Shown: in pieces, positions 1 to 64,000 of the stretch | Numbering within the stretch: position 1 is the first letter of the stretch | Layout: each line of letters begins with the position of its first letter | Source of the DNA: Trichosphaerium sp. ATCC 40318 | Lineage: Eukaryota; Protista; Tubulinea | NCBI GenBank assembly: GCA_038496445.1 | Contig: JALMLS010000424.1 | Location: forward strand, 1 to 64,000 | Direction: 5' to 3' | DNA length: 64,000 nt | Program-made: the position numbers and the translations under genes | Notes under the pieces: model-generated | Databases searched by the model: none | Told to the model about the DNA's origin: nothing | What the model saw: only the letters and a program-made list of their open reading frames with translations

Positions 1-1910
1 AAGACTGGAAAATCAAGATGAAAAAATAGCCAAGCAACAAGAAGTGATAGCCAAGCAACAAGTGGTAGCCAAGCAACAAGAAGTGATACAAAGTCAAGGT
101 AAAAAATAGACAAGCAACATGAAGTGAATGCTTCTATCACCTTTCGAATGGACAGAGAACGGGTAAAACCGAATAGGGACACCACTTGCAGTAGTTTCAT
201 TGTTTTCAGTACGTCAAAGTTTTTACTTTTTTTTCCATAAAGACTTAATACTTACCCAAAAAGCTCTCTAATTTTTGGCTTAATCTGCATGAGAATAAAA
301 AGTATGTGGTTAGTACACTTGGTTCTATGCCAAAGAAGTAGTGCAACGTTATCGGAGCTGGAGATGATGGCACGCTTGGCGTGGTTAACGAAACAACAGG
401 CGAAATCACTTATCCTGAGAGCACGTTACAGACGATGATGTACAAGCGCCTTAAAATTCCGGGATGATGAACTTTAAACCCTTTGACACTCAGAGTTAAA
501 AGGCAGAGTCAAGCGACCAGATATCGTTTTGACGGCTAACTTGATGAGATCAAGTCCGCTTCAACTCTGCGTACTATTATCGTATGGGAGCTGAAGAACG
601 GAGATGGAAAGTTTAGCGTTCAAGATAAAATGCAGTTGGCGTATGAACTTTTATTACTTTTGCTGCTAGTCTCACACATTTAGGCGTTATTTACCTTGTG
701 CTGTGCTCAAACAAGGTACAAGGACAGCAATAACAGGCGTATTGTCCAACCGCAAATACGTCATGTTTATAAAGATGGAAGTTGGTGATGATGGCTTCAT
801 ATTCACTGCAACACCGGAATATGAATTCGATAGTGAACATGCCATGGGTACGAAATTGGTAAATAACCTATTGAGCTGCACAAAAACTCGGTTGGCATGT
901 ACCGCTGTTCAAGCAAGGTGATAAAACTCATGTACCAGTACGTATACTTGGTTGCGGTGCAACTGCAAGTGTATTCGCTTTGACACCAGGTAATATTGAT
1001 GGCGGGTTGGCTGTCAAGTTGTTTCCAAAAGCGAACAAGAGATGGGAAAAGAGAGAGAATATTATTTTACTTGCAAAAGGGGTGTACCAAGGATACCTGA
1101 GATAGTGCGTGGATATTAACTTAGTGGTTATTAGTTTGCTTAATGATTTACTTTTTCCCACAGGTTTTTAATGGTACTTCTGACTGTGGAGTCTACTTCG
1201 CTTTCAAACCAGTTGGTACAAAACTACCTCGAAACCTTTATGCTAAAGGCCCTTCATTATCACAAGTTGTTGAAACGCTTGAAGTAACACACAAACTTGG
1301 TTATGTACACAGGTATGTAGTATTGTTAGTTTTGTTGTGTGTGATATTGTTTATTTTTGATATTGTGTTTAGGGACGTTAGTAGAGGGAATATCATCATG
1401 TATAATAATGAGTTCATTCTTATTGACTGGAGTACAGTCGTAAAGATTGGCTCTAAAAAGCCTTATTCTGGGACACTTGTGACAGCATGCCCACATATCC
1501 AGCAGTGCCGGTTGAACGGCAAACTAGTTGTCAACCACCCAGCTCATGACCTTGAAGCATTAGTCAGGACTTATATTATTAACTATCAGTACACTGATAG
1601 CACTGCTAAAATGTTGAAGGCTTATAGAAGTATAAATTGGAGAAATGTCAGAGTGAAGCAAGATAAGTTGCTTGATGCCTTCAATGCTTATTGGAAAGGT
1701 GCTTTTGCAGATGAAACTAATAAAAAAGGTCTTGATCTAGCTAGAAAATGTGACTATGAGGCCTTGAAGAAGTGGTTTGATGCTTCAATGATAAGATATG
1801 ATACACGATATGATGAAATTTTATTTGCAAAGGTGAATGAATTGTTAGAAGATAATGTTAATAAGAGCGACAATGGTGATCTAGTTATGACTTCTTTTCC
1901 TAGTGAATAA
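1..1910 (+). pseudogene. Crinkler/CR-effector-like gene (heptad repeats + PD-(D/E)xK REase-like domain + protein kinase), frameshifted, 5' end outside window
   Basis: Tandem GCCAAGCAACAAGAAGTGATA repeats at ~28-88. RPDIVL...IVWELK (~514-596) resembles a PD-(D/E)xK motif. Kinase motifs: ILGCGATASVF, LAVKLF, VHR/DVSRGNII across intron ~1313-1372, FILIDWS. Several single-base frameshifts (~540-555, ~885). Confidence 0.6.
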
Positions 1911-2304
1911 ACAAAAACACTGAAACCGCGTTCTAGGATAGCCTTAAAAGATATTGTAATAACACAGTAACAAATTTTACCTGCAGCCATCAACTTCCAT
2001 CTTTATAAACATGACGTTAGACCAATCCTCAATCCCAACAAAAGCTATTGCAAGACGATCTGGGAGGAAAGGAACACACTGTCCCTGACCGATAGCTCTG
2101 GCGCAGAGCGAGCGTGTGTGGTTTATTTACATAACACGATCGCATGTACATGAATAAATGAAGAAAACGAAAATTTTTTTCAAAGGGCGGTAGTTAGTGG
2201 GTGGGTGATTTCTGCTTGCTATCGAATAAACTGCTTCATTTGGTTGCTTGTCTTTGTTGGATCAGTCCAGCTCGTTCAAACGCCTGAAATGTCTCGCATG
2301 TTCA

Positions 2305-2399
2305 GACGTATTTGCGGTTGGACAATCGCCTGTAATTGCTGTCCTTGTACCTTGTTTGAGCACAAGCTAAATAACGCCTAAATGTGTGAGACAGCAGCA
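2305..2399 (-). repeat. Inverted copy of 661-762 (~95 bp, small indels)
   Basis: Reverse complement of 2305-2399 matches TGCTG..TCTCACACATTTAGGCGTTATTTA..GTGCTCAAACAAGGTACAAGGACAGCAAT..GTCCAACCGCAAATACGTC at 661-762. Confidence 0.85.
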
Positions 2400-2638
2400 C
2401 TTGTGAGCTGGGACCAGCATCGCTTTTGAGACAGCTGAATACTCCAGAACCCTCAACATCAAAAAGTAGCGTTACACTAGTAATTAATCACGTGGCAAAC
2501 GCGCTAAATCACAAAGTTTGGTTGAGCCGAACATTGAGCATGTTTAATCGTATCAGTATGTAGCTACTACATATGTAACGAGAGATGCATGAACAGAATA
2601 AAAAACAGCAATTCTATGTTGTCAAAACAGTTTCTGTA

Positions 2639-5092
2639 ATGACACCATTGTGGCTCGCTTGTAGTACAGCAAAGAAGGATCTCTTGATTTTTCAAAGAGG
2701 TATCGCTTGGTTGAAATTGGCGTATAGTCAACCCTAGTGTTTGTTGTTAAAAATAACACTGATCATAACATGTGATTCAGATTGTAGCCAAAAAGTCAAG
2801 ACAACATCTTCTCTCCGCCGTATGTTGTATATTACCTTATATTTTATACTCATATGCGCTTACGCTCCTTTTGTAACGGTACACGCGACACAAATCTATT
2901 TGCATTGGGGTTTTTTTTAATCACGTGACTCTACGTAGGAGAGTCGTTTAATGGCAGAGTGTTATTGACGCCTACTTCTGTTACATTTTGTCAAAGCGCA
3001 AACCTAGATACAACGAATACTACAGCAGATGACATTTATCTATTAAAATTCCTGTTAGCGTGTAAGTAGGGCCTGGTTTTCAAAAAAAGAATTATTCCAA
3101 AAAACAACTAAAACGCCAACTTACGAAGTGATTAGATCCTCCGAACTTGCCTAGAGAATGGGTTACAGTATTAGACTCCACCTTATATCTCCAGATTTAT
3201 GACGTAGGCCCATCCGGAGCGTCTGGAACAATACACGAGTTAATGCCTGGGTTTAATTTATCCGAAACACATGCTTGGTCACATTTTCCAAATAACATGG
3301 GACCTGGTATTTTTTTTTCTTTTCTTTCGAAAAACTCTTTGGTGCTCATTGTTGTACTTATAGTTGCGGGTGTAAATTACGTTACGGAAGCAGCTGGGTC
3401 TTATAGTATCTCTACGGATGGCGTCGTTGAGATAGATGTTACAGATACGATGAAAAGGTGGTTGGATCCAGATGTAACGAAGAATACTGGGTGGCTTATT
3501 AAACGTAGTAAGTTTTTTTGTCGTTTGTTTAAAAGGTTGTTTCAAACTATCTAATTGTACAAAAGACAACCCTCATGGTATCATTGATTGTGGTTCCGTA
3601 TATAAACCAAGACTTGAGATTACATTAGGATCCTTCCCAGTTCCATTTACATGCTTTACTTACAAAGATCCACGCACGTGCTAAAAAAAAAATATCCCTA
3701 AGATTTATTCACAACTTACCAAAAAAGAACCAACGAAATGTTCGTTGTGAAAGAACTTCTTTCGTTTGGTATAAGACTTATAACTTGAACGCTCACTTTG
3801 GTTTAGTTGGATTAATAAACTACCCTGAACCATTCATCGCTTATACTCGCTTTTGTGCTTTTTGTGCAGGTCCTGATTTATTCAAAGAAGGGTTTGCACA
3901 GCTTATGCGCGAAATGTTGGAAGAATCAGGTGGAAATATGGTCTTAAATGGCATCCAAGTAGCTACAACAATAGTAGAACCTATTGCAGATACTGGTGGT
4001 ATGTTCCTAAATCACCATTTCTCGACTTAGCGCTACTAAACTTTGCTTAGCTGGATTCTGTACAAGTTTGCCTCCAGATCTCAACACAAGAGAAGTGGAA
4101 GTATCTTTCGAGTACGCACATGGACTTGTATGAGTTTGTGTAGATGTCTAAATATAATTTCAAGAGCTGGTCTAGTTCGGTTAGCGTTTGATACCCGTTT
4201 TGAGTATACTACAAAGCTTCCTGAAGAAATAGGTACTCTCGCAGTGTACGTTTACTTTCAATAACAAGTATTTTGTTTAATAGCTTGTCGATCGTTTGAG
4301 TGCAGTGATGACCAAGTACTATCAATGGTACCTTTCAAGGCGAGATATTAACAGGGGACTCTATATTTATTAGAAATGATGTATTGATCAATGGTAACTT
4401 CAGTGTACAAGGTATTGACAAGCTTCATTCTTTCTTCTTTCTTTTAATTTTCTTTCATTCAAAAAGGTCAAATCAAAATTGAATCAACAGAAACTGTACT
4501 CACTATCGAGGGATGTGTATCAGCAACAAATGGTATCAATATTCAATTGGATGACAACGAGACATATGTAGAAGGACAACAAATCATTGAACTATTTACA
4601 CCTTGTGACATTGATGTACGAAATCATTTTTATTGATAGTTTTTTTTTAAAATATGACCACCTCCAATTAACTCCATGTTTAGAACACAAGTTTAATTTT
4701 GACAGGTGGTGGTGCAGAGGTACCTCGACCTTATTATTAGTAAAGTTTAAATTAACGCTAAAAAGAGAGATTGTGCAGAACTAATTGCTGAATCAAGTTT
4801 ATCAGCACGAAGAATAACTGTATCAATTTCTGTTGATGAGAGTGGCTGTGGTAGCACTAACGTAGGTGGTGCTAAATCATCGTTCAACAAGAATGCACAT
4901 ATCATTATTCCAGTCATAGTTTCTATTGCTGTTGTGATAACACTTGTTTTAATAGCAGCCATTGCTGTGTACAGGTAACACACAACATTTATAGGACCTT
5001 AAACAATTGTGTTTCTGACCCGCTGTATTACTAGATACCAGCGATTCCATGACATAAAAATTCCAGCATTATCATCGTTCCGTGACCGTTGA
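2639..5092 (+). CDS. Multi-exon type I membrane/surface protein with DNRLRE-like beta-sandwich domain; start uncertain
   Basis: Exons encode STLYLQIYDV...VEIDVTDTMKRWLDPDVTKNTGWLIK (DNRLRE-like pattern). C-terminal TM helix IIIPVIVSIAVVITLVLIAAIAVY; stop TGA 5090-5092. Confidence 0.55.
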
Positions 5093-5357
5093 TTTTACAC
5101 AAACTTTTTTTTATCTCCAAAGGGGAGAACTAGCGTTTTTTGTGAAAAAAACTCATATTAAAAAATAAACGACATGAAAACAGTGGTCTATTAAAAATGT
5201 TCTACGTATGCAAGCAACAAGTTCACGTGCCCAATTATTTAATAATCGTTAATCAACAATTGTATAAAGTATATAGAACCAACTGCAAATGGAAATGGAA
5301 TAGCTCTCCGATCAGGAAGATAAACAGAATTGAGCACAGAAACTTGGTTTATTATTT

Positions 5358-6340
5358 TCATTTTTTACAAAGGTGCACTCCCAGACTCACAGGTTTAGCG
5401 TATTTTTCGTTGTGTGGTTCATCAAGGTCTAGTAATGTGAAATGTTTTAAAAAAGCTTTCATATACACGTGCAACGGTCTTCTAAATTCTACAAAATCTG
5501 TTGAAAATTTTCCCCATCTAACAAATGGTTATTGATACAAACTCGAATTTCAAACTCACTGTAGATGTGCTGTATGAGTAGAAAGATATGACATATAGAA
5601 ATCTCTATAGTTTTCTGCCTTTGTAACTGAGAAACACGGATGCAAGAAGACAGCAATGACTTAAAATCAAGTATAAGAAAAAACGAAAAAAATTCCTCTT
5701 GTGTTGAACTTTACCTCGTCCTTTTGGTACAAGTACTCTACTGAATGCCTTAATAGTACTCTCTAGATCAGGTGTATCCATTAGAACATAATTAGATATA
5801 ATCAAATCAACAGAGTTATCAGGTATATGCTTCAACTCTTCGACAGAGTCAACCATTAATTTGGCTGGAGGATCAATATCACAACAGTTCTTTTTAGCAA
5901 GTTTAATCATCTTAGGACTAATATCAACACCAATAACCTGGTCCATTTGTCAACATTACATGTGCTTGTGAAGCATCAGTACCTGTTTAGGCGCTTTAGC
6001 GGTCAATTTTCTGACCAGGTAGCCATTTCCACATCCTGCGTCCAGGATGACTTTGTTCTATCTCAAACTGTAAACACAGTTAGAGCAACTCATTTGTCTT
6101 ACGCTGATATCTCCAACATGCTTCCAAATGAATTTATCGGAGTTTTCGAGCCTGTTCTTGTCACCTTCAATTCCAATCCATGCATTCCATTCTATCAAGT
6201 GTTAGACATACGCTTGAGACTATTGTACAATCAATTACGCGCGTTTCTTTGTTTTACAGCAATGAAGGCTCGCAATTAGCGTAAAAAGTATTAATACCTT
6301 CTGCTTTACCATCCCATACCTCTGCTACGTTTACTGCCAT
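5358..6340 (-). CDS. Class I SAM-dependent methyltransferase (spliced)
   Basis: Motif I VILDAGCGNGY, VIGVDISPKMI, DNSVDLIISNYVLMD, FSRVLVPKG. Confidence 0.85.
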
Positions 6341-6703
6341 AGTGTTTCCTTTTAAATGACTAGAATATGACTTTTGTAGAAATGTTACCAACTTTTCAAC
6401 AATCTCTGTCTTTGGAGCTTTGTGTGGCACAACCTCTAAAAAGATACAACTCTTCGGATTCACACGTGGTTTGACAACAACAGTACATGTAGTCATACTC
6501 ACAGAGCATGACACGATTCAACTTGGACAAGACCTCACAAAACGTGTGCAGAGTCTAGAGGCGTTGTTTTACTTTTACACTATTTTCAAACACCTTCTAG
6601 TTGAAAACCAAGTAAAGCTAAGACACCCGAGAACATCTGAGATAATGTCAAGTATGCTGATAGTCCCCATAGACGAACATTAAGTCCAAACCATTCGTAG
6701 TAT

Positions 6704-9075
6704 TTATACATTTTTGTACTCATTGGCAGGTCTTCTACAATGCGTTAATGCAAAGCAAACTACAAAGTCAAGTTCTATCTGGTACGTACGTTCTTCTAGC
6801 TCTGTGAGGAATACAGTTCGTGCACAATAAAAGAACATGCTTTGCATATATTTTAAAGGACGTACACCTAACCGAGTATTCAAGAGACGTAGTAGATCAC
6901 TAAAAGACTTTGTTAATTCAGTGCTTTAGGAGTATGGGAAGTTTTACAGTTTGTAACATCTGATACTTACTTTGTCTTCAAGAGGAGTACAAGTGGTGGA
7001 GGTATTTCTTGTAGGATATGAGTTATCTGGTCCAAGTACTTGCCTATATTATCACGCATAGATTCTTTACTCATTTCTGTTTCAAGTTGTAGCTGTGTCT
7101 TTCCTTTGCTGTAAAAGAACCTCAATAAGACAAGAAGTATTCTGTAATATACTTACGCTTCCTTCCAAGGTGTAGCTGTTATCATGGCAGCAAATAATCG
7201 ATAATTATCAACACCAAGAAGCTGTGCATATTTTGCAATATTATCTTCATCTTTTTTGAGAATAGACATCCACAACTTGCTGTAGTTATACCTGAACAAT
7301 AAGTGTTAGAATCAATAGGATACATATATTTTACTAGAGAAGGACATACCTAAAGTCATCTTCGTATTGCAAGCACAATCCATTATCAAGTAATACTACT
7401 TGAAAATCACCACTCTTTTCTGGATGTTTTCGAACCATGATCTGACACAAGATGTGGTGAGCTTTTTTCTTGATTATATGAGGTGGTAGTAACACGTACA
7501 TTACCGGCATGTGGATCACAATGTACGAATCTGTATCGGAAAAATGAGGTTGAGAAAGTTATAATAAGTGTAACGTACCCATGGGAAAAAATTTGAGTAT
7601 TAAAAATATTGTTTACACAGCGTGCTACAGCGCTTGGTTTAGCACCAAGTGCTTTGAGACCTTCGATATCATTTGCAAGAGACCCACGAATAAACTCTTG
7701 AACTAGAATAACTTTTGTTGTATATCTCTAAACAAGCATGTTAGAGGTTTAGTTTAAAAGTACATCAACTTTTTTTTTTTTTTTTTGGAATGTACCTCAT
7801 GTATAATAGGTGTATGAAAAGTTGGATCGTCAGCAAATAGTTCTCTCATTCTATTCGCATTATGGGCCTCTAATTCAAAGTCTAGTTCTTGAGGTAAATT
7901 TCGGTGGAGCTCTCTTTATGTTTGTTAGTGCTTTTGAAAAAAACGATTGACAACTTTACTTTACCTAATAAGCCACTCGAATTTATAGTTTGGGAATACC
8001 TTAGCCTCGGTGTTAGAACAACGAATAGTGTACTTCATTCTTACCTTAGATGCTATTGTAACAAGTAATGTAACAGTTTTAACATCTGCCCATGCCTAAT
8101 GTCAGAGTGAGTTCAGTAGCTTCAGATATTTCAGTGAAAGCACGTACTTGTTCTGATACATCAAAATATTGCACCTAGAAATATGTAACTAAATGGTTTT
8201 CAAGATCGTAATACGGTGTACCTTCACTGCTACTTCTTCACCTGTCTTTAATTTACCACGATGAACTTGTCCGAGACTCGCAGCGGCAATAGGTTTCTTA
8301 TCAAACTAGAAATGTCATTGTTAACATTGACACGAAATGTCACATTTTACCTCTTCAAAAATATCCGAAGGAAGCCTACTGAAGCAACTTTTGAATTGTT
8401 CTTCAACTTGCTCATATGGAACAGGAGGACATTCATTATATAAGCCAGAAAAAGTAGTTGTATACTCTTCAGGGATTATAAAAAAGACTTGACATGTGTT
8501 GCCCAATTTTTACGTATACACCTCCTTGTTCTTTAAATAATTTCATTAATTTATCAGCAGAGCGTTGGTGTATCTATAGTTTTGGTGAGCACGTGAGTGG
8601 AATCAAGGTGGAAATCACTTACAGTTTTTAGCGTGTTGTTGTACTCTTCTCCTTTGAGGTCACGTAGAGAGTAATAATAGTCGTAGCCAACGCCGAAAGC
8701 GACAAATCTATTGGAACCAAAGTCAGGTTTTCTTAAAGGAGGTTAGATAGGCGTACGATGTTTTTATAGCGCGCGCAACTTGTCTGCAAGCTCTTTTAAC
8801 TGGGTAAATCAATCCTGCGAGTGGAACCAAAGAAAGAAGAAATAGTTTGGTGCTCATAGATGTCTTTGCCACTGTGGCTGCTTCAACAGCCACTTGACGT
8901 GTAAAAACTTTATTATACTTACGAAAGTTAGCGTAAAACATATGTGGACGCGTACAGATTGTTTTAGAGCGAATCTAGCTGAAAACGGAGCAATTGTATG
9001 TGTGACGCTTCTAGACGCGTATTGAAGCGCCGTACGACGCCTTACGCTTGCACCAGGTAATTCAAATGCGTACAT
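6704..9075 (-). CDS. ABC1/aarF-domain atypical kinase (ADCK1/5-like), many introns
   Basis: [63 protein letters not shown] on the minus strand. Confidence 0.88.
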
Positions 9076-9262
9076 GGTGTTTTTACTGGGTATGAGACAT
9101 TGTATGTGAAGTCACGTTTAAAGTTCTTGTGTACTTCTGCTGACCAGCGCACTACCTGTAGTATTGTCTGTTGTACCAAACACGTTGACATTACCGTCAT
9201 TGATGCCATAGTGACAGACCTGTGCCTATCTGACAAGTATTAAATTTAGTGTTTGTGCTGTT

Positions 9263-12200
9263 ATGGAAGAAACGCTTATAGATTGGGTGGAGAAAGTTGT
9301 TGAGTGCAAATTGGATGCAAATGATTTACATGGGTAATAGTCAGCCTAAAATGATTTACGTTGTTAACAGTGCGTAGATCTCTCCGCTCTGGCGTTGTAC
9401 TGTGCAAGTACGTAGTGACAACGTTATTTGTTTCGAAATGTATGTCTAAATACACCCTAGGCTCGTTTCTAAACTTAAACCCGACGTCATAGATGATTTT
9501 AATGACGGGGAAGGCAAACTACATACTTTGCTTGAACGGGTACGTTTTAACACGTAAACCGCTCAAACACATCATAAAACGGCGCCTAGGAGAACATTGG
9601 CATTTTTTTAGACAGCTGTTGGCAACTTGGTATTCCGTCCGATGAACTCTTCGTTACAAGTGACCTTCACGAGGATGAGGGCATGGACATGGTACAATTA
9701 AATTCACACAAGTACGTTCAAACCGCTTATCATGATGTTCAGGTTCTAGGTTGCATAAAAGCAATAGCAAGGGAATGTCCTAACTGGGGATGGACTGGAA
9801 TAACACTTGCTTCAGATGAAGCCCAAAGCGGAAGTGAAATTCCTCATGCAACTAGTTCTCCCTCAAAAGTTGGTAGTGTAAACTCTAGTGTAAGTGAAGA
9901 GACACTACAAGAACTGGAAGAGCTTCGAGCTGACTTAGAACGCGCAAGAGAGGACTTGGGGGAGATTCACGATGGTAAGAAAGAAAACAAAAAACTTTTC
10001 AATTGCTGTTCCAAAAAATCGCAGTTTCTTGACATACTTCTTTTAGAGATGGATCAACAGAAACTTATGTATGATAGCGAAATAAATTTACTTGAAGAAA
10101 ATGTTCTCGATTTAGAGGATCAAATTGATGTATTAATGGAGGTAAACAAACAAAAACTCTTTCGAGTTTAGAAATGAAACACTTCTAATCCTATATTTTT
10201 CTTGTCATTTTTGTTAACACAATGTCAAGGAAAATCGAAAGATTGTTTATGCCAATGCAAAGCTTGAAGGACAAGTGAAAGGTATTGCGAATAAACATAA
10301 ATCTACCGCTGAAACAGAGGTACGTATAACATATTTTTACGTTCTTGAAAAAGCAGTACAAAATGCTTACAGTTTGTTTAAATAGATGGTAAAAGATTTA
10401 ATCAACAGGCTTTCAATGGAGGAAGAAGAGAATAATAAATTAATCTCTGAACTACAACGTAAGCTTAGAGAAGCTAAGGAACAACTATACAATGTAGAAG
10501 ACGCCAATATTGAGCTTGAGTACCAAGTAACAGAATTGCAGGTACCCAAAAAAAAGTTCACTTTTTTTCCATCTGTAGCTAATACATTGTACTCAGACAA
10601 GGCTTAATACAGTTTCTCAGTTTGAAACAACATCTGATGAAGCTATGGATCAAATAAAGAGCCTACGTGCTGAATTACAAGAATCAACAGCAAAAACTGC
10701 TGATTTAGAAGCAAAGAGCACTAGAGATACTGATGCATTAGCATCTGTTCGTATGCTAGCTCAAACAAAGTTTGAGGAAGTAAAGAAGCTAGAAAAGGAG
10801 AAAATGCTATTGAATGATGAAATGCTAACAAAGAAGAATGCTTACACAATGAAGATTAATCAGCTCAACGTACGACATGAGTTTTTTTTCTGTTTTTTTA
10901 TCTTTCATCAAACGTGTTTAAACAACAATTCTCCGTTATAATATAGCAAAAAATACATTTGTTTGAGTACATCAATTCACATGCAATGGCCTTGTGTTTT
11001 AAGGGCTTACTTGTAATAACTACATAGGACGAGATAAATCGTGTTTCTGTTGAGAATTATAAATACAAAGAAACAAATGATAACTTAACACAACAAGTTG
11101 CTGATCTTCATAAAAATGCAGAAAAAGCAGGTAAACCTGTTGGTGCTATAGACAAGAGTAAGCTTAACTATGAAGTGAGATACAGAGGACTGGGTACGTT
11201 CTTCTTTTTGGTCTTCTTGGTTTTTTTCTTAATTTGAATTTTCAAACTTTTTCTTATTCTTGTGTAGAGCGCCAATTAGCTGGCTTGACAACAGCCAGAG
11301 ATAACGCTGATGCACGCATTGAGTCTCTTCTTTTACAGTTACAAATGGAAAAGAAGCGTGTTGATGAGTTAGCACTCTCTGAAGCTGGGTTAAAGACTCA
11401 AGTCGGTAAGATGAAGAACCACTCTAGAAATGCTATAAACATGGCAAAAGAAGAGATAATGCTCTTAAAGAAACAAAAGACAATACAAACAAAAGCTCTT
11501 GCAAGAGCTGAGAGTAATATAAAGGGATTAAAACTAAACCTAAGCTCTCTAAAAAGTCAGCATACAATACTTGTTAAACAAAAAGTTAATCAACGTGCAT
11601 CTCTTCAAATAAATGCACCTGGACAAAGTAGTGATAAGATTAGAATGCTTGAACAAGAGCTTGTTAATGTAAAAAGAACACACGCCAATACACTGGCAAA
11701 GATTAAACAACAGATCACTGAAGAGAGACAAAGAGCTAAAAATAGGTACAAAGAGTCATTTGTTTTTTGCTTTTCGGATTTTCTCCTTCTTTCTTCTTTC
11801 TTTCTTCTAAATACGTGTTCTTGTAGAGAGGCTGAGTATAAGAAACAAGCAGATACAGCGAATAGTAGGCTAGTGGAAGAACTACAAAAGCTTAATAACC
11901 TAAGACAACGGTTTATTGCTGTTTCTAAAGAAAAAGCAGATGTTGAGATGAAGCTTGCAAAACTAACAGAAATCAATAATAAACAACATAAAGAGATACA
12001 AACAGTCAAAGAACATGCCAACGAGAAGAAGAAAAAGAGGTAACAGTAATCACTCCTCTACCACCTCGTTGGTAGTCACTTAAAGTTGCTTGCTAACTGT
12101 TTTTTTGTCGTAGACGTCAAACTATTGCTTTGCGACAACAAAATGAAGCTAATGTTCATGCTCTCATTGAAAAGAATAGAGCTAAACGCCAAGACCGTAG

Positions 12201-13638
12201 CACTGTTTATTTAGCCAACTCAAGGCAAACAAGCAAACCGCTTCCTCCTAGACCTGCACGGAAACCTTCAAGGTTGACTGCACCTCCATTATCACCAAAA
12301 GTAGTTAGCACAAAGAAGACAAACTTGAACCGCAGATCACGTCTTGTTAAGCTAGATATTACTACAAAACCAGCAGTTCCTCCTAGAAAAGGTAAACCTA
12401 CTCAACCACGGGAGAGTGCATCAGGAGATTTTTATTACAATCAAGCTGTTGGTATTGGTATGTCTTGTTTTTCGCTGTTGTTTTGTTTGTGGTTTTTTTC
12501 ATCTGTTTGACTTACTGTTGTATAGGTCCTAAAACTATATCTTACCTTCAAAAAAGCATAGAAAGGATACTTCGGTACGTTGTGCAAGATATATATTTCT
12601 TTTATTTACAAAGCATAGTGGACAGAGGCAAACGAGGGATGAAGCGAAAATAATTGCAGAAAACCTCAACAAACTTTTTGGTACGTCAGATTTATTTCCC
12701 ACTGATTTTTGACGGTTTACAGCAACTGATGCTGGAAGACGTATATTTGCATACCTCCTACAGGAAGCTGTTAGGCTTAACCGCATTCTCCTTGTCGGAT
12801 CATTCACAGCACTAAAAAACATAATCGAGTCTTCGTTGAAGTACTTTAATCCAAAAAATAGGCACGTGCTCTTTTATTGTTCATTTTGAGCTCTTTGTTT
12901 CATCGCTGATGGTATACCCTAAAGGTCTGATTTTACTGGATTGAAGATGATACTAGAGTTATCATATGATGTTAGATATAATCAACCTGATGGCGAAAAG
13001 GTCTTCTTGAAGGTTAGTCATTCACCTTTTTTTTCAACTGAAAGAAAAGCAGTCTCTTATTTTTTCTTCAATAGGACAAGATTAAATCACACTTGATTTG
13101 GGCTGAGATGTCTTTCTGGCAAGGTATGGTTATTGATATAGTGTTAATATATGATCTGATGTTGTATAGAGTACTGGTGGCATAAAATAGGAAAATCTTT
13201 TGCTGCTGCAAGAAATACACCTCAAATCAATACAAACTTGTTCATTACAAGTCAACTCAAGACTTTCAGTACGCTTCATTTTATTTGAAAAATGATTACA
13301 CAATTCGATTGCAATCGATATAAACTAACTATGGTGTTCTTTAGCTCAAGTAATATGGGGTTTTGGTCAAATGAATAAGGAAAAGGTGATTGCTGCTGTA
13401 CTAGATATTGCAGTAAAAAGTGGATTACCTCCTTTTTCCATGAGACGTGTTCGGCAAGAGATTGGCGGTTGGATTGCTCAAGGTAAAGCAAAACCAAAAC
13501 GTACACGATTTCAGACAGTTATGCTTGGTAATAGTCCAATTCCAGGCACGTGATAACAGAATTTATTGGTTTTTGTTCTGCCTTTTTTTTTTTAATGTTG
13601 TTTGTTTAGATAAACCTGGTCGTAATCCTTATGTGTAA
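9263..13638 (+). CDS. Calponin-homology domain + long coiled coil + Pro-rich linker + C-terminal helical (SBF2-like) domain protein
   Basis: MEETLIDWVEKVV...LRSGVVLCKL...ENIGIFLDSCWQLGIPSDELFVTSDLHE is a typical CH domain. E/K/L/Q-rich heptad exons at 9.9-12.1 kb; KPLPPRP; IKSHLIWAEMSFWQ near the C-terminus. Confidence 0.75.
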
Positions 13639-13859
13639 AAGAAATAAAAGTAAAATCATACCATTATGTACTGTTAGTTTCTTGTAATCTATAAAGCGGA
13701 ACTCACCCACATGTGGTATCTCAGCAGTTGTTTAAAGCGTGATAAACAAAAAAAAAGTTCACAGTTTTTCGAACCAAAAGAATGAAAAATTTGTTGTTGA
13801 TGAATTCACCTGAGAGTGTACACATACGCTCTAATGAATGTATTTTTGTTGTGGGGTTT

Positions 13860-15706
13860 TTACACGAGTGAGTACACAGCAAAGAATAGCATTTCCGAGT
13901 ATGTGTAAGAAGATACATTGAACCCAGGATCATTAACCTTAAAGCTATCTGATGCTTCATCATATCCAGTAATAAGTACCCAATGTTCTCCATTTCTTAC
14001 GTTTACAATAGTACCAATATTGCAATCCTTTTACAAAAACCAGTCAGTCCTGAAGAGCTGTCACGTGATTGTACCTTGGATAAGTTTATCAAGTCATTTT
14101 TGGATACATTTTCAACAAACTGTTTGATGTGCACAGGACCAAGAGCTGATACAGAGTCCCTTATGAAGAGTTAAATAAGGGAGACTAAACATTTAAAACT
14201 TAATTAAGTCGTACCAAATAACTAAGTCATCAGAAGCATAGCCTCCATTATTTGTTAACCAAGTATTCAAAGATCCTATTTAGCAAAACTTAATCGCGAA
14301 AAAAGGTGGACGATTTCGTACCTGGATTGGCAAGACTGCCGTTAATGTTCACACCACTTGACGCCAATAACATTGCAATATCAGTAACTGCACATCCTGA
14401 GCTACATAGCGTATTTTTGGGAGATCTACCCAAAGGATCACTAGCACAATACGTCAGAGAGAACTTCAAAAAATGAAAAAAAAAAACCCAGTAAAGTCGG
14501 ATGTTGTTTTAACGTACTATTTCCATTGTGGGTTGCATTGACTGTAGTAGTGGAAATCGCAAGTTGGAGTAACTGGGTCTAACCCATCCAAATAGTTTAA
14601 GTCGACCTAATCAGAGAGTTTAGAGTGTATGCTGTAAAACTTCATAAAAAAATACCAACATACACCGCTATTGCACAAGTTTGTAGTTCCCTTGTATTGC
14701 TTGATTGTAGGATCAGTCCAACCACCTTCCATTGTATAAGCCAACTGAAAATACTAACTATACCATACCAAATGCTTGGCAGTCGTAGTCATCGAAACTT
14801 GCAACTCCATCATAGTGAGCATACCTATTTTTTTTTAAACATTTCGTACTAGCCTACTAAAAACGTACCATAACAAAGTGTCGTTGTAAGCATCGAATCC
14901 ATCTCCAAAAATAGGATACCACGTGTACCTTGTTTTAGAATATAAATAAAAGAGAAACAAATGAGAAACGATCGAAATCACTTATTCTAGGAGGTTATAT
15001 TCTAATTTCTTACCTGGCTGAGTATATGCCCCAAGTATGTCCAGAATCTATGGCACCTGCAACAAGAGACTTCATAAATTCCCTATTATCAGAAACAGAT
15101 GAATGCCAATATTGAGTTCCTTCAATATCAAGCCAAATCTAACAAAAGTTGGTAAGTTTCCAAATTCGATGATGCGGCAAATACAAAAAAGGAAAAGTCT
15201 TGGACAGTTTTTGTCTCTGTCAAGAAAAAAGGGTTACCACTTACAGTACTATACGTTGCATTGAATCCTTCCAAGTATGAGACCATGTCTGACACTTGAG
15301 AATAACCTGTTGTTCCACAAGTAGGGCAAGGGAAAACTTCCCAAAAGTCAGACTTTTGCATCAAAAAAACGCGCGGAGTTTGGTAAATTATCATCTCTCC
15401 AGAAAAAGGCTTTCGAGATTTCGTACCGTATACATCGATGTCTTTTATACCCGCATCTCTTGCGTTATATATCGTGTGCGGTGCAACTGGATCTGGCTGT
15501 CCAACAGATTGGTAGCCCTAGAGTAAGTTTAAGGCTAAAACTATCACGAAATAGCGACATACACGTATAATAGCGTAATCGTAGCCTGCTGCTTTGATAC
15601 ATCTCCAAGCAGTAATATCTATCGACGATGACACGTCTACAGCTTTACGTGCGTACGTTACACCAAGAAGCAGCAAAAGAAAAGCAAATGCGTTCCCTTT
15701 AAGCAT
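13860..15706 (-). CDS. Secreted GH25-type lysozyme fused to a peptidase C39-like domain
   Basis: Signal peptide MLKGNAFAFLLLLLGVTYA. GH25 motifs AVDVSS, YDYAIIR/GYQSVGQPDP, FPCPTCG, WLDIEG. C39-like motifs YYSQCNPQW, TLCSSGCAVTDIAM, WVLITGYD, VNDPGF. Confidence 0.8.
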
Positions 15707-15860
15707 TTTTAATTGCAAACCGCGTTTTACAAAGATTGACTAACTTTTTTTTGACCGTTTTTCTTCCAACATTAAAAAATTTTGTTTACATTCTTTATTT
15801 ACATTTACACTACGTCCTCACCTCATAGAGAAGTATGTACAAAAAAGAGGTGGGGTTATT

Positions 15861-17272
15861 TTAAGGCACCCAGCATGCTCTTCCGTTGGTTTCTAAAGTA
15901 GTACTAATGATATCTTCGAAACCTTCCCACTGCAAAAAAAAAAAGTGAGAAAAAAAAGTTGTGATAAGTTCGTTATAGTCGTGTACCCCGACTTGATTGC
16001 GTGCTAGTGGTTTTGTATATATAGATTTCGAAAGGTAGCCCATGTTGTAGAACGTAAGCTTGCTGTTAAAAAGCGCAATGAGTTACAAGAAGGAGTGTAC
16101 AAGAACAAAAACTTACCGTGATCCAATCCAACCTCTAGCCAGTAGACGAGATAACAGAGATGTCTCTAGAATCTAGAACCATATTAAATCATAATAGTAT
16201 TATACACATCTTACTGCTCTAGATGCTTCCGAAGACGGCACAGAAAACGTGTTTTTCATAGTTGAATCTGCAACTGTAAATCTTACCTATTGGGCTTTTT
16301 AGTTTCAAAAATAAAGACAAAAAACACTTTACCATGCCATCACTTTCGTCTTCAATACTGACACGTGTTTTATTCTGCATATCAGGGCAATACTAAGAGA
16401 TGTTATATTGAAATAAACGCGACTGACAGCCCAGCAAAGAAGAGAACACCCAATAAGCATGACTTACTTGAGGTATTTGTCCATGCACAGTAACAATTAT
16501 ATCAGCTACAGTGTATACAATGCCATCGATTGGCGCAGTCCAAGCTGCACCTACAGTTTGAAGTAGGGATAATTTTATAATCTTGTCATTGCCCACACGA
16601 ACAAAGACGCCATCAAATACATCCTTCAAAAAAAAACTTAGAATAGAATTTTCTATGCACAAAGAACTCATAACAGGTTTCTGTAACGCGCTTGGGTCCT
16701 TCAAACCTAACAAGGTTGCGTACAAGTACTGGCGCCTTATCTGGTCTATCTTTCAAAGGCTCTGTAAATAATGTGGTGAAGTCTGGGTATGATAAGAACT
16801 ACGCGTGTTAAGTGGAATTAGATGTGTTTTAGCGCGTACCTCCGTTGTTGAGGAACCAATCGTTGAAATTGAAAATAACGGCGCTGTATTTACTTTAATA
16901 TAGTTCTAGGTTCATTAGGTTTCTATTACGTGCGTTTTACGCTCCATACCTCATACCATGTCAATTTGTTAAACGGCTTTTTCATTATACGTAACCTTTG
17001 ATTTACTAAGCGCTTGTTGGTGTTAGCAATAGATTATTGTAGCATGATGTACTAGGCACCTGCCAATAAAGCTGATGTTCTTTTCCACGCTTGTTTAAGG
17101 TGCCACATACAGCCACTAGTTGTTTTGAGCATTCTCATAACAGTTATTTCTACGTACTGACATTTAGCACTTCTCGTACAGTTAAGCTATCAAGCAACAG
17201 CCTGACCATGTCGCTGGGTAATGAAAGAACTGTAATTGTGCCTGGATTGCTCCCTACTGTACCATTAATCAT
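15861..17272 (-). CDS. Putative F-box protein, unknown function (spliced)
   Basis: N-terminal ITVLSLPSDMVRLLLDSLTVREVLNVS resembles an F-box; downstream exon-like segments are bounded by GT/AG. Confidence 0.45.
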
Positions 17273-17409
17273 AATACCGACTGTATGTGCGTTGTACCGC
17301 CGTTGCCCATTGAACTAGCCTAAATACAATTGTATGCTTCATGAACTTAACGCAACTTGGGTTTAAGGAGCTCCAACGCTGACTGTTAGCTCTTCAAATA
17401 CCTCAAGCA

Positions 17410-18284
17410 ATGTCTCTCCGCGTATTTTTTGGTACTACACGCCATACTTATTTGCACGTTAACGGTTTTACACAGTAAGACACGGACAGTGTACAATGAA
17501 CTTACAAATTGGAAGTATCATTGGTGGGCAGCAAAATGAGTCTCCTCTAACAGATTTGGGCAGAAATCAAGCAAAAGCAACTGGTACTGCACTGAAATAC
17601 ATCACACCTTTGCTGACTCATTAAAGGTGTATGTTTTAAAAAGTCTGGCGTAAAATTTAACGCTGTATACGCTTCTACTGCTGTTCGCGCCACAGACACT
17701 GCAAAAATCATCATAAACGAGATGGGAGGTAATGAATCTGATATACAGTTCCGCTCCGATATTCTAGAACTCTCTCAAGGTACCCCAAATGACTTGACAA
17801 CTGAATGCTGAATTGACACTTTTGCAGGTGACTGGGAAGGCAAGGACCGCAACAAATACCACACACCTGAAGTCAAGGCACAGATGGAGAAACAAGGATG
17901 GGAGTTCTCAGGTAAAAGAGTCAGCAAATCATCTGAGTTGACATGCGTTCAATGAAAAAAATGACTGGACATTTACTGACACATTGTTTTATAGCACCAA
18001 ATGGTGAATCCATAAAACAAGTAGCAGACCGCTTTTCAGCGTTTCTGAAGAAGGAGGTTATCACTAAATGTCCTCCTGCTGGCGAGAAGAAAGACGTTCT
18101 CGTAGTATCGCATGGTTTGGCCTTAAGAGGACTTTTCCATTCTTTATTCGGATTGAGCAACACGTCCTTAGCATGGGCATGGCAGCTTGATAATTGTGGT
18201 GTATGTGAACTACGCTACTTGGGCGATAAACAAGCTTGGGTACTTAACAAGTGGAATTACACGCCATACGACACAATTTCATGA
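17410..18284 (+). CDS. Histidine phosphatase / phosphoglycerate mutase family protein
   Basis: VRHGQ, SPLTDLGRNQA, ELSQGDWEGK, APNGES, VLVVSHG. Confidence 0.92.
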
Positions 18285-18348
18285 AACAAAGCAACAACAA
18301 TAAAAAAAACGTTAAGTCTTGTTTACACTGTAGTTCGCGCCCGTTGTC

Positions 18349-19001
18349 ATGGAGCAAGTTATTGATGGTGTTGATACTGCAAATATACCTGTAGTATCTG
18401 TACCAGATCTAGAAAAACAAGAATGGGCGCGAAGAATGAGAATAAAGTTCTCTCCTAAAGATATGGTTGATGAAAAAGGCCAATTTAAGCCTGAGTATCC
18501 TTTACATAGAGACTATTGCGTATTTATGGTATTTTCTTAACGAATTAGATACTTTAAGCCAAACCCGTTTTCTGTTGAAGAACGCAAATGGACAAACGTA
18601 GAGAAGGATCATCTCATATCTGGTATCGCGAAATATGGTATAGGCAACTGGAATGACATACGCGCGGAATTCTTGCCTCTATGGGTTCGTAAACGCATAA
18701 AAACACTAGCATAATCACAATTTAGACACCTGCTGAGCTGCGCGTTAAAACTCAGAGGCTTATTGGCAAACAAAGTCTGAAATGGTTAGAAGCGCCTCGA
18801 AAAGTTACTAGACGCATAATTTATAATAGGTACATCGATCAGAGGTGGAAAGGCAAAAAATGGCACATTGGCAACGAATTTCGGTTAAACAAAGCTTTGG
18901 GCACTGAAACAGGATGCTGGAAAAACGGTATGCTCGTCAAGGATGGCGAAGGTGTAGTAGAAAGAATGTTCCTTGAGAAAAGAGATAAATCAAAAAAATA
19001 G
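18349..19001 (+). CDS. Myb/SANT-like domain protein (spliced)
   Basis: RKWTNVEKDHLISGIAKYGIGNWNDIRAEFLP...ELRVKTQRL. Confidence 0.75.
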
Positions 19002-19536
19002 AAATGCCACTCAGTGTACAGCGTTTCTATCACTTGTACATTTAAGTTTATCAATATTTTGTAGTGTAGCGTATTGTTATCATTCAATGCCGGACTGTTT
19101 TTGCCCTCTCTTGCAACTCTGAATTTATCACGTGACGGACAGGTTATTTTTATCACGTGTAAAAACTTGCTAAGAGGTATTTTTTTGTTCTCTTGTTGAG
19201 GCTATAAGACCATTTAATTGAATGTAAACACAAATTAGTATTTGACTTCGAGGAGTTCAGTGTAAAACGTGATGACAAACATTTCAACGAAGAAAGTATT
19301 GCGCTATTTATTGTAGTTTACCAAAAGAAAAGCGAAAGCTAGCTCTGTTGAGCTACAGGTACATTACCAGACTTGTTAAGTTTTTGTGTCGTTTTTTTTT
19401 CCGTCTTTCAAAAATCACTTGTGAACAACATCAACAAGGTAAGCACCAATGAAAATCCTCCATACAAACCTTTTATTACCAACCTTCACTAACGGATTGT
19501 TTCTACAGCGAAAAACAATACAGAAAGAAAAAAACA

Positions 19537-20969
19537 ATGTCGGTTCAACAGAGACAAGCTTATAACGCTGCTAAAGCAGAATCTATAAGGTACATAAACA
19601 ATACTGCGTTATTTGAGTAAAAAAATCCTAAAAACGTGACTAGAAACGCTCAAGGTGATGTATTGAGTGGTGATGCTCCACAGAAGTTCAGAGCGCCTGA
19701 TCCAGAGGTACAACTAATCCTTGTTTAGTTACAAAGATTGTCGGTTAACATGAGCCATTTTAGAGTATAAGGAACGCTCAAGGAGACGTAATAAGTAACA
19801 GCCAACCAAACAAATTCAGAGCTCCTGATCCAGAGGTAGCGAACGGTTTTTTTTTTGGTTTTTTTTGGGTGTTCTTCGATTCCCTCGGCTAACTAGTTTT
19901 CAGAGTATTCGTAACGCTCAAGGAGATGTAGTTAGTAACAGCCAACCGAACAGGTTCAGAGCACCTGACCCGGAGGTAATAAAACGTGCTTAATGCGCTT
20001 TACCTCAACACTATACACGTGCCTAGATGCTAACAAAAAAAAAATTGATAGAGTATTCGTAACGCTCAAGGAGATGTCGTAAGTAACAGCCAACCAAATA
20101 AGTTCAGGGCCCCTGATCCAGAGGTATTAACTAGATACCTGTAATTAATAATCTAACAAACGTAGAGTATTAGAAACGCTCAAGGAGACGTAGTTAGTAA
20201 CAGTCAACCGAATAAGTTCAGAGCGCCAGATCCAGAGGTAATAAAATACTATCACGTGTTTTAACTAGCGTAAACTGATTTTTGTTTGAAAAGAGTATAA
20301 GAAACGCCCAAAACAGTGTATTGAGTGGTGATGCTCCTCAAAAGTTTAGAGCGCCTGATCCAGAGGTACAACTAATCCTTGTTCAGCTACAAAGATTGTC
20401 GATTAACATGAGTCACTTTAGAGTATAAGGAACGCTCAAGGAGACGTAATAAGTAACAGCCAACCAAACAAATTCAGAGCTCCTGATCCAGAGGTATGAC
20501 TTGATGAGCTTAGTAACTTTTCTAATTCAAAAATTGACAGAGTATTCGCAACCAACAAGGTCACGTTCTAAGTGGAGATGCTCCACAAAAATTCGTTGCT
20601 CCTGATCCAGAGGTGAGTATATTATATTAGGTGTTGTATTAAGCGTGATAATGTAGAAAATAAGAAGTCAACAAGGCCATGTGTTGAGTGGAGATGCTCC
20701 ACAAAAGTTTGTTGCTCCTGATCCTGAGGTACGAAAGAAACTCCTTCCAGAGATTCCAAATGTCAACAACGTATACTAAATTATAGCTTAGAGTATAAGA
20801 AATCAACAAGGTCACGTGATAAGTAACGAGAGACCTGAGAAACCAACTTATGATCTGAATGTAAGTTTTTGAATGACAAATTCTGTTTTTTCTTACAATG
20901 CTATAGGAGATTAGAGGTACTACCAACAGTACACCACCAAAGAAAAAGTCTGGATTCCGTAAAAAGTAA
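19537..20969 (+). CDS. Repeat protein built from ten ~24-aa units (SIRNAQGDVISNSQPNKFRAPDPE-like), mostly one unit per 72-nt exon
   Basis: 72-nt exons at 19764, 19904, 20052, 20166, 20294, 20422, 20541 and 20657, each flanked by AG and GT. One split unit (19644-19707) and one 69-nt unit (20792-20860). Stop TAA 20967-20969. Confidence 0.85.
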
Positions 20970-21359
20970 ACAAGGATGCAGTTCAACTCGCTAATCATCG
21001 AAGAAATCCAATAAAGAATTGGAAGCTCAAAAACGCTAAAATAAAAGTATTCGCTTTTGCAAGAGCAAAACACGTGATTATTTCCCTTTTTTGCTTTCTA
21101 AAATTTATGCTTGTATTTTTTTTTATTATTATTAGACTAGAATACACATAATTAAACACACGCGGTGCTCAATAAATAACCATCCATGGCACTTTAAATT
21201 TTATCAACCAAAGAATTTTTTTGATAAAAAGCAAGGCGTGATAACGTGTTAGCACAAGGAGTCATATCCCCAAAATGCTGATTTTAATATACTCTTTTAA
21301 TTCTAGTAGTCATACTTGGAGTGTTTTAGTAACGCAACAACAACCTTAAAGAGGAAATG

Positions 21360-23190
21360 TCAATCAAAGAACTGACTAACAATCAAACTATAAAAAAAAA
21401 TCGTACTGTGATATCATCAACTTTTCCGCCTTTCCAAGACTGTTTCATTACTTGCGCGAACCTAAATAAACCAATTAGAAACATGACAAAAACCATTTGA
21501 TTTACCTCTTTCCGAAAGGTGTCGCGTTCTTCCGCTTAGCAGTACGTACTACTCTGTAAGCTTCATCAGCGAGATATTTTGCTATTTTCCCTGGTGCTCG
21601 TGGTTCAGAGATGTAGCTTCGTAGTAGTTTCTGGAAAATATCGTCTTCACTGATATTATCCTACACGTGACAATGTAAGCCACTTTGGTTGGTAACAAAA
21701 AAAGTTGGTAGCCACATAAAAAGCAAAAGGAAATAAATCATCTAAAACTGGTGGCTTTTCCAAAATATTGTGAAAAAAATTACCCAGAGGCCATCTGAAC
21801 CGATGAGTATAATATCATCCGGTAGAACAGGTACGCTTGCTTGCGCAGCATGTGTTCTTGGAGTCATTTCTCTGTTTATACTATTTATCTAGTACAACGA
21901 AACATAAGTACATCTTGCTTAGACGAAAAAAAAACAAGGGCAAACGTCCTGTACCTGATATGGCGCATTAAAATACCATTCTTGACCGTGACTAACAAAC
22001 ATCGTTTCTATCCATCTATCTTTAGGACGAAGAACAGCAATCTAACGCATTTAATACGACAACAAAAAGTTTTGGTGATATTTTTGCTTTTTTGTTACAA
22101 ACATACTTGTGAATCGCCCAGATACGCCATATTTACTTGACCAGGACCTACTACAGCAACAGTTGCTGTACTACCTATACAACATTTAAAAAAAACCCTA
22201 AAATAACAACATAACACGTGATTAAATTTTGTACTTACCTCCTAGATATTTCTTCCCTTGAGCGTAGTCTATTTAGAGGTAAGAACTGTTAGTTTTTTTC
22301 GATAAGAATTTGTAGTATTCAAAAACGGACTCACCGTACGCTATCTCCAAAAGAGAAAGTGGGTCTTTATTCCCTCCTTCGTATGCCTTGCCGACAGCCT
22401 AAAAGATATCACATAAAGTTTTTACTGACTAGATACCGACCTCTACAAGAGCCAAGGCATACTGTCTTGAATGAATTAATTGCTCATCACCAAGACCAAC
22501 AAGAGAGTTAGATTTATTTTTGGGTTGTGCACTTACCATCAAATACAGCGATGCACTTATGATCCTAAAATATCAATATAAGCAAACTATGACGCGTCAA
22601 GCGTCTAAACAGCTCACAAACAAGCAATGTCTGACTCTTTTTTTTCATACCTTTGAAATAAAATAAGCATCTTCGCAACCTTCATCTCCTTTCTCTATCA
22701 CGTGCGTTAAAAAAAAAAAAAACGTTTTTGGTTTTGTCTTCCTAAATAAATTAAATTAAACGTATACCTGGATCGGGTATAATATAACCGCCCGCAGTAA
22801 CTGCTAATGAAGGGATTTTTAAGCTTTTGGCTTTCCGAGCTCTTGTTGTTTTAAAAGCCTGTGTCATTCGATTCTTCCTCCTCTTTGTATAGTGGATTTC
22901 CTCATCGCTGTGGTTAGCACCTAACACGTGATTAACGATAACTCTTTTACGGGGATCTTGTAAACGTTTAAATAAGGTTCAAAAGCATCCATTGATACTG
23001 ACAATAACCCCGTGAGCAGCGCTAGCTGCAGTTGATTCGAAATAAAAAAAGTACTAACCAGACTTTGCTTTTTTATGTTTAGACCTCTTCTTGTCTTTTC
23101 TACTCTTCTTACTCTTTCTACCACTAGAGGCCTCTGTAATAACTAATTAATTACGGCAGTAATGACAACAAACGTGCCAATTTCGGCCAT
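21360..23190 (-). CDS. PP2C-family phosphatase (PTC7-like), spliced; ends approximate
   Basis: GCEDAY, IAVFDG, SSTATVAVV, AYLGDS, DDIILIGSDGLWDNISEDDI, GGKVDDIT. Confidence 0.85.
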
Positions 23191-24593
23191 GCTTTTGACT
23201 TGTCTTTATATTGATAAATTAGAGCTCTGTCAAAGAACGGAAATAAGTCAAGCGGATTTCTGGCGTAATTTCAAAAATGCGTGGTCGGGCAGGAAACACA
23301 ACTACCCCAAAAGCAACGTCACCTTTGAACTGAGCGATAGAACGCTTATAGACCTATTGACACGTTCTTTTTAATGAGTTAAGCTTTGTACATATACCAT
23401 GGTTGATTTTGGGACCGTGCCGGTTCGTTTTTCAGGTGCTTTCAGCGTCTAGGCACGTGATATAATGGATAACGAGTACCAAAAGGGTTTTTTCTTCTTT
23501 CATTTGTTTAAACCAACTTACGTAACGCTACACTACTATTGTACCGTAAACAAGAACAATAGATGCTTGTGGGCATGGTTAATTCAAGCGTAGAAGGTAG
23601 TACTAACGCGTTTATGTTTTCACTGACAAAGCGTGCTTTGCGCATAGTTTTCTATTGATTATGTCTCTGGACCGCATCTAGTTGAGATCCAACAAAACAA
23701 AGCTATGTTGTCCTACGTTTTCAGCCTATTCAAAGAGGTTGAAGGCTTCAACTTTTACAGCTGTAGTTGCTAGCTTCCTCTACATTAAAGTTGAAAACTT
23801 GGGTGCAACTCTGAGGTAAGTCACAATTAGCCTTGCGCTAAGCTGTATCATTAAACACTAAGCATCAAGCCTTGGGCTCTGTTTCAGACAGCATAGATCT
23901 AGACTCAAACTAATATAGTTTACACGAGTTGATACAATTTTTAAGTATCATTCTCGTGTACAATGTGCGTTGCCACGATCCTTAAAAGATTAAGGCTATC
24001 CTTTACAACGAATCTGAGTATGTCTGATTTTTTTCCTATTCGCTCTTTTAAAGATCAATTGGGTTTGCTGTACACACAATCGCGTTTACACTCATATTGG
24101 TGGAGGTATTTCCTGTATGTTGGTAAATCATTCACCTTAGTAACCTTTGTTTAAGTTCATTGCACAATCAGATAAGGTGCTTATGTTATTCGTTCATTGT
24201 GCTTTATCTCGTACCTTTAATCACTGTTCTTGCCATATTACTCCCAAAGGTAGTATGTTATACGTGGTGGTATATGACGTCTGGCTTCACATCAACAAAG
24301 TCAACAGTGTCCAAGCAATCAGATACTACTGACCATCTGTAGTGGAGACTGAAGTAAAGGAGGAAGAAAGTAAGATAATGATTTCATATCTTAGGATGTG
24401 AAACTAGTGCAAAAGTAATATCTGCTGCTCCATTAAGTAACGAAAAATAAACATTATCAAACAACTAAAAGAGGATGCCAGTTTATTTTGTGCAATCTGT
24501 TACAAGCGCGAAAATAGAAACACTACAAGGCAAAGCACAGTGATTAGGTTTATTACTGAACCAAAGAATAAACCTAAAGACCTACAGCCAGTG

Positions 24594-24940
24594 TTAGTAG
24601 CATATACGATATGATAATGTGCACATTTTTTTCCTTAACTCAGACTTCTTGACATTACATAAATAAAATCCAAGTAGTGCACAACAAGCACCCAGCAAAC
24701 CCAATATTAACTCTACTATAAACCCAATCATAAAGTATGCATCACAAAACCACCTGAATCCCTTTGCAATCATCATCCCACACAACTCCAGTTGTGATGG
24801 TGGCTTTGTTAATGGTTTATTATATGGTACTGCTCTAGAAAAATCAGCTGGTGGGACAGTGGGATAAGTCTGTTCAACAATTGGAGTTGATATTGTATTG
24901 TAAGTTTTTGGTATAATGACCTCCTGTTCAATAGTAATCG
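24594..24940 (-). CDS. Small hypothetical membrane protein (Pro/Thr-rich stretch followed by a TM/Cys-rich helix); start unclear
   Basis: Open frame ...TPIVEQTYPTVPPADFSRAVPYNKPLTKPP...FMIGFIVELILGLLGACCALLGFYLC. Confidence 0.35.
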
Positions 24941-25281
24941 TAGTCCTCTATAAAATGTTAATGTGGTTACCATGTGAAGAAATTTGTGATGCTTGACCCA
25001 ATACAATATTATGTACATCGATTGTTATTTGGGTTTGCACTACTTTTTGCAAAATCGATAAGATGATTGACTAAAAAATGAGCTGTTACAAAAATTTTTT
25101 TTACAAAAGGCCACCAAAAGAACGGATTTCAAAGAAATATAACATGTTGCCTGAAATGTAGTGCAAACCCCATTCTGTTTTTTCCCATGTTTCGTAACGC
25201 TACACTGATGGAGTTTTCTAAAACGACATGCACTGTTTGTAGTAGAAACAATAATGCAGATAGCACGTGATCAAATTAAGT

Positions 25282-26317
25282 CAGGGCTGAAACTCAACAA
25301 GGCATTTTTGGACAATGCCTAGGCATTTTCATCAAATAATGCCTTATTTTTTACAAAAATGCCTAGTTTTTGCCTCATTCAAAAAGGCAAATACAAGGCA
25401 ATGCCTTATTTTTTGCTCCAAAAATGCCTTATATTTGATAAAAAATGCTTGCATCTGGTACACAAGATTGCAATGGTTTTGCCTGCATATTTTAAGGAAT
25501 TATGCCTTCAAATTAGGGCATAACTCATGCATCAATGCCTTATTTTGAAGGCAAAAAGAAAGCATTGTCATAGTCTACAGTGCCTAATAAACCAGGGCAT
25601 TTTCAGGTAATAACACAACTATTTATTTTATAATACAGTACACATACAATACACAAAACTCCTAAGTCCACATTTGAAAAAACCTTAAAGAAAATATGAG
25701 ATGGTGTAGAAAAAAAAAAAAAAAAACTTACCTTGTAGTGTTAGAATTCCGCGGTCCTGGAAATATCGCGGAGTTCACTCCTACTACTATTGTAGGTGAT
25801 ATAGGGTGCTGCGGTTCGTTTGGCAGTGGTTTCGTCTAATTTCATGAATTACTAAGAGCGCTAGATGCCTATCTATATAAAACGTCAGTAGGTGATGTGA
25901 AAAAAAAAGTGTAAAAGTTGTTTGACTGTTACTTACCTTAAACCACTTCCTTAATGTGATCAGTCCTATGATATAGTATAGGCAATGCCTTATATATCAA
26001 TTAAAATACAAGGCATATATTGCTTAAAAAAATAAGGCATAATAAAGGCATAAAGTACTTGCAATACAGGGCATTACTTGATTTTATGCAATGCCAAAAA
26101 ATGCAATACAAGGCATTACCTGATTTTATGCAATGCCAAAAGATGCCCAAAAATGCCTGGTATTAATGCCTTTTTGATGAAGGCATTGCCTTTTTGTAAA
26201 AATGCCTTATTTTATTGGGCATTGCCAAATGCAAATGCCTTGATTTTGCCATCTGATGCCAAATGTTAGAAATATGCATCATTTTTTAAGGCAATGCCTA
26301 GCTGAGTTTCAGCCCTG
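25282..26317 (+). mobile_element. Non-autonomous TIR element family A, copy 1 (1036 bp)
   Basis: 15-bp TIR CAGGGCTGAAACTCA...TGAGTTTCAGCCCTG; flanked by GT on both sides (2-bp TSD); dense GGCATT/AATGCC subterminal repeats; near-identical to copies at 30605 and 42856. Confidence 0.93.
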
Positions 26318-26875
26318 GTTTAGAATTTTATACGTACGTATACTGCCATGGATATATTCGCCTTTTATTCGCTTAGCTTGGAGGAAGTCTGCAAAGTGCT
26401 AATTTTGTTATTTTTGTTGGTGTAAACAGATTGACTAGGACGTTTTTTTGGTCACTATCTTGTCATGATTGGTAGCATTTTGGTAAAGCCAACATGGCGC
26501 TAAAGCGCAAAGTATGTGAGCTTAAACAATTGGGACTAACAACATCTGTTAGTTGATTAGAGGTACAAAAGACTGTAGTATTCTGGAGCAGATTCCCGTT
26601 GAGCTTCAGCTTATTATTACAGAGCTAGACGCTGATATTTATATTCTATGGCCTTTACTATCAAAACAAACATCACAAACACGATTTAATTACAACCTTG
26701 ACAAACACGGAAAGTGGCTATGTTATAGCTATTACAGAGGCATGTACAAAAAATACCAGGAAACGTGGTATTGTGGTAAACTACATGGAGCTTTTAAACA
26801 ATACTACAAAAGTGGCAAACTGTCAGAGCTTAGTCATTATGTTGATGGTGTCCTTGAAGGGGAGCTCAGTAGATA

Positions 26876-28013
26876 CAGTGGTAAATTTAAATTGGGGTTT
26901 TTAAGGGATTCCGTCTTAAAATCCTAAGGATTTATAAGCGGAAAATCTCTTCCTTTATTCCTATGGAATCCGGACGGAATTCCCTATGGAATCTGAATGG
27001 AATTCCCTATGGAATCCGGATGGAATTCCTTAAAGAATCTGGACGGAATTCCTTAAGGATTAACAACGGAATTCCCAATGGATTTTTTATGAAATTCCAA
27101 ACAAATTACCTTGAAATACTTTACAATATTTACATCAAGTCTTGTAGCACAAAATTCGTTTTATTTACCAATGATAATTTAGTTACGAAACGCAAATGTT
27201 CCACACGCTATCGTGTACAGGTCAAACTCATCAAATCTTTCCAATCTTTGGCCAAGAATTTTATCGCACCTGGTATCGCAATCATAAACTGCTAATAACG
27301 CATTTGTAGAAGCTAAAATAAGAAAAGAGTAGTTTTTTGATAAATTAAATGGAAATAACCTTCAAAAACAATGTACTTGAGATTAATGCCCTAAATGCGT
27401 GTCCTAGTGGTGTGTAAAGGCCTTTGAAATGCTTTACAAGCCTCAAAACAGATTAGTAAGCGATATAGAAATATTGCTGCTAACAAAAATCACCAAAATA
27501 CTTATCTTGCTTACTTTTTGATTTAACGTCTTTTTGTTGTATCCATTGGTTTTCTACACCAATAAAAGGGTGACGATGTGGTTTACTAAAAAAAAACTTG
27601 GTTAGGTAAGGCTTTGATAGTTGTCGAAATAATGAATAATTTTGAATTTTCACCAAAAATATTTTTCAAAGGAATTCTCACAAAATCCATATGGAATTTC
27701 GTTAAAAATCCCTATGGAATTCCATTAAAAATCCCAAGGGAATTCCCTACAAAATCCATATGGAATTCTGTTAAAAATCCCTTCAATTATTCCCATTGAT
27801 ATGCTGCCAACATTTGCCAATATTGTTGTTTGGGATTTTTTTACAAATCCCAAGGAATTCCTTATTTTAATGGAATATAGCAGAAATCCCATCAAAAATC
27901 CAATCGAAAATTCAGATTGCTTAGGGATTTTTTCCACAATTCTGCTAAAATCCTTAAAAAACACGGAATTTAACAGGATTCCAGAGGAAAATCCCGTTTT
28001 TAATTTACTACTG
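26876..28013. mobile_element. Non-autonomous TIR element family B (1138 bp)
   Basis: Imperfect TIR CAGTGGTAAATT / AATTTACTACTG; GGAATTCC/AAATCC subterminal arrays at both ends; interrupts the MORN gene with flanks ATA|...|ATG. Confidence 0.85.
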
Positions 28014-28624
28014 ATGGTATGACAATGATCAAAAAAAAGAAGAGATTGTTTATTCGAATGGTAAGAAGAATGGTGATTATAAAAGTTGGTACAGAAATGG
28101 TAATAAGAAGATGGAGTGTTGTTATATTGATGGTAAAAAGAATGGAGAATATCAGGTCTAAAATTTTAAGTGGTATATACCACTTTTTTTTTGGTATATA
28201 CCTTTTTTTTAGAGAAAATGGTATTATACGTGGTATATACCACTTACAATATACCATTTTTTAAGGAATTAAGTGAAACAGAAATCAGTTTTATCTTCCT
28301 TTTTGACTTCTCATTTGTTTCAAATAACAACAAATGGCATATACCAAAAAAAAGAGATATATACCAATTTGTTAAAACTTGCATAGGTATCTAAGAAAGC
28401 ATCGTGTTACACTGTCATTTACATTGCAATGGTCATATTTCATGGCCACTGCAATACAAACGGCAAACACATTTTACAGGTTGATAACACCAGTTGTAAG
28501 CCTCAGCGGTAGATGTTGTTACTTGTAAAGATAGTCAGTAAAGGATAAATACAGTCAGTTGGAATGTGTTTTATAAAGTTAAATACCAAATGTGTGGATG
28601 AAATGCTTCATTTGTATACACCAA

Positions 28625-29270
28625 TTTTAAGTACATCAAGTGAAGGTGCTTCTTGTAGGTACATCAAGTGTAGGCACATCAAATGAAAGCACTTCAGTTG
28701 TAGGTACATCAGGTGTAAGCACATCGAGTGAAAGCGCAGTATATCAGGTGTAGGCGCATCGAGTGAAAGCGCTTCAGTTGTAGGTACATCAGGTGTAGGC
28801 GCATCGAGTGAAAGCGCTTCAGTTGTAGGTACATCAGGTGTAAGCACATCGAGTGAAAGCGCAGTATATCAGGTGTAGGCGCATCGAGTGAAAGCGCTTC
28901 AGTTGTAGGTACATCAGGTGTAGGCACATCAAGTGAAAGCGCTTTATATCAGGTGTAAGCGCATCGAGTGAAAGTGCTGTACATCAGGTGAGGCAGTATA
29001 TCAGGTGTAAGTGCATTGAGTGAAAGTGCAGTTTATCGGGTGTAGGTGCATCAAGTAAAAGCGCAGTTTATCGGGTGTAGGTGCATCGAGTGAAAGCGCA
29101 GTTTATCGGGTGTAGGTGCATCGAGTGAAAGCGCAGTTTATCGGGTGTAGGTGCATCGAGTGAAAGCACTTCAGTTGTAGGTACACCAGGTGTAGGCGCA
29201 TCAAGTGAAAGCACTTCAGTTGTAGGTACATCAAATGTAGGCACATCAAGTGAAGGTGCTTTAGTTGTAA
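28625..29270. repeat. Minisatellite of mixed 35- and 45-bp units
   Basis: Repeated AGGTGTAGGCGCATCGAGTGAAAGCGC followed by TTCAGTTGTAGGTACATC or AGTTTATC; no unique spacers. Confidence 0.9.
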
Positions 29271-29669
29271 GAGCGTTTGTAGTTCGGACATCAGTAATTG
29301 GAATATTTGTAGTAAAGAGAGGTAGGCGGTTGAGTTGTTGGTTAAAAACCTTGATTGATCTATGGAAAGGTCAGAACAATCTTCATTTAAAACTTTAATG
29401 TTTGAAATAAATGTACCTTTCTTATTTTTTTCTGGAAATTTTATTGTATAGCGAGGTAAAAGTTCACGTGATATAGAGTACGTACCACTATATATCCTAC
29501 ACCAAGAAGTGCTGGTGATGAGTTGAGTGCTAGTACAAGGAGGTATTTGCCAATATAAGCAACAAAGGTTGTGGAGCTTGTCCATGTTTGGAATCCAGAC
29601 TCAAAGAACTTTACAACAGCGCCAACCTGTACAGAATGTCAAAATGCTTCACATGTTACTTGAGTGTGT

Positions 29670-30405
29670 TGAGGGGTTGAACATTGCTGTAGGGGTTTGG
29701 GCATCGCTAGAAGGTTTTGGGCATCACTGGAGGGTTTGAGCATCACTGAAGGTGTTTGAACATCACTGAAGAGGTCTGAGCATCGCTGGAGGGGTTTGGG
29801 CATTTATGAAAAGGTCTGAGCATCGCTGAAGGGGTATGGACATTGTTGGAAAGGTTTGGGCATCACTGAAGAGGTTTGAGCATTGCTGGAGGAGTCTGGA
29901 CATCGCTGGAGGGGTTTGGACATTGATGAAGAGGTTTGAGCATCGCTGGAGGGGTTTGAGCATTGCTGGAAAGGTCTGGGCATCACTGAAGAGGTCTGAG
30001 CATTGCTGGAGGAGTTTGGACATCGCTGGAGGGGTTTGGACATTGTTGGAAAGGTCTGGGCATCACTGAAGGGGTTTGGACATTGATGAAGAGGTCTGAG
30101 CATCGCTGGAGGGGTTTGAGCATTGCTGGAAAGGTCTGGGCATCACTGAAGAGGTTTGAGCATCACTGAAGAGGTTTGAGCATTGCTGGAAAGGTCTGGG
30201 CATCACTGAAGAGGTTTGAGCATTGCTGGAGGGGTCTAAGCATTGCTGGAAAGGCCTGAGCATCACTGGAGGGGTATGGACATCGCTAGAGGGATCTGGC
30301 ATCATTGGAGGGTCTGGACATCGTTAAAGGGTTCTAAGCATCATTGAAGGGGTTTGAGCATCACTGGAGGTGTCTGGACATTGTTAGAGGATCTGACATC
30401 GCTGA
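29670..30405. repeat. 20-bp minisatellite with ~60-bp higher-order structure
   Basis: Units such as CATCACTGAAGAGGTCTGAG / CATCGCTGGAGGGGTTTGGA / CATTGCTGGAAAGGTCTGGG in register every 20 bp. Confidence 0.92.
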
Positions 30406-30604
30406 AGGATTTACTTCCAGAAATTGGTAAAAGACTTCTACCAGTCTCGGCATACAGTTTTAATGCTGAGAAAATAAAGTAAGATACAAGTGAACAAACA
30501 ACAGTTGAAGGATTCATGAGCGTACCATTTTTACCAACTTTGAAGGCATTTACAAGTTGCTTAGCGGATCCTAGCAAATTTTCCCACTAAAATTAATGTC
30601 AGCA

Positions 30605-31686
30605 CAGGGCTGAAACTCAACAAGGCATTTTTGGACAATGCCTAGGCATTTTCATCCAAATAATGCCTTATTTTTTACAAAAATGCCTAGTTTTTGCCTT
30701 ATTCAAAAAGGCAAATACAGGGCAATGCCTTATTTTTTGCTCCAAAAATGCCTTATATTTGATGAAAAATGCTTGCATCTGGTACACAAGATTGCAATGG
30801 TTTTGCCTGCATATTTTTAAGAATTATGCCCTTCAAATTAGGGCATAACTCATGCATCAATGCCTTATTTTAAAGGCAAAAAAAAAGCATTATCATAGTC
30901 TATAGTGCCTAATAAACCAGGGCATTTTCAGGTAATAACACAACTATTTATTTTATAATACAGTACACATACAATACACAAAACTCCTAAGTCCACATTT
31001 GAAAAAACCTTAAAGAAAATATGAGATGGTGTAGAAAAAAAAAAAAAAAAAACTTACCTTGTAGTGTTAGAATTCCGCGGTCCTGGAAATATCGCGGAGT
31101 TCACTCCTACTACTGTTGTAGGTGAAATAGGGTGCTGCGGTTCGTTTGGCGGTGGTTTCGTCTAATTTCATGAATTACTAAGAGCGATAGGTGCCTGTCT
31201 ATATAAAACGTCAGTAGGTGATGTGAAAAAAAAAGTGTAAAAGTTGTTTGACTGTTACTTACCTTAAACCACTTCCTTAATGTGATCAGTCCCTATGATA
31301 TAGTATAGGCAATGCCTTATATATGAATTAAAATACAAGGCATATAATGCTTAAAAAAATAAAGCATAATAAAGGCATAAAGTACTTGCAATACAGGGCA
31401 TTACTTGATTTTATGCAATGCCAAAAAATGCAATACAGGGCATTACTTGATTTTATGCAATGCCAAAAAATGCAATACAGGGCATTACCTGATTTTATGC
31501 AATGCCAAATAATGCCCAAAAATGCCTGGTTTTAATGCCTTTTTGATGAAGGCATTGCCTTTTTGTAAAAATGCCTTATTTTATTGGGCAATGCCAAATG
31601 CAAATGCCTTGATTTTGCCATCTGATGCCAAATGTTAGGAATATGCATCATTTTTTAAGGCAATGCCTAGCTGAGTTTCAGCCCTG
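30605..31686 (+). mobile_element. Non-autonomous TIR element family A, copy 2 (1082 bp)
   Basis: Same TIRs; CA|...|CA 2-bp TSD; carries an extra ~39-bp tandem duplication near 31390-31470; nested in the giant element. Confidence 0.93.
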
Positions 31687-32888
31687 CACAAAATCAAGAA
31701 TAAATCACGTGTTTTCCAAAAAAAAACTAGTCAGTCAACTTACCTCTGAGATTGATACTTCCAGATTCATCAAGAACCATGACAATATCAAAAACTTGTG
31801 CACACTCATCTGTACAACCATCATGCGAGGCTCTTTTAAAAAAAAAAGGTTAGTTGAAACAAACTGGTTTTTTTTGGTTAAAAACGTACTGATCTTCCAA
31901 AAAAGTATTGTTAGGGAAGGAAGAGCTCTACTCACGTTGATACTGTGCAACTCTTCGCTTGTAGAAGTGCATACGCAATTGTAGTCGCTTCAATCTTGCT
32001 TCAACTCGACCTAGGTTGCTGGTAAGCGCACTTGAACATAAAACAAGAAAACCCAAAACCAGTCTTTGAATTGGTACTAAATGATCTACCTCTTGTGATA
32101 AACTCTAGAAATGGTACTTGTTCCTCTGGTTCGTACTCAAAACCAAAAGGAGCAAATATCTCATCTATCGGCTATTAGCTACGAAAAACTGAATTATGTT
32201 AGCAATGCGCAAAAACTTAGAAAACAGTATGTGATTGGATGATAGCAAAGTAAACATTTTGATGGTTTTAGTTGGGTATGTACCTCATTTTGGGTTTATT
32301 TTGGGTTGGACGCTTTGTAGGCGCTGCAGCAGGTGAGGTACAACTGGCAAGACAACTAGCGTTTGGCTAGTTTTGGTCGCTTGAGAGAATTTAATGTATT
32401 TGCGCTGAAGGGTAAGTTATTTGAGGCTATAAAAATTGTTAGGCGTACCTCAGCATTTTTATTTCTCAACCATAAAAACTCTTGATGTAAATAGCCATTG
32501 GCATCTCATTTAGTTGCCCTATCAGTTCCAAAGCTATTTGTAAGTCAGAAAAAGCCTGGTCAGCAAATTTATTTTATCCCGGCCAAAAACAACAGCTGTA
32601 AGCACAAAATACTCGCAAAAATAAGTTACACAAATGTGTAAAGTGTCAGTGCTGAGGCTTGTTGTACAAGTCAGAAAACGAAGGGTTTGTAGAAATAATT
32701 TGAGTTTTTTAAATGAATGTCAAAGCCGTAGTACGTACCTCACATTCATAATCTAACGCAGGCACCTGCAAAACAATGTTGTTAAAAAGCTGGTAAAATA
32801 CCAGCGTTAAAATTAAACGTGCAAGTTGGGAAAAATAAATTTCCGTGTTTTGTTTTTTTATTTTCGTTGAAGTTTTTTTTTTCTTACC

Positions 32889-33260
32889 TGTTTGAAATGC
32901 ATTAATCTCCAGGATATTCGTTTGGAACCACGGTAATGAGAAAACAGCCATTGTTATAATAGCTGCTGGTATTGAAACTGATATCGTGAGGCCTGAACAA
33001 AATTTGTTAGAAAATGAAGCGTCCCGTGCTGTAAATAAACTAGTGTGTAATCAAACACGTTAAAACACTCGTGAGAAGTATTGTTAAAGCAAAACACAAC
33101 GTTTTAAAGTTCCTTACCTGCAAATAAGCCCAAATACGTATTTGCTGATGACAGTAGCAAACTAAGTATCAAAACCATAACGACTGCCTTTACTACGCAC
33201 TGTCAAGCGTCATTGTTGAAAAAATAAACGTACCTGTAATTTCTGGCAAATCACGCTCAC
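32889..33260 (-). pseudogene. Captured N-terminal fragment of an OPT-family oligopeptide transporter (3 exons)
   Basis: Spliced translation LPEIT/VKAVVMVLILSLLLSSANTYLGLFA/GLTISVSIPAAIITMAVFSLPWFQTNILEINAFQT matches the conserved OPT N-terminus; the remaining TM helices are not seen. Confidence 0.78.
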
Positions 33261-36200
33261 TGTCATCCTCCACAGACACTACCACATGATGATTGTAACT
33301 CCGTGTGCACTGCATTCCTAGTGCATCACAAGTACAGTATCCAAGCGTACAAACGGACTTGACAGGATTAGCGATAGGGATAATATATCGCACAGGTGTA
33401 TGGAGATACAAATGTAATGGTGATCTACAAGTTCCATGCCAGATGCATTCGTCTTTTCCTGAAGAATGATACAACGATAATCATATACAAGGTATCCTCT
33501 TCATTGTCAACCTGTGAGCTAAAACAGCCAATGAGATGAAACAGAAGAGAAAAAAAAAAGAATGTACTCTTTCCATTCTGCTATAAGTTGTCTTTCGAGT
33601 TCTGATGTCCAGTTAACGCCAGACAGCTTGTTAACCGTTGTCTTTAATGTCTCAGCCTGTGTTTTCTTCTCGTTATTGTACTCTTCAAGGTTAAGGTCAT
33701 CGTAGTTATCTATAGGCCCTTCTTCGCCTTCTGGTATCGCTTAGTATTTTGAGCCACACTAATTTTTCGGTGAGTTTTTCCTTTTCCAAGAGTTTCGTTG
33801 TTATAACACATAGAGCTTATACGTACTTCATAACCTCGAGAACATCTCTAAGAGTAAGTGGGTATGCCACACGGGCAATAACTGCCGGGTTTAAGGACAA
33901 GATATCGCGAAAATTATGTACAACCTACGAAAGTTTTAATAAAGTTTTCTAAACAAACATTCGTACGGTTCTAACTGCTTTCTGTAGTCCAATGAGCACT
34001 TTAGATGGCTTCTCAGCAAGTATTCTATTGAACACATACATAAAAGGTAACTACAGAAGAAATAAGGCATAAACAAGAACAACAAAGCACACGTGTTAAG
34101 TTGGTAGCAAAAAAAAAACAGAAAAAAACTCACATGGCACAAAACACCTTCCAACCCAATCGAAAAGTTCTCCACCATTGTTGCAATATGCTCGTTAGTA
34201 TAAGGGTTATTGGTAAGATACGTTTCAGCCAAAATCATATAGTTCGTAGCAATTCGATGAGTGCAATATCTTCGGACATAGCTCTTTTCTTGTGTTAGAT
34301 AGTTTAGAAGCAGGAGAAAAAACGAACCCTGTAGTTGAATAGTTTATCGTTTGCGAATGTCTCAGCGATCTCTCCGCTCATCAGCTGCAGCATCATATTC
34401 AGCATTCTCTTCCCTTTGTAGATCTGCTATGTCTTGAAGCTCAGTAGCTCTAGTGCCTAAACAAGAATTACAAAACATGACTAGACTTCAATATTAACTT
34501 ACCACCTGTAGCATGACCTCTGCTCTTTTTCTTAACAATGAGGCTACTCTAATGGGTACCGTGTTGCTTAAAGAGTCTATGTAACCGGTGTACTAACTCT
34601 ATCAAGGTCACCAAATACCTAGAAGGAAATCAGCGTACGCCAATAGAAAAAAACAAAGAGATCAAATAAACGTACTCTTTAGAGTTTTGGTTCGGCTTGT
34701 AAACACTCATCAAGTGTTGTACAGGCGCAAGTACTGTTTCTACCTTGTAGAATATATTGGCTTGTATGGTTTGTGATATTCTATAACTTTCAGTGTCATT
34801 CATTAGCGTCAAGGCACCGAGCTATGTAAGAGCGTTAAACTTCACTAAAGAAGAAGAAAAAGATCTTTCAAAGTCAAAAAACGATGCCGTTCTGGCGTAG
34901 CACGTGGTTTTTAAAAACCCCCCATACCATTGCATTAAGCGCAGATACAGCTGCTTCAAGTTTTTTGAATCCCGACTCTCTGGTGAGACACATGTATTTA
35001 TGTTTGAAGAAATAATACTAAAAACATTCATTCCCATAGTAGATCTACAAAAAAACATCAGCACGAGTACAACTCTACATTCGTTCTTGTCGCGACACCG
35101 TACCTAATTATTGGTACGCCATATGTAGGTTCAAGCATATCTTTGCCTATTTGAATCAAAGAACGTCAGTAACCAACAAAAGCACTCAAAAAAAGAGTTG
35201 TATTTAGTACCCTTTTTTTTTATGCAACTATCTGCTGCTAAATTAAGCTTATGCTCCGTCCAAAGAATAAATCGATTTAGATATTGGCCACGGTTTAACA
35301 AAAAACAAAAATAGAAAGTACATGTTTCCACATGAGTTATTAACGTCAGTTAGCCGAGGAAGTTAGGTTGTCAAAAGCCGGATAGAGCTAAATCGCTAAA
35401 AGGCAAAGACTAGTTACAATCTACCTACGCTCTCTCACCATCAACAGTGCAAACTCTACATTTGCATTAGCATGAATATTACAATAAATAAAATACCTTT
35501 CATGCAGTTTCTTCTTTAGGCGCCTGACCGGGGTAAGCTACATAAATACGCGTTAATTAACAACGAGCTCACCCAATACGTGAACAAGCGCCTGCTCATC
35601 AAATACAAAATAAAGTGGCTAAAAGAGCTTTTGCGTAACTGAGTTGTACTAAAGCGTACCGTGGTAATACAAGCATTGCCAAGCAATTTATTCATCCGCA
35701 TTGATAGCATAGATTGGTTAATAAACTACATTACATTAGTCATACTCGCCCGCTACAGCACACTGAATTAGTTTTTTTAAAGCAAGCGAAAAGTTATTTT
35801 CAATCGTGTAAGTACTTCGCTTGAACAATTTACACGAGGAAACGTAGTGTACGTACTATATCAGCTGCGATGTTGTTTGTTTAAGCAAACTTACTTAACC
35901 CTTGTTTTCATGCCAATTGAAGCATCGCTGTAGGTAAGTGGTATTTGTACACGAACGCATAAGTGGTAAAATATTTCAACAATCTTTCTCTAACTTGTAT
36001 TAGCTCTTGAATAGCGTAAGAAATAAAGCAAAGTACGGAAATTATTTAGCGGTTTGGCGAGCATTTTCATTTTTAAGCTTTTAGCCTATTTTGCAAAAAT
36101 TCATAATTGTCTCTTGTCTACACCAACGTTATCCACACACACAAGCGATGTAGAACAGAGCATTAAAACCATTTCAGAAATTTGGAAAATGGAAGGTTTT

Positions 36201-36370
36201 TTTTGGCGAACCTCTTGCTTAAAAAGCATCCCAAATGCTTTTATTCGCCCAAATACATAGATGTTTTCTCGGACAAATCTTTTGCAGCTTTTTTTTGAAC
36301 ATGCCGTATTGCCGCGTTTTTGACTGTTTAAAAAGCAATCTCGATAAAAAGGACTTAATCGTTTGTGAAG

Positions 36371-39338
36371 ATGAGTCAGCTACGTGCTGCAGCCAGCAAA
36401 AAGAGGTATGAATTTTTGTTTCAAGGAAACAATTTTGACGTTTTGAATTTTACCAATATTGGTATCACAGCATAGAGCATGTACTAACGTTGTGTATTAG
36501 AAAACGTGTTGCCTCTGCCAAAAAACAACAAAACGTGAAAAAGATAAAAGTGACATGCGTTTTAAAGGACACGGCGAATGAAACTGAACAGGCACAGTTA
36601 CCTTACCTATGCACATATTTATTTATTGCTACAATAGATATCTACAAATTCAACAAGACAGGAAGAGCTAAAAAAGAACATTAAGGACACAATAGCTAAC
36701 TTGCAGGCGTCGCTTGATGAAGTGATTGAAATTGGAGGTGTGATAACGCTTAAGCAACCATGGGCAAAAAAGCTGAGTATAATTCAAAAGTTTTACTCTG
36801 AAAAGTATGTGAAGATGGTAGTTGACCGCTACTTACCACCGAACATTCAAAATCCCACAAAAACAATGTTAAAAAACATTGACGAGGTATATTTTGTGGA
36901 CTTTTTGTAGACTCACCTTTTAATAGGCTAAACGTAAAGGTAAACAATACAATGTCTCTTACACTGCTTTGCTGGAAATGGGATTTGAGGTACAAAGAAG
37001 ACGATTACAAGGTGAGATATGCTTTTAATTATTTACTCTTGTGTTCATTGTTTTTTTAGAAGAACGTAAAAACTTAGAGAGTGCATCTCCTTATGGCACC
37101 TTAAATAAATTTTTTGCCAAGAGAGATTTAGTGGTTGTCTTAAAAATTCTTGGTGGTAAAGAGTTGCCTACTTCAAAGTGTGTACCTAAAGACGCTGACA
37201 AAAACAACAAAAGAAGGGTTGAGCATGTCATTTTTGAAAAAGGAAAACATGCCACTTTGTTAAAGATCCCTTGGGACAAATCCGCACATGATGTTTGGCT
37301 TACCAAGTTTTCTTTGACAAAAAAGTTGTTACAAGCATGTAGAAGCTTTGCTGTTACAGCAAAGAATGAGCTCAAATATAAAGTACGTCAATCATTAAAT
37401 TAGCAATTACTGGGGGTTTTTTCTTAAAGTACTATTTAGTATTGGTCAAAACCAGGCAATCTATGGCATACAAATATTATGAGAACCTACAAAAGTCAGA
37501 ATTATGGCTCTATTCTGTGTGTCACTCCTTTTTCTGGTGCGTTATTCCCATTGAATCTGTTTTAAACGTCTGACTTGAGGTGGTAGAAAAATTTTGTGGT
37601 AATTCTGAAATTAAAGTACCTATTGAGTTGTCGGACACTAGATTGGCACTATTGCAACCTCTAATTGACATTCATAACCACTTGACATCAAATGCGCAAC
37701 AATTTAATGAAGTTGAAGAGGCAGGCATGACCATAGAACTTAAGGTACATTGATTGTTTATGATGTCGATTACTTTTTTTGTAAAGGAGTGGAAAAAAGG
37801 CAAATCTAATTTGCGGATGCATACAGATGGAGATCAAGGACAATTATACTGTGGTAGTGGTATAACTTGTTTTGGATTCATGTTAAAAGATACAAATGGA
37901 GGAGCACAAGCCACAAAAGATATTGTGATTAGAACAAGCAAGTTTTACCATGATAATCTCACTGACTATTAACACCATAACAGAAGGCGGAGACCTTAAG
38001 GTCAGCAGCACAAACTTTGTGTGGGCTTTGACAAATGTGGATGAAGCAGCAAACGTTGCTCAAGGCTTTGGGCCAGGAATAGTAAAACATTCTGTAGCAG
38101 TCAAAGTGCCTACCAAAGTTAGATATTTCTCGTTGATTATCAGACACTTCATCAAAGCAATTCCAAAAATGAGTGCTGATGCCATAAATAAGCAAAAGTT
38201 TTTACTAAGTTTGGCAAGCAAAACTTACAAACCACAAGTTATTACAACATTCATTGATGGTTGATCTAAAAAATGAAAGATTCTTAGCTAATAGACACTT
38301 GCTGTTATCATCGCCACACACGCTACCTGAACCAGGCAATGGCATTACAATCATTCAGCCTGGAACTAAACTGGTTTACAATATTGACGGGTACTGCTTT
38401 TCTTATTGGTTTTATTGTTACATACTAACTCACTACGTAGTTTACATGAAATGGGCTTGATTGCTTCAAATGAATTTACATTTCAAGGCCACGTGACTGT
38501 AGGATTAAAAGTTACATTAAAGAAAAGAGTTCTTGCAAAGGAGTATGTTCAGTTAATTTGTTTGTATCAACAGCTATTGATTTCGAGGTTTAGATACTTT
38601 GATGGAGATTGGGCATTGGTGTACTCTACTGCAACTAAAAAATCACAACAGAGAGTCAATAATTTGATTAAAAGCTCATTGCAAATGCAATATAAGAATG
38701 AAGAGGATCCAAACATTGGTTGTACATTCTTAATAACTCCGTGCAGTATTTTAAAGCAATATGATAGTTCCAATTATGATGATCTTGAATGTACTCATAC
38801 CATAGTAGTTACAGATTCACTTTTTAATATTGTGTTAGGTGGCTGAGAGCTTGGTGTAATCTCTAGATGGTATGTTCACGGTTTAGTCTATTATGGAAAA
38901 CAACCAGTTGTTGTATTCAGAAAAATGAGACGGATTAAACCAGCAAAAGTAATTAGTCAACCATTTGGAGAAGCTGAACCTTCTAAAGAAATATCTTTGC
39001 GTCTCAACTGTAAGTGTTGTACACCATGCCCGCACTTTTTGGACATTTTTACTGATGAAGTTTCTGATTTGGAGCTATCTGATAAAGAGATAATTGAAAC
39101 TGAAACGCAACATTGGAAGCAAGTGTCAATGTCATCAAGTACTAGTATTTTATAGTTTGTGTTTATTAACTATTATTGCAGAGCTTACAAAGATCGACAC
39201 GAAGTTTATCATCACAGACAAACAAAGAGTAAAGCACACAAAGACATATAATCGTGTGTCAGTAACTTTAAAAATGGAATGTTTACTGTTTTAGGTTTAC
39301 ATGAACTTATTGATAAACAAACAGTAATAAATGAATAA
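36371..39338 (+). CDS. Transposon cargo protein: putative 2OG-Fe(II) dioxygenase domain followed by an SRA/YDG-like domain and a Cys-rich tail; may carry lesions
   Basis: HxD in LRMHTDGD (H 37820), GGDL, distal H in VKHSV (38088), R in VRYFSLIIR (38121). Downstream LHEMGL...EYFDGDWALVYS...QQRVNNLIKSS...VVVFRKMRR; CKCCTPC. Apparent in-frame TGA at 38844-38846. Confidence 0.55.
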
Positions 39339-39464
39339 TTATCATTTACACGGCCTCTCAGTATTCATTTTTTCAATAACTCATTGCAGTTTAGGTTTTT
39401 ACAAGTGACTAACTTAATTGATTTGAGGAACATTTACATTTTTTTTGTTTTAGTGGCACGTGTG

Positions 39465-42400
39465 ATGGCTAAGGTGTATTGTTCTGCGTGTAAAAAGTGG
39501 TACAGGTCAAAGTACTATAAATATGAACATTTAAACTCCAAAGCTCATAAACGAGCATTGCTTGGCCTTCATACAAGTATGCGTTCATTATAACTGGCAA
39601 ATAATAAACTAAATCAAATCCAATAGGTAGAGTTTACAGTGTCCAAAATGCTGGTATGAATGGAAAATGTGGAGTAAATGATACCAATGGCGTAGTTGAA
39701 TACAATGAATGTGAGCTTGGTGATGTTAGCATTGATGCCTTGAAATACATGAGCGACGGAGACAACAGCAACGATGGAGGCGACTTTAGCAGTGTGAGCG
39801 ACGACGCAAAGAGTGTGAACAGCGTTGACAGTAATAACATGAGCGATGAAGGCAGTGATGACGTTGACAGCAATAACACAAGTGACGACAGTAGCGACAG
39901 TGATGTAGGTGACTTTAGTAGCATCAGTGATTCAGAAAGTGTAAACAGTGTTGATGATGATGATGGCAATCTCGGCAATGTGCCTTATCTGACAAACTTG
40001 TTACAAAGTTATAGGGGTATGAGCAATGGCGCACAAGACAATGACGTGTGCATGCATTCTGTAGAAATGCCATGTTACTTGGAGGAGAGCAACAGAAGCA
40101 TAGATTATAGTATGTCATTTATTTATTAATAGTTGTCAACTCACTTACAATACTAGCATCTGTTGAAGAGCTTGCAAGGGAGCAAATGCGAAGAGAACAA
40201 GCTCCACCAAAATTTAGTGCAGCAAAGAACTTTGATGATGCTACAGCCATAGACAAATTAGGCTATTTGTTGTTGGCGCTGAAACTGGAACATAAGTTGT
40301 CTGGTGTGTTGTGTGCAAAAATCCTGAACCTGTTGAACACAGCTTTGATCCTTTTTGGCGTGGATAAAAAAGGTGCTTTCAATTGTTGTGCTTTGAATCT
40401 TACGCTAAGTATGTTTTAGATGTTGTGTCAGTTAGTATTCAAACACTGTTCAAAGAGGTAACCGCCAAGGTATGTTATAAATACTAGTAAACGTTTAGGT
40501 AATGAGCATTTAGTTTTTGCCTAAATTTGAACCCAAACAGATTTTTGTGGACAAAAGAAGCAAGTCAGATAAAGTTCTTTCCAGAACTACGGTTCCCTTT
40601 TACCCTCCTTCAAAACACATTAAAAGAGTACTTTATCATGTTCCAGGCAGGGACAGTATTAAAGAGTGTATAAGTTTAGAACCGGCAACAATGCCTACGT
40701 ATTTTGAAGACGGCACTGTGCAGCACGAGAGAGTGTATCAAGGACCAGAAACAGGAACCAACATCAAAAAAATATTTGCAGATGTGCTTGATGAATATGC
40801 AGCTGACAAAGAAAACACCATACTACTTCCAGGTGATTCAACATTATAGGTAGTTGTATCTCACAATACTTAGCTTATATCACCAAAGATGATTTTACTT
40901 ACGACAAAAAAGATAGCCTTGGTCCTCTTTATATGGTGGTTTGGAACTTGCCCAACAGTGCTACTGCTACTGGAAAAATGGTCTTATCTATATTGCCCAA
41001 ATGCTTGCATGAAGAAGATCTTTTAAAACATGTAGTGGAGGATTTCTTAGAGGTCTTTAACGGCATGCGTTGCTACATTCAAAGTGAAAAAAAGGCAAGT
41101 TTTTTCCTTTGTTTTGTTGTTATACAATTGTTTCTCTAATGTGTTTATCTTGTACAGTATTATACGGTGTATTTGAGGTTGACTAAGATTTTGGGAGACA
41201 CACAAGGATCCAACAGGTTGATATGTATGTTAACGTTTTAAACAATGATTTATTAAAGCCTTACTTTGTTTAGCAATGAGAAGTCCAACATCTCACTATC
41301 CTTGTCGAATATGTAGAGTGCCAAAAGCTGCTTTTCAAAAAGTGACTGATGCTCAAGCGTTAATTAAAGCTTATAGAAAAACTCACAACACTCTCACTCT
41401 ATTGCATCAAAACTCGTATAGTGAACACTATAAAGAGTGTTTCAGCATTCATAGACAGGTACACTATTAATAAAATACTCACTGTACTTTTTGACTTATA
41501 AAATGTGTTTAGTCTCCATTTAGCAGCCTATTGTGATACAGGTTTGACTTCTTTTTGGATTCTCCATACTGTCCATTTCACAACATCATATTGGGTATTG
41601 CTAAAAATGTGTTGGCTAAGACGTTGTCAACAATGCAACAGTTATCTTCATTGGAACACTTCAAAAAGACTGTAAATTGTAGAATCAAATATATCAGAAA
41701 ACAAAACACAGGTTTGGGAAAGTGTGTAGTTGGCCACTAGCTTTTTTCCTCTTTTTAAACACAATTTTTAGGATGAAAGCAGTGTGGAACAAGACAGGGT
41801 GCTTGGTGGGTGATAGTTGGGACGGAGCTGATATGAGGACATTTTTAAAAATGTCAGCATTGGTTTTTCGAAATATCTTGCCTGACAACTTTATGGCAAT
41901 GTGGTAGTTTTGTATCCCTTTTTATTTATTCAAATTCTCTAAATAGGAAACACTTGTTGTCATTTGTAGTGTTGAGTCAAAAGGATTACTTGTATGAAAC
42001 TCAAGTCAACAATATTAGCAAAAAATACAAAACTTTGATAGGTAAAATCAAACTTTGCTTTCCAGGTACGTTAAATTCCTTGTGTTTATATGTAATAAAC
42101 CATTGATATGTGTATAGATTGGAACTTGAATACAACTAACTTTCATGTACCTTATCACTATGAATACATGATTAAGAAATTTGGAGTATTTAAACACTTC
42201 AGGTTAAAATGATGTCTAAGTTGACATTTTGCTAAAAGTTTTGCCTTAGTACTTATGCGTGTGAGTCCAAACATGCTACTATAAAGAAATGGAAACAATC
42301 ATCAAAAAATCACAACAAAATCAGGTTTGATTATCACTCATACTTGTCTTTTTTAGTTGATACACTTTAGAGACATAACTAACAAAGAAATACCGTGGCT

Positions 42401-44166
42401 TTTACTATCATATGCTGGCAAATTTGACAAGTTGTGTGCTAAGATTCAGTACAATGTCAATGTGGTTGCTGAGCCAGTTTCTATTGCTTTCACTCGTCCT
42501 TTTTATCAAAGACCAACAACTAAGTGGATGTTAAGTGTGTAATTGTGAAAATGAACTTACAACTTACATCATTTTTTAGGAAACAAACACCGAGTCACAC
42601 ATTTAAGTCACATGGAAAAGTTGGCACTTGAAGCTACTTTTCTTTTAGCTTCTGAACAACTTTTATCCGGATTGTTTGGCCTTTATAACTCGATCACTGC
42701 ATCAGACATGTCTATCAAACTGTCAATGTCATCTGAAACTCTTTTTAAGTCATGGAGAACTGCTAAAAATGAGTCTAAACAAGATTGCATTTATGTTAAA
42801 ACACAAGCAATTTATCAAAGCATGACAAATGCTAATGCAGTGTTTATATTTGGCACAGGGCTGAAACTCAGCTAGGCATTGCCTTAAAAAATGATGCATA
42901 TTCCTAACATTTGGCATTAGATGGCAAAATCAAGGCATTTGCATTTGGCAATGCCCAATAAAATAAGGCATTTTTACAAAAAGGCAATGCCTTCATCAAA
43001 AAGGCATTAATACCAGGCATTTTTGGGCATCTTTTGGCATTGCATAAAATCAGGTAATGCCTTGTATTGCATTTTTTGGCATTGCATAAAATCAAGTAAT
43101 GCCCTGTATTGCAAGTACTTTATGCCTTTATTATGCCTTATTTTTTTAAGCAATATATGCCTTGTATTTTAATTCATATATAAGGCATTGCCTATACTAT
43201 ATCATAGGACTGATCACATTAAGGAAGTGGTTTAAGGTAAGTAACAGTCAAACAACTTTTACGCTTTTTTTTTCACATCACCTACTGACGTTTTATATAG
43301 ATAGGCATCTAGCGCTCTTAGTAATTCATGAAATTAGACGAAACCACCCCCAAACGAACCGCAGCACCCTATTTCACCTACAACAGTAGTAGGAGTGAAC
43401 TCCGCGATATTTCCAGGACCGCGGAATTCTAACACTACAAGGTAAGTTTTTTTTTTTTTTTTTCTACACCATCTCATATTTTCTTTAAGGTTTTTTCAAA
43501 TGTGGACTTAGGAGTTTTGTGTATTGTATGTGTACTGTATTATAAAATAAATAGTTGTGTTATTACCTGAAAATGCCCTGGTTTATTAGGCACTGTAGAT
43601 TATGACAATGCTTTCTTTTTGCCTTCAAAATAAGGCATTGATGCATGAGTTATGCCCTAATTTGAAGGCATAATTTCTTAAAATATGCAGGCAAAACCAT
43701 TGCAATCTTGTGTACCAGATGCAAGCATTTTTCATCAAATATAAGGCATTTTTGGAGCAAAAAATAAGGCATTGCCCTGTATTTGCCTTTTTGAATGAGG
43801 CAAAAACTAGGCATTTTTGTAAAAAATAAGGCATTATTTGATGAAAATGCCTAGGCATTGTCCAAAAATGCCTTGTTGAGTTTCAGCCCTGCATGTACGT
43901 CAAAGAGAAACCAAAACTAAACAAAATAATTTCATTGTAGGTACTACACAATTAAAGACCTTGACACCCCTTATGACGCTGCCAGTGAGTTGTTAATGTA
44001 AGTTCTGGTCCAATTTTTTGGTTTGTCTGATAACAATAGGGTTAAATTGGAGCATAAAATAGCATGTATACCTCTGAAATGTGTCTACAAATTGGCACAA
44101 CTTTACAATACTCCAGATGACCAAGTGTTATTGATCAATTATTATCATTATGCCATACCGGCTTGA
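39465..44166 (+). CDS. DDE transposase of the CMC (CACTA/Mirage)/Plavaka type, spliced, disrupted by family A copy 3
   Basis: N-terminal CSAC...H...H zinc finger, acidic tract, LALKLEHKLSG, KDDFTYD...LGPLYMVVWNLP, ILGDTQ, YPCRIC, CPFHNIILGIAKN, NFHVPYHY...KFGVFKHFSTYACESKH. Confidence 0.85.
42856..43891 (-). mobile_element. Non-autonomous TIR element family A, copy 3 (1036 bp, inverted)
   Basis: Same TIRs, CA|...|CA TSD; removal restores TTT GGC AT followed by a GTACGT splice donor in the transposase gene. Confidence 0.93.
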
Positions 44167-44213
44167 AATACCAGCAAAATTGGGTCAATAATTTTAGTTA
44201 ACACAAAACACAA

Positions 44214-46565
44214 ATGTTGTCAGAACCTGTACCTCCGCCTGCTAAAAAATTAAAAGATGAGGAAGTATTGAAGTGTTTACTGTACCTTTAACAATTATTT
44301 TTTACTCTTGCTGTATTTAACTTTTTATTAGTAGTATAAACTTACAATTGAATACTTTAAACGGCTTATGTACTTCAAATGAACAAGCTATAACAAAAAT
44401 TGCAAACACTCAACAAGTTTTAAACGCTCCCACAATTGAAGAGAAAGATATTCCCACGCCTGACCATGTGCGCTGATGCCAAACCTGCAATATTACATTT
44501 GTAACATAATTTATTTTTTTAGAGCGGATTGTCAACAATAATTGTACGGACACTGATAGAAGAAGGCGCGAGAACACACAAACAAAAAGTAGCAACTTTT
44601 ACGAAATTAAAAAAAGAAGAAAAGTACAAATCATATGACTTCACCTCAAGCAACAAAAAGCTTATACGATGCTACACAACTGCTTTTAGAAATTTAAAAG
44701 GTTATATCACAAAGTATGTGCGGACAATAAAAGAAACAGACGCAAGCATAAGCTCAGAAGACGCTTGTACGGCATATGTGTTTTAGGGGTTTTTTACATT
44801 AACATTTTATTTTTTCAGGGGCTATAATTCTTAAAGCTCTTCAACACAATGATTTCTGTATTGCCATTTCCTTTGTAAGTACTCCGAAAACAGAGGAGAT
44901 GTTTAAAACAATGGTACGAGAGACATAAAGGCTTTTTTTGTTGATTCACAATATTAATTGTTTTTGGTCTCAACATAACAGTAATTTACAGTTCGCCAAA
45001 ATATGGAAGCTCTCTCCTCAAAAAGCATCGAAACACTACAAACAAGCACAAGTTTCTGGACATAGACGTTTTGTGGCTAACAATTATAAACACTTGTACG
45101 ATTTTCCTTTTTTTTGCTTATTTGGTGTTGACTTGACTTGTAGAACAACATTTGTGCAAGATAAAGCAAAAGGATTGCATTTAAAAACACAAATTGAAGC
45201 ACTTTCTGTAACTATGGGGCTGTCACAACCAAACACAGTAAATATGGAAAACAACAATACACCTAGCATGTTTCCTGTCGACGGCATTGCTGGTAATCGT
45301 TCCAATGATACGTTTTCTTTTGGAATAGATAGAAGTACTTTTGATAATGTTTTTCCTGGTGGCTTTTCTTCAAACTCAATGCTTACTTCTTTCAGAAATG
45401 TGGCTTCTATTCCAGGTACATGTTATGTCTGCCCATTAGTATTGTTTTTAACTCTCTTTTTAGCTGTTTCTCCTAATAGAAGTGGTATTGTTGTGCCCAA
45501 CAATTCCAATGACTTAATTTCAGACAGTTTTTTTGGTTCTGATTTAATTGATGACAGCGACTCACATGGTGGTACTACAATTTTTAAGTCTGGTACAACA
45601 ATTGCTCCTACGATTGACCAACACAATACACTTGCCACTAGCCGACATGCTGTTGCTACTTTTAGCGAAATAGTAGGTGATAACTTTAATACAAGTGTCG
45701 ATTTAGCCTCTGCAAATGGCTCTATTGGTTCTAGCGTATCATCTGTCGTTACTCATGGTATTTCTGGCACTCAAGTAATTGAGTCAGTTGTCACAAGTAA
45801 GAGTTACTTATGCTATGTTTGGTTATTCATTATTTTGTAATAGCAACACAGCAACTTGCATTGGACGCACAGCTTTCATTTCAAGGTCAAATATATTCAT
45901 TTGTTGATTTTGTTTGGCTTTATAGCAATGATGGAACTCCAAATGCAAAGCAATTGATTTCTTATATGGCTTTGTTAAAACAAACACTCTGTACTCAAGG
46001 TATGATACATTAAAAAAAAAATAATATTAAACCACAACAGCAGTAAACTTTGAAAGCATCATAATTGGTTTGGAAAAAGATTTAGAACACACTCCCGTTT
46101 TGGTATGTAAATAAACACCACAAATTCTTATTATTGTATTGAAGGACAAGAGCAACAGCAGTAATTGTGTTTTTGTTTTGGTGCCATTTGTTTTTCAAGG
46201 TCCAAATCCTGCCGTTGTTACTTTGGCGACTATCCAAGATGACTACACTATAAAATGTACCTGCTTTTTTTTTTTTCACATCTTAATAACTATGTTGTAA
46301 GGTTGGTTATCAATTGTTGGAGTTGCCAATGACCATTGCATCTTTGTACGTGATTTTACATTTATTTTTCAAAATTGGCATTCTTGTAGGTCCAAAAGTA
46401 GCTCCAGACAACATATCTGGTTTTGTGAAATCTGTTGCTCATTATAAAAAAATAGTTATTTGGATCAAAATCTTCATTGCAAGATAATAAAGGGAAAGCG
46501 GTGAAGTATTAACTTTACGAGCTAATGCAGAAATGGTAGCACGATATGCCTTGAAGCTTCTTTAA
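44214..46565 (+). CDS. Hypothetical transposon-encoded protein (NLS-like start, Ser/Thr-rich middle), spliced; end uncertain
   Basis: MLSEPVPPPAKKLKDEE start 48 bp after the transposase stop; long ORFs 44529-44786 and 44938-45840 with embedded introns. Confidence 0.55.
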
Positions 46566-48625
46566 AATCCAAAACAAAGGTGCTGTGTTTATGATAACTA
46601 GATATTAATATGTTTGTAGAAAAAGAAAAGAACAGAGAATTTATATAACAATTTTGGAAGCAACGCAAAGCAGCTGTTGAGCCTTTCAAGATTGTGTTCA
46701 TTGTTTGGAGAATTAATTTACATTGAAAAACAAGACAAGTTGTCCACTCACTTTTTGTCGTGTATGTCCAATCTTTGTATGTTTTGTGCTAATGTAACAA
46801 TGTAGTTAACTCAACTGTGCAAACACACAGCATGAGCACTATTGTAGACCAGGCTTCAAAAGGATTTATTACGTTTTTTGAATAATGTAATTACATATCC
46901 AATAAATAGAATGAATTGTAAAAATAGTTTTTTTACCTATTTATATAACGGACTGCTGTCAACGATAATAAAAAAAAAAGTATATACCATTAGCAAAGTG
47001 GTATAAAATGCAAGTTACAAGTGGTATATACCAAAAAAAAAATGGTATATAGGAATGGTATATTAGGTTTTTTCAAGTGAAAAAAAATGGTATAAATTCC
47101 GTGTTTATACCACTTTTTCCTGGCATATTAATGGTATATTTTACAAGTATACCAACTTTTTTTGGTATAATATACCATTTTTTTTGGTATATAAGCTGGT
47201 TTTTGGTATAAATGTTGAAAAGTGGTATAAAAAGAAGGTATATTTGATTATAAAATAGTATGGCAAAAAAAATATGGTATATGAGATGATAATAGTTGGT
47301 ACATGAGTGGTAATTTATGGTCAAGTGGTTTGTTTAAAAATGATAAGTATGAAGGAACTATAAAACGATTTTATGAGTGTGGGTTACTACAAGAGTTTAG
47401 TTTTTATACAGAAGGTTTTAGAAAACATATAGTATATTGGCATAAAGACGGAACAAAGATGTAGATCGACACATACCCAGCTATTAGTGTTCATTAAATA
47501 AGTTGCAACTTCCACCAGTTAAGTGAAAATAGTAGATACAGAAAGTACTTGCAAATGTTATTGCTAGAATTGTACTACATGGTTAAGAACAAGTGCAATA
47601 AATGCAACAGATTGACTTGTGAAAGATGTCGACTCATACATTAATCGAAAATTTCTTTATCTTCTTTTTTCACAACGTGCCAGCAACACAGTTCATGCCT
47701 GTTCACAGACTAATCAATACCAAAATGATTTAAACAAACTGCCAGAATCATACTACAACGTGTGGGCATGTGGTTTATCTTTCAGCGTGTTGTCTGACAA
47801 AATATTGTCAATGCTCAATCACATATCTGTGTTTCTGATACAGGTTTATGTGAGACGCTGCCATTCAGTATAAGATGTAGGCAAGCGTACAAGTATAGCT
47901 CATACGTCAACCACGCACTTCGTGCGTTTTTTTATTTCGGCACCTAGTCCCTACTTTAACATTTCATATTAGGAAGCCAAGCCAACAATAGTAGAATACA
48001 GGTGCATGACGTTGGAGGCGATAGAAACGGAACTTGATAATGCTCCTAATAAGCTCATGTTAAAGCACGTGACGCCTTTAAAAACCTCTTTTGCGAAGTG
48101 CTCTACAGTGGTGTCATAACTTTTACTACCGTGAATTTCGTGACACATGACCAGTAATCCAAAGGATTTTACCTGAGATTTGGACATCTGCTACGAAACT
48201 TAAGGACACTAGTGAAGCATTAGCAGTGGCGTACAAGTATCATAATTGCTTGATAAGGTATTTCAATCAAAAGACAAAGCAGCTTTTTAAGTCAGCTTAA
48301 TTATCCGTACCAGTTCCTTTGAGACTACCGTGCAAGACCTACAATCGAATCCGTCATTCAAAAACTTGTATATTGACGCTGTCTGATGTCAACGAAACGA
48401 AGGAATCAAAAAGGAACTTTTTTTAAAGTCATTTGTGTTTGATTACAGTAACGTATTTCATACACTCTGAAAAGACGTTTATGAGAAGAAAAAAAAGTTC
48501 ATGTGTTTTACCTACAGTTTTCAATGTCAAGTCAACGTCAAAATACACGATCGAAGCAACAAAGCCGCTGAGCGTTTATTTTTCATATTATGGAATACTG
48601 TTATTAGTTTAATGATCTACAAACA

Positions 48626-51600
48626 ATGAAAAGAAAAAAGCCAGAGCATGCATGCCTCAGGCTGATGCCTATGAACACGCACGGTGCTCGTGTTAACCCA
48701 ATAATAGTGTACGTCTCAAATAAAAACAGTTTAATCATTTTTAATGCTTATTTGTACAGTGAGGAGGGAGAAAATAGAATTTTTGGGCGTGGGGATGTCA
48801 GGTACACGAAAGATGAAAAAAAAGCGGCAATTATTTTATTAGAGCAACAGCATTAGCCCTAATCTATTTCAATGCTACTGCCAACTACTGTATGAACCAA
48901 TTATCACTCATTAACGCTCAGGTGGGTTGATCCTCTACGACCGCGCGCCTCAATATCTAGACGCCAAGCACACCTTCTTTGTAATGGTGTGGAGACATTT
49001 GCAGTTCGAAACGTACGTAATAAACGCCACAATTTACTTTTTCTTTTTCTTTGTTTTTAACACTTGCGGTTTAAGATTGGTTTAAATTCCATGTATCTCT
49101 TCCGTGGTAATGCAACAGACGAGGAAGCTGAGCGTATGATAAAGGATAAATGGTATCAAATAGATATCGGTGACGTCTTCTCATTGAGTGGTTATTACTA
49201 CAAGTTCAAGGCAAGAGGAGTAGACAAACACAAAAAAAAATCCTTTTTCTTTTGTTTGTTTTTTGGGTATCTGTCTACGCGCGTAGTACTGTTTCATAAA
49301 AGTTTTTGAATTCATTTCCTAAATGTTAATAGATCGTTGGAGCAGTACCTGTACGACCACCAAAGAAGATATCAACACCCGATAAACTAAGACGTGTAAA
49401 ATCCCTGACACGCCAACTCACTCCTCGAAAAATCAGCCTAAATCCACGTATAAAGGAAGAGAATGGAGATCCTGCCAATGAAGGAGCCAAAGTACGATTT
49501 TAAATATCACCAAAGCCAAAACAAACCGAGAAAAAAAACACATCAAAAACCAACTTTTTTTGGCTAGCGTTTTCGGTGCACTACATGGTTCCTAACTAAA
49601 AACGATATTCTTTTTCCTCCCTGCCCTCTACAAATCCGTTAACGTTTAAAAAGGAACCAGAACAACCAGATAATATGGCTGTAGCCCCAGCAGTAGTAAA
49701 AGAAGAAGAAGATGATGACAACGAGAGGCGGTCTGGTAAAATGAACTTGAGGAAGAGAAAACGGGTCAACTATAATTTAACAAACATCTGGAAATCAGTG
49801 TCATCAGGAAATCTGGATCAACAACAAGACAAAGCTGGAACTGCAGCGCCAGCAGCAAAGAAGAGAAAGTTGAGCACCAGTGGACCGAATGCTGATTTGA
49901 ATCCGCTCGAAGGTATGAACTACTTTGTACAAAACGGTTTTTTGTTGTTCCTCATCTTTTTTGCAGCTGTCAAGGAAGAGCGTCTCCGAAAAGCTAAACC
50001 TACTATTGTTCTTTATGATAACACATGTTTGGAGCATCGAGTGCCATCTTGGCATCTGGAACGCCCTGCAAGATTGAAGTACGTCACACTCTTTTGAATG
50101 AAAAAAAAAAAAAAATCATATCGACTCCACGAACTATGAACTCCTTCATATCTTTCAAACTTGCATTCCTTCATTTAATAATTACCATCAATGAACATCA
50201 CCGCAAAAAATGCATAGTGTTAACGTTTAAACCCTAGAACAGTGATTGAAGCAATAAATATGATAAAAAAGAAGCGTCCTAATTACCTTCGAGTTGTTGA
50301 CAATATTACACCCGCAACACCAACCCAACTTTCTCTTGTACATTCCGCAAACTACCTTGAGAAGCTTAAAGAGCTTGATAACAAAATGTACGCACAACAA
50401 CAGCTAATAACATTATCACCGAACCGACAAAAAAAAACATCAAAAAACTTGCAAAAAAAAAAATCAGAAAAAAAAGATTAATCAAAATGAAAGCAGGGGA
50501 GGTGATAAAGATCCAACTTTTATTTTCATTTTGTTCAATAAAACTACACGTGCAAAAAAATAATTTTTAACACTTATTATTACAATAACACTCACAAATA
50601 CTCCGATAGCAACTCAGGTGTTGAACAGGACTCTATCATGCATGCTACACAATTTTCAGAAACAAATTCACGTGATTCAGACGATAAGGATACTTATATC
50701 TCAAAGAACTCCTATACAGCTGCTATGAAGGCTGCAGGCGCAGTATGTCAAGCTGTTGATCTCTTAAAAGTAGCCGGAAGAAAGTATCAAAACGTATTCT
50801 GGTAAGTCCGAAGAGAGCCGAAAAGCTCCTAACACTCTTATCTTTTTAAATCCTTTTAATGATACGGTTTTTTGTATTTAACTATATGCAATTGTGCAGT
50901 ACTTTACGTTCAATGCAGTATAGTCCTTAGTGGGTCTTTACAAAAACACTAGAAACGGCAATTAGAGAGTTAATATTTTTTTGCGTTTTTTTGGGTTTTT
51001 TTGGTTTTTATGTAACCGTTATGTGTTGCTAATATCCTTCGTAGCGCTGTGAGACCTCCTGGACATCATGCAGGTCGTGATGGACATACAGAGGAAGCTT
51101 GTTCACAAGTACTAATCTTGTAATGTTATCAAGGTTCTAACTCGCGTAGGGATACTGTCTTGTTAATAATGTGGCTGTAGGAGCTGCATACGCATTACAA
51201 ATTGGATTTCCTTTCCAAAAAGTTTGCATCATAGACTTCGGTAAGCACTTTGGTTTTTTTTTCTTGAAAAAACGAAAAAAGCTTTTACGATTATTTCCTT
51301 TGTTATCTAATTGACGTTTTTGTTGTTTAGATGTTCACCATGGTAACGGAACAAATGAAATCTTTAGAGACAATAATAACGTCTTATTCATCTCCATACA
51401 TGCAAAGGTAACTAACTAACTTACAACGTCCAAAAATTGTGTAAAAGTCAGCCGAAAAAACCTTCAAAGATTTCTTTTTTTCTCCGGCCGAAAACCCCAA
51501 ACAACAAAAAAATTTTCGAATTCACATATGGTTCATGGGAGGACACAAAAATTAACCGGGGACTTCTCCGGTTAGAAAATATATTCCTCCTTTTATCGAC

Positions 51601-52681
51601 TAAGAACGTTGTTTGTGTTTTGAATATTCGAGATTTCCTTGTAACGTGTTCACATTGTAGACCTTAGAAGCAAAAAAAAAAAAATTTATGATTGTGAAAT
51701 TTCATTTTTTGACAAGCTCCGGAAACTTTTTCTCTTCGGAAATGATACCATTATAAACGATTAAAAATGCCTTTTATATCATTATAAAATACATGTTTTT
51801 GTATACAAGTGGTTTATTAATACATTTATAGGATATCTACCCAAACACCAAGGAAACGGTGCGTAGTATTTTTTACTTTTTTTTTTTTGAAATTGAAAAG
51901 TGTTTGGCGAAGTGTTTCTAGGTTATGGTCGTAGCTAGACCCAAGTCTTTTTGACATTGATTGTGTTCTTTTATTTTCATTTTCGGTAACAACGCTTATA
52001 TTTTTCCTATAGGATGATGGCGCTTACCCTAATGAGGTTAACGTATCACTAAATAAAGGAGCTGCATCGGAAGACATTAAAAAAGCTTTTACCGATCACT
52101 TGATACCTAAAATACACGCTTTCAAGCCGAACCTTTTCTTCATTTCTGCTGGTTTTGATGCACACAAGAAGGACCCTACGAAGGTACGGTGATATAAAAA
52201 GACACGTATTTAGTGATAACTATTTATCTACTCGGGAGAGAGAGGAAAAAAGATCTTTAACTTTTTTTTTCACTTTTTTTTTTTTTTGTTCCTTCTGTTT
52301 TTGTTAATTTTATTTACTACGTCTCTTTACTTGCCTTGCTCTTTTTAAAGAAACAATAATTGTCTTTTTACGAAGTACAAGCTTTCTATATGTGCACACA
52401 TATTCTATATACGACGTAGTTATCTATATATTTTAATATCGATATATTTTTATAAACTCTTATCAACTTTCTGTTTTCTAATCATGTTGTATTCTTAGGC
52501 TCTTCACTTTTCTATACGTGACTACAGCTGGATGACAAAGATGATCATGGTTTTAGCCAAGAAGTACGCATACGGTAGAGTCATTTCAGTCCTTGAGGGT
52601 GGATACTGTCTTAAATACCTTAAACTATGCGTAATGGCTCATGTTATGGAACTAATGAAAAAGGATAAAGCGACTACTTGA
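48626..52681 (+). CDS. Class II-type histone deacetylase with an N-terminal FHA-like domain
   Basis: HLERPARL, AVRPPGHHAG, GYCLVNNVAVG, IIDFDVHHGNGT, ISAGFDAH, SVLEGGY. N-terminal IFGRG...ISRRQA...GLNSMY...IGDVFSL. Confidence 0.88.
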
Positions 52682-53325
52682 AAGAAAAAAAAAAAAAAAA
52701 GTGAAGAAATAAGAAAAAAAAACACTTTCTTCCTTTCCGTCTGTGAGTTTGGTTTTTGTAACACAAATCTCAGAAAATCTTTTTACTTCCTTTGCATAAA
52801 AAAAACGAAAAAAAGAAAAAAAAAAAAAAAAGAAACCAAAAGAGCTCTTCACGTTCTTGGTTTGTTATTGTAATTAAACGAAAAAAAAAGGGTCCCTCTC
52901 ATAAATAAAGATGTAATTGTACATGATTATTGATGTTTATTTAAAACCGAGAATACAAAAAAAAAAATTAAATATTTTTACGAACGGCAGACGCATATTT
53001 CGTGAACTACTGCAGCAAATTTTTTTTCACCGCCATAAAAATAGCCTAAATATGCCCGTCATGCACTATATATCCCTCTAAGGTATGTCGGGGCGTTTGT
53101 GTGCAAAACTTTCGCTTTTTGTGATTCCGGAACGCTCTAGTGTCTTTGATGTTATTTTTAAGCGTAGTTTAGTATTACAAGGTTGTTTTTAGTGTTTTTT
53201 GCAAAGCAAACTACCTAGTAAATATGGGTTTTGAGTGTCAAAATCGGCTTTGCTTGAATTCCACAACCAATAAAATTTTGCATTTGTTACTTCACAACCA
53301 CAACTCTCCCTAAATATCGCCACCA

Positions 53326-54783
53326 ATGTCCATCAGACGGGGTACGTAGCGTGTTTAGCATGCATAACTTGAACTACTCCGGGTTTTAAGCTAATCATGC
53401 CGTAGCTTCTACAGACCTTCCTTCATGCGTTGCTTGTTCCCCCGAGAGCACGGAAACCACGGAACCGTCTTTGTGTAAGACGCACCAAAGGTGAGAACTT
53501 TGTCTTTACCCCAAAGAACCCAAAAGCTTTTCTGTTTGCTCCAAAACGCGTTACTTATATGTTGTAGAATGTTCCAAGGCCAATATGTTAGTCTACTAGA
53601 CTTGTTTAAAGTACGCAACTCTATACCGCTGTTCTCGGTCTTAACAACCAACTAGGGCAACTTTTCAGCGATGGCAGCGACAATTCTCTCTTTGGGCACA
53701 ACAAAACAACTAAACACGCCTCTCGTTACTGGTCAACTAACAAAGAAACTAAACTGGACAGAAGACGGAGGAAAATCGCGAACGCGATACAATTCCACAC
53801 AAGCGCTCAAGGCGTTTTGTAGAGCTTGTTTTAAGAAGAGTACGCATACATTTAACGCTTAGACCACTTGAAAAACTTTTTGGTTTTGGAGAACTTGAAA
53901 AAACCTATTTCGACCCAACTTTTTTAAACATCATTCGTCTACCATTGTATCATATTATAAACCACTCTGGTATCCTTTATTTAGAATTTCGCAAGTTTAC
54001 TACTATTTTCAAACATTCCCACATTGCTAACGGTTAGTCTCGTAGGTCCTACATCATTTTCGCGAAAGCCACCAAAGAACTCAGCGAGCAAACAGGACTT
54101 CACAGACTGGGCAGACCAACATAAGGTTGATATCTCCGACTTCAAGACTCGAACATACAACAAAAGAAGCCGTACAAGCCATACGAGCCATACAAGCCAT
54201 ACAAGAGATACTGACGATCTATTTGACGAATCTCGTGTTATGCGAGTAGAAGAACGCGCTGAAGTGCCTTTGATGCATAGGCGTAAACGTAGAAGAACAG
54301 GTAAAACGAAGAATTCCAAAAAAAAAGTTTTTTTGTGGTTTGTTTGCGAGATTAAGAAAAACTTTTGTTCTCGCGCGAAAATTTTTTTTTGTGTGTGCTT
54401 TTTCTCCTTTTCTTATGCTTATACGATCTTTAGATTCCACTCTATCTTCCGATACTGAGCTCTCTGAAGAGTCTATGGACGCTGAAGCGTACCCTATTGC
54501 GCATAAAATAGAACCACTTATTAATCAGCCTACTTCGTTCCCTCAGTATTCTATGCGCTACAGTACTACGGCAATAAGAAATTCTTCGCGCCCTATGCGT
54601 TCCCAAACAGTATCTCATACTCAGAATATTACCACTGTCACGGCTGGTATTAAAGCAGAGAAGCCTCCAACGTATGCTAAGCGATTAATGGCCGATACTG
54701 AAGCCGATGCTATTGCTGCTCTTACTTCTTTGGCCGAATTCGCCTCAGAGGAAGACTCAGATGATGAGAAACGTATGCGATAA
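53326..54783 (+). CDS. Hypothetical (probably nuclear) protein, spliced
   Basis: Exon-like segments with GT/GC-AG borders; basic HRRKRRR; C-terminal DAIAALTSLAEFA; stop at 54783. Confidence 0.5.
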
Positions 54784-55611
54784 ATAGCATTACGTTCAGA
54801 AGAATAAGAATAAGGGTATTTCGGCTCTATACTTCTTTCACGTTGCACATACGAAACCTATTTATAAGATCATAATTCTTGCCCAACTTTTTTTTTTTTA
54901 TCAGCTGATTTCTAAACTCTGCTATAATTAAACTTGTAAATAATACTTGTAAATAAATAACAAAATATATATCTCTACTATACCGGTGATGGTTTATTAA
55001 TTTCTCTTTTTTATGCGATTTTTTTGAAGCCGAAATCGAAATTTAGGCAAAAAAATCTGGTTCCCGTAATTTTTTCGTAAGATGAAAGTTGGCCAATAAA
55101 TTGGGTACTGGGAACACAACACACGTATTTGTCTTAGTGTGAGTTGTTTGTTTAGATGGTTTATATAGGTTTTATTAAAGATACGCTGTGAAGTTTACGT
55201 TTTATATTTTTTGTTGTTACTGAAATTGGTGTCTTGATGGTTTTTGTGCGTAGTAGTATTGTTACCATATGTACTGAGATCAAAAAAGTCTGTTTGAACT
55301 GAAAAAAAAAAGAAAGGAGAAACAGAATTCTTACGCGAAAATAAATCACTTTGCAACTAAGTGTTGCACAACCACTCACGCACAAGAACAATAGTTTTCG
55401 AAGTAAAATAAAGATTGTCATTCGCTTGCCGTTTTGGGCTTGTAAACTTGCAATTTCACTTTTCTGTAATATTCATTAATATTCAAGCACAGAAGGTGTG
55501 AAAAAGTTACTTTCTGTAATTGTAATTTGAAACAAAGACAATCAAAAATATTTTGCCCGACTTAAAGTGTTAAGTAATAAACCGACCAAACGGTATAAAG
55601 TTCGCTTCCAA

Positions 55612-57640
55612 ATGGTGTTTAGGCAATGTCTTGCTGTGCTAAAGAGGGCTGGGCACGATAAAGATACTTTGATTGCTCTAGGATTGGGACAACTAATTTC
55701 TTTGCTTATAACAGGCACTGGCGTGGTACGTAGGCGATTGGATGCTATTTTACACCTCATTTACATGTAATCTGTGAAAAGTGCGCCCAATAAGCTAATT
55801 TTCGTAGAACGCGCGATACGCGTTGAATGTCAAAACCAGACATTATTACGTTAAAATTGAGCCAAAATCATTAAAACGTCATCCAACGCTTATGGTATGT
55901 TTTAATACAACTGACATTTGCCCGTAGACGTCTCAACTACTTGTGGAGCGTCATAGCATTAGTATGCCGACAACACAAAGCTTTTTGAATTATTTACTGC
56001 TTGGTATTGTATTTGGTGGCATAATGATAAAGAGAGGCGATTTTCTGACATGCATCAAAACAAAATTTTTCATTTATATCCCACTAGCTTTAGTAGACGT
56101 TGAAGCTAATTTTTTAGGTACGTACAAATGATTTTTCAGTTGTTTGTGTGGTGTCAGAGCCACATTTTTTTTTTGTTGATTTTTTCGAACGTTTTTGGAT
56201 TATTTGCGTTTTAACTGCGTTGTAGTCGTTAAAGCGTACCAGTATACATCTATAACGAGTGTTATGCTCCTGTACGTTTAATTAAAAGTCATTGGTGTTA
56301 TAATATAGCCTCCTGACTGTTTTCTTAGTGATTGTTTTACAATTCCATGCGTTTTGGGCTTGACTTATTTTTTCCTCAAAACACGTTACAACTGGCGTCA
56401 TCTAATAGGCGTTTTCTTTGCCCTAGTCGGTTTGGGTGTTCTTATATATTCTGATGCTGCCAGTAACCATCATGAAGGTGAGAATCAAGGCAATAGAAAT
56501 CAAAAGAGAATTTTTTATTCTTATTTTTTTCTTAATTCTAGGAGGATCAAATAAGATTGTTGGTGATGTTCTTTGCTTGGCTAGTGCTTTATTATATGCT
56601 GTATCAAATGTTGGACAAGAAGGCTCAATTAAAAAATGGGATAGTGTTGAGTTCTTAGCTATGATAGGTCTATACGGTTCTGTTATTGGCGGGTGTCAGG
56701 CGTAAGTCCTTACGTGACTTTTTCTATTATTCCTATCAAACATTTTTTTGGCTAACTCTTTCCTCAGTGCTATTTTGGAGCATAAGAGCTGGTCTACTTT
56801 TGAATGGGACTTAGTATCAGGTACTAAAGAAGTAAATTATTGTTAGGAACAGAGACGTATTACAACGTTATCCGCGAGTTTCCTAATTATTGGTATCACA
56901 CAAATGACTTATTTAAGTTCATTAATATCGACGCAATGGTAACTGTCTCATATTGTCCGTTTCAGTCAAGTTAGTCAACCCGTTATTTCGATCGTTATTA
57001 ATGAACGCAAATAAGCCATTTGTGTGATACCAACATTAGGAAACTCGCGGTATTGTTTTGCAAGATTTTTTATTAATCACGTGATTAGTGAGTTTGCTTA
57101 TTCTGTATGCTGCATGCCTTTTTCTTGTTTATGTTCTTGTACCTATTGTACTTGATACTGGAGGATCTACACTATATAACCTTTCTCTACTTACATCAGA
57201 TGTTTTTGCAATAGTAGTAGGCATATATCTCTTCAACAATAGTGTACGTTCATTTTTCTTTGATTTGAAGAAAAAAACGAAAAAAAATGCGGAATTATTC
57301 TTTTAATATCCTACTACCCAGAGTAGTTTAAACTTATGCTTCTTAATGCCTTTTTCTTTTGTTTTTAACACAAAAACTCACCACGTGAGTTTGCAATTTA
57401 GCGTGACTTTTCTTTTTTGGCTTCAAAGGGTTGACTCCAAGTTTTTTTTTCATCTAATTAAGTTGTTAGCTTTCTTGGCTCTATTTCGTTGCTCTGGCAA
57501 TAATTGTACTCGGGTTACTTATTTATAATATCAATAATGCGCCAGTTACAGCACAAAAAGCTCGTGATATGCAAATTCAAGGTGACGAAGAAGAGCAATT
57601 TGTAAAAACAGAATCTAGTCCAAGTAGTACATCAACTTAA
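55612..57640 (+). CDS. SLC35F-family (DUF914) solute carrier
   Basis: LGQLISLLITGTG, PTTQSFLNYLLL, DVEANFL/VVKAYQYTSITSVMLL/DCFTIP, GDVLCLASALLYAVSNVGQE, YNLSLLTSDVF. Confidence 0.92.
56872..57050. mobile_element. Small intronic MITE-like foldback element (~179 bp)
   Basis: ~42-bp imperfect inverted repeats CCGCGAGTTTCCTAAT..TTGGTATCACACAAATG / CATTTGTGTGATACCAA..ATTAGGAAACTCGCGG, flanked by TAT on both sides. Confidence 0.75.
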
Positions 57641-58165
57641 CCAGTTTTTTTTTCGTCGTAAAAGAACTCTTGGCCCTCTCAGCTGCAGCCACCATAGATT
57701 TAAAACAAAGAAACCATATCACATATTGTATATGTAGTAACAGTGTACTGAAAAATACACACGAGGAAGTAGTAGAGGCTTACATGTTGATCCGTGACAA
57801 AAAAATACTGAGTAATAAATCAAATATTTCGTATTTAAAGTTTTATTGTAGCTTTATAATAAAGTTCCATATTTAATACCACTTTAATATTGCGTATGTT
57901 CTGCCAAAGTGCAATATGTCTTATCCATCTGTTATTGGCACATGGCCACTTGAGTGCAAATACATTTTGTGTAAGAAGTCATGTTATCAGCTTTGAAAAT
58001 TAGTCCTAAAGCAATGGAGATAATAGTAAGTTTTTCTTGCTGATTAATAGAACTTTATTAGAGCAACAACTGCTTACATATATTGCACAGGACATGAAAT
58101 AATTTTGCCAAATGTTTCCAAGCTAATTAATTTTGCACCTACCAGTGCACTTATTCCTATAGCCG

Positions 58166-58921
58166 TTATTGATAGATAGTGTGTACACCTGCCAATGCCT
58201 TCAAACCTTCATCTGTTACATTTGTAAATGATAAATTAATCTCATGTACACCTGCCAATGCTGCAATGCCATTGTCTGTTATTGACTCACAACAACGTAA
58301 GTTGATAGTGTGTACACCTGCCAATGCCTCAATGCCATTGTCTGTTATTGACTTACAATAACATAGGTTGATAGTGTGTACACCTGCCAATGCCTTCAAA
58401 CCTTCACCTGCTACATTTGTATATGATAAATCAATATCATGTACACCTGCCAATGCCGCAATGCCATTGTCTGTTATTGATTTACAATAACATAGGTTGA
58501 TAGTGTGTACACCTGCCAATGCCTTCAAACCTTCATCTGTTACATTTGTAAATGATAAATCAATCTCATATACACCTGCCAATGCCGCAATGCCATTGTC
58601 TGTTATTGACTTACATCTATGTAGGCTGACAGTGTGCACACCTGCCAATGCCGCAATAATGTCGTTTGTTGGCTCACTCAGGCTGAGATCAATAGTCGTA
58701 TTGTGGAGTAATGGACTACCAGAAAGCATCTGAACTTTATTTGTGTTTTTAATACGGATACGACCATACCCAACATGGTTGTGAACAATATCTCGTAAAA
58801 GATGGCACGTTTGGGCTGTACGAAGCGTATACATCCCTTGTTTGAGAATATGGACTATTAACTCAATTGGTAGCGCAACAAGGTCGAATACTTGGTTGAA
58901 CTGTGTTTGTTGTTTTTCCAT
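58166..58921 (-). CDS. Intronless F-box + leucine-rich repeat protein
   Basis: LVALPIELIVHIL F-box; near-identical LRRs ITDNGIAALAGVHTINLCYCKS / VTDEGLKALAGVH. Confidence 0.88.
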   Translation of the reverse strand: MEKQQTQFNQVFDLVALPIELIVHILKQGMYTLRTAQTCHLLRDIVHNHVGYGRIRIKNTNKVQMLSGSPLLHNTTIDLSLSEPTNDIIAALAGVHTVSLHRCKSITDNGIAALAGVYEIDLSFTNVTDEGLKALAGVHTINLCYCKSITDNGIAALAGVHDIDLSYTNVAGEGLKALAGVHTINLCYCKSITDNGIEALAGVHTINLRCCESITDNGIAALAGVHEINLSFTNVTDEGLKALAGVHTIYQ

Positions 58922-59129
58922 TGTATGATCACGGTTTGTCTTTGTTAAGCAAATGTTATAAAGGAGAACTTGAGGGATTAAATGCGTTTAGCTGGTTAGT
59001 GTGTAGCGGAAGGTCAAAGTCGGTCACAACCCAAACGCTCACATGGCTGTTGGTTTCCTGTAACCTCACTATACTGTACATATCACGATTTACATGATCA
59101 GCAAGTTTGGTCGTTTGTTGGCAAACCAA

Positions 59130-59415
59130 GGCTGAGAAATAGTCGCTATTGTGGAGTAAATGGTTACTACCACTTTCCCATGTGTTTGAACAATATTGTA
59201 ATATTTTAATACGGATACACCATACCCAACATTGTTTGAACCAATATTGTATAAAATCGTTTGGGCTGTACGAAGCGTATACATCCCTTGTTTGAATATT
59301 CTTTAATCCATTGTAAAACAAGGTCGAATACTTGAAACAGTCCACTTTTGTTTTTTTGTATTATTATTCCTTATTATCTTTGCAGTTGTTATAAATAGAA
59401 ATTGAGGGATTAAAC
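59130..59415 (-). pseudogene. Degenerate tandem duplicate of the 5' end and upstream region of the F-box/LRR gene (~58690-58985)
   Basis: Shared CGTTTGGGCTGTACGAAGCGTATACATCCCTTGTTTGA, ACAAGGTCGAATACTTG and TTGAGGGATTAAA blocks, with many indels. Confidence 0.75.
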
Positions 59416-60051
59416 GTGGGTCCGCTTGTTGAAGGAGGACAAGACAGTATCCACAACATCAACTTAGCACGCACAAATATAACAGATGTTTCATTGAAGG
59501 CTCTCAAGTATGTCCATACAATTAATATCCGTCGCTGTGTGAATATCACTGTTGAAGGGATAAAATCACTCAAAGATGTACATGATATTACAGTCAGTCC
59601 AAAACCTGAATGGCTTGAACACCTTGGCAACATACACACAGTTTGTATAATATCCCATACCTATAGAGAGTCAGCTATTGAAGAGGATCAACTCAAATCA
59701 TTAGTTAACACCAAACATTTTTCCTTACAATTCTCAAATATAAGAGACGACGTTTTTAGACATTTAACCAACAAGCTCGAGTGCCTTGAACTCAGTCATA
59801 GTCACTCTATTTCTGACTTGAGTCTGAGGCATTTGGTGCATTTAAAGCAACTCAAGCTTGATGACTGTTGCTCTATCACAGGCTCATGCTTTCAGTACTT
59901 AAGTAATTTGACACATCTTGCTCTTTGTTATAGCCGAATGCTTGAAGGGTCAGGTTTAAAGTATTTGGTTAACCTCAAGTACCTTACTCTCGTTAATTGC
60001 CATAAGATTAAAGCGTCAGATTTAAAGTACTTGGTTAACCTTGTACCTTAA
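59416..60051 (+). CDS. Intronless leucine-rich repeat protein (no ATG start seen; LRR-like coding seems to continue frameshifted after 60051)
   Basis: INLARTNITDVSLKAL, LKQLKLDDCCSITGSCFQYLSNLTHLAL, LKYLTLVNCHKI. Confidence 0.7.
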   Translation: MGPLVEGGQDSIHNINLARTNITDVSLKALKYVHTINIRRCVNITVEGIKSLKDVHDITVSPKPEWLEHLGNIHTVCIISHTYRESAIEEDQLKSLVNTKHFSLQFSNIRDDVFRHLTNKLECLELSHSHSISDLSLRHLVHLKQLKLDDCCSITGSCFQYLSNLTHLALCYSRMLEGSGLKYLVNLKYLTLVNCHKIKASDLKYLVNLVP

Positions 60052-60692
60052 AATTAAACGGTGTGATAAGATTGTACCTGGACATTTGAAGTATTTGACA
60101 TCTCTCCAGTACTTAGAGCTTGGATACTTGGATTACAACAAAGGTAAGAACTATGCTGATGAAATGGGAGTTGTTTTACTTGTATCGGATATGTGAGGAT
60201 GATTGTAGTGCCTAGTTAGCTCTTGGAGAAAACTATGGCAAGATTATGTATTTAGATCATATTAAAACTGTTCACGGCTATAGTATACCATCTGTTGCAG
60301 TGTAAGGTAAGAGAGACGTGGCCTTAGTTGTAGGATAATAGCGTAATTTATTAGTACATACGTAATACATTCAGAGAACACATTTTGGTGTTCATAGAGT
60401 CTCATGATTAAATGTAATTAGATATGCTGTTGCACGTTACATTAGCAGGTATTAAGCATGTCATAATTGCAACTCAAGGTAGTATTGTTTCAAAAGAAAA
60501 CACAAAATAATGAACAAACGGGATCTTGAGTGTTGACAATTCGAATTGTTCACACTCTGAATTCTTTGCTCTTTTTTTTTCTGGTTTCATGTCATGCCCA
60601 CAGCTGTCGACGTGTTTTAAGGGAAGCGATACCCGTCAACTTAAACTGCTTGCATTTGAATAATTTTATTTTTTCGAAGCAACCCTATGTGC

Positions 60693-62187
60693 TTATTCTA
60701 TTTTTCTATCCAAAGAAGGTCCAGGGAACCATGGAATAAGACGTGATGTTGTTTCTTGGTACAAACGATACATTGGGTATTTATCAGATGAAAGAGATTC
60801 TAAATTGAAAAAATCAGAGAGATAGAAGTAATCAAAGACTGTTTTCGGAGGTGGAGAATGTGATAAAAATAAAAAATAATTGAAAAATGAGACGCATCTC
60901 TGGTACCTGTTAATGGTGTTGATCCTTGGAACAATAGAGTAAGTAGTGTAGTACCAATAATACTCCAGTTAAAAAGAGGTGCTCCAGCACCGATACCGAA
61001 TAAATAGAAACACCACCAAATTGACATTTCACAAAAGAAATTAGGATGCCTTGAATACTTGAACAAACCATGCCTACAAGAAGAGTTAGATCCTCATCAA
61101 GATATCTTCAAAGCAACTACAAAATAAAAACCACCACAAAAATAACACGGTAATCCGCAATCATCACGTGTTCACTCTTTATCTGTAGTAAAACTAATAA
61201 AAATTTTCTTTCAAAAATGACACGTGTCAATCAAAAAAAATGATGTAGGCTATTCATAAAAGGGCTTGGATGTTCGTACGTTAGAAATCCTCTCTTTACG
61301 TCACCAACAAGTTTTTCAGGAGTGTCAATCTTGTCATGCTTGCATAAATGGAAATACCATTGTTGTTCGTCAGCAAGTGATTCTCCAAATAAACACATTG
61401 CTATTCCAAACGCTGCAAAAGCATCCACGACATTAAACGGAGTGTCACGCCCTTCATAAGCAACTAGAAGCACAATCAGTTAGTTTTGCCCAATGGCAAG
61501 TGATTAGGGATGGTAAGGTAGTACCGTAGGCTGGTAATGCGATGAAGGCGAGAAGGAAGTTTTGGTACAAAGCAACGAAAAAAACGTTGAAAATCTGAAA
61601 GAAGAATGGACCTGTTATCTCTTTTATCACTAGAAATGACGTTATTAGTAGATAGAATTATAATTAAAGGTTTATTTGAAGTACCTGCCCATCTGTAGTC
61701 TTCTTCTGTTGGAGAATAACCTCCTTTTCTATAAAAGTTGTACGAAAGACGAGCGCCCCACCACTGAAGGCGTTTAGTGTCGTAAGTTTGGTATTAAACA
61801 AAAGTTTTTGAAAAGCATTTATGGTACGGCGTTATTGTTGATATGGTAGCGTACTGTGATTAATGCGGTCATTATTGACAGGCGTAGGTTATATTTTTCT
61901 CCATTCAAAACAGGATGTAGTGCAATGACCCAAGTGAAGATCACAGGCGATAAAGACCATAATCTATCAACCCAAGAGTAGTTTTTGGTGATTACAGACA
62001 AAACCCAGCATAAAACAGCGAAAATAAGCGCTAGCCACAATACAATGATAGCAGGATCGGCAACAGCCCATAATTCAGGCATATGTGATGGGTTTTGCAG
62101 AATGTGGCCAATATTATCAGTGCAATACCATACACTTGACAACCATTCACTCAATAAGGTCTTTGCAACGTCCAAGTCAGCTGCCAT
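60693..62187 (-). CDS. DUF1295 / steroid 5-alpha-reductase-like membrane protein
   Basis: NYSWVDRLWSL, WGARLSYNFYRKGGY, EEDYRW, ESLADEQQW, GLFKYSRHPNFFCEMSIWW, YQETTSRLIPW. Confidence 0.92.
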
Positions 62188-62388
62188 ACTAATAACGTCA
62201 AAAAAGTAATAATGTTGGTCAAAAAATGTCGCAGTTAACAAAAAAATTGAAACGTTGCAAATTGGAGCGTCAATGTGAGCTATTAAAAGGACTGATACTG
62301 TCTTTTTGCTATTTTATTGATGTGTCAATTGTGACAACACATACCAACTGTAGGGTATCGTGTAATTATAGAATGAGTGAATAGTGTC

Positions 62389-64000
62389 ATGTCTTTCATT
62401 GCACGTGTTTTTCTAGAATACGTTGACTTAACCTGGTTTCAAGTATTAGTTCTGATTTCAATTTAAACGAGCTATCGAACGTTCTAGGTGATAGTGAAGC
62501 TCTACCATTCGTATTCCCTTTGTTTGAGCTTATTATCAAGGCTGGTTAATAATGTGTTGCTTTCATAGGTTTAGCCTACGTTCGTAGGGTATAAGAAAGG
62601 TAACGGACGCGCTTGTGGTTACTCTTAATAAAATTTAGAACAACGCGTACAGTATGGCTCAAATGTCACAAGCAGCGATACCACCGGAACCTCCTAAGCT
62701 GAAAAAAACTAAAACGCAGGTAAACAGATTACTCATTTAAGCTACCGATTTAAATTACCATGTAGGCTTCGCATCAGCGCAATGTAGCACCTACAGAGCA
62801 GCAATTCCAGCCAATCGATGAACTGCAAGTCATAGCAAAACTATCAACTCAATATCCGCTAGTATGGCGTCTAAACAAGGTCGAGGTGCGTCAATACCGT
62901 TAACAGCGATAAAATCAGCAATCTAACGTAACGCTTAGGAATGGCTCGCTCTACCCTTTGTTCAGGATAAAATACAGCTGTGGACACAGCCTTGCGCTAT
63001 TAAAGTCGACTTTACAAAGATACTACCCAAAGAAATGATCTACGAGATTCTGAAGCATGTATTTTGGTTCGAAAGGGATGGATTCAGCATTGCTAAAGAT
63101 AGTATCGTCGCTGTACACCTAGGTAAGGAAAAAACAATGCAAACGAAGCCTAGTAGCAACTGAAAGTTTTTTTCTAAAAGTCAGAATTTTTTTTTCTTTT
63201 AGTGTTTTGACACTATGTCATTATCGTATTATCATCTTGACGTTATACAAACGTGCTGATATATTATTTTAATAGTAAATAAGCGATTACGGAATTGTTT
63301 GCACGAGGCTATTCATAAATACGAAATTTATCTAAACTCAATGGATTGCTGGCCTAGCGGTTTAGTAAAGGCTCCTTTAGATCATTTATTACTTAAACTT
63401 GCACCTGATCTATCTCATCATGAATTCATGAGTTGCTTGAGCTCTTTGAAGCTTAACTTTTCGACAAAAGTTTCGCTTGTAAGTCGCCTTTTGAAAAAAA
63501 AAAAGTTTTGGTTTTGTTTTATTTTTAAAACTTTTCTATTCGATTTATTTTGCCTTTATACCTATTCAATACGTTTACCGATTATTTTATTAGACATATA
63601 GACATGATTTACATTTTTGGGATATGACATGTGCCGAGGAAATTGCGTCAAAATTGAAATCACTTAGAAATCTTCGTCTTGTTTATAGAGCACCAACAGA
63701 GGATGATCCAGCTGCTAATCTTTCTACACTTACTTCTCTTTTATCAAACTTTCGATACCTAGAAGATTTAGAGATACTTGAAGAGCTTGCTGATTATACA
63801 CCTTCAGTACATGATTTCTTGGTTGAAGAGCTTCAAAATCATAAATGCTTAAAGCGTTTATCTCTTTGGGGACCTGGTATCACAACAAAATCATATACAT
63901 GGCGTAAAACGAATATGACATCTATTACAGACTTATCTCTTACAATGACAGAAAGAAGTGATCCACACAATAGCTTTGATATATCAGAGACGTTTCCTAA
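62389..64000 (+). CDS. F-box + LRR-like protein, spliced, runs off the window; start uncertain
   Basis: VDFTKILPKEMIYEILKHV (F-box, ~63005); LRNLRLV, LEDLEIL, LKRLSLWG, ITDLSL repeats. Confidence 0.65.

Follow-up and report, generated by a model that had tools for sequence, protein, structure and literature searches.

A 19-kb multi-gene transposon of putative CMCT affinity inserted with exact ends in a MORN gene of Trichosphaerium

The CMCT clade of transposons comprises EnSpm/CACTA, Mirage, Chapaev, Transib, Plavaka, and ESTA, as well as Lanisha, and is defined by 5'-CA..TG-3' termini, a target duplication (TSD) of 2–5 bp, and a D-D-E transposase in which C(2)C, H, and H(3-4)H lie after the second D but before the E (PMC12730594). 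Bostrychia moritziana and other red algae contain giant Plavaka elements of 17.4–19.1 kb, mostly as degenerate copies, with three accessory genes: PAG1, an adenine methylase-SET gene, and a ParB-like-oxygenase gene (bioRxiv 10.1101/2025.02.11.637652). Fungal TET+ PlavakaB, EnSpm, and ESTA elements carry dioxygenase cargo proposed to counter methylation (Kojima 2025, PMC12730594). The protist Amoebidium has large, methylated, multi-gene giant repeats flanked by Plavaka transposase, which form intron-poor, tyrosine recombinase-rich tandem clusters of up to 50 kb (PMC11244446), and plant Pack-CACTA and ULP-carrying CACTA elements, with CACTA termini and a 3-bp TSD, capture host fragments, have subterminal repeats, and in some families carry ULP1-like cargo (PMC6379663, PMC2528002).

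The element described here, from a window of 64,000 nt (the whole stretch of Trichosphaerium sp. ATCC 40318 DNA analysed), is a new, divergent member of these already described giant cargo-carrying transposons, and its architecture has close precedent. A first-pass annotation had implied that a giant cargo-carrying member outside fungi would be novel; the red-algal elements and the Amoebidium repeats were already published. Compared by description, the element resembles the former in size, in having a putative DDE transposase with three accessory genes and internal tandem arrays, and in that one accessory gene may, by motifs recognized by eye, couple a 2OG oxygenase to a DNA-binding domain, a combination also putative in one of the red-algal genes; it differs in the SRA-like stretch that follows the oxygenase-like part and in that no methylase or SET gene was seen. 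It shares with the fungal TET+ elements the CA..TG termini, a TSD within 2–5 bp, a D-D-E set combined with C(2)C plus H(3-4)H, and putative dioxygenase cargo, whereas its CAGGT/AGATG tips match no named lineage, its TSD is AT rather than TA, its dioxygenase motifs look more AlkB-like by eye, and its host is an intron-rich protist. Unlike the Amoebidium repeats, it is intron-rich and has exact TSD-bounded ends; with the plant elements it shares subterminal repeats and probably the capture of host gene fragments, and the Ulp1 likeness of its gene F is by eye. Fungal AlkB-SAD/SRA fusion proteins have the domain order proposed for gene C, whose membership among them is putative, and the passages of PMC4738411 on these fusions do not present them as cargo of transposons.

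The element interrupts an F-box-like/MORN gene (Table 1). At the left junction ...GGA GAA TAT is followed by CAGGTCT, and at the right junction ...TGAGATG is followed by AT AAT AGT TGG. Removal of the insert and one AT yields an open frame, ...KNGEY-NSWYMSG..., that runs to a normal stop. The insertion is genuine and exactly bounded, confirming the boundaries, length, and AT duplication first proposed for it, as well as the interruption of a MORN gene that resumes in frame: both the frame and the MORN_2 register are restored. The 19-kb element moved as one unit into the gene, leaving a 2-bp duplication that is fixed by the MORN frame and the repeat register. Blunt insertion without duplication is ruled out, as the empty site would run into stops, and so is a right end leaving one extra codon, which breaks the register. 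The chance of CA..TG tips with a 2-bp duplication at a random pair of points is about 2.4e-4.

Table 1. Features of the element and its host gene (positions in the window)
Feature	Position	Strand	Details
Host F-box-like/MORN gene, piece 1	26553..26875	+	MORN_2 E 4.4e-4; F-box likeness by eye
Host gene, piece 2, up to left junction	28014..28152	+	MORN_2 E 4.7e-5
Left copy of 2-bp AT target duplication	28151..28152		
Whole element	28153..47288	+	19,136 bp; starts CAGGTCT, ends AGATG
Left subterminal array, GGTATA(TACC) modules	28170..28367		GGTATA/TATACC 9x in left 300 bp
Tandem array, 15/35/45-bp units	28634..29269		no long frame survives the mixture of non-triplet units
Tandem array, 20-bp units	29671..30408		about 35 units (non-triplet)
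VWA-like fragment	30525..31849	-	two short exons, about first 45 aa of domain, DxSxS motif
Nested MITE	30605..31686	+	CAGGGCT TIRs, CA duplication; within intron of VWA-like fragment
Decayed spliced gene pieces	31850..36000	-	stops and frameshifts; model poorly resolved
Gene C (putative dioxygenase-like)	36371..39155	+	722 codons, 12 exons, all introns GT-AG or GC-AG
Gene D (putative CMCT-type DDE transposase)	39465..44166	+	966 codons, 16 introns
Nested MITE, same family	42856..43891	-	CA duplication; inside transposase exon
Gene E	44214..44928	+	186-codon spliced frame, no lesions
Gene F	45214..46565	+	Ser/Thr-rich N-half, globular C-half
Right subterminal array, GGTATA(TACC) modules	46980..47282		GGTATA/TATACC 17x in right 320 bp
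Right copy of 2-bp AT target duplication	47289..47290		
Host gene, piece 3, in-frame resumption	47291..47464	+	weak MORN_2 match, E 0.28

Gene D had been read as a spliced DDE transposase, with splicing and a profile search proposed as its check. The joined model without the MITE carries the motifs named then (CxxC, H..LG..K, and H..H....FG...F.T...ES.H), and the 8/8 CMCT signature residues occur in order, assigned by motif and spacing and not by alignment to reference proteins: D1 in KDDFT (40885), D2 in GDTQG (41194), CxxC (41303), the H of CPFH (41570), H(3)H (42144), and the E of CESKH (42260). A strict motif string, defined post hoc, was found in 0/20,000 shuffles, and a loose string in 1.6%. 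An N-terminal C2H2 finger was detected by exon-level Pfam search (zf-C2H2_jaz, E 0.0023). The sole homologue found in a representative protein search is a 76-aa protein fragment (P0003; 39% identity, E 5e-6); three other matches, all long multi-stretch proteins, were treated as spurious. In the profile part of the check, gene D, searched exon by exon (22–110 aa each), gave no transposase match in Pfam, PHROGs, NCBIfam, PDB, Atlas, or by fold. A single-exon structure model (pLDDT 52) had an unrelated protein as its best structural match (Z 4.7). The first reading also omitted an internal TGA at 41534. Because this TGA and the nested MITE disrupt the transposase, the copy is, on its sequence, non-autonomous. 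Very probably, the locus holds a non-autonomous copy of a large CMCT cut-and-paste transposon from a lineage too divergent for the profiles used.

At least three further genes in a divergent layout had been claimed; three are present, but they lie on the same strand as the transposase, and divergence is confined to the decayed minus-strand segment. Gene C contains 2OG-Fe(II) dioxygenase-type motifs recognized by eye (HTD at codon 354, HSV at 428, RYFSL at 439), with an SRA-like stretch, also by eye, 3' of them. It has one internal TGA at 38844, or bypasses it through a 33-nt intron; a frameshift considered in the dioxygenase-like region was ruled out, since a GC-AG intron resolves it. The dioxygenase-like part had no profile match exon by exon and no Atlas match, and exon-level searches gave no profile or homologous-protein match for SAD/SRA; the structural matches of a single-exon fold model (pLDDT 39) were without meaning. 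By eye, the dioxygenase motifs are nearer AlkB-like than TET-like. Gene E, which has no Pfam match, could from its position and size be a second, DNA-binding/TnpA-like ORF. The start and 3' splicing of the gene F model are uncertain, with two in-frame TAA codons near 46485. By eye, its C-half faintly resembles Ulp1/C48 proteases; the catalytic His-Asp-Cys triad is incomplete, with no His before the W-L-S-I-V strand, and there is no Pfam match.

The left third of the element differs in composition from this plus-strand core. CpG observed/expected is 0.48 in the core vs. 0.85 in the host (p 6e-11), a gap that is smaller in coding exons alone (0.47 vs. 0.64, p 0.047), while the minus-strand segment has 0.89 vs. 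0.85 in the host. From this host-like CpG, the minus-strand segment is probably captured host DNA. Its gene pieces had no Pfam match, and no Rfam match was found within 24000–50000. The VWA-like exons apparently do not share a reading frame, and they lead into the tandem array; their sole PDB matches, all weak, are VWA proteins (PTMP1, E 0.19; integrin alpha-1, E 1.6). One site of the 20-bp array varies between CG and TG across units (9 vs. 13). The MITE family has three copies with 12–24 differences among them, and its target duplications in the window are GT and CA. The family core would be a co-oriented four-gene cassette (the dioxygenase-like/SRA-like gene, the transposase, and ORFs E and F), and the left third, with its arrays and minus-strand pieces, would probably be host DNA captured Pack-CACTA style prior to this jump. 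Alternatively, DNA lying between two adjacent members of the family was captured by their outer ends, which jumped once, making the 19-kb layout unique rather than a family architecture. The host-like CpG, the truncated VWA piece, and the differing tips are in keeping with such a one-off hybrid, the mechanism of which has been demonstrated for Pack-CACTA (PMC6379663); we give it a substantial but minority chance, and it is compatible with the non-autonomous CMCT reading, altering only which parts belong to the family core.

The termini, 2-bp TSD, subterminal arrays, and ordered D-D-CxxC-H-H(3)H-E residues together support placing the element in the CMCT clade. Its tips are CA..TG, its AT duplication falls within 2–5 bp, and the spliced model contains D-D-E plus C(2)C, H, and H(3)H. 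Short-motif arrays near both ends are characteristic of EnSpm/CACTA, and arrays of this type occur at both ends here. This supports a large, multi-gene, cut-and-paste CMC/CMCT element in an intron-rich protist, in agreement with the CMC-superfamily membership claimed by the first-pass annotation on the ends, TSD, and arrays, to which the eight ordered residues add. The narrower Plavaka label was not supported. PlavakaA has TGT..ACA termini with a 2-bp TSD, PlavakaB CATCA..TGATG with 2–3 bp, and EnSpm/CACTA proper CAC..GTG with 3 bp (PMC12730594). The CAG..ATG ends found here differ from PlavakaA; against PlavakaB, the TSD length fits and the right AGATG agrees at 4/5 positions, but the left end is CAGGT. 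Termini and TSD also differ from EnSpm/CACTA proper, and the AT duplication (GT and CA for the MITEs) differs from the TA of ESTA. Descent from Plavaka proper, with termini that have since diverged from the consensus seen in fungi, would account for the 2-bp TSD and for the size and 2OG-oxygenase-like cargo that parallel red-algal Plavaka, and is nonetheless less likely than not, given ends that fit neither Plavaka type, the longer TIRs of published examples, and the lack of a Plavaka Pfam match on any single gene D exon.

The GGTATA arrays reported near both ends are borne out by counts far above the 0.11 GGTATA/TATACC per 300 bp found elsewhere, and a 29-bp inverted pair (97%; 28174–28202 and 47023–47051) is common to both ends. 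Ungapped comparison of the two ends shows no TIR beyond CA/TG, as claimed; with one 2-nt gap, however, the tips do align (CAGGTCT vs. CA--TCT, 5/7 nt matching). The right tip AGATG equals the left-end complement AGACCTG less two bases, and its asymmetry probably reflects damage to this one copy rather than the family trait originally proposed. That the transposase accepts two different ends is improbable: unequal tips are directly visible, and AGATG resembles the PlavakaB end TGATG (4/5), but a single gap restores the agreement, and the tips of the MITEs in the window are symmetric (CAGGGCT). No match came from scans of viral and metagenome loci or from further searches for homologous proteins. 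Two metagenome contigs contain a 21-mer of the left end exactly, a match attributed to chance (one 65% GC bacterial locus, nothing shared beyond 22 nt).

By extension from CACTA biology, the GGTATA arrays at each end would serve as binding sites for element proteins, the DDE enzyme would cleave at the CA..TG tips, and the AT duplication would result from cutting the target with a 2-nt stagger. In this reading, the copy acquired two MITEs and a nonsense codon once inserted, and its right tip probably lost 2 bp. Gene C may help the element escape DNA-methylation silencing. That it does so by reading and oxidising methylated bases and thereby blunting host silencing, by analogy with TET and PAG3 cargo, has in our estimate a little less than an even chance. 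If gene C combines a methyl-base reader with a dioxygenase, cut-and-paste elements of fungi, red algae, and amoebae would each have enlisted a distinct 2OG oxygenase to oppose methylation by the host. More tentatively, the locus might represent giant CMCT transposons of a protist lineage not yet described, with CAGG(T/G)CT tips and an AlkB-type dioxygenase fused to an SRA methyl-DNA reader that counters silencing; this would be a third solution, independent of TET in fungi and PAG3 in red algae. The copy studied here is dead; as an exactly bounded example, it adds an intron-rich amoeba-like protist to the hosts of giant cargo-carrying CMCT transposons and is useful for family annotation and for locating an intact copy.

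In the interrupted gene, residue 3 of the right-hand piece aligns, in a weak match, to MORN_2 profile position 8, which puts the last residue of the left piece at repeat position 5 and the first of the right piece at position 6. MORN genes are repetitive, yet a misassembly, or two MORN genes juxtaposed by chance around unrelated DNA, is very hard to credit when the right piece lacks its own start and resumes the repeat with no residue skipped or duplicated, and when TSD, CA/TG, and arrays all coincide at both junctions. The probable start exon of the host gene lies at 26494.

Host coding sequence reads GGA GAA TAT up to position 28152, where the insert opens with CAGGTCT; the insert closes with AGATG, its last base being 47288, and host sequence then resumes as AT AAT AGT TGG. 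In silico deletion of 19,136 bp and one AT resulted in an open frame running through KNGEYNSWYMSG to a stop codon. Pfam MORN_2 matches all three host gene pieces. The left piece ends in K-N-G-E-Y, repeat positions 1-5, and residue 3 of the right piece falls at profile position 8, so the repeat is continuous, with zero residues gained or lost. Frame and register together fix the ends and the 2-bp duplication, bearing out the exact boundaries, length and AT duplication proposed in the first-pass annotation. By calculation, two points picked at random would show CA, TG and a matching dinucleotide with a probability of ~2.4e-4. The insertion into the MORN gene is thus real and exactly bounded, and the whole unit entered in one event, with decay afterwards.

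Coordinates of the element, its genes and repeats, and the MITE copies
Feature	Positions	Strand	2-bp duplication	Remarks
Element	28153-47288		AT	in host F-box-like/MORN gene
Tandem arrays	28634-29269; 29671-30408			
Minus-strand gene pieces	31850-36000	-		spliced; stops and frameshifts
Gene C	36371-39155	+		
Gene D (transposase)	39465-44166	+		
Gene E	44214-44928	+		
Gene F	45214-46565	+		
MITE copy 1	25282-26317		GT	outside element
MITE copy 2	30605-31686		CA	inside element
MITE copy 3	42856-43891		CA	inside gene D

A second interruption of this host gene is a 1,138-bp non-coding element (26876-28013) with CAGT(G/A)GTAAATT inverted ends, 23-bp GGAATTCC arrays on both sides and an imperfect duplication (ATA/ATG). 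Four separate insertions cluster within and next to this short gene (24000-47500), and CpG is mostly low at ~24000-31500 and 37000-47500; the region is possibly a methylated insertion hotspot.

The gene D model, checked by hand with the MITE and its duplication excluded, has 966 codons and 16 introns of 41-63 nt (15 GT-AG, one GC-AG). Its sole internal stop is a TGA at 41534, and the splicing assigned at one junction (40388-40513) is uncertain. The product begins with a C2H2 finger (zf-C2H2_jaz, E 0.0023) and an acidic tract, which precede, in order, KDDFT, WNLPN, GDTQG, CRIC, CPFH with LGIAK, HVPYH, KFGV and CESKH, bearing out the CxxC and His/Glu motifs noted earlier for a spliced DDE transposase. 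The CMCT clade (CACTA/Mirage/Chapaev/Transib/Plavaka) is defined as combining three catalytic residues, two Cys and three His with CA..TG termini and target duplications of 2-5 bp (Kojima 2025, PMC12730594); every one of these traits, assigned by motif, occurs in the element and transposase model. Shuffled sequences gave the ordered pattern in 1.6% of cases in a loose version and in 0 of 20,000 in a strict, post-hoc version. Exon-by-exon profile, PDB, Atlas and fold searches named no family. The only homologue found, an unnamed 76-aa fragment with 39% identity, retains DDFT, GP-Y and the strand and helix after them. We file the putative transposase in the CMCT clade from motifs and end anatomy rather than profile score.

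The first 300 bp of the element hold 9 copies of GGTATA or its complement and the last 320 bp hold 17 (background outside the ends, 0.11 per 300 bp), confirming the arrays first reported there. A 29-bp stretch inverted between the arms with a 97% match indicates that both ends come from one family. The tips were initially described as lacking a real TIR beyond CA/TG, and the element as asymmetric-ended. Compared ungapped they do agree only at CA/TG, as genuine asymmetry would have it; a single 2-nt gap, however, aligns CAGGTCT to CA--TCT, making the right tip AGACCTG minus CC, and symmetric tips are seen in all three MITEs of the window. Genuine asymmetry is accordingly improbable, and the unequal tips are quite probably a lesion of this copy. 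Two metagenome contigs (L001, 273-293; L002, 2065-2085) match the left end over 22 nt, but this was rejected as chance, the match lying in an unrelated bacterial locus of 65% GC that holds kelch-like and LVIVD-like genes.

The MITEs (1.04-1.08 kb) have CAGGGCTGAAACTCA TIRs with CAGGGCT tips and a CpG o/e of 0.32. They are 97.7-98.8% alike at aligned sites, differing pairwise at 12-24 of 1,036 bases. These few differences, with about one nonsense codon apiece in genes C and D, mark the copy as young but dead; it is non-autonomous.

The plus-strand genes have a CpG o/e of 0.48 (95% CI 0.41-0.57), compared with 0.85 for the host flanks and 0.89 for the minus-strand segment; the pattern persists, at 0.46, 0.80 and 0.80, respectively, once CACGTG and GTACG are removed. 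For coding exons alone, the plus-strand genes give 0.47 vs. 0.64 (p 0.047). The low core and host-like minus-strand values are indirect evidence, but they would fit a core cassette that has been subject to CpG methylation for a long time and minus-strand DNA that was captured later. Targeting of repeats by 5mC is reported for Acanthamoeba and other protists (PMC12344493). GTACG occurs 0.9 times per kb in the element core (36371-46565), 2.0 in host flanks and 4.2 in the minus-strand segment; many core splice donors are GTATG, as expected from CpG decay of GTACG donors.

Gene C (722 codons spliced; one TGA at 38844, avoidable by a 33-nt intron) contains HTD, GGDL, HSV and RYFSL, whose spacing we take by eye to recall a 2OG-Fe(II) dioxygenase; the stretch that follows presumably resembles SAD/SRA. 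Profile, Atlas, homologue and fold searches supported neither likeness. AlkB-SRA fusions are described in fungi (PMC4738411). By analogy, an anti-silencing role for gene C is conceivable but somewhat doubtful, and a protist lineage carrying an AlkB-SRA anti-silencing gene is unlikely. Gene E is a clean frame of 186 codons, and gene F faintly resembles Ulp1 by eye but lacks the catalytic His; plant CACTA elements carry ULP domains (PMC2528002). On the minus strand, two exons correspond to the first ~45 residues of a VWA-like domain (sole PDB matches VWA proteins, weak at E 0.19 and 1.6) and continue into the two tandem arrays, whose repeat units are not multiples of three.

The CA..TG ends, 2-bp duplication and motifs uphold a CMC-type, multi-gene cut-and-paste element. 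The Plavaka label first attached to it is not supported, as the termini fit neither PlavakaA nor PlavakaB, nor fungal EnSpm or ESTA; its lineage within the CMCT clade is thus left unplaced. The element is a new, divergent CMCT-clade member whose architecture is precedented in red algae, where giant Plavaka elements of 17.4-19.1 kb carry internal tandem arrays and three accessory genes, one of them encoding a putative 2OG oxygenase joined to a DNA-binding domain (bioRxiv 10.1101/2025.02.11.637652); the element here would work alike. Fungal CMCT elements carry TET dioxygenases as cargo (PMC12730594), and Amoebidium has Plavaka giant repeats (PMC11244446). Following CACTA biology, element proteins would bind the subterminal arrays, cleave at the CA..TG tips and make a 2-nt staggered cut at the target. 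By analogy, host DNA was probably captured as in Pack-CACTA (PMC6379663), and gene C might, tentatively, counter silencing.

Elsewhere in the window, a 179-bp foldback (56872-57050; outer arms 16-bp perfect, inner arms 42-bp) is a small MITE or hairpin. Divergent F-box-like/leucine-rich-repeat frames with 66/129-bp coding repeats lie at 58169-58987 (-) and 59395-60048 (+). A kinase-like frame with HRD/DWS-type features (1125-1907), by eye presumably akin to Crinkler-associated or fungal-type protein kinases, is flanked by a ~100-bp inverted pair (661-762/2305-2399, 91% identity), possibly the ends of another element.

Follow-up and report, generated by a model that had tools for sequence, protein, structure and literature searches.

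A DNA transposon insertion of 19,136 bp lies within the window, the whole 64-kb stretch of DNA that was analysed. When positions 28153-47288 and one AT are deleted, a host ORF encoding MORN repeats becomes whole again (...IDGKKNGEYNSWYMSGNLW...). The element carries an accessory gene and a transposase gene, and its features are as follows:

28153..47288, no strand assigned: inserted DNA transposon, flanked by a target-site duplication of 2 bp (AT)
28160-28370 and 46980-47290: dense arrays of subterminal GGTATATACC repeats at both ends
Left CAGGTC..., right ...GAGATG (reverse complement CATCTC...): transposon termini
30605..31686, no strand assigned: MITE-like element of 1.08 kb with its own 25-nt TIR (CAGGGCTGAAACTC...) and CA/CA flanks
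42856..43891, no strand assigned: second copy of the MITE-like element, inverted, about 97% identical to the first, CA/CA flanks
36371..39155, + strand: accessory (non-transposase) gene of about 12 exons, ATG at 36371, TAG at 39153-39155
39465..42540, + strand: transposase gene, intron-split, ATG at 39465, N-terminal C2H2 zinc finger
39608-40126, + strand: acidic Ser/Asp tract of the transposase
40939-40956, + strand: transposase motif DDF..WNLPN, by eye
41303-41320, + strand: transposase motif CRICRV, by eye
41579-41608, + strand: transposase motif HNIILGIAKN, by eye

The two MITE-like copies lie inside the 19-kb element and bracket both genes. No second copy of the element's pieces was found within the 64 kb when all pieces were compared with the window by tblastn. 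The amoeba genome is AT-rich. The accessory gene travels in a real cut-and-paste transposon and is co-oriented with the adjoining transposase gene. An initial annotation of this DNA had placed it just upstream of the transposase, and it does end 310 nt before that gene, on the same strand.

A Pfam scan with about 29 stop-free pieces, taken from the two strands of the element, matched nothing but a weak N-terminal C2H2 finger in the transposase (zf-C2H2_2, E = 0.001); neither Transposase_21 nor Plavaka nor any other Pfam transposase model matched any transposase piece. Based on the order of the motifs DDF..WNLPN, CRICRV and H..LG..K, read by eye, the transposase and the element are CMC/Plavaka-like. 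The AT duplication agrees with the target-site duplications of 2-3 bp of CMC/Plavaka elements. With the termini CACTA..TAGTG, or CATCA..TGATG in PlavakaB, the ends CAGGTC/CATCTC have only CA..TG in common. The insertion is, with its class assigned by eye, a two-gene, 19-kb transposon of the CMC/Plavaka kind with 36371-39155 as its accessory gene.

The exon model of the accessory gene links stop-free stretches of three reading frames across GT-AG introns of 40-95 nt, and also needs either one intron of 197 nt or two of 47 and 39 nt; four junctions are ambiguous. Its parts are:

36371-36405, 36501-36558, 36638-36886, 36927-37011, 37060-37382 and 37580-37744, + strand: exons of the working model, first part
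37787-37859, 37933-38259, 38288-38390, 38441-38542 and 38594 to about 38838, + strand: exons of the working model, second part
38867 or 38887 to 39155, + strand: final exon
36371..36558, + strand: N-terminal exons with the basic tract MSQLRAAASKKRKRVASAKKQQNVKKIKV in the spliced translation
37860..37932, + strand: best candidate intron, 73 nt, GTATAA..GATTAG, between the HxD exon in frame 2 and the frame-0 exon that follows
38543-38593, + strand: in-frame intron of 51 nt, GTATGT..TTTAG
38844..38846, + strand: in-frame TGA, which fits inside a 48-nt GT-AG intron at 38839-38886 (GTGGCT..GGTTTAG)

The spliced product is predicted at about 650-700 residues in an uninterrupted frame, with about 11 short canonical GT-AG introns removed. 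The G+C content of the model is 0.364 in exons versus 0.327 in introns, and 0.433 at first codon positions; the difference and the codon-position bias both favour a gene. A first automatic splice model had removed coding sequence as intron and was dropped. TACTAAC was rejected as a strict branch site; it occurs 13 times in the window, with about 14 expected. From its composition the basic N-terminal tract looks like an NLS, and we infer a nuclear location for the accessory protein.

Three sites bear on the integrity of the gene. The intron at 37860-37932 was chosen by enumerating all frame-preserving GT-AG pairs, and the change from frame 2 to frame 0 could otherwise reflect a frameshift of 1 nt in the T-run at 37943-37946. 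The frame-0 piece then ends at the TGA at 38262-38264. For the junction at 38255-38290 the initial annotation had called for a tiny intron or a frameshift. The frame change there is real, but tiny introns (28 nt at 38260-38287 and, further on, 33 nt at 38834-38866), although possible, are unneeded since introns of 48-79 nt also bridge. The apparent in-frame TGA that it had reported at 38844 is indeed there; alternative introns of 33-45 nt would cover it as well, and otherwise it is a nonsense mutation. Beyond it the reading frame stays open for 102 codons, which fits decay, and a decaying, non-functional remnant would have the TGA and the frame changes near 37943 and 38260 as lesions, in which case the frame would say little about a working protein. 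At two of the junctions a 1-nt frameshift is an alternative reading, and the two MITE-like insertions fit such decay. A remnant is nevertheless quite improbable, with all three sites bridgeable by canonical GT-AG introns of 48-79 nt, sizes like those of the other introns here, and with the ends of the element intact and the 2-bp duplication kept. It is very probable that 36371-39155 is a real transposon accessory gene. The exons called dioxygenase and SRA-like below can be joined by canonical introns, so that a single gene is plausible.

The initial annotation had described in this gene the ordered pattern of a double-stranded beta-helix (DSBH) dioxygenase, followed by an SRA-like region. All strings that it quoted are present on the plus strand, at the positions in this and the next list:

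37817-37834, + strand: MHTDGD, candidate HxD metal-binding motif, ending a stretch with beta-type hydrophobic periodicity
37862-37885, + strand: ITCFGFML, within the candidate intron 37860-37932
37933..38259, + strand: largest central exon, with FTMIISLT, GGDL, VKHSV and VRYFSLIIR
37986-37997, + strand: GGDL
38082-38096, + strand: VKHSV, candidate distal His (His codon 38088-38090)
38118-38144, + strand: VRYFSLIIR, candidate 2OG-binding Arg

HxD, distal His and Arg do occur in the order and spacing of such enzymes. From HTD (37820-37828) to the His of VKHSV there are 63 residues in the spliced model, inside the range of about 50-80 residues for the triad, and the Arg of VRYFS follows 11 residues past the distal His; in such enzymes the basic residue that binds 2OG sits on a strand about 10-17 residues past that His. 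Spacings of 63 and 11 residues are typical of DSBH enzymes (AlkB/ALKBH/TET). The HxD, GGDL and VKHSV segments have beta-type hydrophobic periodicity; the RYFSLIIRHFIKAI segment at the Arg has the periodicity of an amphipathic helix, not of a strand, and is helical in a low-confidence AlphaFold2 model. The pattern could be due to chance, however, and in the best splice model ITCFGFML is probably intronic and not part of the protein. Composition-preserving shuffles of the spliced protein contain the generic chain H.[DE]...H...R..[ST] in 25% of cases and the strict chain H.D...H...R..S in only 6.5%, so that the HxD...H chain is weak evidence. As the chain was picked out by eye, a selection effect applies as well. 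The DSBH call, drawn from this chain, is a lead, possible but short of probable.

The explanation favoured here takes up that lead. The beta-rich middle of the protein, about 110 residues long (NLRMHTDGD ... GGDLKVSS ... IVKHSVAVKV ... RYFS), would most plausibly form the core of an Fe(II)/2-oxoglutarate dioxygenase that has diverged very far. Such an enzyme would oxidise a base modification on the transposon's own DNA or RNA and in this way blunt silencing by the host, as cargo comparable to the TET/JBP enzymes of fungal transposons. Such a divergent Fe(II)/2OG enzyme as anti-silencing cargo, proposed from motifs and from the fungal analogy, is to be held tentatively, at somewhat less than an even chance.

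No sequence relative of the predicted accessory protein is detectable among public proteins. No DSBH family of Pfam (2OG-FeII_Oxy, 2OG-FeII_Oxy_2, Tet_JBP, JmjC and others) matched at E<=10, the intron-split domain being scanned as halves. In a phmmer search of 1.84 billion proteins with the 111-residue exon (37929-38261) no relative was found; the sole match, P0001, is a bacterial tandem-repeat protein and spurious, its score being summed over eight repeats. Word-index protein searches with three exons gave no homologue. In the ESM Atlas the recognition of three exons was 1085-1552, versus 2300 reached by 91% of proteins of known families. A PAP_fibrillin row in the same Atlas (0.85) fell under the lead threshold. 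Five pieces searched against PDB with phmmer gave nothing significant (best E about 1). With the central exon as query, viral jelly-roll coat proteins headed the PDB list, at a non-significant E of about 1. Five scans of contig collections (two metagenome, two viral, one genome) turned up no related loci. AlphaFold2 on the 111-residue central exon alone, which with 38442-38843 makes up the two longest stop-free pieces, reached a pLDDT of 44, too low to judge the fold.

The second half of the earlier proposal, an SRA/YDG-like domain, concerns the following stretch:

38441..38838, + strand: 'SRA-like' exons, with LHEMGL, YFDGDWALVYST and QQRVNNLIKSS, split by the 51-nt intron
38442-38459, + strand: LHEMGL
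38595-38630, + strand: YFDGDWALVYST
38646-38678, + strand: QQRVNNLIKSS
38913-38933, + strand: VFRKMRR

The SRA reading of the C-terminal half is unsupported at the level of sequence. No SAD_SRA or other PUA-like Pfam family was found at E<=10, only chance matches to Attractin and Ig_CD22; phmmer against PDB gave no relevant solved SRA structure and the ESM Atlas no lead for the region. The hallmark YTGxGG loop is absent, with VYSTATKK in its place. The motifs YxDDxDxG...YTGxGG and N.AL are out of register, the protein reading YFDGDWALVYSTATKKSQQRVNNLIKSS without a GG loop, and the VRV.R strand is not present in register. The Q...N.L motif comes after 7 residues, where the corresponding spacing in UHRF1 is about 20. 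Compared with SRA/YDG domains (UHRF1, SUVH, bacterial SRA-HNH), the likeness is a loose one, consisting of Y.D.D, Q...N.L and a C-terminal hydrophobic-basic strand, and at least two introns interrupt the region. WYVHGL, quoted as part of it, may itself be intronic.

The full model of the initial annotation, a 2OG-Fe(II) dioxygenase fused to an SRA/YDG reader of methyl-cytosine that would read and erase the element's DNA methylation, is most improbable. Splicing can bring the exons into one ORF, the by-eye SRA likenesses exist, and fungal transposons do carry TET/JBP enzymes (PMC12730594). For the AlkB-SRA fusions in fungi that the initial annotation had cited, direct support was looked for and not found. 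Against these stand the missing profile, PDB and Atlas matches, the loop and strand out of register and a quoted stretch that may be partly intron, while AlphaFold2 on the fragment 38442-38843 (pLDDT 38, too low to judge the fold) was uninformative. We infer an unclassified C-terminal domain, not a demonstrated SRA.

A different function would make the accessory protein non-enzymatic, as in TnpA: a nuclear factor that binds the subterminal GGTATATACC repeats and aids synapsis of the ends, with the HxD...H...R chain a coincidence. CACTA elements such as En/Spm encode a second protein that binds subterminal repeat arrays, and the dense arrays at both ends of the amoeba element, as in CACTA elements, together with the basic N-terminus point in the same direction. 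So do the motif chain that is not rare by chance and the failure of Pfam, phmmer, the ESM Atlas, an AlkB HMM and hhalign to find an enzyme family. Pfam found no DNA-binding domain either, though, and this function would not account for the beta-rich central segment and its canonical triad spacing. Outside plants, no conservation of TnpA-like proteins is known. This function is unlikely, if not strongly so. Maize En/Spm (CACTA) TnpA is likewise a second element-encoded protein of a CMC-type transposon with short subterminal repeat arrays; it has no sequence similarity to the amoeba protein, whose apparently separate gene lies upstream of the transposase, so that the order differs.

Returning to the favoured dioxygenase, the AlkB family (E. 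coli AlkB, ALKBH1-8, FTO) has local patterns that by eye come in the same order, in the accessory protein a hydrophobic strand, G, L.hH.D.D, an 'IISL' strand, a GG/GD strand, His and an R-rich strand. In the best local alignments H131-x-D133 of AlkB is matched by HTD, without statistical similarity. The Arg pair is R-x6-R, versus R-x5-R in the AlkB family, in a segment that looks helical. Smith-Waterman alignment of the spliced, unsplit core with E. coli AlkB gave a z of -0.1, equal to the shuffle mean. An AlkB HMM built from E. coli and plasmid AlkBs (13 bacterial sequences) scored -2.0 bits on the same core, a value that 31% of shuffles equalled or exceeded, and hhalign against AlkB gave a probability of 0.2%, with a score at the shuffle mean. 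For TET/JBP there was no Tet_JBP match in Pfam and no TET/JBP protein among the 1.84 billion.

In its most extended form the dioxygenase reading would have an amoebozoan CMC/Plavaka-like family independently gain an extremely divergent AlkB/TET-like branch, invisible to profiles, as anti-silencing cargo with a novel domain for binding nucleic acids at its C-terminus. This is doubtful; if true, it would be the first case of such cargo outside fungi. Should the protein be a dioxygenase at all, transposons of Amoebozoa and of fungi would have converged on carrying erasers of base modifications, the protein would represent a new branch of nucleic-acid oxygenases that is an orphan by sequence, and a methylation-type silencing system would be implied in the amoeba host. 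If it is not, it is still an orphan accessory protein, encoded by a large transposon family that appears to have been active recently, and may be a transposition cofactor of a new type.

TET/JBP dioxygenases have been described on fungal DNA transposons of the Kyakuja/Dileera/Zisupton, Plavaka, EnSpm, ESTA, hAT, Harbinger, IS3EU and Helitron groups (Kojima 2025, PMC12730594). The host there is a fungus and here an amoebozoan, the amoeba protein, whose dioxygenase fold is putative, has neither a Tet_JBP match nor any relative, and the termini are CAGGTC/CATCTC in the amoeba element versus CATCA..TGATG or TGT..ACA in the fungal ones. In both cases a large cut-and-paste element of CMC/Plavaka type has an extra gene next to its transposase, and a 2-bp target-site duplication is found in Plavaka as in the amoeba element. 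The HxD...H chain of the fungal enzymes also occurs in the amoeba extra gene. Some of the fungal enzymes were found only by HHpred at E of about 1 together with AlphaFold models (PMC12730594), and these cases share with the amoeba protein that they are nearly undetectable by sequence.

The region 28153-47288 is a bona fide insertion of 19,136 bp with a 2-bp target duplication (AT), in a window of AT-rich eukaryotic DNA (GC about 36%). In-silico excision of this element with one flanking AT copy left the host MORN-repeat reading frame uninterrupted, which supports the transposon-encoded status of the accessory gene within it (ATG 36371 to TAG 39153-39155). The host gene and the MITE-like copies inside the element are located as follows:

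~27990-28152 and 47289-47400, host gene flanks with MORN-type repeats (...YSNGKKNGDYKSWYRNGNKK...GEY/NSWYMSGNLW...), frame rejoined exactly on removal of the element and one AT
30605-31686 and 42856-43891, MITE-like element, two copies of ~1.08 kb each, both with CA/CA flanks

The MITE-like copies, ~97% identical and mutually inverted, flank the pair formed by the accessory and transposase genes. A 25-nt TIR (CAGGGCTGAAACTC...) is present in each, and its start resembles the left terminus of the big element (CAGGTCTAAAA), so that the same transposase family may mobilise them. Two tandem arrays in the left arm, 28634-29269 (units of 35, 45 and 125 nt containing CATCGAGTGAAAGCGC) and 29671-30381 (~35 copies of the 20-nt unit GAGGGGTTTGAGCATCGCTG), are stop-free in several frames solely because they are repetitive. 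The right arm holds a Ser/Thr/Asn-rich stop-free stretch of 303 codons (44929-45837, + strand) without Pfam match, which may represent a third cargo gene or have arisen by chance. Just beyond the left end lies a tandem repeat of a 23-nt unit (AAAATCCCTATGGAATTCCGTTA, 4.4 copies; 27682-27782), whose GGAATTCC cores are palindromic.

The transposase gene (ATG 39465) is intron-split and lies 310 nt downstream of the accessory gene on the same strand. At its start it encodes a C2H2 zinc finger of U1/JAZ-like type (MAKVYCSACKKWYRSKYYKYEHLNSKAHKRAL; Pfam zf-C2H2_2, E=0.001); next comes an acidic tract of 170 residues, rich in Ser, Asp and Asn (finger and tract within 39465-40126). Transposase motifs were recognised by eye:

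40939-40956, + strand, DDF..WNLPN
41303-41320, + strand, CRICRV
41579-41608, + strand, H..LG..K

Their order appears to be that of a CACTA/Plavaka-type DDE transposase, an assignment by motif only, since none of the Pfam transposase models matched the short stop-free pieces of the gene.

The accessory gene is very probably a genuine transposon gene. Its sequence, 36371-39155 on the + strand, is a chain of stop-free pieces spread over all three frames. The initial annotation had read it as a 2OG-Fe(II) dioxygenase (double-stranded beta-helix) fused to an SRA/YDG reader of methyl-cytosine, and all strings quoted for this were recovered on the + strand, as was the in-frame TGA:

37817-37834, + strand, MHTDGD, candidate HxD
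37862-37885, + strand, ITCFGFML
37986-37997, + strand, GGDL
38082-38096, + strand, VKHSV, candidate distal His
38118-38144, + strand, VRYFSLIIR
38442-38459, + strand, LHEMGL
38595-38630, + strand, YFDGDWALVYST
38646-38678, + strand, QQRVNNLIKSS
38844-38846, + strand, in-frame TGA
38913-38933, + strand, VFRKMRR

No second copy of the gene was found within the window, and the gene model was built from splice logic alone. The clear introns are:

36406-36500, 95 nt
36887-36926, 40 nt
37012-37059, 48 nt
37745-37786, 42 nt
38391-38440, 50 nt
38543-38593, 51 nt, in frame, GTATGT..TTTAG

Introns of this gene are very short, with most in the range of 40-51 nt, and TAG is their usual ending; GC is higher in exons (0.364) than in introns (0.327) and is raised at first codon positions. 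TACTAAC occurs 11-12 nt ahead of two acceptors, but was rejected as a strict branch site, as it is not enriched in the window (13 seen, ~14 expected). Four junctions are ambiguous, each bridgeable by a canonical GT-AG intron of the same size range. From the HxD exon (frame 2) to the next exon (frame 0), the best bridge is an intron at 37860-37932 (73 nt), the alternative being a 1-nt frameshift in the T-run 37943-37946. This intron removes ITCFGFML, proposed earlier as a protein strand and probably intronic, and places FTMIISLT after the HxD. Near 38255-38290, where a tiny intron or a frameshift was anticipated earlier, a 28-nt intron is possible, but 38209-38287 (79 nt) or 38260-38335 (76 nt) also bridge the junction. 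The TGA can fall inside a 48-nt intron (38839-38886) and is not necessarily nonsense. The spliced ORF has ~650-700 residues and an N-terminal basic KKRKR...KKIK tract. Because every junction can be bridged by GT-AG introns, this copy is possibly intact, and a separate gene for the 'SRA-like' exons is not required. A dead copy is improbable, given this lesion-free splice model.

The initial observation is real, yet only partly beyond chance. In favour of the dioxygenase, the 63 residues from HxD to His and the Arg at +11 match canonical spacing, and hydrophobic periodicity of the beta type is seen at HxD, GGDL and VKHSV. Of the shuffles of the spliced protein, 25% contained a generic H.[DE]...H...R..[ST] chain and 6.5% the strict version. 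In the RYFSLIIRHFIKAI segment, where the 2OG-binding strand would be expected, the pattern is cleanly that of an amphipathic helix, which counts against a dioxygenase. Neither half of the putative core matched a Pfam family, even at E<=10. Word-index protein searches with three exons, PDB sequence searches with pieces of the gene and scans of contig collections (metagenome, viral, genome) returned no relatives. ESM Atlas recognition of three exons was 1085-1552 (2300 is reached by 91% of known-family proteins), without a family lead. The single phmmer match of the 111-residue central exon among 1.84 billion representative proteins, a bacterial protein whose score is summed over its repeats, was spurious. 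AlphaFold2 without alignment gave unusable models for the two longest stop-free pieces (pLDDT 44 and 38).

As an intron splits the domain, the spliced core was assembled by script for comparison with AlkB. Smith-Waterman against E. coli AlkB scored exactly the shuffle mean (z -0.1), an HMM of 13 AlkBs (E. coli and 12 plasmid-borne homologues, 33-62% identity) gave -2.0 bits, matched or beaten by 31% of shuffles, and hhalign a probability of 0.2%, its score equal to the shuffle mean. Both alignments set HTD on AlkB H131-x-D133, as they would any HxD. The label 'AlkB-like' is therefore not supported. The dioxygenase call is tentatively retained as the single most likely reading.

The SRA/YDG call found no support. 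Neither SAD_SRA nor any other PUA-like Pfam family matched at E<=10, and the 'SRA-like' region gave no PDB match and no ESM Atlas lead. VYSTATKK is read instead of the diagnostic YTGxGG loop, WYVHGL of the quoted stretch lies inside a candidate intron, and the Q...N.L spacing is unlike that of UHRF1. The full reader-eraser fusion is therefore highly unlikely.

TET/JBP dioxygenases are carried by many fungal DNA-transposon lineages, including Plavaka and EnSpm, where they probably serve to escape methylation-based silencing (Kojima 2025, PMC12730594). Some are recognisable only with HHpred at E~1 and AlphaFold models (PMC12730594), so the null sequence searches are compatible with a dioxygenase here. 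Target duplications of Plavaka elements measure 2-3 bp, in line with the 2 bp of this element, but their termini, TGT..ACA or CATCA..TGATG, are unlike its CAGGTC/CATCTC. Arrays of GGTATATACC are present at both ends of the element. A second gene in CMC elements has its other precedent in TnpA of maize En/Spm, which binds subterminal repeats; as such repeats are also present in this element, a TnpA-like cofactor, somewhat less likely than the dioxygenase, is a serious rival to it.
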